Positions 1 through 64,000 of a DNA stretch of 64,000 nucleotides are shown here, in pieces. A program made the translations under genes and the position numbers. The notes beneath the pieces were generated by a model. It was not told the DNA's origin and made no database searches. It saw only the letters and a list, made by a program, of their open reading frames with translations. The stretch's first letter is position 1, and the number at the start of each line of letters is the position of its first letter. The DNA comes from Naegleria gruberi (Eukaryota): NCBI GenBank assembly GCA_000004985.1, contig GG738855.1. One strand, given 5' to 3'.

Positions 1-221
1 TGTAGGAAAACCAGCAAGTTTGACAAATAATTATTTTTAATTTAAAACAAAAAAACTGCAAAAAAAATATTAGAGTGATTGATAGGAAATACTCTCTCCG
101 TTGTGCTACCTATCTAGAGTTTCATCATCACAGTATTGTCTTTATAAATTATAAATAGCGATTTTAACACAATTGGTTTAAAGAAAGGATAAATTTTAAA
201 AATCAAAATTTTGTTTAAAGA

Positions 222-3200
222 ATGGAAGCACTTTTGGACTTTAATGCTCCGTTTAATGTATCTCTTTTGGATCAAATTATTGATTGCTTGTATTCCAGCA
301 GAGGAAACATTCAAGAGGTAAGTTTACTTTTAATCCGATGATACCAACAATTAACAGATCCAAATGGCACAAAAAGTGCTGAGTCAATTTAAAGACGATC
401 CTAATTCATGGACAAGAGTTAAACAAATTTTAGAAACTTCAAATAATCAAAATTCTAAATTCTTTGCGCTCCAAGTATTATTACAAGTTATTCAAACAAG
501 ATGGAAAATTTTGCCTCCAGATGAAAGGGATGGTGTTAAAAACTTTATAGTACTCACTGTTATTAATTGTTCAAAGGATGAAACCTATTTCAGACAACAC
601 AAACTTTTTATCAACAAGCTTAATGAAGTACTTGTAGCTATTGTCAAACAAGAATGGCCTCAAAATTGGCGAAACTTTATTCCAGAAATTGTCAACTCGA
701 GTCCATCTAATGAAAATTTATGCGAAAATAACATGAATATTCTCAAATTGTTAAGTGAAGAAGTATTTGACTTTTCTGCTGGTAAAATGACAACAAAAAA
801 GATGACACAAATGAGTGAAAGTTTCCGTTCCGAATTCAAACTTATTTATCAATTGTGTGATGCTATTCTCCAACAAGCACAAAAGCCATCTTTATTATCA
901 GCAACACTTCAAACATTACTTAGATTTTTGAACTGGATCCCTCGTGAATTTATTTTTGAAACATCAATGCTCGAAATTCTTATTACAAAATTCTTACCTG
1001 TACAGCAATTTAGAAATGACACTCTGAGATGTTTAACAGAAATTGTCAGCATGGTCGAACCAAAATACGACGAAAAATTTGAATTGATATTTGTTTTTAT
1101 TATGAGGGTTATTCCAAGCATTCTTCCACCAAACACAAACTTGCCAAGTGCTTATAAGAATGGATCTGATTATGATCAAAAGTTTGTTCAAATTTTGGGT
1201 TTGTTCTTTACATCATTCCTTACAAACCATTTGGGTGTGGTTGAAAAGGATCAACATTCTCAGATTGTGCTCGAAGCACATCAATATCTTGTTGAAATTT
1301 CTAAAGTAGATGAAACTGAAATTTTCAAAAATTGTTTGGACTATTGGATTTACTTCTCTCGTGATTTATACTTCTCCGAAAAGAAGGCATCTCAATCAAA
1401 TATTTATGAACCATTACTTCTTACAAGACCAGCATCTGCTAGAAAAGCAATTTACTCGAGAATTATGTCACAAGTTAGATTAGTAATGGTATCCAAGATG
1501 GCAAAACCAGAAGAGGTTATTATTGTTGAGGACGAAAATGGACAAGTTGTAAAGGAATATATGAAAGATGTAGATTCCATTCAATTATATAAGAGTATGC
1601 GTGATGCTTTAATTTATTTGACTCACTTGGATTATGTAGATACAGAAAAAATCATGTTGGAAAAACTCCGTGCTCAAGCTAATGGTTATGAATGGTCTAG
1701 GCAAAACTTGAACACTTTGTGTTGGGCTATTGGTTCTATCTCTGGTGCTATGGATGAAAAGGACGAAAAGAGATTTGTTGTTACTGTGATCAAGGATTTA
1801 TTGAATATGTGCGAAATGAAAAAGGGTAAAGACAATAAGGCTGTTGTTGCATCTAACATTATGTATGTTGTAGGTCAATATCCTAGATTCTTGATTGCCC
1901 ACTGGAAGTTTTTGCAAACTGTTGTTAACAAATTATTTGAATTTATGCATGAAAAATTCCCTGGAGTCCAAGAAATGGCCTGTGAAACATTTGTTAAAAT
2001 CTCTATCAAGTGTAAGAGAAAATTTGTTCAACGTCACCAAGGAGAAGATGTCATGTTTTTGGAAAAGATCTTGAGAAATCTCAAGTCTAATATCTCTGAT
2101 TTGGAACCATCCCACATCCACACTTTCTATGAAGCTGTTGGTTATATGATCCAAGCTGCTTTACCAGCCGATCAAGAAAGACTTATTCAAATGTTGATGT
2201 CAATGCCAAACTCTAAATGGCAATCTATTATGAATATGGCCGCCCAAAATGTTGCTACTCTTGCTGATACAGCTGTATTGAAAGAATTGGCAAACATTCT
2301 CAAGACCAATGTCTCTGCAAGCAAATCGATAGGTAACGCCTACCTTCATCAAATGAAAATTATTTTCAAAGACATGTTAAACGTTTACAAGGCATACAGT
2401 CAATTTATTTCTGATGAAATTGCAAAGATTGGTGTAAAGGCTGCCACTCACTCCAATGTCAGAATGATGAGAGCTGTAAAGAGAGAAACTCTTAAACTTG
2501 TTGAAACATTTATTGCTAACTCTGATGACACACAATTATTAGTTACATCATTTTTACCTCCTCTTTTGGATGCTACACTTGGCGATTACAAGGCTAGTGT
2601 TCCAGACGCAAAGGATCCTCAAGTTTTGTCATTATTATCAGCTTCTATGGTTAAATTGCAAACAGCTGTTGACCATTATTTGCCTACAATCTTGGAATAT
2701 GTTCTTGAATGTACTCTTCCAATGATTACCACTAATTTTGAAGATTATCCTGAACATAGAATGAATCTCTTTGTGTTATTGAAGTCTATCAACAAATACT
2801 GCTTCCAATCTTTCCTCCACATTCCTCCTATGGGCTTCAAATTGATTGTTGATTCAATTTTATGGGCTCTCAAACATACCCACAGAAATATGTTCGAAAC
2901 TGGTCTTAATATTTTACAAGACATGCTTTCCAACATTGAACATCTCAATAATGATGGTTTGAGAAATGAATTTTATGGAAAGTTCTACCTTCCAATCCTT
3001 GATGACGTTCTTTATATTTACACCGATACCTTGCATCAATCTGGATTCAAGGTTCAAACAACCATTATTCATCACTTGCTCTATGTTGTTGCAACAAATA
3101 AGATTACTGCACCAATCTCAGAAGGACAAACTGTATCAACTGATGTGTTTGTCAAACAACATATTCATGATGTTTTAATTCAATCTTTCAGCAATCTCAA

Positions 3201-3456
3201 TTCCCAATATTTAACTCAATTTATTGTTGCCCTCTTTGGATACATTCATCAAGAACAAGAATTCACCAATTGTTTGCGTGACTTCCTGGTCACACTCAGA
3301 GAATATCAAGGTGAAGATGTTGATGTAAGCGATTTGTACTTTGAAGAGAAGCAAAAGAAAGAAATTGAATCACGACAATTGCGTGAATCAGTTCCAGGTT
3401 TGGATGGTCCATCTGCTGTAAATGAACTTGCGCAAAGCTATGATGATGACCTCTAA
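222..3456 (+). CDS. XPO1: Exportin-1 (CRM1) nuclear export receptor; 2 exons join(222..317,358..3456), about 1064 aa
   Basis: The long ORF aligns along its full length with CRM1 (the importin-beta N-terminal domain, the central conserved region and the C-terminal acidic tail). The 32-aa upstream exon MEALLDFNAPFNVSLLDQIIDCLYSSRGNIQE matches the CRM1 N-terminus. It is joined to the main ORF by a 40-nt intron with a GTAAGT donor at 318 and a TTAACAG acceptor ending at 357, in phase 0. Confidence 0.9.
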
Positions 3457-3486
3457 ACAATTCCAATAAACTTAATTTTATTCCAA

Positions 3487-5436
3487 TTAATCAATGTCGT
3501 TGTGTGTTGGATCTTTTTTCTTTTTGTAATAACCATCCAAGAAAGCTTCATAAGGCGAAACATAATCTGGTCTATAAATGGAATCATTATTTAAGGCAAA
3601 TTGTTCGTGGAAACGATCTCTTGTTTGGAATTTGCCTTCATCTACACCATCCAATGCAAGTTTTACTTTCTTTTCTGCAAACTCTTTGTAAATTTCTGTA
3701 ATTGGCTTTACTGCATCCTTTTGTTTGGCTTTTTGAGCTGATGCTTGTTTTCCTAAGGCCAACTTGTAAAGCTTCAAACCAAAATTGTTATCCTTCCAAG
3801 AAATGTTTTTTGGCTTTGAATAGAACACAGACTGAACTCTTTCCATATATTGTTCTGAATTATCAAACTTGGTTTTTACAGCACTTTGTAAATGACATGC
3901 CCAAATATTTCCAGTGTACTTTTCTGGAGGAATCAAATTTACCACATCATTTACCTTATCATAATTTCCAAATCTTGAGATTCCATCAATATAAATATAA
4001 ATAGATGCTATTGTTGGTTTGTTAATAAGGAGGAACATTTGTTCCAATTTTTTGACATTTTCCTTACTGGCATACATTTCCATCATTCTGCAAATTAAGT
4101 TTTCATCTCTATTGGCAACACGAGAAAAGTATTCCTCTGCTTGAGATTCCATTTTAGCACCACAGTAAGCTTTTGTCATTAAAATAAAAGTAAAATCATT
4201 TGGTTTTTCAATGGTGGTGAATACTTTTTCCATTTCTTTAATCTTTCCCATTCTACCATAGATCATCAACATTGTTTGAGTGATGTGCCTGTCTGGACAT
4301 TCATATGATTCATATATTTCTATACACTTGTCATAATTTTGTCTAATCTTATACACATTGAGCATAATATTGAACAAAAAAGGAGAAGGTGATAAATTCA
4401 TAGACAAAAATGTTTGATACATTTCTTCTACCTTAGCAACTTGTCCTCTATCCACTAGTGACTTCATCATAACACTAAAGACACAGGTGATAGCTTTTTG
4501 ATCATTAAGACCTTCTTGTATCTCTAGCTTGCCATCAATAAACTTTCTAAAGAGTTCATTCAAATTTTTAAAGTCACCAACTCTGCAATATGCTGTTAGT
4601 AGGGTTACAAAATTTACATAGCTTGGCTTCATACCAGTCCAGATAGGGATCGAGTCAAAAAGAGAATGAACTGCAGGAACATCTCCAACTGTTAAATAAC
4701 TCATCATTGTAATATTAAAAGTATGGTAATTTGGCTTTAAAATGCGAATTTTCATGCTATCCAAATATTCCAGATCAATATGTGTTAAGAAATGTAACAA
4801 TTGTTTGAAAGCTGGTTCTGACAAGTCATGCCTTTCCTTTTTTGCAAATATATCAAGTTTTTTGTTAAAATCTCTAATACTAGGGCAAGTTTCTAAAAAT
4901 TTTAAGTATTCCTTGACCAAAGCTTCATCTCTTGCCTTTCCCGTGTATGGTTTCATCTTTTGGAACTGTTTTAATTCCAACAACTCCTCAAAACTGCTTT
5001 CCTCATTGACTGATTCAACTTTTTTATCTATTATTTTCTTTCTCTTTACGAGGGAAATGTCTTGCTCACCTTTTTTCCTATCCTTTTCTTCTGGTGATGA
5101 ATTCTTTTTTTTCAAATGCTTATTATTTTGCATTGGTGATACTATATTCCTATTTAGAACTACATTTGGTTTTGAGTTAACCATTGATGAACGAGTGGAA
5201 CGTGATTGAGTAAGATTAACATCCAAAAGTGGTGAGTCTGTTACTTGTTCAACAATATTCTTTTCATCATTCCTTGTTCGGGATGATGTTGAAAAGAATT
5301 TACTACTACTCGAATTAATCTTTCTACAATCCCAACAATCAAATTCTCTCCTTCTTGTGATCATCACCGAATTCTTCTTCAACACTCTCCTCATCATCAT
5401 TTTGTACTGCTCTTCAAATACCTTCCCTCCAAACAT
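3487..5436 (-). CDS. Helical-repeat (PPR/TPR-like) protein, 649 aa, with an Arg-rich N-terminus that may be a mitochondrial presequence
   Basis: Intact ATG-initiated ORF. It contains repeated roughly 35-aa helical hairpin units rich in Y/L/M/K, such as LLTAYCRVGDF, IMLNVYKIRQNYD and MLMIYGRMGKI, which are typical of pentatricopeptide-like repeats. The N-terminus is basic (MMMRRVLKK...RRR). Its stop lies only 30 nt from the XPO1 stop, so the two genes are convergent. Confidence 0.5.
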   Translation of the reverse strand: MFGGKVFEEQYKMMMRRVLKKNSVMITRRREFDCWDCRKINSSSSKFFSTSSRTRNDEKNIVEQVTDSPLLDVNLTQSRSTRSSMVNSKPNVVLNRNIVSPMQNNKHLKKKNSSPEEKDRKKGEQDISLVKRKKIIDKKVESVNEESSFEELLELKQFQKMKPYTGKARDEALVKEYLKFLETCPSIRDFNKKLDIFAKKERHDLSEPAFKQLLHFLTHIDLEYLDSMKIRILKPNYHTFNITMMSYLTVGDVPAVHSLFDSIPIWTGMKPSYVNFVTLLTAYCRVGDFKNLNELFRKFIDGKLEIQEGLNDQKAITCVFSVMMKSLVDRGQVAKVEEMYQTFLSMNLSPSPFLFNIMLNVYKIRQNYDKCIEIYESYECPDRHITQTMLMIYGRMGKIKEMEKVFTTIEKPNDFTFILMTKAYCGAKMESQAEEYFSRVANRDENLICRMMEMYASKENVKKLEQMFLLINKPTIASIYIYIDGISRFGNYDKVNDVVNLIPPEKYTGNIWACHLQSAVKTKFDNSEQYMERVQSVFYSKPKNISWKDNNFGLKLYKLALGKQASAQKAKQKDAVKPITEIYKEFAEKKVKLALDGVDEGKFQTRDRFHEQFALNNDSIYRPDYVSPYEAFLDGYYKKKKDPTHNDID

Positions 5437-5650
5437 TCGGCTACTAACATTTTGTACATTTTTTTAAATACTTTGAAATTATCCAAATTTGCCATTTGCA
5501 TAGAGCCTAATCGGTTGATCATGATTTGATGAATAATAATAATTCATTCTCAACAAAACAAATAATAATAAATTCGAGAGTAGAATGGTGATGAATAATA
5601 ATAATAAATCACTTTCAGAAGACAGCATAGCCGATATTTAAAATAAAAAA

Positions 5651-5833
5651 ATGGCCATTACACCACAAGCAGTGATTGCCCGCCTTAAGGAAAAACCAAT
5701 TTTCTTCTTACCATTTGTAGTTGTCGCAATGGCAATGAATACTACCCTGAATGATTACATGAAGAAGGATGTTCCTGTTGATGCTAACAAGCCAAAGGAA
5801 ACTTTGCTCAGCATGGATGACGGTGCGTTTTAA
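5651..5833 (+). CDS. Candidate small single-pass membrane protein (60 aa)
   Basis: ATG-initiated ORF in an otherwise empty 600-bp intergenic region. It has one clear hydrophobic helix (PIFFLPFVVVAMAMNTTL) flanked by charged residues. I recognise no homologue. Confidence 0.2.
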   Translation: MAITPQAVIARLKEKPIFFLPFVVVAMAMNTTLNDYMKKDVPVDANKPKETLLSMDDGAF

Positions 5834-6030
5834 TAGTAATTATTTATTTTGATAACATAATAATACGGAATCATTTAAAATAGTCAACAAGAGAATTGAT
5901 GAATTCGAATTGTCAAAGAAATAATCTATTGGACTTTGATTGTAATTTAATTGGAAATTAGTAAAAATCACATAATTATTATTTAATAATGAACATGATG
6001 GATTTTATTGTGGAACAAATCACAACAATT

Positions 6031-9000
6031 TTATAGGAAAGGCATCCACCAGATGTACATACTCTTCAAGTTTTCTTCGTTGGTTGCTTCATCGATCAAG
6101 TAATCAACCTGACCAGAAATACTGAGAGGAAGTGCACTATCACCAACAATTCCTTGAAGTTTTTGTCCAATTATTTTGTGTGCCGAATCTACATCAGCAG
6201 AATTCATGGCTTTCTTGGCTTGGTTTTCTTTCTTCTTTTGAATTTGTTCCCAATCCAGGAGTGGATCGTGTTTGAAGGTTTCTAAAACATTCAACAACGT
6301 TTCATTATTCTTTCTCAACAATTCCAAAGTTGCTTCACAGGTCAATCTAAAAGCTCCTTCATATCCTGTAACTCCCATACCATCTATCATATTTCTGGTC
6401 AATCTGAATGGTACTTTTTCTGGTATGTTCAATAGTCTACCACTTTCGAACAACATTGCCAAGTCAACATGGATTGTATCTCCATTGTTGGTGTCTATTA
6501 AAATGTTTTCGCTATGTCTATCACCCAATCCTACTATATATCCAACCATACTCCAAACTGCTGCTGTCTTGACAAAGTTGAGACGATTCTGATACCACTG
6601 GTTTGGTTCTAAAAATTGATGTAAGAAATATTTACCAAAAACTGGTGGGTAATCCTTAACTGCATAGTCAAATGCTGTTCCATAGCTTTTCTGTGGAACA
6701 CCATTGGATTTTCCAAACTTTGTTAGTATTGATTGTTGCAAAGGTTGCTTTTGCATTCTTAAATATTCATCATCAATAAGTTTTCTCAAAACATTTGTAT
6801 TAGGAACCCATTCTACTAGACCTGTATTATTTGAAAGTGGGATGGCTGAGAATAATCTAAGATACAACCTCTTATTTCTAGTTTTCTTGTCACGTTTAAG
6901 CATTCTATTGATGACAGCATTAAGATCCATCATTCTGTTGTCTTTTCTAATGTCATCATTTGCTTTGAATAAGAAATCATAACGATTTCCATCTGAGCCA
7001 GTAATTCCAATCTTTTTAGGTTTTTGTAATGAGTTCATAACAGTACCTTCTTCGTGAAAACTATTGATATAGACTTTTGAAGAGTTATAAGGTGAGTAGT
7101 CTGTCTTGATGTGTTGGTTCTCATCAAAAATATTAGCTTTTTGAATTTCCACAGAAATGAGTGATTGGATTGGTATGATGAAATTTTTGCATGGATTCAT
7201 AACACATGAAGGTAAGTACTTGAATTTTCTTGCAATCATCTCAGTCTTTTTTTCTGGATTCTGTACCACTCCATCGTAAGCTTTACCATTTTTAGTTTTG
7301 AAAATGTTCAAGCTAAATTTTCTTTCCTTGTCCGGCTTTTGAATAAATGCTTCACATAACTCATTAAATCCTCTCAGTGTCTTTTTTTGATTTTCAATTA
7401 TACACCTAGCTACATTGCTTATATTATCAGCTGACTTGGCAGTAGCAATTATTTCTTTTATAGCTTTCTTTCTTTCTTCCTTTTCACTTCTGCAACCAAT
7501 AGTCCAAATACTTTCTTCTGGGAATGCTAGTAATACTTTTGTAATCATTTTTTTGATGGCTGAACAAACACTATGACTCAAATGAGATATTCTAGAATAT
7601 AATTGGGGAAGAGAAATAGCCCAAACATAGTCTGGAAGATTGTTAATGAGCTCAACGATAACGTCATTCACTCTAGTTTCTTTAGCTGATGTTTTCACGC
7701 TCTCATGTTCCATCCATAATGTCAATAATCTTGGTAGTGCTGTAAAGATATTCTTCACACCATATTTGATTGATTGACCATAGTTTTGAATAATTATACT
7801 AAGATCGCCTGCTGATGCTGTTTTTTCTTCCTTTTTTAGAACAGCACTATATGACTTATCTAGATATGAGGCCAAAAAGAAATAACCCTCTTCCCATTGC
7901 TTGTCAATATCTATAACCTCTTTGTAGGCTCTAACTACATCTGTCTTTTGCTTGTGTTCTCTATCCCAATTAACATTCAATAATTTAATCTTAGCTGTTA
8001 GTAAATCAGTTTTCTTTTGTGTTGAATGGCTTAATGTTGGTTGTTCACTCCTAAGAAAATCTGTAAGCATTGGTATGGCTTTTTGAACATCACCTATTTC
8101 GTATAATAATTTAGCCTTTTCAACAGAATAAAGTGGAGAATTGAGATTGGATCTTGCCAAAGCCGTTTCAGCAATATGGTATTGTTTTTCTTTTCTTGCT
8201 TGTTTAGAAATGTGCAACCATAATTCACTGATATTTTCGGGAAGATTATGAATTTTAAAGATACATCTTCTCACTGAATACAATAACTCTCTTTCAGAGG
8301 ATGAGTTGGTGGTGATTTTGAGGTTCTTATCCAAATATTGAAGGAAATGCTCTAACTCTGGACTTAATTCCTTTTCCTCTAGATCTGGTAGTGTAGTAGA
8401 GTTGTAAATTCTGAATCCTCTTTCAAGTTCAGATAGCACTTGAAGCTTTAACAAGTCAGGATAGCATCTTAAATAGCTTTCGCTAGATCCAGCTGACAAA
8501 GATGTAAGGATATCCTTTTTGGCATATATTAGTTGCTCATCAAAACTTTTACAATCCTTTTTAACGTAGAAAGAGAACAATTTGGCAACGTGTGTATCAA
8601 AAGATGGAACGGAAACTTGTTCTAATGAAGAATCAAGCTCACTCCAATGTCCAAGTCTCCAGCGGGCTTGAAGAATAAATGTTGCTTTTGTATTCTTTTC
8701 AAATGGATATCCATTGATTATCTGGAACATGGTATTGTATTGTCCAAGATTCAAATAGCACCTTAATAAGGAATCAAACTGTGCTGGAGTTAAGCTTTGA
8801 TTTTCTAATAGAATTTCATATAGATCTCTTGCATCTGTCCATTTCTCATCCACTTCCTTATCTAAAAGGATTTCATTGATTTCAGAATGGGTACGCATAG
8901 AAGCTAAACCTGCCATACTGTCACGATCTTTTGTTTGAGAATAAATTCTTTGCAGATTATTACCAATATCCTTGTCTAAATTTCTGAAATCTTGACCTTG

Positions 9001-12000
9001 GTCTCTAATGTATTCCTCGTAGTACATAAGTGATCTATAAAATGCTGAGTGATTAAATGCAGTTGCAGCAAGGGATCCAAGTGAAATACTTCTTAAAATC
9101 TTCTCTGCTTTTTCAACAGATTCCTTAAGAAGGCCTTTCTGATTCCTCATTTCAGGTGCGCTCATTTCAAACCATCTCTTAAGGTCATCAATAAGACAGA
9201 AAATTGTCTGAGCATGTTCAGTTGTCTGAGAATGTTCTTCAGCCTCTGACATTTTAAGGTCATGATCAATGACGGACATTATTTCTGTGCCAATCTCACC
9301 TCTATCAGAATCTTGACCAAAGAGTAGAACATGATGGACTAGATAGGGTAAAATAATTTTCACTAATACTTTGTCTGTACTAATCATAGGTCTTGCAGCT
9401 TTAAATATTTCCGATCTTTTAGTATTGAAATTTTTCATTTTTGAAATCAAGAACTTGGCCCAAGAGGCCATCCACTTGGAGATTGTAAGACTTCCTTTGA
9501 ATATAGGTAATTTGTATACGTGTTCAGTACCTGATACTCTCAAGCCTTGATCACCTGTTATCTTGTACTTTTTAGATATTTCTTGAAACACCTTTTTATC
9601 CAGTGTTTGAACTATTTTCAACAATTCTTGTCTTGTAAAATTAATTTTAGAAGTGTTACAAGGACTGACTTCTGTATGATCAAAAATTAACTCTATCAGC
9701 TCAACATCTGTCTTTTCAGTGTTGGCTACAATGGTTGGACCAATATTTAGAGCAGCTGGATCAATTGCTCCAATTTCACTTAAAGCAGTAGCTGAAAGTA
9801 ATTTAATAACCTCCTGTGTATCACTACAGCTTTTAAGTAAAGCTGTAACAAGTTTGTTAATAATATTATTTACACTCGACTCTGAAAGTTCAAACATTGA
9901 AATAATTTTTCTTTGAATTATTTCCTTATTTTCACTCAGAATACCTATAAGGGTTTCCAAAGCATTTTGCTTGACTGTAACATCTGATTGTTTAATACCA
10001 GGCAGAAGAAATTCTAACTTGGCATCTAGTGACAGTTTTCCAATCTGTTGCTCAATAAATTCATTAATAGGAGCCAGATCTTTTCTCTTGGATAAATGCA
10101 ATAGTGTGAAATCCAAACTTTTCTTGTTAGTCTGAATTAACTTTAGAATACATAAACATAATTTGGTTCCAAAATCAGAGGAATCAACAATTCTACAAAG
10201 AGCAGATATTATAGAGTTCATATTGTTAACTGGAATGTTCTTGTCATTAAAATGTTTCATCATGAAGGATTCGAAAGATTGTAACACATCTATTCTAAAT
10301 GAACATCTCAAAAGATGAGTTTGATAAATCTCCAATATTTCTTTAAAACATGTTCCAATTTCTGCTTCAAATACATCAATCATATTCACAACAATATGAA
10401 ATCTTTCTCTTTGTTTGATTTCAGATGCTCCCTTATCTTTGAAAACTTTCGAAATTTTGATTAAAATACCAGAAATATTCCCTTGTAATACCTTTTGCAC
10501 CATCTTTTTGTCACCAATACTATTTAGAAGTTTTTTCACTTTTCCTTTATGTTCATTATTAAGAAGTTTCATAATAATATTTTTAAAGGCTGTTGATATA
10601 ACTAAATTGGCTTGAACTTTTGTAATTTCAGCGGCCTTAATAAATTTTTCAAAACTTTCTAGTGGAGTTTTGTCTTTTTTGATAAATTCTGTAATAATAT
10701 TCTCAATATGTTCAATGATAATAGTAGAAAATTCGTTACTATTTGATAGTACTAATATTTGATTACGAAAACGTAATAACTCCCCCTCTACTGCCATCTC
10801 TGGCAGGACATGCTTTAATATTTTTGAAGCTATTTTTGAAAACTCCATATCAAATAGGGAAGATAAAATGTTTTGTAATTTGTTCTGATTGAAATACTTA
10901 ACCCAATATGCGAATAGAGTCATGAAGAACTCGTCTCCTATTGATGATGAAAGATACTTTAAAATTCCTTTGTTGTCGGCTAGTTTCTTCAAAGATATGT
11001 AAACAATTGATGATTGATCAAAATCTAGAGATACTTCAGTAAAGAAAAATAGGACATTTCTTAATGTCTTTGGGCAATTATCCAGTATGAGTTTCAGTAA
11101 TGGAATGATATAAAAGTAGTATTTGAGAGTCATCTCTTGATTATCTGTGTTTTCCTCATAAATTTTCCTGAGGAATGTTTTGATTTCGTCTACAAAAAAA
11201 TTAAAAGGGTCATCATGTAGTTGGTAAATACTTTCAATCGGAACTACTAGATTTCTATTTGGAGTTATCCATATAGAGAAAATTGATGTTGCGAAAGCAA
11301 CAATTTCAATGTCCTTATGCATTATCATTTTCATATACCTGACCATATCTTCAAAGTGTAAATCAATTTCCTCTTTTCTTATATTTTCAATAAAGAATGC
11401 AACACATTTGAGTAATTGTAATTGTGTTTTCTTTTCAACCTCAGAAGGTTCCAAAATAAAATCCCAATCACTTAGTCTAAAAACGGAATTATTTAAACTT
11501 TCTTGAATGGTTTCTTGTATTACCTCGCATATGATTGGCCTACAACTGGCACGAGAATAGAGCTTCCTTAGGTGATGGCTTACTTCTGCTAGGTCAAACA
11601 TTTTGAACCTAACAATTTCAGGGAAGCACTTTATCACTGCTTTTACTGATGCTTCACTCAGTTCTAGTTGTTCTAAAACTACTGTCTTACATGTTTCATC
11701 AAGAGTTAATTGATAAAATCGAATAATATTTTTCAGTGCTAACACCAAAATATCTTCTTCCATTTCTTTAGCATATAATTCTACTCTACTGATACAATAA
11801 AGTCTCAATTCATTAACTCTTTCAGGGTCAAGATGTTGTGGAATATTATTTTGGAATAAATTGTCTATCATGATAATTGGATGTTTTGAGTACTATCAAT
11901 GATTAACTTCTGAATCTAATGAGAACTTACTTCAGTACAATTTTTGGTATAATCAATCAATGAGTGAATGAGGTCAATAAGAGCCAAACTATCCTTTACT

Positions 12001-13514
12001 GGCCCAAAAGGACAAAGGGCCATTAATAAAATATACATTTCTGTCATATCAGCATCGTTTTCAGAGCATTTTGATACATATTTTTGTAATGTTTCAAAAA
12101 GTATTTGTCCATACTCTGAATCGATAAGATAAAAATTGTTACCAAATTCATGTGAAGGGAATTCAGCTGAATTAAAACTCGAATTAATATCCTCATTAAA
12201 ATCTCCCTCTTCTATTTTTCTTCTCTTACTGCCTTGAGAATCTGTTTGAGACTCTTTTCTTTTGGTTGCGTTCGAAGAGTAGTGAATTGACAGATATTTC
12301 TTAATTAGATCAATAAAATCCTCATTATTTGGGAAAATGTGATTTTGAAAACATTCTTTGATAGCTTCAATACCTTTTAGAACTAATTCCAAGTCTGTCA
12401 TACTGTACTTATCGATGAATACACATAGTATGTTAATGATTTGTTTTTTAAATTTTTCACTTTTAGAATTGCTAATATTCCAGTATAAATAACTAGTAAT
12501 AGTGTTAATCATTTCTATCCTTTCAATCCCAAAATAGGAAAGGATTAAAATCATTTCGTCCATTGTAGAATTTAACAAATCAGCAAATAAATCATCAAAC
12601 TCCAATGTTCTATACGATGGAAACATCCCATAATAACCATTCAATAAGGTGATAATTAAATTGATAAGATTTTTGTGAATTGTTGGATCAAATGATTGTG
12701 TGGAAGAAATCAGTGTTACTATTTCCATAGAAAGTAATTTGATTTCATTACTCGAATATCTAATTTGGTTACAAATATTATTGAAAACATTTCGGTGTTG
12801 AGCAATAATTGGGTGTCTACCGACTAGGGTTTTTAAAATATTAGTGGCATATTTTTGAATAACTATACATTGATCTGCTGAATGAATGTGAAGAACAGTA
12901 AATTTGCAGATATTAGGTAAGAACATGATAGATGCTGTTTCAGTGAGGCATTCTTTAGATCCATTATTTGGAAAGAATGATAAATAAATTTGGCAAAGTT
13001 GAGGAATAACATTGGTAATGTCACCAATGAAATTCTCAAAAGTAGATGGAAAGTTTGATAATAAAAACTCTTGGCTTTCTAATAAAGCACTCAGAACACT
13101 CTCCTCTAAAACTGTTGTGTAATGAATGTCAATTAGAAATTTAAACATAGTGGAAATCAATTCCGAAATAGTATTTGAAGTTAGTAATTTGTTAGCAACC
13201 ATATCCTTTCCAGTTACATCCAAAATGTTTTTAATAATATCCAATAGAGCACAAATACTCTCAACATCCTCTTGTTGGAGAGTTTGGTTTGCACATTCCG
13301 AAAAGTTGATCAATGAGAGAATTTGACTTGCTGATCGCAGGGTTTCCTCTTCATTCAAGTATTTTTTCAAGGGTTGGTTGATAGATTTAATAAACGGTAG
13401 GGAACTTGGTAAAATGATTTCTTCAAGGTTCTCTTGTTGAGACATTTTTTTGTTCTTGTTATTGTTGGAAGCCTGCTTCAACCACTTCAAAACAGACAAG
13501 CTTTTATGTTTCAA
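6031..13514 (-). CDS. ATR: ATR/Mec1-family PIKK checkpoint kinase; 2 exons complement(join(6031..11892,11931..13514)), about 2460-2480 aa
   Basis: The C-terminal 1950 aa carries a PI3K/PI4K-like catalytic domain (motifs DRHSENILID and HVDLAMLFESG), a preceding FAT-type helical region and a FATC tail ending in WMPFL. The 532-aa upstream ORF is alpha-helical and repeat-like. It joins the downstream ORF in frame through a 38-nt intron (minus-strand donor GTAAGT at 11930, acceptor ATTGATAG ending at 11893) that removes the in-frame stop. The first ATG is at 13445, and the ORF-track start at 13514 is a TTG codon. Confidence 0.8.
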
Positions 13515-13622
13515 ACATCTTTACTGGGTTTTTGTTCTCGAATTGATGGAAGTTTTGGTGTCAATTTACATATTTCCTTTCTTTCCGAATTATAATAAAC
13601 CGGTTCCTTTTATTTTGTTGTT

Positions 13623-14183
13623 TTATTGTTGGGATTCAACAAAGGCTCCCTTTTCGTTTATCTTTCTATTCTTTGCTCCTTGATGCTTTTCAACGAATAA
13701 TTTAACATTTTCTGGGACTTCATAAGTTTGTGGTGGTCTCTCCTTTTCAAGTTTAACAATGAACCATTCCACGAGGTCCTTAACCTTGAGAATTTTAGGT
13801 AAATCAGCATTAGGAATTTCTCTTCCGAAACGAACCATAGCGGTTCTGAAAACTTTAAATCTCAAACTTTGTTCTCCCAAAGCAAAATTATATACGTCGT
13901 TTGGAGTGTATCCTTCTTCTTGAGTTATTTTTGTAACAATCTTCTCCAATTCTGATGTGAAGAGTTGTCTCAATTCTTGGCGAGTTTTTGTGAATAATTC
14001 AGGAGTTATAATACCTCTGACTTCAGAGTCTTGTTCTCTATGTACATTGTTTGTTGAGAAAAGTCTAACACTGGCAAATTTATGATGATGAGTGAAAGCT
14101 ACGGAAGATGATGAAAACTTGGAGCATGATGAGAGAACGCTCTTCTTTGCAACAACGGCGCGCAAGAATTTAGTTGCGAACAT
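13623..14183 (-). CDS. Small protein with a predicted mitochondrial targeting presequence (186 aa)
   Basis: ATG-initiated ORF. The N-terminus MFATKFLRAVVAKKSVLSSCSKFSSS is amphipathic and basic and lacks acidic residues, which is typical of a presequence. It is followed by a globular KE-rich domain. The specific family is not recognised. Confidence 0.45.
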   Translation of the reverse strand: MFATKFLRAVVAKKSVLSSCSKFSSSSVAFTHHHKFASVRLFSTNNVHREQDSEVRGIITPELFTKTRQELRQLFTSELEKIVTKITQEEGYTPNDVYNFALGEQSLRFKVFRTAMVRFGREIPNADLPKILKVKDLVEWFIVKLEKERPPQTYEVPENVKLFVEKHQGAKNRKINEKGAFVESQQ

Positions 14184-14312
14184 TTTTTTTTAATTTCAAA
14201 TTTTTTAAAATTACAAATAATAAAAACTGTACATCAATCATCAATATGTAATACAATATTAAAAACAAGTAACAATCTTCTCCTTTTAATTATTAAATTA
14301 TTACCATCTTTT

Positions 14313-16250
14313 TTATTTTGTTCTCTTCCGAATTGTTTCCAAAATAGACACAAAGAAATTAGAAACACTCCTTCTGTCATCGAATAATTTTGGTATTGAT
14401 GTGAAAAAGTATCTACAATAATCTAGCAAGTAGGGAGTATTTACACGGGCAAGTAATTGGACTAAAAGTAAAAAGTCAGGCGCAACAGTAGAGGAAACCT
14501 TGATAACTTGTCTGTGATCTGTTCCAGCACTCAATTTTTCTACTTTTTCAATGTCCAAATTGTTATTTTTACAATATGTAACAAGTGAAACCTGAGATAA
14601 TGAATCCTGATTCCAAAGTGAAGACACAAGTTTGACAAATTCAGTATCCACACATTTTGAATTTTCTACAACAGTAGAAATGATTCTATATTTTTCTGGA
14701 GCCTCAAAACCATCATCTCTACTCAGTATTACCTTTTGAACTGCAAGGTCATCCTTACTAATGACCAGATCGAAAGATTTCATTCCATTAAAGTATTTCC
14801 TTTGAACCATTGAAGAATATTCGAAAATATCTGGCATTTGATGTCTTTCAGTATTCGTATAGGTCTTGTTATTCAATTTAAATCTTTTACCACAAGCTTT
14901 TACTCCATAACGTCCATCCTTATTTCCAATCTTCCAATCACTAATATTATCTTTCAATATCTTGATAAAATCTTCTTTCTTTCGTGGAAAATATATTTCC
15001 TCATTAACAGATATTCCAATATAGTAATTCAATTCGTTAGTTGATGGGTATCTAGCTTCATATAATCTTAATTGTTTAACTATTTGTTTCATGTCAGTAG
15101 TTTTCTTCATAACTCTGGTTTTCATTTCAAAAGTGACATCCTCTTCCTTATTAATCTCGCTTCTTGAGATTTTGTTAGCTTTCTTATTGGAAGAGTCCTG
15201 AATTACATTTTTAGAAGGGACATAATAACATGGTAGAATATACAGAGAATTAGTGTCAAAGTATTGAGAATCTAGTCCCTTGTCTCTATTATCAGTTAGT
15301 TCTAAATTCTTGTATTGGTTTGAGAATGCTCGTTGAATGATTTCTAAATTTTTAATATCCCGTGAAATTTCGTATAATATTCTTTTCATAAAATATGCAC
15401 TGATACTATTCCAAGAGATGGTTGAAGTAAGAGCTAATATTCGTTGAAAGTCTGGCTCTTGGCACTTTGAGCTCTCAATAAACTTATTAATATCATCACT
15501 AGAGTCCAATTTATCAATTCCTGATTTATCATCAAGATTAGAAATATAATATTCATAGGATTCTGGTGAAATTTCATTATTCTTCTTTAAATGATAAGCC
15601 AATCTTTGAAGATCTCTATGTTGACAATTTGAAATATGAAGGATGCTAGAAATTTGATCTGACAATTCAACACTTAATGCTTGATCCAGGCCTTTCACAA
15701 AAAGAATTCTTTCCTGTGGTAATGGTACAAAAGTCAAGTCGTGCATTTCAGTTTTGTCTTTCACTATCTTGATTAACATATCATAAGAATTGAAAGCAAT
15801 TTTTTTAAGAACCTTCACCTTGTTCCAAGATACAGTCTTTTTTGATTGTTGATCAGTGTCATACAAGATAACACAACTTACACTTGAAGAAAATTCAAAG
15901 CCTAGCAGAGAACTCACCTCTGTAGGATAGAGAGGCAAATAAATTTCTTGAGTATCGTTGAGAGAAATTCCGATCACTTGTATTGAAAAAACATCGTCAT
16001 TGTCACCCTCTCCTTCCAAATGGTAAACTCCAATATTTTGCATCAAAAAACTGTTATTAATTCTTTGTAATATTTCCACTTCTTCCAAAGCACATTTTCG
16101 CAAAGAAACTTTACCGTATCCAAGGAAATTATTGGGATCAAATTTATAACATCGAATGGATAGCTCTTTCATGTTCTCTGTTTGCTGATGCATTCTTCTT
16201 TTTGGCTTTGTTATTGTGTGGTTGGTGAATGTGTTGTGTAGGAACGCCAT
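14313..16250 (-). CDS. Uncharacterized protein, 645 aa
   Basis: Uninterrupted ATG-initiated ORF with protein-like composition and no convincing match to a family I recognise. Confidence 0.5.
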   Translation of the reverse strand: MAFLHNTFTNHTITKPKRRMHQQTENMKELSIRCYKFDPNNFLGYGKVSLRKCALEEVEILQRINNSFLMQNIGVYHLEGEGDNDDVFSIQVIGISLNDTQEIYLPLYPTEVSSLLGFEFSSSVSCVILYDTDQQSKKTVSWNKVKVLKKIAFNSYDMLIKIVKDKTEMHDLTFVPLPQERILFVKGLDQALSVELSDQISSILHISNCQHRDLQRLAYHLKKNNEISPESYEYYISNLDDKSGIDKLDSSDDINKFIESSKCQEPDFQRILALTSTISWNSISAYFMKRILYEISRDIKNLEIIQRAFSNQYKNLELTDNRDKGLDSQYFDTNSLYILPCYYVPSKNVIQDSSNKKANKISRSEINKEEDVTFEMKTRVMKKTTDMKQIVKQLRLYEARYPSTNELNYYIGISVNEEIYFPRKKEDFIKILKDNISDWKIGNKDGRYGVKACGKRFKLNNKTYTNTERHQMPDIFEYSSMVQRKYFNGMKSFDLVISKDDLAVQKVILSRDDGFEAPEKYRIISTVVENSKCVDTEFVKLVSSLWNQDSLSQVSLVTYCKNNNLDIEKVEKLSAGTDHRQVIKVSSTVAPDFLLLVQLLARVNTPYLLDYCRYFFTSIPKLFDDRRSVSNFFVSILETIRKRTK

Positions 16251-16358
16251 TTTATTTTATTTGTTGGTGCGTTTTGATGATTTTTTTACCAGCATTTAGA
16301 GGTTTGTTTGGATGCAAAAAATTAACGAAAACTCAAGTAAAAATTTTATTTTCAAAAT

Positions 16359-18251
16359 TTAATGCATATAAGTTTCAAGGTCGTCCTTAACAGTTTCCCA
16401 CAATTTTCCACTCTTGATGAGTTGACAAATATTTTCAATATCTGGTGAAAGGAATCTATCTTTTTCATATTTTGGAACTACTGATCTAACCAATTGATAA
16501 ACCTTTTCTAAAATTGGCGTAGTTTTGAGAGGTCTTAAAAGATCAACACCTTGACAAGCACACATTAATTCAATTGCCAAAACATATTCAACATTCTTGA
16601 CAACATCAAGACATTTAAGACTAGCAAATGGACCCATAGATACGTGATCTTCCTTAGCAGCAGATGTAGATAATGTATCATTGGAACTTGGATGCACCAA
16701 AACCTTATTTTCACTGGTTAATGCACTAGCTGTACAGTGTGCAATCATAAAACCAGAGTTAAGACCTCCATCTTTAACCAAAAATGCTGGTAAACCACTC
16801 AAGTTACCATCAATTAAACGAGCAATTCTTCTTTCACTGATATTTGCCAATTCAGTAATACCAATAGCCAAAAAGTCCATAGCCTTAGCAGGATATTCAC
16901 CATGGAAATTACCTCCACTGACAATTTGTTCGTCATTTTCCAAAGAAGTTGTCAAATGTAATTCTGAACGAGAATTTTCATCATCTAAATGTATGTGATG
17001 CGAGTTTGGAACCTGACTTCCTTTCTTATTACTAAATACCATTGGATTATCGGTGGCTGCATTTAATTCATTTTCCATAATATTCTTACAGAATTCAACA
17101 GTGTCGTTGACAATACCATGCACTTGAGGAATACATCTCAATGTATAGGCATCTTGGACTCTTGAACAATTCAAATGGCTTCCTGAAATTTCAGAAATTT
17201 CAAACTTCTTTTCATTTCCAACAGCTGTTTCAAGTTAATAAATATTATTTTGTTAAAACGTACTCTTTTCGGAGAACAAAAGGGATCTCATTCTACCAGC
17301 AACTTTAACTTGTCCAGTGTGACGTCTGGCAGCATGAATTCTAGCATCAAAAGCTTTGAATGTACCTCTAAGAGCTTCCAAAGTCATAGCACCAACAATA
17401 TCAGCAACACGAGTGGCATTAACAGAACGAACCAAAGCTTCAGTACCCAAAGCACAAATGAATTGAGTACCATTGATAAGAGCCAAACCTTCCTTAGCTT
17501 GAACTTGAATAGGTTCCAAACCGTGTTCCTTGAGTACTTTGGCAGCATCCTCATAGGTCTTTGTTGAAGGATTGTACATTAATCCTTCTCCCATCATTCC
17601 GAGAGCCATGTGAGCAAGAGGAGCCAAATCTCCAGATGCACCAACACTATATGTTAGAAATTATCCACATCATTATAATTTTCCACAATAATATTTAAAG
17701 ATTATTAATTATCATCATCATAAATATAAATTATATATATGAAATTATTAACACACTACTAATACTCACCTTCCTTTACATGGAACAGCAGAAATGCATC
17801 CAGCATTAAAAGCCTTTACCAATTTTTCAACAGTATCCAATCTAATACCAGAGAAACCCTTTGCCAAAACGTTAATACGGAGAGCCAACAACATTTTAGA
17901 TCTTTCCAAAGATAAGTACTCTCCAACACCAGCAGAATGAGAACGAATTAAATTCTTTTGTAAATCTTCAATATCTTGCTTTGCAATAACGGTTGTAGCA
18001 AAACTACCAAAACCTGTATTAATACCATATTTTACCTGATCAGTAGAGATGATATCATCAACAATTTTTCTAGCCTCCACAACACGTTCCTTTGCTTCCT
18101 CCGATAATTGAATTCTAGTTTTAATATCGTAACCAATTTGATATAACTGCTCACAGGTCAAATTGTCTCCATCCAACACAATGATATGATGTTCGTTGTT
18201 GTTTTGCATTTTTTTTATCAATTCGGAGGAAAAATCATCAAACTCCTTCAA
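16359..18251 (-). CDS. HAL: Histidine ammonia-lyase (histidase); 3 exons complement(join(16359..17182,17264..17646,17770..18251)), about 562 aa
   Basis: Three adjacent minus-strand ORFs encode collinear pieces of histidase. They include the MIO-forming region [15 protein letters not shown], which is reconstituted exactly across the 17647..17769 intron (GTGAGT donor, ATATAG acceptor), and [17 protein letters not shown], which spans the 17183..17263 intron (GTACGT donor, TTTCAG acceptor). Exon phases 2 and 1 are consistent across both junctions. The C-terminal exon carries a roughly 34-aa His- and acidic-rich insertion relative to animal histidase. Confidence 0.9.
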
Positions 18252-18430
18252 ATGGCACAGAGTTTACAATATAGATTTCGTTACCTCTTCAACTAATAAG
18301 GATTCTCAAACATGAAAAAAGTTGAATATTTTTCTATTACAAGATGGTTTAACAAAACGTGAATTTTTTGAAAGAAATAGTAAAAAACTGTTATCCATCA
18401 TATTAACATGATGTAATCTTCACATTTGAA

Positions 18431-20317
18431 ATGGAAACTTGCGAAAATCATCACAAAAAAATGAATCAACTTCCCGAAGATTTGATCTTTTCAATTTTTC
18501 TCTATTGTCCCAAGACTAGTGATGTAGCAAATTTGCTACAATTGAATAGACATTGGTTGGGTGTGGCAAGATATGAAGCCTTGTGGCGGATGAGGTTTGC
18601 ATTCCATTTATCGGATAGAATTAAGAGTGAGGAGGAAAGATTGGCCGATAATCAACAAGCCTTGTCAACTTCTAGATCAAAGGGAACAATTAGAAAATTA
18701 AAATTACTTGCAAAGAGTCATGTTGATGAGGCTGAAAAATTGTACACCAGAGAGAAGGTTTGTGAACACGGAGGAGATGATGATAGAGAACAAGGTATTG
18801 ATTTTTATACTGGATTCCGTTTCTATACAATCTTTAAAAAGGAAATTGAAGGTTTAAGAATTGGAAAAATGACTGAGAAACTGATGGAGCTCATATCTTG
18901 TAATTATGAAAGGACTAATTATGCAGTTAATGATGAGAATATTTTGACTGATGAAAACCCATTGAAAAAGAAATGGAAACGGTTTATTGACTTTGTTGAT
19001 TCCAATTTGGTGCCAGACTCAGAGTCTGCTATCACAGATCAATATTACATGTTACAAAAAAATTGTACAGCTCAGTTTGCAACCAAATTTGAGGCAGATT
19101 TATCCTCAATGATGAAAAAATTGAGAAAGTATTTTTTCAAACTTTCAAAACCTAAAGAAGAACTCTATCAAGAATTTAACAATGCAGTTGCAAATATTTT
19201 GGAGCCAGTGAGGATACTGACAGACACCTCAAAATACAAGTATCCTATTGATGCTTACAAATGCCTTCCTGTAGCTGTTGAATCTATGAATTTTGATTTG
19301 GTACACTCACTTCTCGTTTCCATCAAGGATGATTGTAAAAGAACTGATTCTGAAAGACAATATCGTGACATTTCTGTGAAGAACGGAGATGCACTTGATT
19401 TTTGCAAAAAATTAATGACGTCATTTATGAACAAATCCTATCCAGTGGAAAATATTATGTATTTCTTGAATAGTATGGTTGTGATTTTTCCATCCTTGAT
19501 GCATGAATTGAGGAATAAGAACCATGCCAAGTTTAAATGTGATGAAGATTTATTGGCCAACTCAATAATTGATTGTAGAAATTACTATACAGGTATGGAA
19601 CTTTCTATGGAGCTCTTCGAGAAGGCAATTAGAGGTATGTAGAATTTAGTATTAATTTTTTGACTTTCAAAAGATTGGGGATTTCCAGAGGGTTCTAACT
19701 TTGTATCAAAGCTTTTGTATAGTTATCATAATGTCTGTAAAGTTTCAGATTTCACCTCCTCTCTGAGGAGAGATGTAATAGATACAGGAAAGCTTATTCA
19801 CCTTATTGAATTATATGAGGAGGTTTCTGGTGAAAAGTGTGATGATGAATTTGCATTCCTCTGTGCCGCATGTACCCCAAATGTTGAACTATGTAAATAC
19901 TTTACAGATACAAGAGGATTATCTTTGGAGAAAAAAATAACCAGTGGCATGCACGCACTGCCATATGGTTATATGAACTATTATTATCCACAGACCGAAG
20001 ACTTCATGTCAAAGATCGAATTTCTACTTGATAGAATGGATAATTTTTTCAATTATGAAATTGCTGACATAGTCAACACTGATCCACTTCTGAGATTTTT
20101 CTATTCCATTGCTTATGCTGATGCTAATCTTGTAGAAAATGAAGAAAAATATTTTAGAGTATTGAGAAAAATGTTAGACAAGAGACCAGACCTTGCTTAT
20201 AAAATTCGTGGTGATACTTCTGCTTTGGATATTATTGACCACCTAAAAGATGTAGAAGCGGTACAACAGGCAATTAAGATTATTGAGGAATACCAAAAGA
20301 AATGGGAAACAGAATAA
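18431..20317 (+). CDS. F-box domain protein; 2 exons join(18431..19634,19689..20317), about 610 aa
   Basis: The N-terminal F-box motif (LPEDLIFSIFLYCPKTSDVANLLQLNRHWLGVARYEALW) is clear. The first ORF ends at a GTATGT donor at 19635. The ATTTCCAG acceptor ending at 19688 joins it in phase 1 to the downstream ORF, which lacks an ATG in the correct frame. A TTGAC branch-point-like site lies within the 54-nt intron. Confidence 0.6.
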
Positions 20318-20348
20318 ATGAAATGGTTGTTAATTTATTACATTCTCA

Positions 20349-23300
20349 TTAAATCAAGAATACAGACAATACAGAAAATACAATAGCCAACAAGCCAGCA
20401 AAGTTTGTTGAACCAGCACTGATAACCTTACTCTTAGAGGTCTTTGGAGTGATAACAGTTGTACTCTTTGAGGCAGTTGGAGTGACAGTAGAAGTACCGG
20501 TAGCAATAGATCTACTGACAGCATAGGTACCACTTTGTGAAACTTGAATAGTGGCAGAAGAGGAAGAAACAATTGAAACACTACAAGATGAATCCTTACT
20601 GAAAACCTTGGTTGAGTTATTCCAAAGCAAACAATCATATTTGGAAGTACTTGTACCCAAAGTAAAGTTACCACTAAGAGTAATTCCAATCTTCACTCCA
20701 TTCAAGCTCAGCTTGGCACCAGTATCAGCATTTTCCAAGCTAAGTTCAAAGAGTTTGGACATAATGGTCATACTTTGAGAATAAATTGCCTTATACAAAT
20801 TGCTCAATTGCTTGATATTAACACCAATTGAAGTAATCGATGAGGAGAAGCCAGCAGTAAAGTTAGCAGGCAATTGATATTGAGTATTATTAGCAATAAC
20901 TTCACTGTAAGAAGCAGTAGAAGATGCAGAAATCTTCTTGGTATAAACAATAAATTCACTGCTTGAGGAAATTGAAGCTGCTTGATCGAGGAGTTGATTC
21001 TTACTCATGCCTGCCAATAAACTAGCAGCACTGTCCAAAACAGATTGTGAATCAGTGGCAAGAGATCTCAAAGCTTTAGCACTTCTTGTAGAAATACCAG
21101 AGCTGGATAAGATATTCTTAATAAAGTTTGATAAGGATGAAGCAATTGAATTGGCAAGATCACTTGAAATTGGCTTATCAGAATTTGCCAAAGCAGTCAA
21201 TGACGAAGCAGTAGATTGCAACATTTGACCTCTGGTATTGGAATCAACCAAATCCAAACTATTAACTGCAGCAGAAATGAATGAAATGGTTTCAGCAGCA
21301 TCTTCAACACTAACAGCAACTTGAGATTGCTTACTCAAAACTGAACTAATAACATTGACAAGGAAAGCCTTGACTTGAGTAACAACTTCAGCTGCCAAAT
21401 TTTGATTAGAAATTGAAGACAATGAAGAAACTGCAGCAGCACTACTAGCAGTAGAATCAGCAACGTTAGCACTTTGGTTAAGGAAATTCAATGCAGCTGA
21501 ACCACTTGTCAAATCAGGAGGATTAGAAATAACACTTGTTTCAATATCACTGAAAGCATTCTTTGAATCGAATACTCTAGCTCTAATTCTCAATTTCTTA
21601 TCAGCAGCTGGACTAGGTGGCAATTTAGCTTGAACTTGATTATCAGTAGTTCTACCAGACAATGTACTCCAGATTCCACGAATGGCATCATAGAAGAAGA
21701 ATTGATAAGTCAATGGAGAGTTAGAATCATACCATCCACTACATGTGACGGTAACAGTATCAAGACCAGCAGTACTACTTGCAGGACTGGCACTAATGGC
21801 TCCTGGCAATGGTGGGCTGTTAACAGTAAATTCGAATACAGAGTAACCACCTGCATTTTGAGTAGAAACATCAACACGAACTGAATAAGTAGTATCGGCA
21901 GAAAGTGCCTTACCAGAGATGAGCAATGAACGACCACTTGTCTTTGAAATAGTTGTTGATCCTTCACTCAAAGTGAAACCTTCAGTCAATGAAGACCAAG
22001 TGAAATTGATAGGATTTTCTTGAGCTGGAACATAATTCAATACATCAACAATGAGTGGAATATTTTCACCAAGTGGAATTGATGATGGAATCCAATCATT
22101 TCTAGTAAGTCTAATACTAGCAGTAAGAACTGCATAACCAACCATTGAAACATAAACTTCTTGTGATGCAGTTCTTGATCCCTTAGTATAGGTTATAACA
22201 ATTGAATATTCACCTTCTGGTAATGAAGCAGCAGGGAATGTAGCAACCTTATTAGAAATAACACCTGACATGCTGTATGAACAAGCAGAATTGGTTAATA
22301 AATTGGTACATGTTGCTGAGAATGTATCAGTGCTTGCATCTCTAGCTGGATCATAAGATCTAGTGAAATCAATAGCAAAACTTGTTGTAACAGAGGCCTT
22401 TCTAGTAGTACCACCAGTAATCATCAAGACAAGATCGGTAGCAATAACTTGCAAAGTAACAGTAGTTTCATAGGATGAAGCTGGTGATGCCTTAGCAACA
22501 GCTCTAACCTTGAATGAATAGGTACCAGCAGATGGGAAAGCATTTTCAAGGAAAATAGCAACTCTATTGTTATCTCTTAATGTCATAGTAGCTGTGGCTG
22601 GTCCAGATTCTTGTGACCAAGTCCAAATCAAAGTACGATCACTGAAGAAACAAGATGGATATTCAACAATTGGAAGAATAGAATATAAACTACCCATATT
22701 GACAGATTGAGAAGCACCACCTGGAATACGAACAATAACTGATGGAGTTGATGAAACAGTAAACTTGAAACTAGAAATGGCAGTTAAATTGAAACCATTT
22801 GTAACAGTGACAGACATGGTAAATTCACCATTTGATAATAAAGAAGCGTCCAAATATCCAAAACTTCCACCAACAAGAGCCAATGAAGCAGAAGCAGCAG
22901 TTAATGAACCAGGTCCAGAAATTGAGTAAACAAACTTCAAAGGTCTTCTATCAACAGAAACTGAAGCAGAAGCATCAAATAAGAAAGTAGTACATGAAGA
23001 AACATTCTTTGGACCACGCAATTCAGCACTTGGAGGTAAGAATGAAGATCCACTACTAGTAACTGAAACTGAACCAAATGCATTGTCATTATTTTTAACT
23101 TGGAGAGCATCACCTGGCAAAAGAGAAGCAGCACTACCCAAAATGATTTGGAATGAATTCTTTGAACGATCATCCCATCTACAAATTGGAGCAGAACCAA
23201 CAGCCTTCAATGATGATTCAGATAAAACAACAGCACAATCAATGTTGTTAGTTAATGAGGGGAATGCAAATTCGAATGAAACTCTATCACCAATAGAACC

Positions 23301-26300
23301 AAATGTTGCACTTGAACCAAGTTTGATATTACATTTGGATCCACTCCAACCAGAGGCACATGAACTACAAGATTCACCAGCATACATACCCAACAAGTTG
23401 TTGGAAATACAGGAACAAGCACCATTAGCAGTACAGAAACCATTTCCACTACATTTCTTCATTGGATCACAAGTAACATTACAACTAGGTCCATACCAAG
23501 AAGCAATACAAGTTCTACAGAAAGGACCAGCAAAGTTTCCAGTACAACTACAAGTAGTATCAGCATTACAAGTACCTCTTCCCAAACAAGTAACATTAGC
23601 ATTACAAGCTAAACTCTTACAATCAGCACCTCCATAATTAGGTTGACAAATTTCACAATTAGAGCCAGCCCAGAAACCACCTGCTTGAGTTGAGTTACAG
23701 ACACAGGTATTTGGACCAACACAAGCACCATGTCCCATACATGGATTATTTTCATAAGAACCACAAGTGAAAAGTTANNNNNNNNNNNNNNNNNNNNNNN
23801 NNNNNNNNNNNNNNNNNNNNNNNNNNNACAACTTTGAGGTTTGATCAAGACCAAAGCAAACAAAGAGTGAGCATGTTGATCCTGCATAACCCTTAGCACA
23901 GACATTACATTCATTACCAGCCCATCCATTCTTACAGACACATTTATCTGGACCTGAACATAAACCATTTCCAGAGCATGAACCAACAGTCTTTGAGTAA
24001 CAAACAAAGTTTTCACAATTTGCACCATATCTGGTTGTATTACATTGACAAACGTCTTGAGCAATACATTTACCACCACCTGAACAAACGCTCAAGCTTG
24101 ATGCAGCAACACCCTTACAAGTAATAACTGTAGTATTTGTGTTGGAATTTGAATTAATTTCACAATTCTTTCCAGTGAATCCTGCATTACATTGACAATA
24201 ATCAATATCAATACATTTACCATTTCCTGAACAAACCTTAGAATTATTTGACAAGATGCCAAAGCATGATAAAATGTTTTGGTTATTGTTGTTGTTAATT
24301 TCACAACTCTTTCCACTGAAACCACCATTGCATTGACAAGCATCAATACCAATGCATTTACCGTTTCCTGAGCATACATTAGTATTATTGGCTAATAAAC
24401 CAAAACATGATGGGGCAATTTCACAATTCTTTCCATTGAAACCACCATTGCATTGACAAGTGTCATTGGAAATACATTTACCGTTTCCTGAACAGACCTT
24501 AGTATTGTTTGACAAGAAACCAAAACATGATGGCATTGGTTGATTGTTGTTGTTGTTATTAATTTCACAATTCTTTCCATTGAAACCACCATTACATTGA
24601 CAAGTGTCATTGGTAATACATTTACCATTTCCTGAGCAAACCTTAGTATCATTGGCTAACAAACCAAAGCATGATGGCATTGGTTGATTATTGTTGTTAT
24701 TATTAATTTCACAATTCTTTCCAGTGAAAGAAGGATTGCATTGACAAGTGTCATTGGCAATACATTTACCGTTTCCTGAACATGCATTAGTATTATTGGC
24801 CAATAAACCAAAACATGATGGCATTGGTTGGGTACCATTTCCATTATTTTCATTATTTGGATTAGGTGGCAATTCGTAATTCATTGGGTAGTAAACAGTA
24901 TCAATAGCAATATCAAGTTGAGCACAAATACTGGCACCATTGACAGAGATTGGAATATTCATTTCAACTGGACCAGATCCGGTATCCTTAGCAAAACCAA
25001 GCTTACTTGGAAGAGGTGTTTTGAGAGGTGAAGGAACCTTATTCAAACACAATTTAACACCAGTCATATCATTATCGAATGAGTAACCATTACCAAATAA
25101 AACACCAACGGCTGATTTGGTTGCATTATTAACAATTACAACAGTGTTAGGATTTCTAAAAGTAGTTCTAGCTTCAACAAATTTAACATCATTGAATGAT
25201 ACTTGAGGAGGAACAGTAATAAAACCAAATGATAAAGAATCAGAAACAGTATTCTTGTCTGCTCCAGCAGGAACAACAATATGACTATCAGTAAATGTTA
25301 AAAATTTCATATTGCTACAAGCTGGATCAGAACCATCACCACATTTACATGAAGTGAATGTGATAACATTTTCTTGCATATTTGTCAAACAGGTCATCTT
25401 CTTAGCAACCAAATCTGGCTTCATATTAGCAACCATTGTAGTATAAACCTTAGCTGGAATTTGAGATTCAGGATTCAATGACCAAACCCATTTTCTTGAG
25501 GCAACAGGTTTAGTAACATCCCATTTCAATTCCTTTTGAGAAGCCTTAACCCAGTTACCATTTCTGAAGTTGTAAACATTCTTAATTACAACACCATTTG
25601 TACATGAACTATCCTTACAAGTTGAAAGAGAATTGAAAAGACCATTTTGTGGATTGAAACAACCCTTGAATGCATGACAGGCATCAACATTATTTGGAGG
25701 AGCCAATTCCCAATATCCTAAAGGACAGAAAGTATTTGGAACTGCATTGAGAGGAACAGTGAAATTATTGTTACTAATTGAAACATTAAACTTGGCAGCA
25801 ACTTGAGCACTAGAATCTTTACACAAACACATATCCATCAACTTGTCATATGAACAAGTGGCTGGACAATCTGCCAAAACAGAAGGAACAGCACAAATAA
25901 CACCATGAACAGGATAACCTTCACATACACCATTAGCAGTACAAACTTCAGTTGAGTTGCAATCAGGACAATTAATATCACATTCATAAATATTATCGCA
26001 ATTACTCTTAAGCATGGCTTGATTTGCCTTACCACACATAACGTTTGTTGGACAAGTAGTGTTATCATAGAAATAACCATCAGCATCAGAATCAATCATT
26101 GAGCAATTCAATGTACTATTGCAGTAAAAACAACCTTCATTACCACAGCTAGTGAATGGGCAACTGGTAACACTTTCACAAACCTCTTTAGTAACTTGTG
26201 GGACTACAGCATTAGTAGCAAGATCGATACATTTTGGAATCATGACATTGTTAGAAATAACCAATGGAACAATATCTTCCTTAGTAGAATTAATTAACAA

Positions 26301-26950
26301 ACCAAAAACAGAAGAAAAGGAAGGAAGGGCCATAGGTCCATAATTACCCTTAGTATTCAAACAATCAACAAATTCATCTGGAGTGGATGACTTGTCACAG
26401 CCAGAACTCTTGATAATTGCAATTTCATTATCAATAGCACTTTGAATGGAAGAACCATCACACAAACCAACCTTAACTTCTGCTGNGAGGAATGCCAATG
26501 AAGCTTCAACTCTAACATCTTGGAACAATTCATATTACTCATTGAATTGATATCATAAAATGCAAAAGTAGTATCTCTTCTGGTGCAACATTGGTTATTA
26601 GAATTACCACAACATGGATCATTCTTCCATGCAGCATCAAGTGGAGAAATATTACAGGCACCTGAGAAATCATTCAAGGTAATTGGAGTTTTGTTATTCA
26701 AGGCGAGTCTTTGGGCAACTGTACAAGTACCTTCAGTATTTACATTGGTTCCTAGGAAGGCAAAGGCAGAAGCTCCCTTAGCAATTTTGAAAGCAGGTTG
26801 TGCATTAAAACCAGCATATTCAGCCTTAGCTTGAGCAGGAGTACAAAGTGGCTCTACATTATTTACAAGTGCTACTAAGATAGTAACTAGAATACACACA
26901 ACAACTAGTGAGACGTAGCTCTTTAGATTGTATTTACAGTGTATGTACAT
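20349..26950 (-). CDS. Large type I membrane protein with multiple EGF/tenascin-like modules, interrupted by assembly gaps; about 2100 aa if it is one gene
   Basis: The 26950-end ORF starts with ATG followed by a hydrophobic signal-like segment and a Cys-rich domain. It continues into at least 12 EGF-like modules of the form CSGNGKCIxNDTCQCNGGFNGKNCE, then a long S/T-rich extracellular region, and ends with a C-terminal transmembrane helix (AGLLAIVFSVLSVFLI) at 20349. A 50-N gap at 23778-23827 falls inside the EGF array. A single N at 26486 coincides with a +1 frame change between the signal-peptide ORF and the main ORF. Confidence 0.7.
23778..23827. other. Assembly gap (50 N) inside the EGF-repeat gene
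   Basis: An uninterrupted run of n characters in the sequence. Confidence 0.99.
24170..24835. repeat. Tandem coding repeat: at least 6 near-identical copies of a 126-129 bp EGF-module unit
   Basis: Direct repeats are visible in the nucleotide sequence. The units starting near 24421, 24541 and 24671 are about 90% identical, and each encodes one EGF module plus an Asn-rich linker (INNNNNNQPMPSCFGLLAN). Confidence 0.8.
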
Positions 26951-27335
26951 TTTTTTTGTTTTCGAATAGAAGTTGTAGTGTGGCAGATTGATTTATATAC
27001 CCCAACCCCAACCGGTTGATTGTAATAGAGATGATTTTCTGAGAGACGTTGTTGCTACCAATAGTTCATGTGTACAGTCGCTGATGGTACTAGATGGAGA
27101 GTTTTGTATTACATTAAACTTTTGTGCACTACAACGACTGAGAGATAGCAGAGATGAATGGCATAGATAATAGAAAAATCCATATTTGTATTCCTTTTTT
27201 GAAATGACAATTCCAAAAAACAAATTAAATCACCTCCCATCACTATTGTAATTGAAAATGGAGGGAAATATGTAGTTCAAAAAGGAGTTGTCGAAAAAGT
27301 TCAAGTGTCTCACTAACCAAATAATTAATTGATTT

Positions 27336-29591
27336 CTATTGAGATGTATAGGTTTCTGGTACGTTCAATAAGAATACAACACCATCATATCCACTCAATA
27401 AACACCAATTTTTGAGATCCTCATGTTTGGATGGGTGATATAAGCATCTGTGCATTGCCAATCTGATATCTGGTGTTAGCTTTTCATTTTTGAATCTAAA
27501 AGGTAGACGAGTGAATTTTTCGCCTGGGTTGTCTGCATCTTTAAAGTGATAAGGGAGTGAGTAGCATACATCAGCCTTATTTGACAATTTGTATGTCATT
27601 TCTGGATCAGTTTCAGAATAGTCATTATCATTTGTGACAAGTTCCACTTGTAAAAGCAAATCATCAACTCTATTATCGACTGCTCTTCTCTTCTTTCCCA
27701 TAGAATCTTGTTCTAATGATAATACTTCTATTCTTCCTGTTGCTGTAGCAACTAGAATACTAGAACGAGTTGATGAAATAGAAATATCCCATATTGGACC
27801 ATCACATGTAGAAAAAAGTTGGAAAGCATTTTCAACAGCATCAAATTGTCTAATGGTACCGTCGTGTGAAACAATAAGGAGAGCATTTGATTTTTCTGGA
27901 AACGCCACTCCAGTCATCCAAAAACGGTTTCCACTCAAAGAGGCATAATAAGGATAGAAAATATCCCTCACGTCCCAAATTTTGAAAAATCCATCATTAC
28001 TACATGTTGCAAAAATATATTCGTTCATAGTAGGATCAAACCAAGAGATACTTCGAATGGATAGGTCATTAGTTGGATGGCTATGTCCAAAAACAGAGAC
28101 TGCATGTTCGAGAATATTTCCCTCAGTATTATTAAGAACCTTCCAAAGTGAAATTGTACCATCATGATAACCACTCACAAAATATTTTAAACTAGGAGAC
28201 CATGAAATAGTGTATGGTACCTTTAGAGAGGCATTATTTTCAGAATCATGCTGTAATTGAGAGTAAACTTCTGGTTTGAGCGATATTACAAGCCTTTCAT
28301 CTTTTCCTAGTTTAATATTATTCTTCGATTCGTATTCTGATAAAATCTGTGAGTAGTGAGGCACGTTCAAAATAATGACAGTTCCATCAGAACATGCACA
28401 AGCTAATATTCCAAGTCTTTCATTTTTTACATATGAATTTGGCATCCATTTCAAATCCCAAATAAATCCATGATCGTGCTCAATATAGAATTGGACATAT
28501 GGATCCCTATTCAATTGCTTATCCGAAAGTTTTCCAAAATTCCAAATTTGAATTTTTCCACAATGTTCAACATCTGAAATTGTTGGAACTTTCACATTAC
28601 TATGACTAGCATCGAATAATTCTCCTTTCATTGTTGGCTTTCCTGTTTTATGAAATGATGAATGAAGAGTATGAGGTGCAATGGCAACAAGTTGTTCCTC
28701 CTCAGCTGAAGGTCGACTCACCCAATCCAAAGCCCAAATAGGTGCTCCAATATTTAACATGGCAGCTGAACATTCAGTACCAACTCTTGTTGCTGTATGA
28801 AGATCCAAATTAATTTCACTACATCCTCTTTCATTAGTATCACATTCAGTGTATCCTTTTCTTTCTTTTTGAGGTTCTGTGTTTAATAGAATAGTCTTGG
28901 AAAACTTTTTTTGTGCTTGTTGTGGAAAAGTGACAACATCAGTGATGGATATTTTCCTAATATTTACAATTGACGAAACTCTATCTGGACATGAAGATGC
29001 CGAGTCCAAACTTTCATTTGTGATATAATCAGTCAAATAACGAACATCTTTTGTTTTTTTCTTTGTTGATGACTTTTTTGTAGAGGCTTTCTTTGTTCGG
29101 GTGGGTGTTTTAGTTGGTGTTTTTGGTTCGGATTTACTTTTAGTTGGTGTTTTTGTTTTTGTTGGTGTTTTTGGCTTCTTTGTTGCTGATGATTTCTTTT
29201 TCTTCTTTGATTTTGGTTCGTATTCTTCCTCTTCTTCCTCTTCTGAATCTAATTCACTTACTACTTCTTCCTCTTCTTCATTATCGGAGGGAACATATTC
29301 CTCTTCCTTTTTCCTCTTCTTTTCNNNNNNNNNNNNNNNNNNNNNNNNNNNNNNNNNNNNNNNNNNNNNNNNNNNNNNNNNNNNNNNNNNNNNNNNNNNN
29401 NNNNNNNNNNNNNNNNNNNNNNNNNNNNNNNNNNNNNNNNNNNNNNNNNNNNNNNNNNNNNNNNNNNNNNNNNNNNNNNNNNNNNNNNAAGCTCGTGGTT
29501 TTCTTGTTCTCTTTGATCGGGTTGTTCTTGGTGGAGTTGAAGCAGATTCATCATCTTCATTCTCTGTTTCTTCCTTCTTTTTTCTTGGCAT
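27336..29591 (-). CDS. WD40 beta-propeller protein with a basic, KTPT- and acidic-rich N-terminal low-complexity region (contains an assembly gap); 751+ aa
   Basis: ATG-initiated ORF. The C-terminal 450 aa shows WD-repeat signatures (GHSHPTNDLSIRSISW, SGYHDGTISLWKV, CSNDGFFKIWDV, VSHDGTIRQF). The N-terminus is Lys/Glu-rich with a TKTKTPTKSK repeat. A run of 164 N at 29325-29488 falls within this low-complexity region. A role as a TFIIIC-beta-like or chromatin WD protein is possible but unproven. Confidence 0.6.
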   Translation of the reverse strand: MPRKKKEETENEDDESASTPPRTTRSKRTRKPRAXXXXXXXXXXXXXXXXXXXXXXXXXXXXXXXXXXXXXXXXXXXXXXXXXXXXXXXEKKRKKEEEYVPSDNEEEEEVVSELDSEEEEEEEYEPKSKKKKKSSATKKPKTPTKTKTPTKSKSEPKTPTKTPTRTKKASTKKSSTKKKTKDVRYLTDYITNESLDSASSCPDRVSSIVNIRKISITDVVTFPQQAQKKFSKTILLNTEPQKERKGYTECDTNERGCSEINLDLHTATRVGTECSAAMLNIGAPIWALDWVSRPSAEEEQLVAIAPHTLHSSFHKTGKPTMKGELFDASHSNVKVPTISDVEHCGKIQIWNFGKLSDKQLNRDPYVQFYIEHDHGFIWDLKWMPNSYVKNERLGILACACSDGTVIILNVPHYSQILSEYESKNNIKLGKDERLVISLKPEVYSQLQHDSENNASLKVPYTISWSPSLKYFVSGYHDGTISLWKVLNNTEGNILEHAVSVFGHSHPTNDLSIRSISWFDPTMNEYIFATCSNDGFFKIWDVRDIFYPYYASLSGNRFWMTGVAFPEKSNALLIVSHDGTIRQFDAVENAFQLFSTCDGPIWDISISSTRSSILVATATGRIEVLSLEQDSMGKKRRAVDNRVDDLLLQVELVTNDNDYSETDPEMTYKLSNKADVCYSLPYHFKDADNPGEKFTRLPFRFKNEKLTPDIRLAMHRCLYHPSKHEDLKNWCLLSGYDGVVFLLNVPETYTSQ
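29325..29488. other. Assembly gap (164 N) inside the WD40 gene low-complexity region
   Basis: A run of n characters. Confidence 0.99.
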
Positions 29592-29652
29592 TTTTTATAA
29601 AGGGAGAATGTGAAACATAAAAGTACTTAATAATAATCAACAAATATTTAAT

Positions 29653-31479
29653 TTACAATTTGGAGACGAATTGATAAACAAATTGGCTTTGTCCATTTTC
29701 TTCCTTCCATTCTCTTTGAACATTTGAAACAACTTCCTTCAATCTTGGGTAGGCACAATCAACTTGCCAGTTTCCGAAAATATCACTCAAGATGGAGTCA
29801 ACATACCAGATTGGAGCAGTTGACAATTCCTTCTCGAAATCCTTGATAGCACAAGATGCACTTCCTTGCCATCCACCCTTTTGTAAAACAATGCTGGCAA
29901 CCTTTCTTTCAATAACATCACTGAACTTGTTCATGTCATTGGCACTAATCTTACCATCTTGAACACCTGGTTGATCATATGCATTAATAGCGCGGAAAGC
30001 AGCCAAAATTGAAACAATTCTTTCTTCCAAAGCAATCATCATACCAATGTTGAACATATCACATTGTTCATATGTACATGAGAGGAATGGTTTACCATTC
30101 TTATACAGAGCATTTTCAGTACCCTTAATGAAACCAAGCATTTGTCTACCCATACTCAAATAGCTTGTTCCCTTCTTGGAATATTCAGTCAAATCACTGG
30201 CAGCAACCTTTTCACCGGCAAGTTCTTGCTTATCGGTTGGGTCAAGAACTGAATAATCAGAGTTTCTCTTCAAATAGTAAACAAATTTAACAATGCAATC
30301 ATTGATACCCTTTTGAACTTGTTGCATGAAGGCATGTTGTTCACCAGTACCAACACCACCAAAAACAGTTTGACCTTCTGGACTTTCAACACCAGAATTT
30401 TCAGAGAATTGTTTACCCAAACTTTCCATATACAATTGTTGTAAATAGTGAGCAAATTCACGGAGTGAATCAGAATAGCCAAGAACAATCAAATTCTTTC
30501 TACCATGTCTCTTTTGATAATGATCCATAAGAATAGCTGTAACTAAGGCTGGATTCTTCAATTGATTTTCAACTGTATCAAATCTTCTGGTCATTTCATC
30601 CATGTAAGATTGACCACGCAAGAATCCAGCAAAGTCCAATTTAGCAAAAGCAGCTGGAACCATTCCAATAGCACTACCAACACTAGTTCTACCACCAGTT
30701 TCTTCGTTCATGTAGAATGTATGTAAGAAGTGATTCTTTTGAGCAAACTTGTCAAAGTTACTATTCTTTGTAGTAATAGCAATATTATATGAACCAATAT
30801 TACCATTTTGTGCAATACCTCTGTCCAATAATAATCTATTGAAAGTATTCATATTTCCCTTAGTTTCGGCAGTACCACCACTCTTTGACATGTTAACAAG
30901 TAAACTTTCGCTCAACTCCAAAACACCCTTCTCTCCAAAAAGTTGATCAAAACTATCAGAGTCAGTATTACTGACAAAGTATAACTTTGGCAAACCTTCT
31001 TTTTCTTGCAAATCATTGAAATAAATACCCTTCATGGCAACACATAACAACAATGGTCCCAAATAAGATCCACCAATACCATTGAAAATGACATTCTTGT
31101 AAGCCTTTCCTGTTTGTTCATTCTTTAATTGACCACTAATAATTTTACCAACTTTTTCATTAATATCATTCCATAACTTTAAACTATCATCCAATGATTT
31201 TCCAGCAACTGTTGATGAAGCCAAACGTAAATTATAGTGATCAACACTACGATTTTCTGATTCCGATGCAATAACAGTCTTATTTACAATTTGTCCATTT
31301 TCAATTTCTTTAATCTTTTGAGCAGCAACTTTAACTGCATGAACATAATTTTCCTTCAATAGTGTTTGAATAGTTGTTGTTGGTGATGCTGTTTGAGACA
31401 AGAATCCAGAAATATTAAAAGTAAAATTAGTTTCCTTGTCGTGGAAAATATATCCAGGTGTAGTGTAGAGTTTATCCAT
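29653..31479 (-). CDS. PGI: Glucose-6-phosphate isomerase of divergent bacterial-like type, about 608 aa
   Basis: Phosphoglucose isomerase (SIS-domain) signatures are present: GIGGSYLGP, GGRTSVGSAIG, QLYMESLGK, GTGEQHAFMQ and INAYDQPGVQDGK. It lacks the canonical DMESNGK and GTNGQHAF forms. The track ORF starts at a TTG at 31557, and the first ATG (MDKLYTT...) is at 31479. Confidence 0.8.
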   Translation of the reverse strand: MDKLYTTPGYIFHDKETNFTFNISGFLSQTASPTTTIQTLLKENYVHAVKVAAQKIKEIENGQIVNKTVIASESENRSVDHYNLRLASSTVAGKSLDDSLKLWNDINEKVGKIISGQLKNEQTGKAYKNVIFNGIGGSYLGPLLLCVAMKGIYFNDLQEKEGLPKLYFVSNTDSDSFDQLFGEKGVLELSESLLVNMSKSGGTAETKGNMNTFNRLLLDRGIAQNGNIGSYNIAITTKNSNFDKFAQKNHFLHTFYMNEETGGRTSVGSAIGMVPAAFAKLDFAGFLRGQSYMDEMTRRFDTVENQLKNPALVTAILMDHYQKRHGRKNLIVLGYSDSLREFAHYLQQLYMESLGKQFSENSGVESPEGQTVFGGVGTGEQHAFMQQVQKGINDCIVKFVYYLKRNSDYSVLDPTDKQELAGEKVAASDLTEYSKKGTSYLSMGRQMLGFIKGTENALYKNGKPFLSCTYEQCDMFNIGMMIALEERIVSILAAFRAINAYDQPGVQDGKISANDMNKFSDVIERKVASIVLQKGGWQGSASCAIKDFEKELSTAPIWYVDSILSDIFGNWQVDCAYPRLKEVVSNVQREWKEENGQSQFVYQFVSKL

Positions 31480-31866
31480 TTTGTTATTGACTAAAGTAAT
31501 TTGATGATGAATGTGATAATAGTTGGTATGTTGAGTTGATACTTCTTGGTACAACACTTACAATTTTTTTTAAACTTGTTTGCTAAGCTGAAGGTTTCAA
31601 AGTGACTTTTTGAATCTTTTGTTGTTGCGACTATCGACCCATTTAAGGTATTTTCGACGTGAGGATGCATTTTTTATTTAATTAATTTCTCCTCATTTGA
31701 TTGAGGCGATGAAGCATTGATGAATTCGTGAGGATAAAGTTATTCAGGCATGCTATTTAATATTGCTCCGATTTGTTGCATTAGTTGGAAGTGAAAAATT
31801 GTGAAAAGGATCAATAATAATAATTTAATGATTTATTTTTGATGGCAATAAATAATAGGTGTGGAT

Positions 31867-32364
31867 TTACTTGTCTAAATCAGAAAGGTCTGGCTTTTCT
31901 TCATCTTCTTCGTCTTCATCATTTCCGACAACCATATCATCTTCATCTCCTTGTGGTGGATAGAAATTGTCCATACCAAAATCATTAACATCACCTCCAG
32001 ATTGATTCCAATCATAATTATCTTCTTCTTCATCATCTTCATCAATCCACTTTGACCAATCAACAGCAATATTTCTATTCTTGATGTTGGATTTAGTGAG
32101 TCTTGGCCAGAATTCGCCACTCTCGGTTCTTTCAATGTTAAGATCAATAGATCTACCAGACACTTTCCATTTTGATTTTTCGGTATTGATTTCACCAAAC
32201 AATTCCAATTCCAATTCATACTTGTTTTCACCTCCTGTTGCTGAAAACTTTAAAATACTATTATCCAATGAAACTTTGACATCTGTAGCATCTGGGACTT
32301 CAACAGTCACATAGACACGATCGGCTCTTGGAGCCCACAAAACGTGAGGAACATGTACAGACAT
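31867..32364 (-). CDS. p23/prostaglandin-E-synthase-3-like HSP90 co-chaperone (CS domain plus acidic tail), 165 aa
   Basis: The CS-domain beta-sandwich is collinear with p23 (WAPRADRVYVTVEV...SILKFSATGG...WPRLTK). It is followed by the characteristic DE-rich C-terminal tail ending in DLSDLDK. Confidence 0.8.
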   Translation of the reverse strand: MSVHVPHVLWAPRADRVYVTVEVPDATDVKVSLDNSILKFSATGGENKYELELELFGEINTEKSKWKVSGRSIDLNIERTESGEFWPRLTKSNIKNRNIAVDWSKWIDEDDEEEDNYDWNQSGGDVNDFGMDNFYPPQGDEDDMVVGNDEDEEDEEKPDLSDLDK

Positions 32365-32428
32365 TTTTTTAAGAATTGTGTATTTGATTAAATTCCGAGA
32401 ACAACAAGATCATTCCGAATAATATTTA

Positions 32429-32674
32429 TTATTTTCGGAACATACAACAATTTTTGTTCTTCACATTGTCGAAAATTATAGAGTTGGTGATTATTTTGAT
32501 AGGATGTAAAATATCAAAGATAACCAATGTTTTAATGTTTTGCTCTAAATCTTCCATTCTCTCATTCAAAACACCCTTAATTTCCCTATCTAATGCATTA
32601 ATTTTCATGAGAACATTTAAATCAATCATTAGAAAGAAAGCAATATTTATATCTTTGAAGTTGTTGCAAACCAT
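32429..32674 (-). CDS. Possible small coiled-coil protein (about 60-80 aa)
   Basis: A minus-strand ORF encodes an amphipathic segment (MKINALDREIKGVLNERMEDLEQNIKTLV). It lies in a 730-bp region with no other gene. The overlapping plus-strand ORF 32454..32864 looks like antisense junk. This is a weak call. Confidence 0.2.
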   Translation of the reverse strand: MVCNNFKDINIAFFLMIDLNVLMKINALDREIKGVLNERMEDLEQNIKTLVIFDILHPIKIITNSIIFDNVKNKNCCMFRK

Positions 32675-33094
32675 GATAGATCGATCACCTTCTGTATATT
32701 CTATTCTATCAATATTGACATTAACTTTTCCAATAGAATATTGCGAAGAAATGGACGAAGATTTTGATGAAATTTATTCGGATGAAACAAACTTGTCTTG
32801 TTATTCCAGAGTACAACATCGTTTTCGAAAAATCAAGTTAAAATTAGTATCTACCGAATCTTGAATATTAAAGATTGGTGGTGATTATTTTGCTATGTTA
32901 AATATTATCTTGAAAGTGGAATCTCTCCCTGTTGAAATAAAATAGACAGTATTAAGGTTCCATTTTTTGGTGGGAAGAAGTTGGCGCCAAAACATTAAAA
33001 AAAAATACAACAAGATTAATTCGAGTAGAAACCCCATCACGAGTCGAGTCAGTTGTATAGTAATTGTGCTAGGAAGCTAGATTGTAAATAGTGA

Positions 33095-35117
33095 ATGAAT
33101 ATAAATATAATGGGTTTTCAGGATTATGATATTATTGAAGAGCTAGGATCTGGTTCCTACGGAAAAGTTTTCACTGTTCGGGATCGAAGAACTGGAGAAA
33201 TTTGTGTTCAGAAAATTGTTAGCCTAGATGGAGTTGATGAAAAGGATAGAGAAGAAACATTAAATGAGGTTCGTAGGAGTAATTATAATACAGTGCATTG
33301 ACTCTGAATAGGCTCGTTTAATGAGCCAGTGTGAACATTTCAATATCATTAAATATTTGGACTCTTTCATCGAGAATAACTACCTATGTATTATTATGGA
33401 ATATGCATCTGGAGGGGATCTGACAAAGAAAATTAAAGCACAACAGGGAAAACCATTCAAGGAAGATTTAGTGTGGAACTTTTTGATACAGATATCTCAA
33501 GGGTTGAAATATTTGCATGACAAGAGAATTTTGGTAAGTTTGTAAATTATTACAAATATTAAACTGATCACATATTATAGCACAGAGATCTTAAACCTCA
33601 AAATATATTTCTAGATGCAGAGGATAATATTAAAATTGGAGATATGGGTTTAGGAAGAATACTAGGACCTCAATCCTCTTTCGCCTCATCAAATGTAGGA
33701 ACACCTCTTTATCAAAGCCCTGAGCTGTGTCAGGAAAAGCCTTACAATCATAAGAGTGACATTTGGGCTTTTGGATGTCTTTTATATGAGCTAGCAGCTT
33801 TTTCACCTCCATTCTTAGCAACAAATCAGATAGCTCTAGCAAAGTAAGTCTCTTTGTTATACTAAATATACTTATGTTATAATAGGAAAATTGTTGGTGA
33901 TAGACCAAACAGTCTTCCCAAAATCTATTCTATGGAACTTCAATTTTTAATATTTAAAATGTTAGAAAAGGAGCCAAGTAAGAGACCAGATATAAACCAA
34001 ATATTGAATTATTCGGCTGTAAAGTTGAGAATTCAAAAGGCTAAGCTTAGACACAAGGAGTTAAAATTGAAGGAGCAATTTTTAACTTTGGAAAAACAAT
34101 TGAGAATGGATTATGAGACAAAAATTGATATGCTCGAAAGGAAACTCTCTGATTACAGATACCAGGAGGAGCAAGTGCAAATGGAAAGAGAAAATATTGT
34201 ACGTAAATAATTCTTAACATGGAATCTAATAATTTGTTATCTCACAACAGAGAGAAAGAGCTCAAGAGCTGGATAAGAAAGAGAATGGGCTGAGAGAACT
34301 CGAGGAAAAACTGCTGAGAAAGCAACACCAACTCAATGAGCTCATAAAACATGGGCATGTTATTATTTCAACACCAAATTCTGGGATTGGTCCCACCATC
34401 ACACCAAGCATACCATCGCCATTTACTTCGCCTGTGAAAGAGCACGGGACACCACAGAGAAAGGTCGACAGTAAATATTATAAACCTGAAACAACTAAGG
34501 TAGTACAAGAAAAGTTCAACTCACTCTATAACATGTTCCATGAACAACAACCAAATAATAGTCCTAATGCTCAGAAAGCTCGATCAGCACCATCAACACC
34601 TGTTAAAAAGCGAACCGATGCAGTTCCAAAGACTCCAAGCCCTAAACCTGTTCACAGACCAAAGAGCAATGGCAATGCTCCTCTTGAACACACACCAAAA
34701 CAAAAACGAAAGAATTCCAATCCTCCATCAACACCAAATGTAAACTCTTCCCAGGTGAGTGTTGGATCCTCAGTCCAGTTAGACTCTAAATTTGTTGGTA
34801 AGGTAATGGGTAAAATAATGCAGAAGAAGCAAACTACTGAGACACCACTAGGAAATAAGGGAAGAAAGCTAGGTATGGGAGGTTCTCCAGATGAAGGTTT
34901 GGTTGATAATAGGGTAAAGAAAAAGTTATCATTTGAAGAAAGTGAACCAACCTTATTCAGACCAATGCCAAGAACATCGCCCACATCAAGGCACTTTGAC
35001 TTTAGAATTTCAGAACCCAAAATAGAGATTGAAGAGTTCAATTCAGATGAAGAAAACTCAGAAGAAGACCTGTTCGTTTTAAGGAGGAAACTGAAAAATG
35101 AAGAACTAAACAAATAA
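33095..35117 (+). CDS. NIMA-related (NEK) Ser/Thr protein kinase; 5 exons join(33095..33268,33312..33533,33581..33843,33886..34198,34251..35117), about 612 aa
   Basis: Kinase subdomains are reconstituted across four 43-52 nt introns: GSGSYGKV in exon 1, HRDLKPQN across the 33534..33580 intron (GTAAGT...TATAG), DMGLGR, GTPLYQSPE, and LAK|KIVGDRP across the 33844..33885 intron. All exon phases are consistent. The C-terminal half is coiled-coil and basic S/P-rich. Confidence 0.85.
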
Positions 35118-35118
35118 T

Positions 35119-38100
35119 TTATTCTGTTTGATAATAGATTACAACATTTCTTGTACCACCAGCAGCAAAGAGAGGGAACTTGTCATGGAAGCAGCACGAT
35201 CCAACTTTTTCACCTTCTATATCTTGTAAAATACCTACACACTGGGCAGTTCTGCAATTGAAGATGATAATCAAACCCTTAGACGTTCCAGTGACAAGAT
35301 ATGGAGATATTTCTGCATTTCCAGAAACTCCAATCGCTGTCACATTATCATTTGAAGAATCAGAAAGTTTAGGAATATCCTTCTTATTGTATGTGTGTAA
35401 TCTTGTAGCTGCTTCATTCAAAAAGAACAAACCACAAAGTTGAGCATTTTCAGTAACATTCTCTTTGTGAATAGCAACCAAAAATATTCCTTGGTTTGCT
35501 CCAGTGGTTACAGCCTTAATTACAGAAGAGTAAATAACAGAGTATGGATTTAAAGCTATTTTTTGGAGTAATTTTCCACTACTCATTCTCCAAATGCCAA
35601 TATATGAATTAGTACTTCCAATTACAAAATCTTTCAATTCAGGGACAAACTGAAGGTTATTGATGGCTTCCTTTCCATTAAGGGTTTGGAATGTGACAAC
35701 CTTGACCCTACTCGTAAAATCACTTGTGAGCATGTATTTTAAAAGTTCTCCATTATTGGTTGCAACCATCAAAGTAGAGTCGTAAACTTCCATACAAGAT
35801 ATTGGTGATCTTACATCATCCAAGCTTAATAGGGGTTTTTTCTCTTGACCCAACTGACTTCTGATTGATGACCCATCGATATCAAAGAATCTGATATGAT
35901 AGGAGAGAGTTCCATCAGCTTGGGCAGGATTTTCATCATCCAGTATGGACATGGTCATGGTTATTGATGGTTCAAATGAGGAAGAGGCAATAATCAACAT
36001 TTCTCCATCAGGTGTAAACTTGGAAGAATAAAACTCCTCATTTTCTTCATTTTCTAAACCAAAAAGTTCTGTTTGAATCCATTCTGATCCTGTTAGCTCA
36101 ATTAAGGATACTTGAGTCTTTGTACAAATAGTTAATCTGGGATCACCTACTGGTGAAAATATCATGTTCAAAACTGGACCCTTAATCTTGATCCTACTAT
36201 AGGACTTGAGAGGATGTTGCTTGTCTATTTTTTCGATTGGATGTCTAGGTAGAGAATTTTGTGATAGCACAGGTTGAGATCGCATAGGAGAGGCAAAACT
36301 GGCACGTGGAGGACTGGAAAGTGGAGGTGTGCTTAGATTACTTTTGTCTGCATCATTTTCAGATGTAACAGGTTTTGTGGCACTGGATGAAGCCAGCACA
36401 GGTGAGGAAGGTATTTCTTCCTCATCTTCTGATTCAAAATTCAAACTAAAATTGACAGCGATTGTTGGCTCAAGCTCATATTTAGGTTTAACATCCAAAG
36501 TTTCACCCTTGTTCACTATTGGAGGAGATCCTAAATTAGCTTTTGTTAGAATAGGTGAAAAGTTGATTGGTGGTGAACTGAAATCTTTGATTTCAAAAGT
36601 TTGAGAAGGTGTTCTTGGTGACAATTCATCATCTGTTTCATCATCTTGAACTTGCATAAATGGATTCTTCTTTTTGCTTGGAGAAATATCGCCTGGATTC
36701 AAAACTATCTTTACAGCAGAGTATTGTGTCTCTTCCACCTCTTCAAGAATTACATCAGATTTAGGAGTGGTATATGACAATATTCTACTGGTATTATGTG
36801 GTGGTGTAGACATTGGTGGTGGATTATTATCTTCTTCCATTTCATCATCACTAACATTTGCTCCTTGAGATTCAAGTGGATCGTAATAGACTGTTGGAGG
36901 AATTACAATTTGTGGTGATTGTGCCTTTTCCTTTGGCTTAATTGGAGTTGGGGTTGGTGGAACTTCTTCATCATCAATCATTGTGTCAGCTTGTTTCACA
37001 TTTCCTTCTTTTGTAGTTTCTTCTTTAGCTGGTGGTGTAATATCCAAGTTCATGGATGGAAGGGTTTGAGGTGTTTCATCGTCTTCATCTAATTTATCGG
37101 TAGATGTCTTTTCCAGAGAAATATTTGGTTTCTGAACTGTTGGTGGAGGAGGTGATGGTGCTGTTTCAGTTTTGGTTTCTAATTTCTCTTCCAGATTCGG
37201 AAGCTCGGTTGGTGTACTCAATGATGGTGAATTCAAGTCAGCACTGTCATTGGTATTGAAATTAATGTCAACAGTAGGCATAATGAGAACAGGTTTGTTT
37301 GGTGAGGGTTTTGTGGTCGGGTTAGGACTACTTTGTTTGGCTTCTATGATTGTTATTGTGGTTGTTGCAGAACTGTTGGTGGGAACTGGTTGATGATTGG
37401 CTGGTTCCAAATCCTCCATAAATAATAAATCATCACCTGGAGGCAAAGAATCAGGTGTACTACTTGGAGAATCGAGTGTTGGTGATTTTGGAAGATCAGT
37501 ATTAATTCTGAGGGGAGATTTTGGCTTTTCGATTGGTTCACAAGTTTTTGTTGTGGATTCAATTGGTTTCACTTGTTCCACAATTGTTTCAACCTCAGCT
37601 TGTACAATTTGTTCACTTGTGATGGGTGGTTTCTTCTCAATGGTTTCAATGATGGCTGGTTCAGTAAAAGATGTGTCCTTTGGAGGAGAGTTGAAAGATG
37701 TTTCAACCTTTTCCTCTTGTGTACTTTTCTTGTTATCCAGTGGTTGAATTTCTTCTCCCTCATCCAGCATTGGATCCTTTTTGACTACTTCTTCTGTTGC
37801 TATAGTTATTTCTATTAATGGCTGTACTGTAGTTTCAGAAGGTTTTTCTATGATATCTACAATCATTTTGTCTTCATTTTGCTTAATGGTTTCCTCGATA
37901 GTACTACTAGTTGGAGGAGTAGGTGGTGGAAGAATATTTTGAGATGGTAATGAGGCTGTCAAGGATGAACTAGTACTACTGGACTTTTGGGTACTGCTCT
38001 CTTGGGTTGACCTCTTGGATTGAGATGGAAGGGATGGTACTGCAAATTCTTCGTTTCGTCTCTCGATTGGCATTTTTCGATTTTGCAAAGGAGAAATAAC

Positions 38101-39592
38101 TTTGAGCTTGTCAACTTTTGGTGATTTTGGCATATTTACAAGGGATAGACGGGTGTTTGATGTAGAATTGTCTTCACTGTCACTCTCTTCAGCAATGGAT
38201 TCTTGACTGATAAGATTGGAAGTTTGGCTTGGTATTTTGGGTGGAGAGGAAGAAATTACTTGCTCTTGGTTTGATTTTTCAACTACAATATGAGATGACT
38301 CAGAATGAGTTGGTGTTACTATTGGCTCATCCGCATTGGGTCTCGAAAGAAGCATGAAATCGAGATTTTCTCTTGCATTAGTTGGGGAGGTATTAGAAAC
38401 AGGTGTAACATCATATTCTAAAGTATCCATTTTGAGCTTTTTGAGTGGTGTAATTTCTTCTGATGAAATTATTGATGAAGAAGGTTTTGGAGAAATTTGA
38501 GAAGATTCAGAGTCAGCTCCATTCTCTCTCATTGAATCATCTTCAACATCCTTGATTACTCTCTTACTTCTCTTCTTTCGTCTTTTTACAGCTGTGGTCA
38601 ATATTGTTGATGATGAATCCTCTGAAACAGTATCATCTGTCATTGTATCTGTTTGTTGATTTTCTTCAAGGAGCCGTTTTTTAGTATTTTCTAAACTCGT
38701 AATTTCTTCCAATAACTTTGCTTTTTCCTTTTCCAAAATGTCTTTCCAATATTCTCTGTCTCTTCCTCCAAAATAGTTAACCCTTGTGGGTAAGTGTAAA
38801 TTCTTTTGTTTGGCTATAGAATTGAGTAGATTTTTCAGAAAGTCTTCACAAAATCCAAAAGCTTTCAATCCTGTTAAATCTTCTGTATTGACTCCTATAT
38901 ATACATAATCCACGATAGTTTTATCCGTATTATTGATTGCATTCTCATCTTCAACCATTTCGGGTTGATACATTTGAAATGCTTGTTTGAAAGGTTGAGA
39001 GCAGCAACTTCCCATAAATCTTTCTCCGACACCTTTCCTACTCGAAACATCAGTAACCACAAATTGTGGTCCAACTAAACCTTTTATCACCTCGATTTGA
39101 AATTGTATTAATTCTATAGCATTATCAGTGGACCAATCTTTTTCATTTGGTTTTTTAGTTCTTCTCCTTCTCCTCAGCCTGAGTATTGCTGTATAACCTG
39201 ATGGATAGGGATGTTGATATTCTCCCTTGAATTTCCTCCAATAACTTTCCACTGACCCGAACAAAGTCTTTTTCGTTGATGAATTCCAATCAGGAAGAAG
39301 GAAACTCTATCAAATCACCAAGAGAAATAACCTCCAATGGAAGACATCTCAACGTGAAGGGTGTTGTTACAATTGTTCTAGTGTTCTGTAATGATGTGTT
39401 TTTACTCTCGCCTCGATCGGATCTATTATTATTCACTAATTGATCATCAGAAAAATCGTAAATATCACAACAAAAAGTCGAATATAATTCCTCATGATTT
39501 GTTATCATCACGGAAGAAGCAGATCCTCCACCACTCGATGAAGCAGAAGCAGCAACAGAAGAGGCCGATGATGTTAATATTCTTCCGTTCAT
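35119..39592 (-). CDS. Very large protein (about 1480 aa) with a conserved N-terminal globular region, an STP-rich mucin-like disordered centre of roughly 900 aa, and a C-terminal beta-propeller-like domain. Its putative 5-prime exon/ORF (39290..39592) is out of frame with the main ORF
   Basis: The 1381-aa ORF 35119..39264 has no ATG for its first roughly 90 codons and starts at TTG. An ATG-initiated 100-aa ORF lies immediately upstream in a different frame. The central region is extremely S/T/P-rich. The last roughly 400 aa carry repeated beta-strand-rich units (VATNNGELLKY, VTGTSKGLIIIFN). Confidence 0.55.
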
Positions 39593-39801
39593 TTTTTTTG
39601 TCTTTTCTTAGGAATGAGAGAAATTGTAATTTTGATGATAATTATAACAATATTGTTCGGAAATATCGGAATATTATTGGTTACTATTTGGTTTAATAAT
39701 GAAAGAATTGTTTATTGAATCAGTAACAATTTACAAAAAGATATCTTTTTGCATCATCATTACTCTTTGAACTTTTCGAATAAAAAACAAAATACAAAAA
39801 A

Positions 39802-41208
39802 ATGAAATCGTCCACTTTAATAATATTCATATGTTCACAGGCACTGTTTCTAGCACTGTCAGCACTCACATTTCGATTATATCTATCATCAAAAAACAAT
39901 GAAAAATGTTCAATTTCTTTTTTAATATTGACAGCTCCACGTCAAATGGATGGCAATAGTTTTTATTATCTAGGACAAACAATTAATAGTATTGCTAAAT
40001 TAAAACAACGATTATTCAATCCATGTATTGTAATATTCAATAGCAAGGGAGAAGCTTTTAAAGAAGAAGTTGAATTTATGGTGAGAGGTTCAGCTCTCGA
40101 TGCACAAGTAACAATCTATCACAAGAAGAAGGAATGGGAAAGTAATAATTTTGATAATTCACAATTATCACCTCGGAAGAAACATCAATCCAATGATTTT
40201 TATGATATGATCAAGACGGTTGATTCAAACTTTAGAGTGAAGGATAATACTCCAATTGCCATCATGGAAGATGATTTTATAATGTGTGAAGGAGCTTATT
40301 ATCATTTTGGTAGGATTTTTGAAAAGATTCATGAATTGGAATCGAGTGGAAAGGATTGGGTTGGTTATCGATTCTCCTTCGGTCTGAATGGTGTGCTAAT
40401 TCAGAGAAAGGATCTTGGCAGTATGTTGAGATTTTTGGAGAGAGAATCTGAAACTGATACACCAATTGATTGGCTATTGGAACAATACTTCCATCAATTG
40501 AATCATTATGGAAAATTACGTTTCCAAGACAGATTATTCTATATTTATAGATATCAATTAATGAAACACATTGGTGTCACATCGTCTGTTGGAAATGAGA
40601 GAAATATTGAGAGAAATAATGTTGATTTTCCAAATTGTATGGAACCTCAAACACAATCTCAACTTTTAGTACTGTTCCAGGCAGAGGCATGTCCAAACTC
40701 ATACTTTTTCCCGTGTAATGATACCCTAACTGGATCCAATACACTCACCAAAAGAATTCCAAAGTCAAGTATGGCAGGAGGTATTCCATATATTGACGAT
40801 AAGGACTATGAGTTTGAACATGATACTCTTCGATTGCCTTCCTATTCATCCTCAAATCCTTTACCATTGGTTGAATTGAAGAAAGTGAGAAGTGTTCCAT
40901 GTGATGCATCAGAGAGTTGTTCAACATGTTGTGAACGATTGGGCTCAGTGTGTGAACCTCAATTCTTTTCCTATATTAATAGATGTGATGAGTTGAAACG
41001 ATATGCACCAAATTGTAAGTGCATGTATGAGAGAAATCCTGTTTTGGACTCTAGCTCACCTCTCCTTGATGGAGACTATTGCATTCTTGGTTCAAGACCA
41101 AGCAGATTCAGATGTAAAAATCAAATGGATGGCAAACGAAGATTGTGTCCATGTTTCAGGGAGAAACAAAACTCATTCGATAGGTCAAGAAAGACTTCCA
41201 ATAATTAA
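39802..41208 (+). CDS. Type II membrane protein with an N-terminal signal anchor, a glycosyltransferase-like lumenal domain and a Cys-rich C-terminus, 468 aa
   Basis: ATG start followed by a single N-terminal hydrophobic helix (LIIFICSQALFLALSALTF). The conserved block SFLILTAPRQMDGNSFYYLGQTINSI and the acidic MEDDF motif resemble Golgi GlcNAc-transferase (GnT-IV-like) stem and catalytic regions. The C-terminal 120 aa contain 14 Cys. The family assignment is tentative. Confidence 0.5.
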   Translation: MKSSTLIIFICSQALFLALSALTFRLYLSSKNNEKCSISFLILTAPRQMDGNSFYYLGQTINSIAKLKQRLFNPCIVIFNSKGEAFKEEVEFMVRGSALDAQVTIYHKKKEWESNNFDNSQLSPRKKHQSNDFYDMIKTVDSNFRVKDNTPIAIMEDDFIMCEGAYYHFGRIFEKIHELESSGKDWVGYRFSFGLNGVLIQRKDLGSMLRFLERESETDTPIDWLLEQYFHQLNHYGKLRFQDRLFYIYRYQLMKHIGVTSSVGNERNIERNNVDFPNCMEPQTQSQLLVLFQAEACPNSYFFPCNDTLTGSNTLTKRIPKSSMAGGIPYIDDKDYEFEHDTLRLPSYSSSNPLPLVELKKVRSVPCDASESCSTCCERLGSVCEPQFFSYINRCDELKRYAPNCKCMYERNPVLDSSSPLLDGDYCILGSRPSRFRCKNQMDGKRRLCPCFREKQNSFDRSRKTSNN

Positions 41209-41493
41209 TAAATCTTGAATTTAAAGAAAATATCAAGGTGAGGAACTGATATTGTAATATTGTTTCAAGGTGTGAAGAACTCATTACGGTTATCCAAATC
41301 TTAGGAGAAAAGACAAAACGTAACGGTTTGGAATTGGCGCCAAGAATAAATGCTCATCAGACGTTATTTAAAATTCAAAAAAAAACTACAACACTCTTCA
41401 AAGGTCGTTTGCAGTACATCTTGACGACGACTATTAATTTTAGGAAGACTATCTTCATCTCTTCTATTTATACAATTATAATAATTTAATACA

Positions 41494-42195
41494 ATGAGTA
41501 CTTTCTTGCCACCAAATACACTCCAAAGAGTAACCAAGGAAATTTTCGACCTTCAAAAGAACAAGATTGATGGAATTGAAATTCTCACCTATGATCCTGT
41601 TAGAAATGTAGACTTGTTGAGTGATTTGAGCGAGATTTATGCTTCTATTGATGGTCCACAAGGTACTCCATTCGAAGGAGGTAAATTTACTATCAAATTG
41701 GTCTTGGATCACGAATTCCCTAATAAGCCACCAAAGGGATATTTCGTTACCAAGATTTTCCACCCAAATGTTTCTACACGTGAAGGTGAAATTTGTGTGA
41801 ATACATTGAAGAGAGATTGGAAGTCTACTCTTGGTTTCAGACATGTTCTCATGGTTATTCGTTGTTTGATGATTGAACCAAATCCTGATAGTGCTCTCAA
41901 TGCTGAAGCAGGTAGACTTATTCAAGATAACTATGAAGGTTATTCAAACAAGGCTAAGATGTTCACAGATATCTATGCCAAACAACAACAAGGTGTCACA
42001 AGTCAATCAGAACCTGAAGTGTCCAAGACCATCTCTGAAGAAACTGTTGTTGATTCCGAAAATGCTAAGGAAAATATTTGTAATGTAAATCAAACCCAAC
42101 AAAAGAAACCACTCCTCTTACTCAAAAAGCCAACTACCACCACAACCAATACTTCTACTGTTGCCAAAAAACCAGCAGGTTTGAAACGTCTGTAA
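41494..42195 (+). CDS. UBE2S: Ubiquitin-conjugating enzyme E2 S-like (UBC fold plus Lys-rich C-terminal tail), 233 aa
   Basis: The UBC core is collinear with UBE2S, including GYFVTKIFHPNVSTREGEICVNTLKRDWKSTLGFRHVLMVIRCLMIEPNPDSALNAEAG and the catalytic Cys in HPN...GEICV. The C-terminal extension ends KKPAGLKRL, as in UBE2S. Confidence 0.85.
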   Translation: MSTFLPPNTLQRVTKEIFDLQKNKIDGIEILTYDPVRNVDLLSDLSEIYASIDGPQGTPFEGGKFTIKLVLDHEFPNKPPKGYFVTKIFHPNVSTREGEICVNTLKRDWKSTLGFRHVLMVIRCLMIEPNPDSALNAEAGRLIQDNYEGYSNKAKMFTDIYAKQQQGVTSQSEPEVSKTISEETVVDSENAKENICNVNQTQQKKPLLLLKKPTTTTTNTSTVAKKPAGLKRL

Positions 42196-42312
42196 ATGAA
42201 ATCTTGTGTAAGGATGTCATTCTAAGAAGATCTAGGCAATAAATAATATTATTTAACAACATAATAGGATATTAGAGAAACAAATTTCACTAATTACATT
42301 TTACAGTTTTAT

Positions 42313-44706
42313 TTAAGGAGCTAGTGCTTTAGCAGAAGTATTCACAATACCAGCAAACAAGTATTCCCCACCATCTTGTTCTTCCTTCATTAAATCCCTT
42401 AAGAAAAGAACAGTTTGCTTTTCAGTATTTTCAATTGATCTATCAATTTCAGCCTCTAATTGATTTCCTTCATATACTGCAGAGGTTTGTTTTCCTTCCA
42501 AAACCCAACTTTCAAATTGGAGAGCCTTAGCATGAGCAATTTCCTTTGTTGGAGCCAAAATACGATAGGCACGCTTGTATAAACTCTTTCTCTTATCTTC
42601 AGAAAGATTCTCGAAAACTTCAACCAAAATATCGTGAAGCAAGAAAGGTAAATCAAAGTTATAGTCTCGTCTGGCAACTTTTTCACAATAATCGAAAATC
42701 TTTTCCTTCTCTATTAATGATTTGGTAATTTCTTCCGTGGCAGTATCCTTATTCATTCTATGAATAATGTAGCTACCATGAATGGATCTGAGTTGAGCCC
42801 AAATCTTGAATTTGTTTTCAAAACAGTCTTCATTTCTTGAAAGAATAATTACAATATTTTCAAGGTATGATTCGAATTGTTCCTCTCTATTGAGTGCATG
42901 ATTTGAGTGTTCCCTCATTTGAGTAACAGCAAATCTCAACAAGTGGAGAGCTTCATTAATAATAACTTCCTTGAAGTTGAAGAAATGTACAGATAATTGA
43001 TTCCAAATTTGAGGGTGATTTTCCTTGATATTAGTTTCAAATGTCAATACATGAGTAATTGACATTAATAAATTATCCCAAACTTGAGCAAATTCGTCCC
43101 AACCAGAGTTTTCACTTTCTTCGCTCAAAAATCCCTTAATGAAAGAAAGTTGAAGTTTGCAAAGTTCAGAACATGCTTGAATTTCGACCTTATCCTTGAG
43201 AAGTTGAAGCATGGCAGATGATGGTTGATCACCAACACTTGGAATTTCATCAGAGAACATTCCAATGCTTTGACCAATACCTGTACCAATGTCAAGCAAT
43301 CTCTTGATTGTCTTTAATCTTGATGGAATATCTAGTGCATTATTTTGAGCTTCTTCACTTTCTTCTTCTTGTTCAGGTTGTTTCTCTCGTTGTTTAACAA
43401 GGAGCATCTTTCTTAAAAAGATTGACCATTCATAGGAAAGTACTACAGAATCTAATACAATTTGTTGACTGGTGAATTTAGGATGCAAAGACTTTTCAGC
43501 AGCAGGTAAGCTGTTCAATTGTCTAGCAGTAAGAAAAGTCAAATCTTCGTAACAAGAATCAGCTGATTTCCATTCATTTGCCATTGTGTACAAATATCCA
43601 AGTTTGAGCAATGATGTCTTGAGTTCGAACAAGTTTAGGCTATCAGATGCAAAGTTAATAGATGCAGGATTCTCTTTTGGAAGAAGCTTTTTAAGGTGAT
43701 CAGCTGAACTCTTAAAATCTTGCACTCTTTCGAATAGAATTGAAAGTCTCTTATCCAAATCTCTAATGTACTGTTCAGTAGATGCTATATGTTTGATAAC
43801 GTCTTGAGTTGAGGAAATGTTTTTAAGAATATTTAGAACCTCTTCCAATTTTTGGTATACAGCAATGAGAGTATTTACAGCATTTCTCAATTGTCCTTCA
43901 CGTTCATAAACAGCTGAGAGTTGGAAATATGTACCAAAAATGCTCATCACAAGATTTTCATTTCTTTTTTGCTCCAAGAAGGATTCTACAACAATTCTGG
44001 TTGCGAATGATGATGCATCATATTGGAAGAAGAGTAATTTTTGAAGAATAATCTTGCTCAATGATGTACATTGAAGAATATTGTAAATTCCGTTCATCTC
44101 GTTCAAATATTTGATAATTTCCTCTTTAGCTTTTTTAACAGTTTCAACATTTTCAGGAAGATGAGAAAGGTCTGTCTTTCTCTTTATCAATGATTGCAAC
44201 TTGCTTGTGGAAAAGCTCAATTTTGATAAATCTGCCAATTTACTATCATCCTTCTTTGACAATTCATGTTCCTTCAAGTATTGTGATGCTACTTGGAGTG
44301 CAATAAGTTGTGGATATATATCTTCGGCATCAGGTCTATCGGCCATATATTGTTTAGAAACATAAACAATACCGTCTATTGTTTTGGTGAGTGTCTCTGT
44401 GAGCGCTTTCTTATCATCTGTAGCATTCTTCCAGCTATAGAGTTGAATAATAAGAGTTTGTAAATGAGTTTGAGTCCACTTTGCTACAGTTTCATCATTT
44501 AAATCGGAAATATGATATTCATTTGCTTGACCAAGGTTTGTATCATAATGATAGGAATTAAAACAAGTGCCAGTTAAAGATGTTGTTGTTTTCAAACAAT
44601 TAATACTATTATGCTTAATTGATGATGATCTATTGTTGGTAACCAATAACGAAGATGAAGAAAGAGTCTTTGGCCTGAAAACCCTTTTCACGATGTGATT
44701 TTTCAT
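42313..44706 (-). CDS. Uncharacterized all-helical protein, 797 aa
   Basis: Uninterrupted ATG-initiated ORF whose composition suggests helical repeats. I recognise no confident family. It could be a nucleoporin or a tethering-complex-like scaffold. Confidence 0.5.
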   Translation of the reverse strand: MKNHIVKRVFRPKTLSSSSLLVTNNRSSSIKHNSINCLKTTTSLTGTCFNSYHYDTNLGQANEYHISDLNDETVAKWTQTHLQTLIIQLYSWKNATDDKKALTETLTKTIDGIVYVSKQYMADRPDAEDIYPQLIALQVASQYLKEHELSKKDDSKLADLSKLSFSTSKLQSLIKRKTDLSHLPENVETVKKAKEEIIKYLNEMNGIYNILQCTSLSKIILQKLLFFQYDASSFATRIVVESFLEQKRNENLVMSIFGTYFQLSAVYEREGQLRNAVNTLIAVYQKLEEVLNILKNISSTQDVIKHIASTEQYIRDLDKRLSILFERVQDFKSSADHLKKLLPKENPASINFASDSLNLFELKTSLLKLGYLYTMANEWKSADSCYEDLTFLTARQLNSLPAAEKSLHPKFTSQQIVLDSVVLSYEWSIFLRKMLLVKQREKQPEQEEESEEAQNNALDIPSRLKTIKRLLDIGTGIGQSIGMFSDEIPSVGDQPSSAMLQLLKDKVEIQACSELCKLQLSFIKGFLSEESENSGWDEFAQVWDNLLMSITHVLTFETNIKENHPQIWNQLSVHFFNFKEVIINEALHLLRFAVTQMREHSNHALNREEQFESYLENIVIILSRNEDCFENKFKIWAQLRSIHGSYIIHRMNKDTATEEITKSLIEKEKIFDYCEKVARRDYNFDLPFLLHDILVEVFENLSEDKRKSLYKRAYRILAPTKEIAHAKALQFESWVLEGKQTSAVYEGNQLEAEIDRSIENTEKQTVLFLRDLMKEEQDGGEYLFAGIVNTSAKALAP

Positions 44707-44978
44707 TTTTTTTAAAATTTATTTTTATTCCTTTCCGAACTTTAATTTCCAGTTTGATTGTTGTTCTTATCCGTATTGCATGATTTTGAAAAGAGGGTAG
44801 ATGAAATTTAATGCCACATGTGGCTTACTCTGCTTTACAATGAGAAGAGATGATGATATTTAATGTAGGTGAAACACAAAGCTGTTTTAGTAGATAGGAA
44901 TAGCATTCACCACTTGTTGGAATCAAAAGTTTTTGCCGCCTTTTTTTAAATATCAAACGAATTGAAAATCAAAACAAA

Positions 44979-46121
44979 ATGGAAAGTGGTCTCTCTTTAA
45001 ACCTTGTAGATTTCAATTCCTTGGTTGTTTCCTCGACAAATAGTGTTGGAGACTCTGCAGTGAATACGAGGAGAATGTTGGCAAAATCGTGGACTTCACT
45101 CCTGTTGGGTGGTGATGAAGGAGAAGACGAAGTCTATTCGTCATCGCCTCCGACCATTCATCACCATCTGCAAAATACTCATTTAAATTCGGATCCTAAT
45201 GATTTAGTTGTTTTGCATGATTTTAATGACAATTCAAGTATTATTACAGATGTCATCAGTAATGTTGATAATGGCAGTAGCAATCACGTGATTGATTCAG
45301 CAGTAATTCAAAAAGAACGATTAATCAAAAAACAATTGGAATGTAAAAAATTGAGAATGCTCTTCTCACCTCCAGAAATGCTAACAGAGGATGGTGAAAT
45401 TGAAGAGTCTTACTTTAGACCAGATCCTTCCAGAATTTTTAATATGGATTGTCTGAAAACACTGACCTGGAATAAGACAGACGAAGAATTGTTGAGAAGA
45501 GGTATTAATGAGTTTGGAAATGATTGGACAGCCATAATTTTGAAATACCTTCCGAATTGGGACGCAAAAGAACTGCAAGAAAAGTGTAAACAATTGAAAA
45601 TCTCAACAAAAAAGGCTCGCACAACTCCTGAACCAAAAATCAATACTAGTGGTAAACTATCCACTTCTTCATCAACAAAGAGGAAGAAAAAAACAAAGAA
45701 AAAACCAGAAAGTGAAGACAAAGAATTTGAAGAAAATGAAACAGATGAAGAATCATTTGAAATTATTTCAGAAGAGGAGAAGAAGCCAAAGAGAAAAACA
45801 TCTAATAAGAAGAATGCCACAACCACTGTAAAATCTAAAACAATATCTAAAACCAATAAGAAATCTAACAGCAAACAAAATGGAAAATCAACCACTAAAA
45901 AGGTGGCTGTAACCAATTCTGAAACTTCTGAAGAGGAGGAAGAATTCAATGAAGATGATTTTATTTCAGAAGAAGAAGAGGAGGATGAAATGAGTGATGA
46001 AGAACCTCCAAAAAGTAGCAAAAGAGGTGGCAGAGCTAGGCCAAAGAGGCAAGTACAAAGGTATTGCTATCATGAAAATTCATCTGGTGAAGATGAAATG
46101 CTCGACCAGTACATTGATTAA
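44979..46121 (+). CDS. Myb/SANT-like domain protein with KE-rich and acidic tails, 380 aa
   Basis: A single SANT/Myb-like helix-turn-helix is present (WNKTDEELLRRGINEFGNDWTAIILKYLPNWDAKELQEKCKQLK). Lys-rich and Glu-rich low-complexity regions follow. Confidence 0.6.
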   Translation: MESGLSLNLVDFNSLVVSSTNSVGDSAVNTRRMLAKSWTSLLLGGDEGEDEVYSSSPPTIHHHLQNTHLNSDPNDLVVLHDFNDNSSIITDVISNVDNGSSNHVIDSAVIQKERLIKKQLECKKLRMLFSPPEMLTEDGEIEESYFRPDPSRIFNMDCLKTLTWNKTDEELLRRGINEFGNDWTAIILKYLPNWDAKELQEKCKQLKISTKKARTTPEPKINTSGKLSTSSSTKRKKKTKKKPESEDKEFEENETDEESFEIISEEEKKPKRKTSNKKNATTTVKSKTISKTNKKSNSKQNGKSTTKKVAVTNSETSEEEEEFNEDDFISEEEEEDEMSDEEPPKSSKRGGRARPKRQVQRYCYHENSSGEDEMLDQYID

Positions 46122-47116
46122 TGTATCAACACTCTAAAAAAATGTCACCTCATGAATTGCTAGAAGATTATCAATTTTGGATAGAAAAATTAGTGATTGC
46201 ATATTGGATACTCGGAAGTGTCTTGTATTGTCTCCGATTTTTCAACAATTTTTTCCATTCATCATTTCAATATGGAAGATTTTCATCAACGAGTACGGAT
46301 AACTCTCCTCACACCAATCAACCAAGGAATGAATTTCTTGACAAAATTTCACACTTTATTATGAAACCTATTGTGACGGAAAGTTTTCATTGGAGAAGCA
46401 TATACTCAGTCGGATTGGTTGTGAATACTTTTGGAATTTATGTGTTTCACTCTGTGAATGGATTAGAGTGGTCAACAATTTTGATTCTTGTACTGTATGA
46501 AGCTCATCTCCTCAAGAGATGCATTGAAGTCTATTGGTTACAACCATGGGTCAATCCTCCAAGATTTGTTGGATCATTTCTATTCTTGAGTGGTGTTTCG
46601 TATTATGTCATCTCTCCAATTACATTCTTATTGGGATGCCTTAAGCGTACAGATTTGCAGAGGTATCCGCTGAATATTTTAGGAGCTTTCTTCTTTATCT
46701 ATTGCTGGTATGTAATTTGTTAAATATTTAATCACAATTAATTATTTGAATGGTCACTAGCTATCACCAATACCAATGTCACAAGATTCTCTATTCGCTT
46801 GCAAGAGAAAAAAACAAGAATCCAAGCATTGGGTATCAGATTCCAAATGGTGACTTATTTGATTTGTTATATTGTCCACATTACTCAACAGAAATCGGAA
46901 TGTACCTTTCACTCAATATTATCCTATGTTTTTCATACATTCCCTCAATGTAAGTTAATACTCCTTAGAAAATCATCTTAGAGTAATAGATTGTGTTTTG
47001 CATTCACTTCACTTAACCTTGGTTATCACTCAATTGAAACATATCGTTGGTATCAAACAAAATTCCCAAAGAAACTCCCATCTAAGCGCAAAGTACTCAT
47101 TCCTTACCTTTTCTAA
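46121..47116 (+). CDS. Polyprenol reductase / steroid 5-alpha-reductase family (SRD5A3/DFG10-like); 3 exons join(46121..46707,46761..46949,46990..47116), about 293-300 aa
   Basis: The multi-TM N-terminal region and the C-terminal 3-oxo-5-alpha-steroid 4-dehydrogenase signatures (HQYQCHKILYSL, YQIPNGDLFDLLYCPHYSTEIGMY) are reconstituted across a 53-nt GTATGT...CACTAG intron. The family-typical C-terminus WYQTKFPKKLPSKRKVLIPYLF lies in a third exon after a 40-nt GTAAGT...AATAG intron. Phases 2 and 2 are consistent and the total length is divisible by 3. The likely start is the second ATG (MSPHELL) at about 46142. Confidence 0.75.
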
Positions 47117-47372
47117 AAAAGGGGAATTTTCTTTGGCCAAACCGTTTGTTATAATGCTGTCTGACTCTGAGCAAATAAACAAACCGGCATTCCACCTCTT
47201 CTATAAGTTATTATTCTTATAAAAAAATTCACCATCCAACCGCTCGCTTACACTGTCGCCTCAATAGACTGCACAAAAACATTAAGCAGCAAACGTAAAC
47301 ATTAAAATTGGATTTTGATAACAATAATAACAATAATAATAATACATCCTATTCAGCTGCTCGACAGGAATT

Positions 47373-49631
47373 ATGTTCCGTCCCTCATCCTTCATAAGAT
47401 CAACAGGATCTCGACAACCCTTGGGAGATTTTTCATCTTCTTCTAATAACTCGACACCAAACACCCCTCCTCCACCTACATCCACTAATGAAACTAATAG
47501 TAATAATAATATTGGAAAATCATTTTTGAGAGGTTCTTCATTTGTTGGAGGATTTACTCAGTCCTTCAACCTTCCTATTAAGAGAACAACAGAAGTAGTG
47601 GAAACAGATAACAATGTCCGAAGAAATAGCGAGGCCACACAACGTCTTCCTTCACCCTCAATAGCAGAAACCATTGAAGTTGATAAAAACCTAGTATCCA
47701 GCATCAAATCATGGGCATTTGAGGGTTCAATTAAGTTACCAGAATGTTTGAATCCAAATTTTAAACCTAAAATACAACCAGAAGAAGAATCAGAAATGAA
47801 AAGATCGGAAAGTGTAGTAATTGATGAAAAAAAGTCTTTTAATGAGCTTTTCGACTCTTTATTCTCATCATCTTCCTTAGAGGAAACAGCAGGAGAAAAA
47901 TCTCCCTCAACAACAGATGATTCTGATGTTGCCTCTCCCCCTAATACACCACCTTCATCAACTAATAGTGTAGGAACACCTCCAAAGGGAGGTTTAAAAT
48001 CTCTTTTATTCGGAAAAAAGTATAAACCAACAACAACAGCAACAGTAAGCAATATTCCTCTGGTTAAGGAAACACCTAAGCCTCTAAATCCATATAGAAT
48101 TGCCCATGTTCCTCTTCGAGATGACCAATTTGGCAGAACAGGGTTTAAATTGGAATTAACAGATTTTCAAATTATAGAAACTTTCAGAGATGTATCTAGA
48201 TATAATAGAAAAAAAGATATTGACGAGCAACGAAGAATGAGAAACCAACTGATGGAAAATTCAAAAAACCAAAATAATGATACTTCAGATTCTGTTCTGG
48301 AAAGAGAGTATGAATACTCGTGCTATAGTTCCCAATCTGATTCCCCTGTTGTGGATAAGAATTCAGAGGAAATATTGAGAAGGAAAAAGTTTATAGAGAA
48401 GGAAATAATGGAAACAGAGATTGGATATGTGAGAAATCTTGTACATTTATTTGAGTATTATTTATTGCCAATTAGGAAAGTTGGTATTCTATCAAAAGAA
48501 AACTATCAGATAGTATTCAAAAACATTAATATGATTCTAGCAATTAATACTACATTGCTTACAGAATTCGAAAAAGCATACTATTCACTAAAACCAAAAG
48601 AGTCGATTGCGTCGATATTCAGTTCTAGAATTCCAGCAATTAAGCTCTATGTAGGATATGTAAATAGTTACCCGAGTGCAATCAAGTGTTTGAATGAAAT
48701 CTTGTCAAAAGATAATAATTTTGATTCATGGGAGAAATCTCAACGAAATACTAAAGTGAACGGAGTTCATTTGTTTCCACTGAGGAGTTTTATTGCGTTA
48801 CCTCTGCAAAGAATTACTAAGTACTACCTCTTATTCAATGATTTGTTGGAAACATTGGATGGTGATGACTATTACTCTCTTAGCGCAGTTATTGATGAAA
48901 TGAAATCCCTGTCCGCTTATTGTATCGAGAAGAAGAATGAATCAGATAATTTGGAAACTCTGTTAGAGTTCCAGAAAAAGCTGAAACTAAAAGAACTGGT
49001 AAGAGGAGATAGAACCTTCCTTAGGGAAGGAGTTGGAAGTGTAGATAATGGTGACACCATAGTTGAGTTATATCTATTCTCAGACCTTTTAGTTTATGTC
49101 ATGTCAAATGAATCGAAACGAGTAGTTAAGGAGGTACCTCTCAAAGCTGGTAATCTTATTGAACTAACCAAAATCTCATCCACAACTGTGATGCTTTCCT
49201 TTCAGAATGAAAAGAGTTATATCACATTTGATTCTGAAGAAGAGCAAAAAGTGTGGTCATCTGCAATCAATGAACAACTCAATTCCAGCTTAACAAAGGC
49301 AAGAATAAGAAGAAGAGGAAATTCAAGCACTCCACTAGAGGAAAAGATTATTTTTGCAGGCTACCTCACAAAATCCAAAGGCTTGAGCAAGAAAACTAGA
49401 TTCCATACATTATCTTCCATGGGAGGTGTAAAATACTATGACAAGCCCAATGGTGACATGAAAGGTTCCTATCAAATCAAGGGAAGTAAGATATTCAAAA
49501 AATCACCTACAACTTTCTTACTCACTGATAGTGATGGTAAATCCTTTTACTATAGCACAGAAAACGACAGTATTGCCTCAACTTGGATCAATCGATTCAT
49601 TGGTTTGGGAGCAGTCATTATGAAACAATAA
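47373..49631 (+). CDS. RhoGEF (Dbl-homology DH domain plus PH domains) with an S/N/T-rich N-terminus, 752 aa
   Basis: The DH domain spans about aa 330-510 (EIGYVRNLVHLFEYYLLPI...LPLQRITKYYLLFNDLLE) and is followed by PH-like modules (IFAGYLTKSKGLSKKTRFHTLSSMGGVKYYDK...WINRF). Confidence 0.8.
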   Translation: MFRPSSFIRSTGSRQPLGDFSSSSNNSTPNTPPPPTSTNETNSNNNIGKSFLRGSSFVGGFTQSFNLPIKRTTEVVETDNNVRRNSEATQRLPSPSIAETIEVDKNLVSSIKSWAFEGSIKLPECLNPNFKPKIQPEEESEMKRSESVVIDEKKSFNELFDSLFSSSSLEETAGEKSPSTTDDSDVASPPNTPPSSTNSVGTPPKGGLKSLLFGKKYKPTTTATVSNIPLVKETPKPLNPYRIAHVPLRDDQFGRTGFKLELTDFQIIETFRDVSRYNRKKDIDEQRRMRNQLMENSKNQNNDTSDSVLEREYEYSCYSSQSDSPVVDKNSEEILRRKKFIEKEIMETEIGYVRNLVHLFEYYLLPIRKVGILSKENYQIVFKNINMILAINTTLLTEFEKAYYSLKPKESIASIFSSRIPAIKLYVGYVNSYPSAIKCLNEILSKDNNFDSWEKSQRNTKVNGVHLFPLRSFIALPLQRITKYYLLFNDLLETLDGDDYYSLSAVIDEMKSLSAYCIEKKNESDNLETLLEFQKKLKLKELVRGDRTFLREGVGSVDNGDTIVELYLFSDLLVYVMSNESKRVVKEVPLKAGNLIELTKISSTTVMLSFQNEKSYITFDSEEEQKVWSSAINEQLNSSLTKARIRRRGNSSTPLEEKIIFAGYLTKSKGLSKKTRFHTLSSMGGVKYYDKPNGDMKGSYQIKGSKIFKKSPTTFLLTDSDGKSFYYSTENDSIASTWINRFIGLGAVIMKQ

Positions 49632-49670
49632 ACTTGTTCAACAATTTATTGGTAAAATCCAATCAAAAAA

Positions 49671-51938
49671 ATGCTTCAAAAATCAACAAGAAGAATTTCA
49701 TCACTTTATGCTGGTTGTGGTCGTATTTCATCAACACCATCATCATCGGGAGTTGTACTCAACACTAATAGTTCAATCAAAATAATTAACCATCAATACA
49801 GATGTTATAATAATCATTTGGCAAAATTAAATCGTCTATCGGAATTATCAAATAATAACAAGAAACAATTTAAAAATCATCGTGATAGACAATATCAACC
49901 AATGGATAACATTGAAACACCAAAGGAAGTAAAGAATGATGTAACTACAGAATCCTATACTAAAATATTGAAAAAGTTCTTCTTAAAGGTTCACCCTGAC
50001 TTTTTCCAACAAGATCCACCAAAACAACAACAAAACAAGGAGTCCTTCTCAAAATTGAACGAACTTTTAAATTGGACTAACGAATATACCCAATTAACAC
50101 TTGATAATAAGAATTTGAATGAAGAGGAAATAGCTGACCTGGAAAAGAGATTGAATAGACTTGGTCCTATTCCAAGCGTTGATGAATCATTTGTTTTCTA
50201 TGTTAAGGAAACTGGAAGACAAAAATCTGAACCATTTAGAATTGAAGTTTTGTTTTCTTTACCAAAGAAGGTTCAATTCAATGGAAAATTAAAGAGTAGA
50301 TTGATTTTAACTCAACGTTTGGAAGAATTAGTAACTTCACTTTTGGAAAAATCAAAAATCATAACTGCTGAGGAAGCTAAAGCAAGAAGAGACATTGCTT
50401 TGGAACAATACAGAGAAATGGAAGAGTCCGTGGGTTCAAAGGGTAAGAAGACCTATAAATCACTGAAAGAAGAGTTACGTATGGCTCTCCAAAATAATTT
50501 ACAAGGAGCAGTCAACCTTGAAAAATTAAGAAGAGGTGAAGAAGATGATGAAGAATGGTGGTGGGATAAAGACTTGCCATCCATTGAACACTTGGTTACA
50601 CACGGCATGCTCTTCTTCTCTAAGAATATTACAGCAGAACAAACCATCAAAGCTATGAATCAATTGAAGAATGGTCTTGGTGAGATGAGATATTATGAAT
50701 GGAGTGATATTCCATTAATGATTACAGAAAAAACTGGCAAGTATGCTGTAAATGATCCTGTTGATGGGTTCATTTGCATTCCTTATGACTTTACTCCATT
50801 CGATTTTGTCAAGGAAATCATTACCAACGAAAAGAACATGACACTCCTCGTTGAAAAACGTGAATTGACAAGAAAAAAGGCCGAAGCTATTCAAAACATT
50901 AGAGAAAAACTTATTGAAGAAGTTGGTTTCTCTGATTTAACCATTTCACCAGAATTGACCTCAGAAGAACTCTATACATTTATTGAAAACTTTGAAAAGA
51001 GATACTTAAGTAATGACAAGATGAAATTGTTACTGAAAGACCTCTGTATCATCATTGATAACAAGTATTCAGCAAGTCCAGATGGATACATTTCAATTCA
51101 TTGGAACTTTATGCACAATGGAAAGGACAATATGTTCGAATTTTTGAAAGATTTAGGAGCTCAAAAAATCAAGAATATCAAAGATATGGGAAGAACTCTC
51201 AGCAATCTTAAGAGAGCATGTGTTTCACTCGGTGAAGAACTCATTGATAAACTTAAATGTAAAGAACTCAATTTGACAACCTATGCCGATTTGAACGAAT
51301 CCAATATGAAACGGTATCAAACTCTCCCAGTTACCCACGAATATATGAAACGATTGAGAGAATGTTGCCTCTTCTTGGAACGTTATGATTGGAGCACACA
51401 TACTTTCTATTTGGTCAATACTTTGGATTTACCTAAAGGTTTCAAACTTCCACTCAAACAAGTTCCTCATGTCAAGACAGAGGCCGATGTTAAGAGTTTA
51501 ATGAGAAGAATGACAATATATGGTGATACTATCATTGATATGGGCGCCAGAGCAGTCTATATTCCTGTAAACTTTACTGAAAATCAATTGTTCGAAACAG
51601 TCAACAAATATTGGAAGATGATTGAAAAACCTCAATTGCAATTGGATGGTGATGATTTTACAGATGTTGTAGATCCTCAAGGATTCCAACAATATAGAAA
51701 TTTGGCCTCTGAACTCGTCAAACAAGCTGAGTTTATGCTGACAAAGAAGAGAGCAGAAAGATATCAACAATTGGCTGAATTCCTCAACAGTCTTGAAGAT
51801 CAACAATTGTATGGTAAGGGTGCCAATAGTATTATGGAAGCAGCACTAGATAGACAAGAAGATGAAAGATATATCAATCTGTATCGTACTTGGTTCAGAA
51901 TTAGAGATATTCCATTAGATGTTTTTGAAACTCAATAA
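49671..51938 (+). CDS. Protein with an N-terminal presequence-like region and a degenerate J-domain-like motif (KVHPDFF), 755 aa
   Basis: ATG-initiated ORF. The Ser/Arg-rich N-terminus lacks acidic residues. The segment SYTKILKKFFLKVHPDFFQQD...SFSKLNELL resembles a J-domain helix II-III with an HPD tripeptide. The rest is helical and K/E-rich. Confidence 0.45.
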   Translation: MLQKSTRRISSLYAGCGRISSTPSSSGVVLNTNSSIKIINHQYRCYNNHLAKLNRLSELSNNNKKQFKNHRDRQYQPMDNIETPKEVKNDVTTESYTKILKKFFLKVHPDFFQQDPPKQQQNKESFSKLNELLNWTNEYTQLTLDNKNLNEEEIADLEKRLNRLGPIPSVDESFVFYVKETGRQKSEPFRIEVLFSLPKKVQFNGKLKSRLILTQRLEELVTSLLEKSKIITAEEAKARRDIALEQYREMEESVGSKGKKTYKSLKEELRMALQNNLQGAVNLEKLRRGEEDDEEWWWDKDLPSIEHLVTHGMLFFSKNITAEQTIKAMNQLKNGLGEMRYYEWSDIPLMITEKTGKYAVNDPVDGFICIPYDFTPFDFVKEIITNEKNMTLLVEKRELTRKKAEAIQNIREKLIEEVGFSDLTISPELTSEELYTFIENFEKRYLSNDKMKLLLKDLCIIIDNKYSASPDGYISIHWNFMHNGKDNMFEFLKDLGAQKIKNIKDMGRTLSNLKRACVSLGEELIDKLKCKELNLTTYADLNESNMKRYQTLPVTHEYMKRLRECCLFLERYDWSTHTFYLVNTLDLPKGFKLPLKQVPHVKTEADVKSLMRRMTIYGDTIIDMGARAVYIPVNFTENQLFETVNKYWKMIEKPQLQLDGDDFTDVVDPQGFQQYRNLASELVKQAEFMLTKKRAERYQQLAEFLNSLEDQQLYGKGANSIMEAALDRQEDERYINLYRTWFRIRDIPLDVFETQ

Positions 51939-51944
51939 ATATAT

Positions 51945-54182
51945 TTATTTCACCAAGTCCAAATAGTTTCCAGAATTATTATCAATATACTTGACCGAAC
52001 AAGACAAACAAGGAAGCAAAATTAAGGGAAGAGGAAGCAAAAACAATGTGGCAAACCCAAAAGAGTACTGTTCTGGATAAGCAATGATAATGGCATGATG
52101 AACGAATAAACAAATCAGACTACACAGTACGGTAATGTACATGTTAATGTACAAACAACGTTTGGTTTTCGAATAGAGAGCTCTACACTCCAAGCAACAC
52201 CACAAAAAGGCAATAAATATCGTTCCAGCAAACAAGAGAAACTCTACTACAAATAGTGGAATCATAGCCACTGCCCAATCAATCTCTGACTCAATAGAAA
52301 ATTGATGAGTAATCATGATTGAACACAGCATACTATAACAAAATGCCACTATTAAAATGATAGAGTTGCAAGTAGAAGTGAGCTTGGAAATCACTGTTCT
52401 GAATTTGATACTTCTCACAATCAACCAAATAAAACAATAAATCAGCATGATTGTCGAAAGTCCACCAAAAACGGCAAACAAATACCATGGAGATTGACTG
52501 AATTGAGAATGAGGCAGACACAAGTACAAATTCCACACAAGTGCAAAAACAATTCCACAAATAGATAAGAGTAACAATCCAATACATGACATGACACTAT
52601 CAAAAAACATCTTCCTCAAACTCAAGATATTCCTCTGTTTTTCCCTTCTCTTACTGTTATTCCTGAGCGCAATTCCAAGTTTCCTCGCTGAAAGTCTCAA
52701 CTCTATTATGGACGATACGAGAATATTAATCATTCCACAATAGAGTGGAAAGAATACCACAATCCAACTCCACTCATTCTCATAATCAATACCAACATTC
52801 ATCAACACTCCCTTAATGGAGAATCCCAATATGAAACATGTGAAAAAGATGTAAACCAAGGGTGCAGAAAATACAAAGTGAATAGAAGATAGCCCCTCAA
52901 TGTCATCCAAAATGAGTTGCTCTGATAGTGGAATAGTTGTGAAACGATCTGATTTTTTCTTTTCAATCTTTCTAAATATGTCAATTCCAAATTGTTTGAC
53001 TTTCTTTTCAGTTTTCAAACATTCACAATAACAATCCTTCTCGAAAATAATATCATTCACTCCCTCAATTGTTACCGATTTGTACTTTTTAAACATAGAT
53101 GGAGGTATCTGAACAGTTGATTCCTCGCTATCACAATCTGATTCATTAATTAGTGTCAATATTTCCATTTCTTCCTCTTCAGAAACATATTCTTCTGAGG
53201 TAAGAGTTTCTGATAATTGATGATCAATCAGAGCAGTTTGGCTAGCACCACTATTATTCGAAAACTCATCCATTTCAATTGAAATTACCTCCTGATGGTT
53301 TCTCTCACCACGTGGAGATTCAATATCCTCAATAAATTCCATAATTTTTGGTGGTGAAAAACATGAATTTTCTATTTTACAAACTCCTCCCAAGTCCAAT
53401 AGAGAAGGTTTCGTATTCACCTTCTTTCCATTCGACATTAAATAATTTAAATGATATTGACCTAAATTTCCACCCTTCTTCCTATTGAAAAAGTAATTCT
53501 TAACTGCCAATATTCTTCTCTTTACAACTTTTTCCTGCACATAAATATCAAAATCCTTAAAGTATAATAATTTCAATTCTCGTATCTTGATTTGATATAA
53601 TCTATTCCAAAAACGTTGTTCTCTATCCAGAAAATTGTACCACATTGAACAAGTATGTGATAAATTGACCATTGTCAAAGAATCATCCAAAAACTCTGAA
53701 ATAATCATCAAAATATCATTTGCAATAATATTCTCAAAATTATGCCATTCAACAGGTTTCAATCGTTGATTATTATTACGATGACGATGATGATGATGAT
53801 TTGCACCATCCAATATAATTGTTCCTTCCTCCTCCGAATCATCATTTCTATTTTCCATTATTATTGTTGTGGTGGTGTTGTGATTGTTGTTGTTATATGA
53901 AGAACTGAGGGCGTGAAAAATTCTGGCAATTGGTGATTTGGTATTGGTTCGTTGTTGATTGTTTATAATGGGAGAAGGTGGCTGGTCAGTTTGGATTGTG
54001 ATATGTTCTTCATCAACATCATGTCTTTCCATCAATAATTGATTACGAGATTGACTAACATGAGTAGTGACAGGTATTGGTGAGTCATCTTCGGAGAGGA
54101 GAGATTCAGAGTTTGCAAAACCAATTTCCGAAGTTTGAATTTGATGGTTGGATTTATTGGTGGATGATCGTTTTCTAGTCAT
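51945..54182 (-). CDS. F-box-like domain fused to a polytopic (at least 8 TM) membrane domain, 745 aa
   Basis: ATG-initiated ORF. An F-box-like motif (ANDILMIISEFLDDSLTMVNLSHTCSMWYNFLDREQRFW) lies about 150 aa from the N-terminus after His- and Asn-rich low-complexity sequence. The C-terminal 330 aa consist of consecutive hydrophobic helices. Confidence 0.5.
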   Translation of the reverse strand: MTRKRSSTNKSNHQIQTSEIGFANSESLLSEDDSPIPVTTHVSQSRNQLLMERHDVDEEHITIQTDQPPSPIINNQQRTNTKSPIARIFHALSSSYNNNNHNTTTTIIMENRNDDSEEEGTIILDGANHHHHRHRNNNQRLKPVEWHNFENIIANDILMIISEFLDDSLTMVNLSHTCSMWYNFLDREQRFWNRLYQIKIRELKLLYFKDFDIYVQEKVVKRRILAVKNYFFNRKKGGNLGQYHLNYLMSNGKKVNTKPSLLDLGGVCKIENSCFSPPKIMEFIEDIESPRGERNHQEVISIEMDEFSNNSGASQTALIDHQLSETLTSEEYVSEEEEMEILTLINESDCDSEESTVQIPPSMFKKYKSVTIEGVNDIIFEKDCYCECLKTEKKVKQFGIDIFRKIEKKKSDRFTTIPLSEQLILDDIEGLSSIHFVFSAPLVYIFFTCFILGFSIKGVLMNVGIDYENEWSWIVVFFPLYCGMINILVSSIIELRLSARKLGIALRNNSKRREKQRNILSLRKMFFDSVMSCIGLLLLSICGIVFALVWNLYLCLPHSQFSQSPWYLFAVFGGLSTIMLIYCFIWLIVRSIKFRTVISKLTSTCNSIILIVAFCYSMLCSIMITHQFSIESEIDWAVAMIPLFVVEFLLFAGTIFIAFLWCCLECRALYSKTKRCLYINMYITVLCSLICLFVHHAIIIAYPEQYSFGFATLFLLPLPLILLPCLSCSVKYIDNNSGNYLDLVK

Positions 54183-54325
54183 TTTTTTAATGTCGTTTCC
54201 ACCGAGATGACAAATGAAAACTTGTTTTAAAAGATGTTTGGTTGACCTCAGTTTTATGAACCAAATTATGAACTTCTTAACATCATAACTATTTGTATTC
54301 TTAATTTTGTAAACAAGTTCTTTGA

Positions 54326-55609
54326 TTGAATTTAAAAAAAATGCTCAAACGTTTCAACAAATTTCCTCTCAAAATGATCATCTTGCCCTCTGGATACACA
54401 CCTACGCTCCGACAATCACATTCCAATCAAAATGTTGAAAACAACTCCTCCTCCTACCTCAACAATCTTCAAAATATGATCAATGAGGCTTGTTATTCAG
54501 ATGTTGTTGGATCCTATCTCAAAACTGAATTGGTGGATGCCTACATGCAAAAGAATCCCTTCCCAAATAATCAATCAATAATGGAGGAGGGAGTCACACG
54601 TTTAGGATATCTTTTGAAATATTCCAATGACAATGTTAAGAGAAATAAGAATCTTGTTAGTTCTGCTTTGAATGATGAATATCAAAATGAGGTGTTTGAA
54701 TTTTCACATGAATCACTGCGATGTGACAAGTCATTTATTATTGAGAATGTCATTGGAAAGTGTCATGTAATATTACCTTACTTGTGTGATGAATTAAAAA
54801 GAGACAAGGAATTAATCTTGAAAATTATAGAAAGAAATTGTCGTGACTTGTACTATGCCCCTGATGAATTGAAAAGTGACAGGGATATTATTGCAATGGC
54901 AGGTAGAACGAATTTGATGGTCGCTTATGAAAATGGTTCCAAAGAAATACAGCAAGACAGAGAATTCTGGAAGGATTTAATGTCATCAAAATGTTGCAGT
55001 TTTGTTTTTGGAATCCCATTTCCCTTAAATAACGATTTGGAGATGATGAATATTGCTGTGGAGCGTAATTCATTTTTTGCAATTAGTTCAACTTCGAATG
55101 AATTAAGAAATGATCGAGAGCTCATATTAAAAGCAGTGAAATTGGATGGATGGGCTCTCAAGTGGGCATCTGTTGAATTGCAAGATGATTTTGAGATTGT
55201 TTTGGAAGCTGTTAAATGTACTGGGCTTGCTTTTGAGTATGCTTCTGAAAAATTGAGAAATAATGAGATTATTACAATGGAGGCAGTGAAAACATATCCA
55301 AATGCACTATATCATACTCCAACATTGTATGATAATTGGCAGATTGTCATGACAGCTGTCAAAGTGAATGGATGGGCTCTCAAGTGGGCGTCTGATAAAT
55401 TACAAGGAGATTTTGAAATTGCTTTGGAAGCTGTCAAATCAAATGGTGAAGCTCTCCAGTTTGCATCTAAGGAATTGAGAAGTAATAAGATGATTGTAAT
55501 GGAGGCAGTAAAACAGAATGAATTTTCCATCAGATTTGCTTCTGAAGAGCTTCAAAATGATAGTGAAGTTGTAGCTGCTTCTAGAAAATACAGAATATCT
55601 AAAATGTGA
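54326..55609 (+). CDS. DUF4116-repeat protein (at least 7 tandem roughly 36-aa repeats), about 420 aa
   Basis: The C-terminal two-thirds consist of tandem repeats of the form ELRNDRELILKAVKLDGWALKWASVELQDDFEIVLEAVK / ALEAVKSNGEALQFASKELRSNKMIVMEAVKQN. These match the DUF4116 repeat consensus (AV.xNG.AL.YAS.EL+.D.E.VL.AV). The first ATG is near 54341, and the track start is a TTG. Confidence 0.7.
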   Translation: MNLKKMLKRFNKFPLKMIILPSGYTPTLRQSHSNQNVENNSSSYLNNLQNMINEACYSDVVGSYLKTELVDAYMQKNPFPNNQSIMEEGVTRLGYLLKYSNDNVKRNKNLVSSALNDEYQNEVFEFSHESLRCDKSFIIENVIGKCHVILPYLCDELKRDKELILKIIERNCRDLYYAPDELKSDRDIIAMAGRTNLMVAYENGSKEIQQDREFWKDLMSSKCCSFVFGIPFPLNNDLEMMNIAVERNSFFAISSTSNELRNDRELILKAVKLDGWALKWASVELQDDFEIVLEAVKCTGLAFEYASEKLRNNEIITMEAVKTYPNALYHTPTLYDNWQIVMTAVKVNGWALKWASDKLQGDFEIALEAVKSNGEALQFASKELRSNKMIVMEAVKQNEFSIRFASEELQNDSEVVAASRKYRISKM

Positions 55610-55899
55610 AATTAACTCAAAAAATACCATGTTTCATCCAATCTCAGTTAGAGTTTGTTGCATCCTTTTTGGAATCTTCCTCTACATTTACACAAGAGAG
55701 TTGTTTGTGATTAATAATGAATTTGATGATTTATTGGCGGAAGATCGTTTTCTTGTCATTTCTTTAATATCGTTTCTGTGACAAGTGAAATCTTCAAAAG
55801 ATGTTTGGCTGATGGTTATTATTGGTTACCAAATCATAACATCCTTTAAAATAATTATTCCTCTTTGTGAACTATTCAATTAAACTAAAGTATTCAAAA

Positions 55900-56811
55900 T
55901 TAGTCCAATTCAAATTTGTAATCGAGATCAGGACGTCTTTCTGAAATGTCACCCTCAAATTTAAGCAATTGTTTTTTGACTGACGTCTTTTTATCCAAAG
56001 GTTGATATCTTTGATAAGCTCCAATTCTCAAATCTTGTGAAACATATGATGGCTCATTATAGTCATTCTTTGGAACAATTAGAGGTGCCTTATTACTCGA
56101 CTTCAAATATCTTTGTTGAATGGATTGAGTCGTTTCTTGTCTTTCATTTTCAACAGTTTGATTATTAGACATCTTTTTCAATTGATCCTGTTCAAATTCC
56201 TTTAATTGTCTTCCGACCAACTTTAAATGAGATCTACGCATAGCTTGATACTCAATTGGAAGAGGCTTCCTTTCAGAATCCAAATCTTTCAACATTGTTT
56301 GTCTATCAGCAGAAGGAGCTGCCATAACTAATGGTGAACGACCTGTTGGTATATTTGTAAATAATTCCTCAGTTCCCTCTGCATAGAATCTATTGTAAGG
56401 TCTCCACGATACAAATGACCTAGTATGTTTTGAATCCTCATCCTCATCATCAATTCCTCTAACTGCTTTATCAATTTCATCACTCAAAAACATGGCACTT
56501 CTCAAAACTCTCAAATCAGTAACCTTTCCTCCAGTATCTCTGAAGAAATCTTCCAGTGCTCTTTTCTGTTTCTCTCTATTGGTTATTCTCCTCTCCAAGG
56601 CTTGTTGCTCTGCAGATTTTGCAAAGAGTGATTCCGAACTTGTAAGTGCTGGACTTCCAATAATTACTCTCTTTACATGTTCCGAAAGTAAATGTCTCAA
56701 GAAACGATAGGAAAGCAAACTGACAAGCGATGCTATCAGTGATATCTATTAAATGATTGCAATTTTAATTATCTTTCCGATTAATAATATACTTACAAGT
56801 GATGATCCCAT
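55900..56811 (-). CDS. Uncharacterized protein; proposed 2 exons complement(join(55900..56745,56797..56811)), about 287 aa
   Basis: The main ORF has no ATG for its first roughly 130 codons. An upstream 5-codon mini-exon (ATG GGA TCA TCA CTT) with a GTAAGT donor joins in frame via a TTTAATAG acceptor, giving MGSSL|ISLIASLVSLLSYRF... with a hydrophobic N-terminus. The mini-exon model is speculative. Confidence 0.4.
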
Positions 56812-56994
56812 CTAGATAATATCCTCAAATAAATATTAAATTTCCAAAATAATTGTTTAATTCACTCTCCTATTTTAATTTAGAGTTTTTGAAAATGGAA
56901 GTGAAGAAGGAAATAATGCTGATGAAGGATGAAGGGATGAAGGTTGCTCTATTTTTTAAATTTAAAATCTTTTAATAAACAAATTATTAAAAAA

Positions 56995-57572
56995 ATGTCG
57001 GAAAGTGAATCATTAAATTCCATCACCACAAATGATGATCAGCAGCAAATAGTTGTAACAGAGGAAGGGAAGAGTGAAATAAACGAGGAAATTGAAACTT
57101 TGGGAGAAGGAGAAAATAATAGACCATCACCACTTATACCTAAAGAATTAGTTTTTGATTCTAAATTGATACAATATATTTCCGAGTATAGAGATGAAAT
57201 TAAGATGAAGCCGAGATGTGATTTGTTGGAGTGTGAAGCTAAATCATTGGAAGTTTTAATTAATGATCAAGGATTTAAGTATGTGACGAGAAAAATGATG
57301 GGAAAAGAACATTTGGAAGAAGCTTTTTTCATTGAATTTTTAGAAAGCTATTGCTTAGGTAGGTATTATTTATTGAGTGCATTTGATAAAATTCGAATAT
57401 TTGAACTCTTTCAGATTATTACAATTTCATAAATACGGGAGAGGAATTAAATCATGATGAAGAGGAAATTCAAACCCCTGAAGAGGATACATCATCATCA
57501 ACTACAAAAGTACAATCCAATGTTGTGATTGAAGAGTTGACCAATACTGAAGATCTGAAACAAAATGAATAA
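56995..57572 (+). CDS. Small acidic protein; 2 exons join(56995..57358,57415..57572), about 173 aa
   Basis: ATG at 56995 (MSESESLNS...). The ORF reaches a GTAGGT donor at 57359. The CTCTTTCAG acceptor ending at 57414 continues in phase 1 into a DE-rich C-terminal exon ending NE* at 57572. No family is recognised. Confidence 0.45.
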
Positions 57573-57748
57573 TATTCAAATAAACACTATTATTCATTCC
57601 AAAAAAAATCACCATCCACTCAATTCCATTATTTATTTAATTAATTTATGATATTAATTCCTCTCAGTGGTAGATTAATTCCTAAATGAAATTTAAAAAG
57701 AAAGAGAAAACTGGTTGAATCAAAAAAGAAATAAAGTTTTATTAAAAA

Positions 57749-58232
57749 ATGCCACGACCATCAATTACACCAAAGACTTTCAAGAGTTTGAATTATATTC
57801 TCGATAATAGAGTTGTTTTTCCAACTAATTTGAAGAAAATAACGACCATCTATAACTCTTACGGAGGACAGGTAAACTCTATTTCTAGAGATTTTGTTGT
57901 TAAACACTATCCAGCTATTCAACATTTCAACCCACAAACAGAATGCAAGAGAGTTAAATATAACAAGACTTCAGGTTTTGCTAAAATTGTCATTGAATTG
58001 GGTAAGTAATTATTATGCGGAACTAATCAAGAACAACAACAACATTACAGATGACGGAACACAAACAGCCATCAAGGTTCAAGAAACAGATAATGAACAA
58101 ACTCTTGCCGAACGTATTAAACAAACTGCTCTCTCATTAACTGAAACTCAATACGAACCAGAAGTTGCTATTTTCATCAAGGATTTTGCTAAGCGTGTTC
58201 AAGAATCCAAGTCATTGGTCCAACAACAATAA
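57749..58232 (+). CDS. Small conserved-looking protein; 2 exons join(57749..58001,58051..58232), about 144 aa
   Basis: ATG ORF (MPRPSITPKTFKSLNYILDNRVVFP...). The GTAAGT donor at 58002 and the ACATTACAG acceptor ending at 58050 join it in phase 1 to a second exon ending LVQQQ*. It is possibly a small organellar or ribosome-associated protein, but this is unassigned. Confidence 0.45.
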
Positions 58233-58569
58233 TTTAACTACTAGTATTAAATCATAATAACAATGGAAACATAGGATTTACCGAGACAAATATATTTTGA
58301 AATTAGGAATTAGAATAAACATCACCGATAGATTTTAGAATTTATTAATTTCTTACTTTAGATAATTATTAAGGATAATTCTCCCAATCTGTTAATCTAA
58401 ATATAAAGGAAGGGAGCATTCTGTTTGTGAAGAGAGTGTTATCATTATCAAATATGAATACTTTTGGATTTTCGTTGAACAAGGTAGCCGGTGCACATTT
58501 GATATTGTCATCACGTGCCCATCATAAAAATAAAATTGCAATTCATATTGTTGAAAATTAAAATAAAAA

Positions 58570-61500
58570 ATGAGTAAACTCCAAGAAGTAGACGCAAGTA
58601 TTAACTTTGCTAGAGAAGAAGAAAAGACTTTGTCGTATTGGAAAGAAATCGACGCCTTCAATACCAGCTTGAAAAAGTCGGAAGGAAAGAAGCCATTCTC
58701 CTTCTATGATGGTCCACCATTCGCAACAGGGTATGTAAAAATCATCATAACTTGGAAAGCCTAACAATCTATTTAAATGTTGTTGTATATAATGACGATC
58801 TATTAATTATATTACATAGTGTAAGTATTAACTAGGTGATTCAATCAGTATTTACAATTATTTTCAGCTTCCTCACTATGGTCACATTTTAGCAGGTACT
58901 ATTAAAGACGTTGTTACCAGATATGCTCACCAAACTGGTCACTATGTTGAAAGAAGATTTGGTTGGGATTGTCACGGTCTTCCAATTGAATTTGAAATTG
59001 AAAAGATTTTGAAGAGAGACAAGATTTTCGAGGAAAAACTCTTGTCAGAAGAAGAGTTGAAAAACGAAGAATTGATCAAAAAGAAGATTTCAGAAATGAC
59101 TTTGAGTCGTGCTGATATCGAAGAATATGGTATTGCCAGATATAATGACAAATGTGAATCTATTGTCATGAAATACTCTTCCGAATGGGAACAAATCATT
59201 ACAAGATTGGGAAGATGGATTGACTTTAAGAATGACTACAAGACAATGAACTTCTCATTTATGGAAAGTGTTTGGTGGGTTTTCAAGCAATTATGGGATA
59301 AGAATTTGGTTTATAAAGGAGTTCGTGTCATGCCATACAGTACAGGTTGTACAACACCACTCTCCAACTTTGAAGTCACACAAGGATACAGAGATGTCCA
59401 AGATACTGCCATCACAGTTGCTTTCCCAATTAAGAGTGAAGATGAAAAATTCAAGGATACAAGCTTTTTGGTTTGGACAACTACTCCATGGACATTGCCA
59501 AGTAACTTGGCTCTCTGTGTTAATCCTGAATTCACATATGTTAGAGTTTATGATGAACAAAAGAAATGGTACTTTATCGTTTTGAAGGATTTGGCTTCTA
59601 AATATTTCAAGAAGGTCAAAACTGAAGGTGAATTTAAGGGAAGTGATTTGGTTGGTATGAAGTATGAACCTCTCTATAATTTCTATGCTGAAGAATTTGC
59701 TGATGCTTTTAGAGTTATTTCCGATGATTACGTCACAAATTCAAGTGGTACTGGTATTGTCCATCAAGCTCCAGGTTTTGGTGAAGACGATAACCGTGTT
59801 TGTGCCAAGTTTGGAATTATTGATAACAAGACTAGATTACCTCCATGTCCTTTGGATGATATTGGTCGTTATGTTTCACCAATTGAAACTTTCAAGGGAA
59901 TGTACATCAAGGATGCTGATCCATTGATTATTGAAGATTTGAGAAGCAGACTCAGACTTTTCAAGAAGGAAGGTATTACCCACAAGTATCCATTCTGTTG
60001 GAGATCTGATACTCCATTGATTTACAAGACTGTTCCATCTTGGTTCGTTAGAGTTACTGATTTAAGAGATAGACTTCTTGAAAACAATAAGCAAACTTAT
60101 TGGGTTCCTGAACACGTTCAAGAAGGTAGATTCCACAACTGGCTTGCTGATTGTAAGGATTGGACCATTTCTAGAAGTAGATATTGGGGTACTCCAATTC
60201 CTGTCTGGATGAGTGAGGATGGTGAAGAAATGGTTGCTGTTGGTTCTGTTGCTGAATTGGAACAATTGACTGGTATCACTGGAATTAACAATCTCCACAG
60301 ACAACACATTGACAAGCTTACTATTCCTAGCCAAAAGGTACCTGGTAAGGTTTTGAAGAGAGTCAGTGATGTCTTTGATTGTTGGTTTGAATCTGGTTCT
60401 ATGCCATATGCTCAAAACCACTATCCATTTGAAAACCCAGAAAAGTTCCAAGACTCTTTCCCAGCTGATTTCATTGCTGAAGGTTTGGATCAAACTAGAG
60501 GTTGGTTCTACACTTTGTTGGTTTTGGGTACTGCTTTGTTTGACAAGTGTCCATTCCAAAATGTTATTGTAAACGGTCTCGTCCTTGCTGAAGATGGTTC
60601 CAAGATGAGTAAGAGTAAGAAGAATTATCCAGATCCACAAATTGTTATTGACAAGCACGGTTCTGATGCCTTGAGATTATATTTGATCAACTCACCAGTT
60701 GTTAGAGCTGAACCACTCAAGTTCAAGGAAGATGGTGTTTTCGATGTCGTCAAGGAAATCTTGTTGCAATGGTACAATGCTTACAGATTCTTTGTTCAAT
60801 CTGTCAAACGTTATGTTGACGAAACTGGTGAAGATTTTAACAGTGATATTGCCAATGCTGCCAAGATTGATAATATCATGGACAAGTGGATCATTTCCTC
60901 TAGCAACAGTTTGTTGAAGAATATTAGTGCTGAAATGAAGGCCTATCGTTTGTATAATGTTACACCAAAGTTGGAAGGTTTCATTGACCATCTTACTCGT
61001 TGGTATGTCAAGATTAACAACAAGCGTTTGAAGGGTGAACAAAAGGATCAAACTAAGGAAGATAGATTGTCTGCCTTGTCTGCTATGTTCATTGCTTTGT
61101 ATAATGTTGTTAGAATTATGGCTCCATTCACTCCATTCTTGACTGAAAAGATGTATCAAAATCTTAAGAACTTGCTCACAAAGAGTGAAGATTCTGTCCA
61201 CTATGAAATGCTCCCAGAATGTGATGAATCCAAGATTGATTTGGAAATTGAAAGAACTGTTGAAGCTATGCAAGCTGTCATTAAGGTTGGTAGAACTTTG
61301 CGTGTCAGAAAGAACATTCCTTCCAGAACTCCAGTATCTTCCTACATTGTTTGTAACATTGATGAAGATTTCATTAGAAGAGTTAAGAGTATGGAATACT
61401 TTATCAAGAAGGAACTCAACATTCATGGATCTGTTATTGCTACAAGCAACATTCAAGAATATAGTGTTAAATTGGAAGCTACTCCAAATAACAAGGCTTT

Positions 61501-62029
61501 GGGTGTTCGTTTGGGTAAGAAGTTCAAGGATGTCTATAAGGCAATTACTGGTTTGAAACACGAAGAATTGGTTTCATTCTTGATGAAGAAGGAAATTGTT
61601 TTGTGCGGTGAAACTATCAACAATGAAGACTTGATTGTGGCTAACAAGTTTGTTGGTACTGAAAAGAATTACTTTGCTGATGAATGTGGTACTGGTACTT
61701 TGATTTTGAACACTGACTTGTCAGAAGAATTGAAGGAATTAGGTTTCGTCAGAGAAGCTGGTAGTAAAGTCCAACAAATGAGAAAGGAAGCTCGTCTCAA
61801 GTTTGAAGATAAGGTTGACGTTTTCTTGACTGGTAAGAGTTCTCAAACAGTAGTTGAAGTTTTGAAGAAGCACTCTGCCACTCTTGCTCAACATTTGAAG
61901 GGTATGGACGTCTTCTTTGAAGCTGTTCCTTCTGGAAAGGATTTGATCATTCAACAAGAAATGAATGTTGACAGATTAACTCAAGAAGAAAGCAATGTTG
62001 TTGTTTTCACGTTGATTAGAAAAGAATAA
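58570..62029 (+). CDS. IARS1: Cytoplasmic isoleucyl-tRNA synthetase; 2 exons (exon 1 58570..about 58734, exon 2 58868..62029), about 1108 aa
   Basis: Exon 1 encodes [32 protein letters not shown]...[10 protein letters not shown], which is collinear with eukaryotic IleRS. Exon 2 begins [41 protein letters not shown] (the HIGH region) and continues through the editing domain, a KMSKS-like motif (SKMSKSKKN) and the anticodon-binding and C-terminal domains. The intron of about 133 nt ends at TTTTCAG (58867). The exact donor is ambiguous (see findings). Confidence 0.9.
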
Positions 62030-62044
62030 ATTTTTGAAAATATT

Positions 62045-63303
62045 TTAATTAATTTCTTTCCTCAGTTTCATCCAATCCATTTCGAAATCCATCTTGTAAC
62101 CCATTCTATTGAAGAGATTGGCAAATTTTGTTCTTAAATAATCATAATCTGGTTTTTCCTCAAATTTCAGTTTCTTTACGTAGAGAAAGTATTGAGTAAA
62201 CTCGATTGGCAAGCCAGCGCATAATTGATTTATGGAAGTGTTCATCTTCTTTTCCATAATCTTTTCATACTTTTTCTGTCTATTGTTTGCCATGAGACCT
62301 TGCCAAGGTAAACTACCATTTAAGAAATATACAAATAAATAACCAATACTTTCCAAATCATCACGACGACTCTGTTCATAACCCAAGTGAGAGTTTGTAC
62401 TTGTATATCTTGCTGTACCTGTAAGAGATTTGTTCTTCCTCATTGGTATATGTTTGAGACCTTCTCCTTTTTCTTCAACCATATATCTCTTAGCGAGACC
62501 AAAGTCTAACATGTAGACGTGGTGACCTTTTTCTTTTCTTCCCATTAGAAAGTTTTCAGGTTTAACTATTAAGGTGTTGGATTAGAGCTAGTTACTAAAA
62601 AAAACTTACCATCTCTATGAATAAAATGTTTGTAATGCAAAAATTCAATTCTTGAAATTAATTGATCTGCCAAAATAAGAACAGTTTTCAATGAAAATCT
62701 TCTACTACAAAAACTAAATAAATCTTCCAAAGATGGGCCAAGACATTCAATTACCATTACATTGAAATCATCTTCTACTCCATACCAATACAATTTTGGA
62801 ATTCCTATCACAGTGGCTTCTTCTTGATGATGTTGTGTAACAGAGAGTACTTCTTGACTCTTTGATGTCCCAATACCTGTACTATTAGGGCTATTTCCAT
62901 GGTTCACATGTAAAGAAGCAGTATCAATAGATGTATTCAAAGCAGCTGAGGCTGCACTTAGAGTTTTCCTGCTTGTAGAGACTGGTAATCCCCAAAGAAT
63001 TTTATAGATTCTACTCTCCGCAAGCAATTGAGGGAATTTACATTTTACTTCTTCAAACTTGATGGCTACTTCTTGATTATTACTTATTATTTTACCTGCG
63101 TGAATAGTACCAAAACTTCCACTTCCTAGTTTTGCTCCTACTAAAAATCGTTTTCCTATTAATCTAGGTATTTGTGGTTTATATGACTGTTGTTGAGCAA
63201 CTTCTATTTGTTGTTGTTGCTGTACTGCTCGAACTCCATTGTCATTCGCTGTCCTATTATTTGGAGAGGAAGGAACGACTTGATTTGAATTTGGTGGATT
63301 CAT
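62045..63303 (-). CDS. Casein kinase 1 family Ser/Thr kinase; 2 exons complement(join(62045..62565,62610..63303)), about 404 aa
   Basis: CK1 signatures are present: [18 protein letters not shown]|VKPENFL (split by a 44-nt GTAAGT...TTAATAG intron in phase 1), [39 protein letters not shown] and LPWQGL. There is a Q-rich N-terminal extension of about 40 aa and an S/T-rich insertion of about 55 aa in the N-lobe. Confidence 0.85.
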
Positions 63304-63924
63304 GATGAAACAATAATACTACCAATACTACTACAAGGGTGTAAAGGTTTAATATACACGAAAAAGGATTATTGCCAATCCCTTAGTTTGTTGTTCGGAT
63401 ATTGATGATGAAATGGCCAGCGTGTTAGTTCAGCTTGCCCAATGATGATATTTTCTTTTATAAATATTGAAAGGCAGTAAATTTTACGGTTTTTCATCTC
63501 TATGTCTATTGGCGCCAACGCCTCTCATGAAACCTTTTGGAACTATTATAAGTTTACTCACATCATCATAATTGTACATTATTCCTCTCTCTCAATAATT
63601 GCATATACTACATTCACTATTTGTGAGTGGAATGAAGACATCATCAGGACTTTATCCTAGCAAAACCTCACTTGATTTTCTTGGTATCTAGATTGCTTTA
63701 ATATATTCTACGAAACTTTTCAGTGATTGTCATTCTCAAAGACAATAAACCTAGCAACAACAACAGATTTAACGACTTTTTGTCTACAGTTTCACTATTA
63801 TCTAAGGAGAGAGAAAAAACAGCAGAAAAAAAAGAACTATCATCAACCTCTATTCGGGCTTGGTATAAAATTCATTGATACTAATCATTAACAATAATTG
63901 GATTATTGTTTCTGAACAATAAGA

Positions 63925-64000
63925 AATGAGTACACTAGTAGGAGGAGGAAATTCCGTGAAGCTTGTCTCATCATCCTCTACAGGATCATTGACAGAAAAA
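63925..64000 (+). CDS. Possible 5-prime end of a further gene, truncated by the window edge
   Basis: An ATG at 63925 opens a frame (MSTLVGGGNSVKLVSSSSTGSLTEK) that runs to the end of the window. There is no other support. Confidence 0.15.

What the first reader, a model, noticed from the sequence alone, without database searches (positions are those of the whole stretch)
20349..26950. Giant EGF-module adhesin-like gene with near-identical tandem repeats, two assembly gaps and a stop codon abutting a gap
A predicted type I membrane protein of about 2100 aa spans this region. It has a signal peptide, a Cys-rich domain, at least 12 tenascin-like EGF modules, a long S/T-rich stalk and a C-terminal TM helix. 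At least six EGF modules plus Asn-rich linkers are about 90% identical at the DNA level with a 126-129 bp period, which suggests recent unequal crossing-over. This kind of structure collapses in short-read assemblies, and a 50-N gap (23778-23827) sits inside the array. Immediately 5-prime of the gap, reading along the minus strand, there is an in-frame TAA at 23775-23777. The locus is therefore either two tandem paralogues (one secreted, one membrane-anchored) or one gene with a mis-joined gap. A single N at 26486 coincides with a +1 frame change between the signal-peptide ORF (frame of 26950) and the downstream ORF (frame of 26528), so the current reading frame at the N-terminus is unreliable.
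Basis: seen in the sequence. Interest (0 to 1): 0.55.

Follow-up and report, generated by a model that had tools for sequence, protein, structure and literature searches.

The report
Naegleria EGF–REJ surface glycoprotein gene
This is one ordinary but very large Naegleria gruberi gene for a cell-surface glycoprotein (cysteine-rich head, EGF array, polycystin/REJ-type module, lipid-anchor-like tail); it looks broken into three pieces only because of a missing base and a short gap in the draft assembly.

Summary
The window is Naegleria gruberi. The region 26950-20349 (minus strand) is one intronless gene of about 2,200 codons. It is already in GenBank as XP_002680062.1, "basal body protein NBP family". 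That model lacks the first 206 codons and hides the gap inside an invented intron.

The closest N. fowleri homologue is a single uninterrupted 2,016-codon ORF, collinear with the whole locus. It places the frame change at 26521-26520 (one base missing), 34-35 nt 5' of the N at 26486. It shows that the 50-N gap hides about 25 codons of one EGF module. The TAA aligns with Glu (GAA), a one-base difference at a contig edge.

- Five modules, not six, are alike, at 78-89% DNA identity, with a period of 120-144 bp rather than 126-129.
- The gap lies about 330 bp outside that array.
- The "S/T-rich stalk" is a PKD/REJ module (Pfam REJ, 136 bits) plus a GAIN-like region whose GPS motif has decayed.
- The C-terminal "TM helix" ends the protein and looks like a GPI-anchor signal.

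N. fowleri has two modules where N. gruberi has six, so the EGF array has expanded in N. gruberi relative to it. Verdict: a real gene, mis-assembled and mis-annotated, of modest interest.

The parts
20349..26950 (-). Whole gene. It is intronless, with 2,182 readable codons plus about 25 hidden in the gap. It corresponds to GenBank XP_002680062.1/EFC47318.1, whose model is truncated and mis-spliced.
   Evidence: ORFs. Concatenation is 99% identical to the window by tblastn. P0001 identity and names. Collinear with the N. fowleri 2,016-aa single ORF.
26864..26950 (-). Start codon and signal peptide-like segment (MYIHCKYNLKSYVSLVVVCILVTILVALV). The GenBank model omits it and starts at 26333.
   Evidence: Hydrophobic window at residues 8-24, one of only two in the protein. 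Translation. The annotated start at 26333.
24873..26863 (-). N-terminal cysteine-rich domain of about 660 aa with no Pfam match. It is shared with N. fowleri (31-35% identity) and with metagenomic proteins P0006/P0009. Its fold is unknown.
   Evidence: No Pfam family. Representative search gave P0005 at E=4.7e-85 and P0006 at 7e-10. Cysteine columns are conserved. The AlphaFold model failed, pLDDT 34.
26520..26521 (-). Site of the frame change. The text reads tgt tcc aa|gat gtt, that is Cys-Ser-(two bases)-Asp-Val. One base is missing from the third codon.
   Evidence: A C-x-x-D-V motif is present in N. fowleri (CISDV) and P0009 (CHIDV). Frame A matches up to CS and frame B from DV onward.
26486..26486 (-). 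Single ambiguous base inside the in-frame codon nca (Thr/Ala/Ser/Pro; N. fowleri has Pro). It is not the frameshift itself but marks a low-quality stretch.
24141..24836 (-). Five tandem units, each one EGF module plus an Asn-rich linker, of 144, 144, 120, 141 and 147 bp. The EGF cores are 78-89% identical in DNA. Each core carries 1-2 N-x-S/T sequons.
   Evidence: TRF. Pairwise identities and spacing. Unit translations and synonymous/non-synonymous counts. Four of these units have no counterpart in N. fowleri.
23328..24140 (-). Diverged EGF and laminin-type EGF modules: five complete ones plus one interrupted by the gap.
   Evidence: Cys-pattern scan. Pfam EGF_Teneurin, EGF_2 and EGF_TEN. 55% identity to N. 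fowleri over the EGF region.
23778..23827 (.). 50-N scaffold gap inside one EGF module. The collinear N. fowleri sequence has 25 residues here (VCSGNGACVAPNKCQCKNGAFGERC), so about 75 nt are probably missing.
   Evidence: The GenBank model bridges it with a false GT..AG 'intron' at 23917-23681.
23775..23777 (-). TAA at the first three bases of the contig after the gap, in frame with the downstream EGF frame. It aligns with Glu (GAA) in N. fowleri and Gln (CAA) in P0004, one base away from either.
21441..23327 (-). String of about six beta-sandwich (PKD/FN3-like) domains that includes the Pfam REJ match at 21441-22538.
20511..21503 (-). GAIN-like region: a predicted helical part (21003-21503) followed by a beta part (20511-20819).
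   Evidence: Secondary-structure layout of the model, at low confidence, pLDDT 25-55. It aligns with the region of P0002 that ends in a Pfam-significant GPS motif.
20517..20633 (-). Degenerate GPS-like segment CLLWNNSTKVFSKDSSCSVSIVSSSSATIQVSQSGTYAV. The first Cys, the Trp and the second Cys are kept. The C-x-C pair and the HL/T cleavage triad are lost.
   Evidence: Column-by-column alignment with P0002 CKYYDELARKWTSDSTCTVAQYNSTVLVCDCTHLTLF. P0002 scores 25.9 bits on Pfam GPS (cut-off 22.5). The N. gruberi and N. fowleri segments give no GPS hit.
20403..20513 (-). Short Ser/Thr-rich (49%) stalk of 37 residues. This is the only true mucin-like linker.
   Evidence: Composition by region. Translation.
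20349..20402 (-). C-terminal hydrophobic 17-mer FAGLLAIVFSVLSVFLI followed directly by the stop codon. Small residues (SAGS) lie upstream. Probably a GPI-attachment signal rather than a membrane-spanning anchor.
   Evidence: The same layout is seen in N. fowleri, P0002 and P0004.

Best explanation
This is one intronless Naegleria gruberi gene (26950 to 20349, minus strand).

Its product, about 2,200 residues long, reads in this order:
1. A signal peptide.
2. A lineage-restricted cysteine-rich head of about 660 aa.
3. An array of 11 or more EGF modules joined by Asn-rich, N-glycosylation-sequon-rich linkers.
4. About six PKD/FN3-like beta-sandwiches forming a REJ module.
5. A GAIN-like region with a decayed GPS motif.
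6. A 37-residue Ser/Thr stalk.
7. A C-terminal hydrophobic signal.

The three apparent breaks are defects of the draft Sanger assembly:
- One base is missing at 26521-26520, in a stretch that also holds an N.
- About 75 nt of one EGF module are missing in the 50-N gap.
- There is probably a miscalled first base (GAA or CAA read as TAA) at the edge of the next contig.

Shown here: the domain content, collinearity with an intact N. fowleri homologue, the positions of the defects, and the extra EGF units in N. gruberi.

Inferred:
- The protein is secreted, heavily glycosylated, and held on the outer face of the plasma membrane, most likely by a GPI anchor.
- There it acts as an extended adhesion or recognition molecule. 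The Cys-rich head would be the binding end. The EGF array would be a rigid spacer whose length changes by unequal crossing-over. The REJ/GAIN-like part would be the membrane-proximal stem.
- Because the HL/T triad and one disulphide pair of the GPS are lost, the Naegleria proteins probably do not self-cleave. The metagenomic relative P0002, which keeps a canonical GPS, may still do so.
For: - Organism and database identity: P0001 is XP_002680062.1 of N. gruberi NEG-M.
- Single gene: N. fowleri P0008 is a 6,051-bp uninterrupted ORF in two independent assemblies. It aligns end to end with the concatenated N. gruberi frames across both defects. P0002 and P0004 also carry EGF plus REJ in one ORF.
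- Frameshift site.
- Gap content and the TAA aligning with GAA/CAA.
- Domains: Pfam EGF families and REJ. GPS is above its cut-off in P0002, at the aligned position. The beta-sandwich string is seen in the model and the fold searches.
- Only two hydrophobic segments exist, at the two ends.
- Repeat expansion.
- No further stop or frameshift occurs in 6.6 kb.
- Sanger origin of the assembly, and evidence of GPI-anchored proteins in Naegleria: PMC9928731.
Against: - No reads, cDNA or second N. gruberi assembly could be consulted, so the missing base and the TAA could be real in the sequenced clone.
- Orthology with the N. fowleri gene is not backed by synteny. No neighbouring genes are shared within +/-8 kb.
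- GPI anchoring and the adhesion role rest on sequence layout and analogy only.
- The fold of the head domain is unknown.
Confidence: 0.8

Rival explanations
1. Recently inactivated gene or null allele. The one-base deletion at 26521-26520 and the TAA at 23775-23777 are real, and the locus is a young pseudogene, or one dead haplotype of a heterozygous clone.
For: Two independent disruptions occur in one gene. No independent N. gruberi sequence could be found to contradict them.
Against: - Apart from these two points, 6.6 kb stays open, with cysteine patterns and 55% identity to N. fowleri conserved on both sides of each defect.
- Both defects sit exactly where sequence quality is flagged as poor: 34-35 nt from an N, and in the first codon of a contig after a gap.
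- The TAA is one base from the GAA or CAA of the homologues.
Confidence: 0.12
2. Two tandem paralogues. An upstream secreted protein ends at the TAA and a downstream anchored protein starts at ATG 23738, with the gap as an intergenic spacer.
For: TAA abuts the gap, and an ATG opens the 1,129-codon ORF 36 nt downstream.
Against: - The 36 nt between TAA and that ATG already encode the start of an EGF module (LFTCGSYENNPC) in the same frame.
- The downstream product would lack a signal peptide and begin mid-module.
- The upstream part breaks off mid-module (CFGLDQTSKL).
- The two halves align to consecutive residues of single-ORF homologues.
Confidence: 0.03
3. The GenBank model is right. Translation starts at 26333, a 237-bp intron (23917-23681) spans the gap, and the product is an intracellular 'basal body protein'.
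For: The modelled intron has GT..AG ends. The database name is given.
Against: - The 'intron' is in-frame EGF-coding sequence on both sides of the gap and is coding in N. fowleri, whose gene has no intron.
- The 206 upstream codons, including the signal peptide, are conserved in N. fowleri and P0009.
- EGF, REJ and GPS modules are extracellular.
- No paper supports the NBP name.
Confidence: 0.03
4. The locus is one gene, but the EGF array is under-counted. The gap, or a collapse of the 78-89% identical units, hides one or more additional whole modules.
For: Repeat units of 120-147 bp are prone to mis-assembly and to copy-number change. The relative P0002 has more than 17 such units. The N-run length is only an estimate.
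Against: - The units differ by 11-22%, which is enough for Sanger reads of about 700 nt or more to place them uniquely.
- The gap lies in diverged modules, not in the similar ones.
- The N. fowleri alignment needs only 25 residues to close it.
Confidence: 0.2

Closest known systems
Sea urchin sperm receptor for egg jelly 1 (suREJ1/SpREJ1). The REJ family is cited in PMC3677617; the suREJ1 architecture is from my own knowledge.
   Same: A large extracellular modular glycoprotein with EGF module(s), a REJ module next to the membrane, and a single hydrophobic segment at the extreme C-terminus rather than a multi-pass channel-like body.
   Different: suREJ1 has C-type lectin domains and few EGF modules. 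The Naegleria protein has no lectin domain, 11 or more EGF modules, and a unique 660-aa Cys-rich head. The organisms are as far apart as eukaryotes get, so common descent of the whole architecture is unproven.
Polycystin-1 (PKD1) family: PKD1, PKDREJ, PKD1L1
   Same: PKD-type Ig domains, then REJ, then GAIN/GPS, in the same order. The REJ module is built of FN3-like sandwiches (PMC3677617; model).
   Different: There is no PLAT domain, no 11-TM body and no polycystin channel region; only two hydrophobic segments exist. The GPS cleavage motif is decayed in Naegleria.
Adhesion GPCRs and other GAIN-domain proteins
   Same: A GPS motif sits at the membrane-proximal end of a long adhesive ectodomain. 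The relative P0002 has a Pfam-significant GPS with CxC-HLT.
   Different: There is no 7-TM domain. In N. gruberi and N. fowleri the HL/T triad and one disulphide pair are missing, so autoproteolysis and a tethered-agonist mechanism are unlikely.
Tenascin / teneurin EGF arrays
   Same: Tightly packed six-Cys EGF modules of the tenascin/teneurin type; the best Pfam matches are EGF_Teneurin and EGF_2.
   Different: There is no fibrinogen globe or FN3 array as in tenascin, and no type II anchor, YD shell or toxin domain as in teneurin. The resemblance is at the module level only.
N. fowleri FDP41_005856 (XP_044559816.1 / CAG4712228.1), uncharacterised
   Same: The same architecture from signal peptide to C-terminal tail, with 31-56% identity by region.
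   Different: It has two EGF modules where N. gruberi has six, and no Asn-run linkers. It lies in a different chromosomal neighbourhood.

Membership tests
EGF-like module proteins (Pfam EGF_2 / EGF_Teneurin) | Repeated six-cysteine C-x-C-containing modules scoring above the Pfam gathering cut-offs | tested here: met
   EGF_Teneurin 60.7 bits (cut-off 24.3) and EGF_2 51.2 bits (cut-off 22.1). Ten complete six-Cys patterns plus one cut by the gap.
REJ-module family (PF02010) | REJ domain match above the gathering score | tested here: met
   136.2 bits against a cut-off of 25, covering profile positions 49-440 of 452. Also met in P0004.
REJ-module family (PF02010) | REJ built of FN3/PKD-like beta-sandwiches (PMC3677617) | tested here: met
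   Model residues 1-580 are all-beta, with block pLDDT mostly 60-89. Top fold matches are Ig/FN3/PKD strings.
GAIN/GPS proteins | GPS motif (PF01825) with two disulphide pairs and the HL|T/S cleavage triad | tested here: not met
   There is no GPS hit for the N. gruberi or N. fowleri segment even at E<=10. The alignment shows that C-x-C and HLT are replaced by I-Q-V and SGT. The homologue P0002 does meet it, at 25.9 bits against a cut-off of 22.5.
GAIN/GPS proteins | GAIN fold: helical subdomain A followed by beta-sandwich subdomain B that ends in the GPS strand | tested here: inconclusive
Polycystin-1 family | PLAT/LH2 domain and an 11-TM body after the GPS | tested here: not met
   No PLAT or PKD_channel match. 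The protein ends 54 residues after the GPS-like segment, with one hydrophobic stretch.
suREJ1-like single-anchor REJ proteins | C-type lectin domains N-terminal to the REJ module | tested here: not met
   No Lectin_C match in any part.
Tenascin | FN3 array and C-terminal fibrinogen-like globe after the EGF array | tested here: not met
   No fibrinogen_C match. The region downstream of the EGF array is PKD/REJ.
GPI-anchored surface proteins | N-terminal signal peptide, plus a C-terminal hydrophobic tail with no cytoplasmic residues, preceded by small omega-site residues and a short spacer | tested here: met
   The hydrophobic 17-mer is the last 17 residues, with SAGS 4-7 residues upstream. Three homologues share the layout. 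No dedicated predictor was available, and actual lipid attachment cannot be tested here.
'Basal body protein NBP family' (GenBank name) | Any published definition or basal-body localisation | not testable with these tools
   No paper defines the family. The only text hit is a BLAST label in a mussel transcriptome. All recognisable modules are extracellular.

The most novel reading that the evidence does not exclude
A REJ plus GAIN/GPS stem, so far discussed mainly for animal polycystins, sperm REJ proteins and adhesion GPCRs, exists in Heterolobosea. There it is fused to an EGF array and to a previously undescribed 660-residue cysteine-rich head, and it is held by a GPI-type tail. One environmental relative keeps a canonical cleavable GPS, while the Naegleria proteins have lost it. 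If so, the REJ-GAIN module predates animals by a very long way. Naegleria would then offer a natural cleavage-dead version for asking what the module does without autoproteolysis.
Probability: 0.5. Interest if true: 0.45.

Novelty: new member of a known kind. Interest (0 to 1): 0.3.

Why it matters
Practically, the public gene model is wrong in three ways. It lacks the signal peptide and about 200 codons. It contains an invented intron that deletes parts of EGF modules. Its name ("basal body protein") does not fit an extracellular EGF/REJ protein. Anyone mining Naegleria surface or adhesion proteins, including for the pathogen N. fowleri, whose homologue is intact but unnamed, would miss or misread it.

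Biologically, it adds a protist example of the EGF-PKD-REJ-GPS ectodomain layout. It also shows a clean case of EGF-module copy-number expansion between two Naegleria species. Neither point changes current understanding.

Full report
**What is in the sequence**

The window is AT-rich eukaryotic DNA, at 30-38% G+C. It carries ordinary nuclear genes: exportin-1, an ATR-type kinase, phosphoglucose isomerase and a class I tRNA synthetase.

On the minus strand between 26950 and 20349 there are three long open frames:
- 26950-26357, which starts with ATG and a hydrophobic leader.
- 26528-23828.
- 23738-20349.

There is also a 164-N run at 29325-29488 in the neighbouring gene. TAA at 23775-23777 touches the gap and is in the frame of the downstream ORF. 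The 36 nt between it and the ATG at 23738 read LFTCGSYENNPC, the beginning of an EGF module.

**Identity**

A search with the three frames joined found GenBank XP_002680062.1 / EFC47318.1, [quoted passage not shown], 1,915 aa.

- That model starts at an internal Met (26333) and so lacks the first 206 codons.
- It jumps from ...KNGWAG to GFWAG.... This corresponds to a GT..AG 'intron' at 23917-23681 that swallows the gap, the TAA and parts of EGF modules.
- The N. gruberi genome is a Sanger assembly of 40.9 Mb and 35% G+C (PMC9928731).

**The repeat**

- Tandem Repeats Finder reports 2.9 copies of a 144-bp unit at 88% matches (score 660), with overlapping 120- and 141-bp solutions.
- Taking the 105-bp six-Cys cores one by one, five modules (starts 24815, 24671, 24527, 24407, 24266) are 78-89% identical. 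Their spacing is 144, 144, 120 and 141 bp.
- The sixth module is only 53-59% identical to them.
- Differences between units are spread over synonymous and non-synonymous codons.
- The linkers are runs of Asn (EINNNNNNQPMPS), and each core holds one or two N-x-S/T sequons.
- The gap lies about 330 bp beyond its 3' end, among diverged modules.

**Domain content**

- Pfam finds EGF_Teneurin and EGF_2 above their cut-offs in the middle ORF.
- In the downstream ORF it finds a strong REJ domain (136 bits, E=1.6e-39, residues 401-766) with weak PKD-domain matches ahead of it.
- S+T content is 26-31% through the REJ and following regions. Only the last 37 residues before the tail reach 49%.
- An AlphaFold model of the last 969 residues (4-sequence alignment, mean pLDDT 59) shows about six beta-sandwiches over residues 1-580, with block pLDDT mostly 60-89. 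A helical block (586-752) and a strand block (814-916) follow at low confidence.

**The GPS question**

- The metagenomic relative P0002 (2,273 aa; EGF array, REJ-like region, C-terminal hydrophobic tail) ends its ectodomain with CKYYDELARKWTSDSTCTVAQYNSTVLVCDCTHLTLF. This scores 25.9 bits on Pfam GPS, against a cut-off of 22.5.
- In the alignments the N. gruberi segment CLLWNNSTKVFSKDSSCSVSIVSSSSATIQVSQSGTYAV occupies the same columns.
- It keeps the first Cys, the Trp and the second Cys. It has lost the C-x-C pair and the HL/T triad.
- It gives no GPS hit, and neither does the N. fowleri segment.
- I therefore call the region GAIN-like, with a decayed and probably non-cleaving GPS. The fold itself is not demonstrated.

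**Ends of the protein**

- Only two 17-residue windows exceed a mean Kyte-Doolittle value of 1.8: residues 8-24 and the very last residues.
- The protein stops directly after FAGLLAIVFSVLSVFLI, with SAGS a few residues upstream.
- N. fowleri, P0002 and P0004 end the same way.
- This is the layout of a GPI-attachment signal rather than a type I anchor with a cytoplasmic tail. This is an inference, since no predictor was available.
- A Naegleria pangenome paper reports evidence of GPI-anchored proteins in the genus (PMC9928731).

**Resolving the breaks with homologues**

An exhaustive HMMER search with the head domain found N. fowleri FDP41_005856 (P0005, E=4.7e-85) and a metagenomic fragment (P0006). 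The fuller N. fowleri model, P0008 (2,016 aa), is a single 6,051-bp ORF in two independent assemblies. Its alignment with the joined N. gruberi frames is collinear from signal peptide to tail. Identity is 31-35% in the head and about 55% elsewhere. Three points follow.

1. *Frame change.*
   - Frame A matches up to ...SNMNCS and frame B from DVRVEAS... onward.
   - N. fowleri reads SCISDVSFEAG and P0009 reads SCHIDV.
   - The DNA is tgt tcc aa gat gtt, so one base of the codon between Ser and Asp is missing at 26521-26520.
   - The N at 26486 is 34-35 nt further on, inside the in-frame codon nca, which aligns with Pro in N. fowleri.
2. *Gap.*
   - CFGLDQTSKL before the gap aligns with CFGVDSLNKY.
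   - (TAA)LFTCG after the gap aligns with EQFTCG.
   - N. fowleri has 25 residues in between, the rest of one EGF module.
   - About 75 nt are therefore missing.
   - The TAA stands where N. fowleri has Glu and P0004 has Gln (CQQFTC). GAA or CAA is one base away from TAA, and this is the first codon of a contig.
3. *EGF copy number.* Where N. gruberi has six modules (24836-24015), N. fowleri has two. Four of the five similar units are thus extra in N. gruberi. P0002 has its own, larger expansion with NNNGT linkers.

**Interpretation**

The most likely reading is one intact gene whose draft sequence has a one-base deletion, a short gap and probably one miscalled base. A young pseudogene or a dead allele cannot be excluded without reads. 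It is disfavoured because everything else in 6.6 kb is open and conserved, and because both defects lie at flagged low-quality positions. The two-paralogue idea and the GenBank exon structure both conflict with the collinear homologues.

*Function (inferred).* The product would be a secreted, heavily N-glycosylated, membrane-tethered surface protein. It would project a cysteine-rich head on an EGF spacer of evolvable length, above a REJ/GAIN-like stem. The architecture points to an adhesion or recognition molecule. With no cytoplasmic part, any signalling would need a partner.

**Comparison with known families**

The nearest known layout is that of the sea urchin REJ proteins and the polycystin-1 ectodomain (PKD-REJ-GPS order).
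- The PLAT/11-TM body and the lectin domains that define those families are absent.
- The GPS is not intact.
- It is therefore a REJ-module protein but not a polycystin, a suREJ orthologue, a tenascin or a teneurin.
- No paper in the searchable library links Naegleria with REJ or GAIN domains, names these accessions, or defines "NBP".

**Limits**

- Two of the three big protein searches failed for technical reasons, so the number of paralogues in N. gruberi is unknown.
- The head domain could not be modelled.
- Orthology with the N. fowleri gene lacks synteny support.

**Verdict**

Several descriptive details are wrong. The locus is a mis-assembled, mis-annotated member of known module families, and of modest interest.

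Noticed in passing
window 27336-29591 (minus), N run 29325-29488: The neighbouring upstream gene encodes a WD40 beta-propeller protein with a Lys/Glu/Ser-rich N-terminus. Its reading frame also runs through an assembly gap, of 164 N.
   Followed up: partly
window 18431-19642 (+) and 19715-20317 (+): There is an F-box-like protein gene (Pfam F-box-like, 27 bits). A 200-codon ORF with no Pfam match follows 72 nt downstream. It could be a second exon or a separate gene ending 32 nt from the stop of the EGF-REJ gene.
   Followed up: partly
L006 610-4059 (metagenome contig Ga0302271_10004998): This contig has no ORF over 90 codons in the standard code but a 1,150-codon ORF in the ciliate code (TAA/TAG = Gln). 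The ORF carries a REJ-like signature (PMTYQFFYYD), a weak GPS match (15.9 bits, below cut-off) and several hydrophobic segments. It looks like a polycystin-1-like layout in a ciliate.
   Followed up: partly
P0002 / L002 1503-8375: This metagenomic relative has more than 17 tandem EGF modules joined by NNNGT-type linkers and a canonical GPS (CDCTHLTLF). It represents an independent and larger expansion of the same kind of EGF-plus-Asn-linker unit.
   Followed up: partly
P0003 (3,686 aa, JGI metagenome): This protein shares only the EGF array. It combines about 30 EGF modules with a NIDO domain, a long region of parallel beta-helix-like repeats and a multi-pass C-terminal membrane region. It is an unusual architecture and was not pursued.
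   Followed up: no
window 21285-21656 (+), antisense to the REJ region: An antisense open frame of the N. fowleri gene matches the antisense strand of the N. gruberi gene at 51% identity. This is most simply a by-product of conserved coding sequence on the other strand, not a gene.
   Followed up: no
window 364-3456, 6031-11871, 29653-31557, 59009-62029: The surrounding genes are housekeeping: exportin-1/CRM1, an ATR-type PI3K-like kinase, phosphoglucose isomerase and a class I aminoacyl-tRNA synthetase. No second EGF/REJ gene, tRNA or Rfam RNA lies in the 64 kb.
   Followed up: yes
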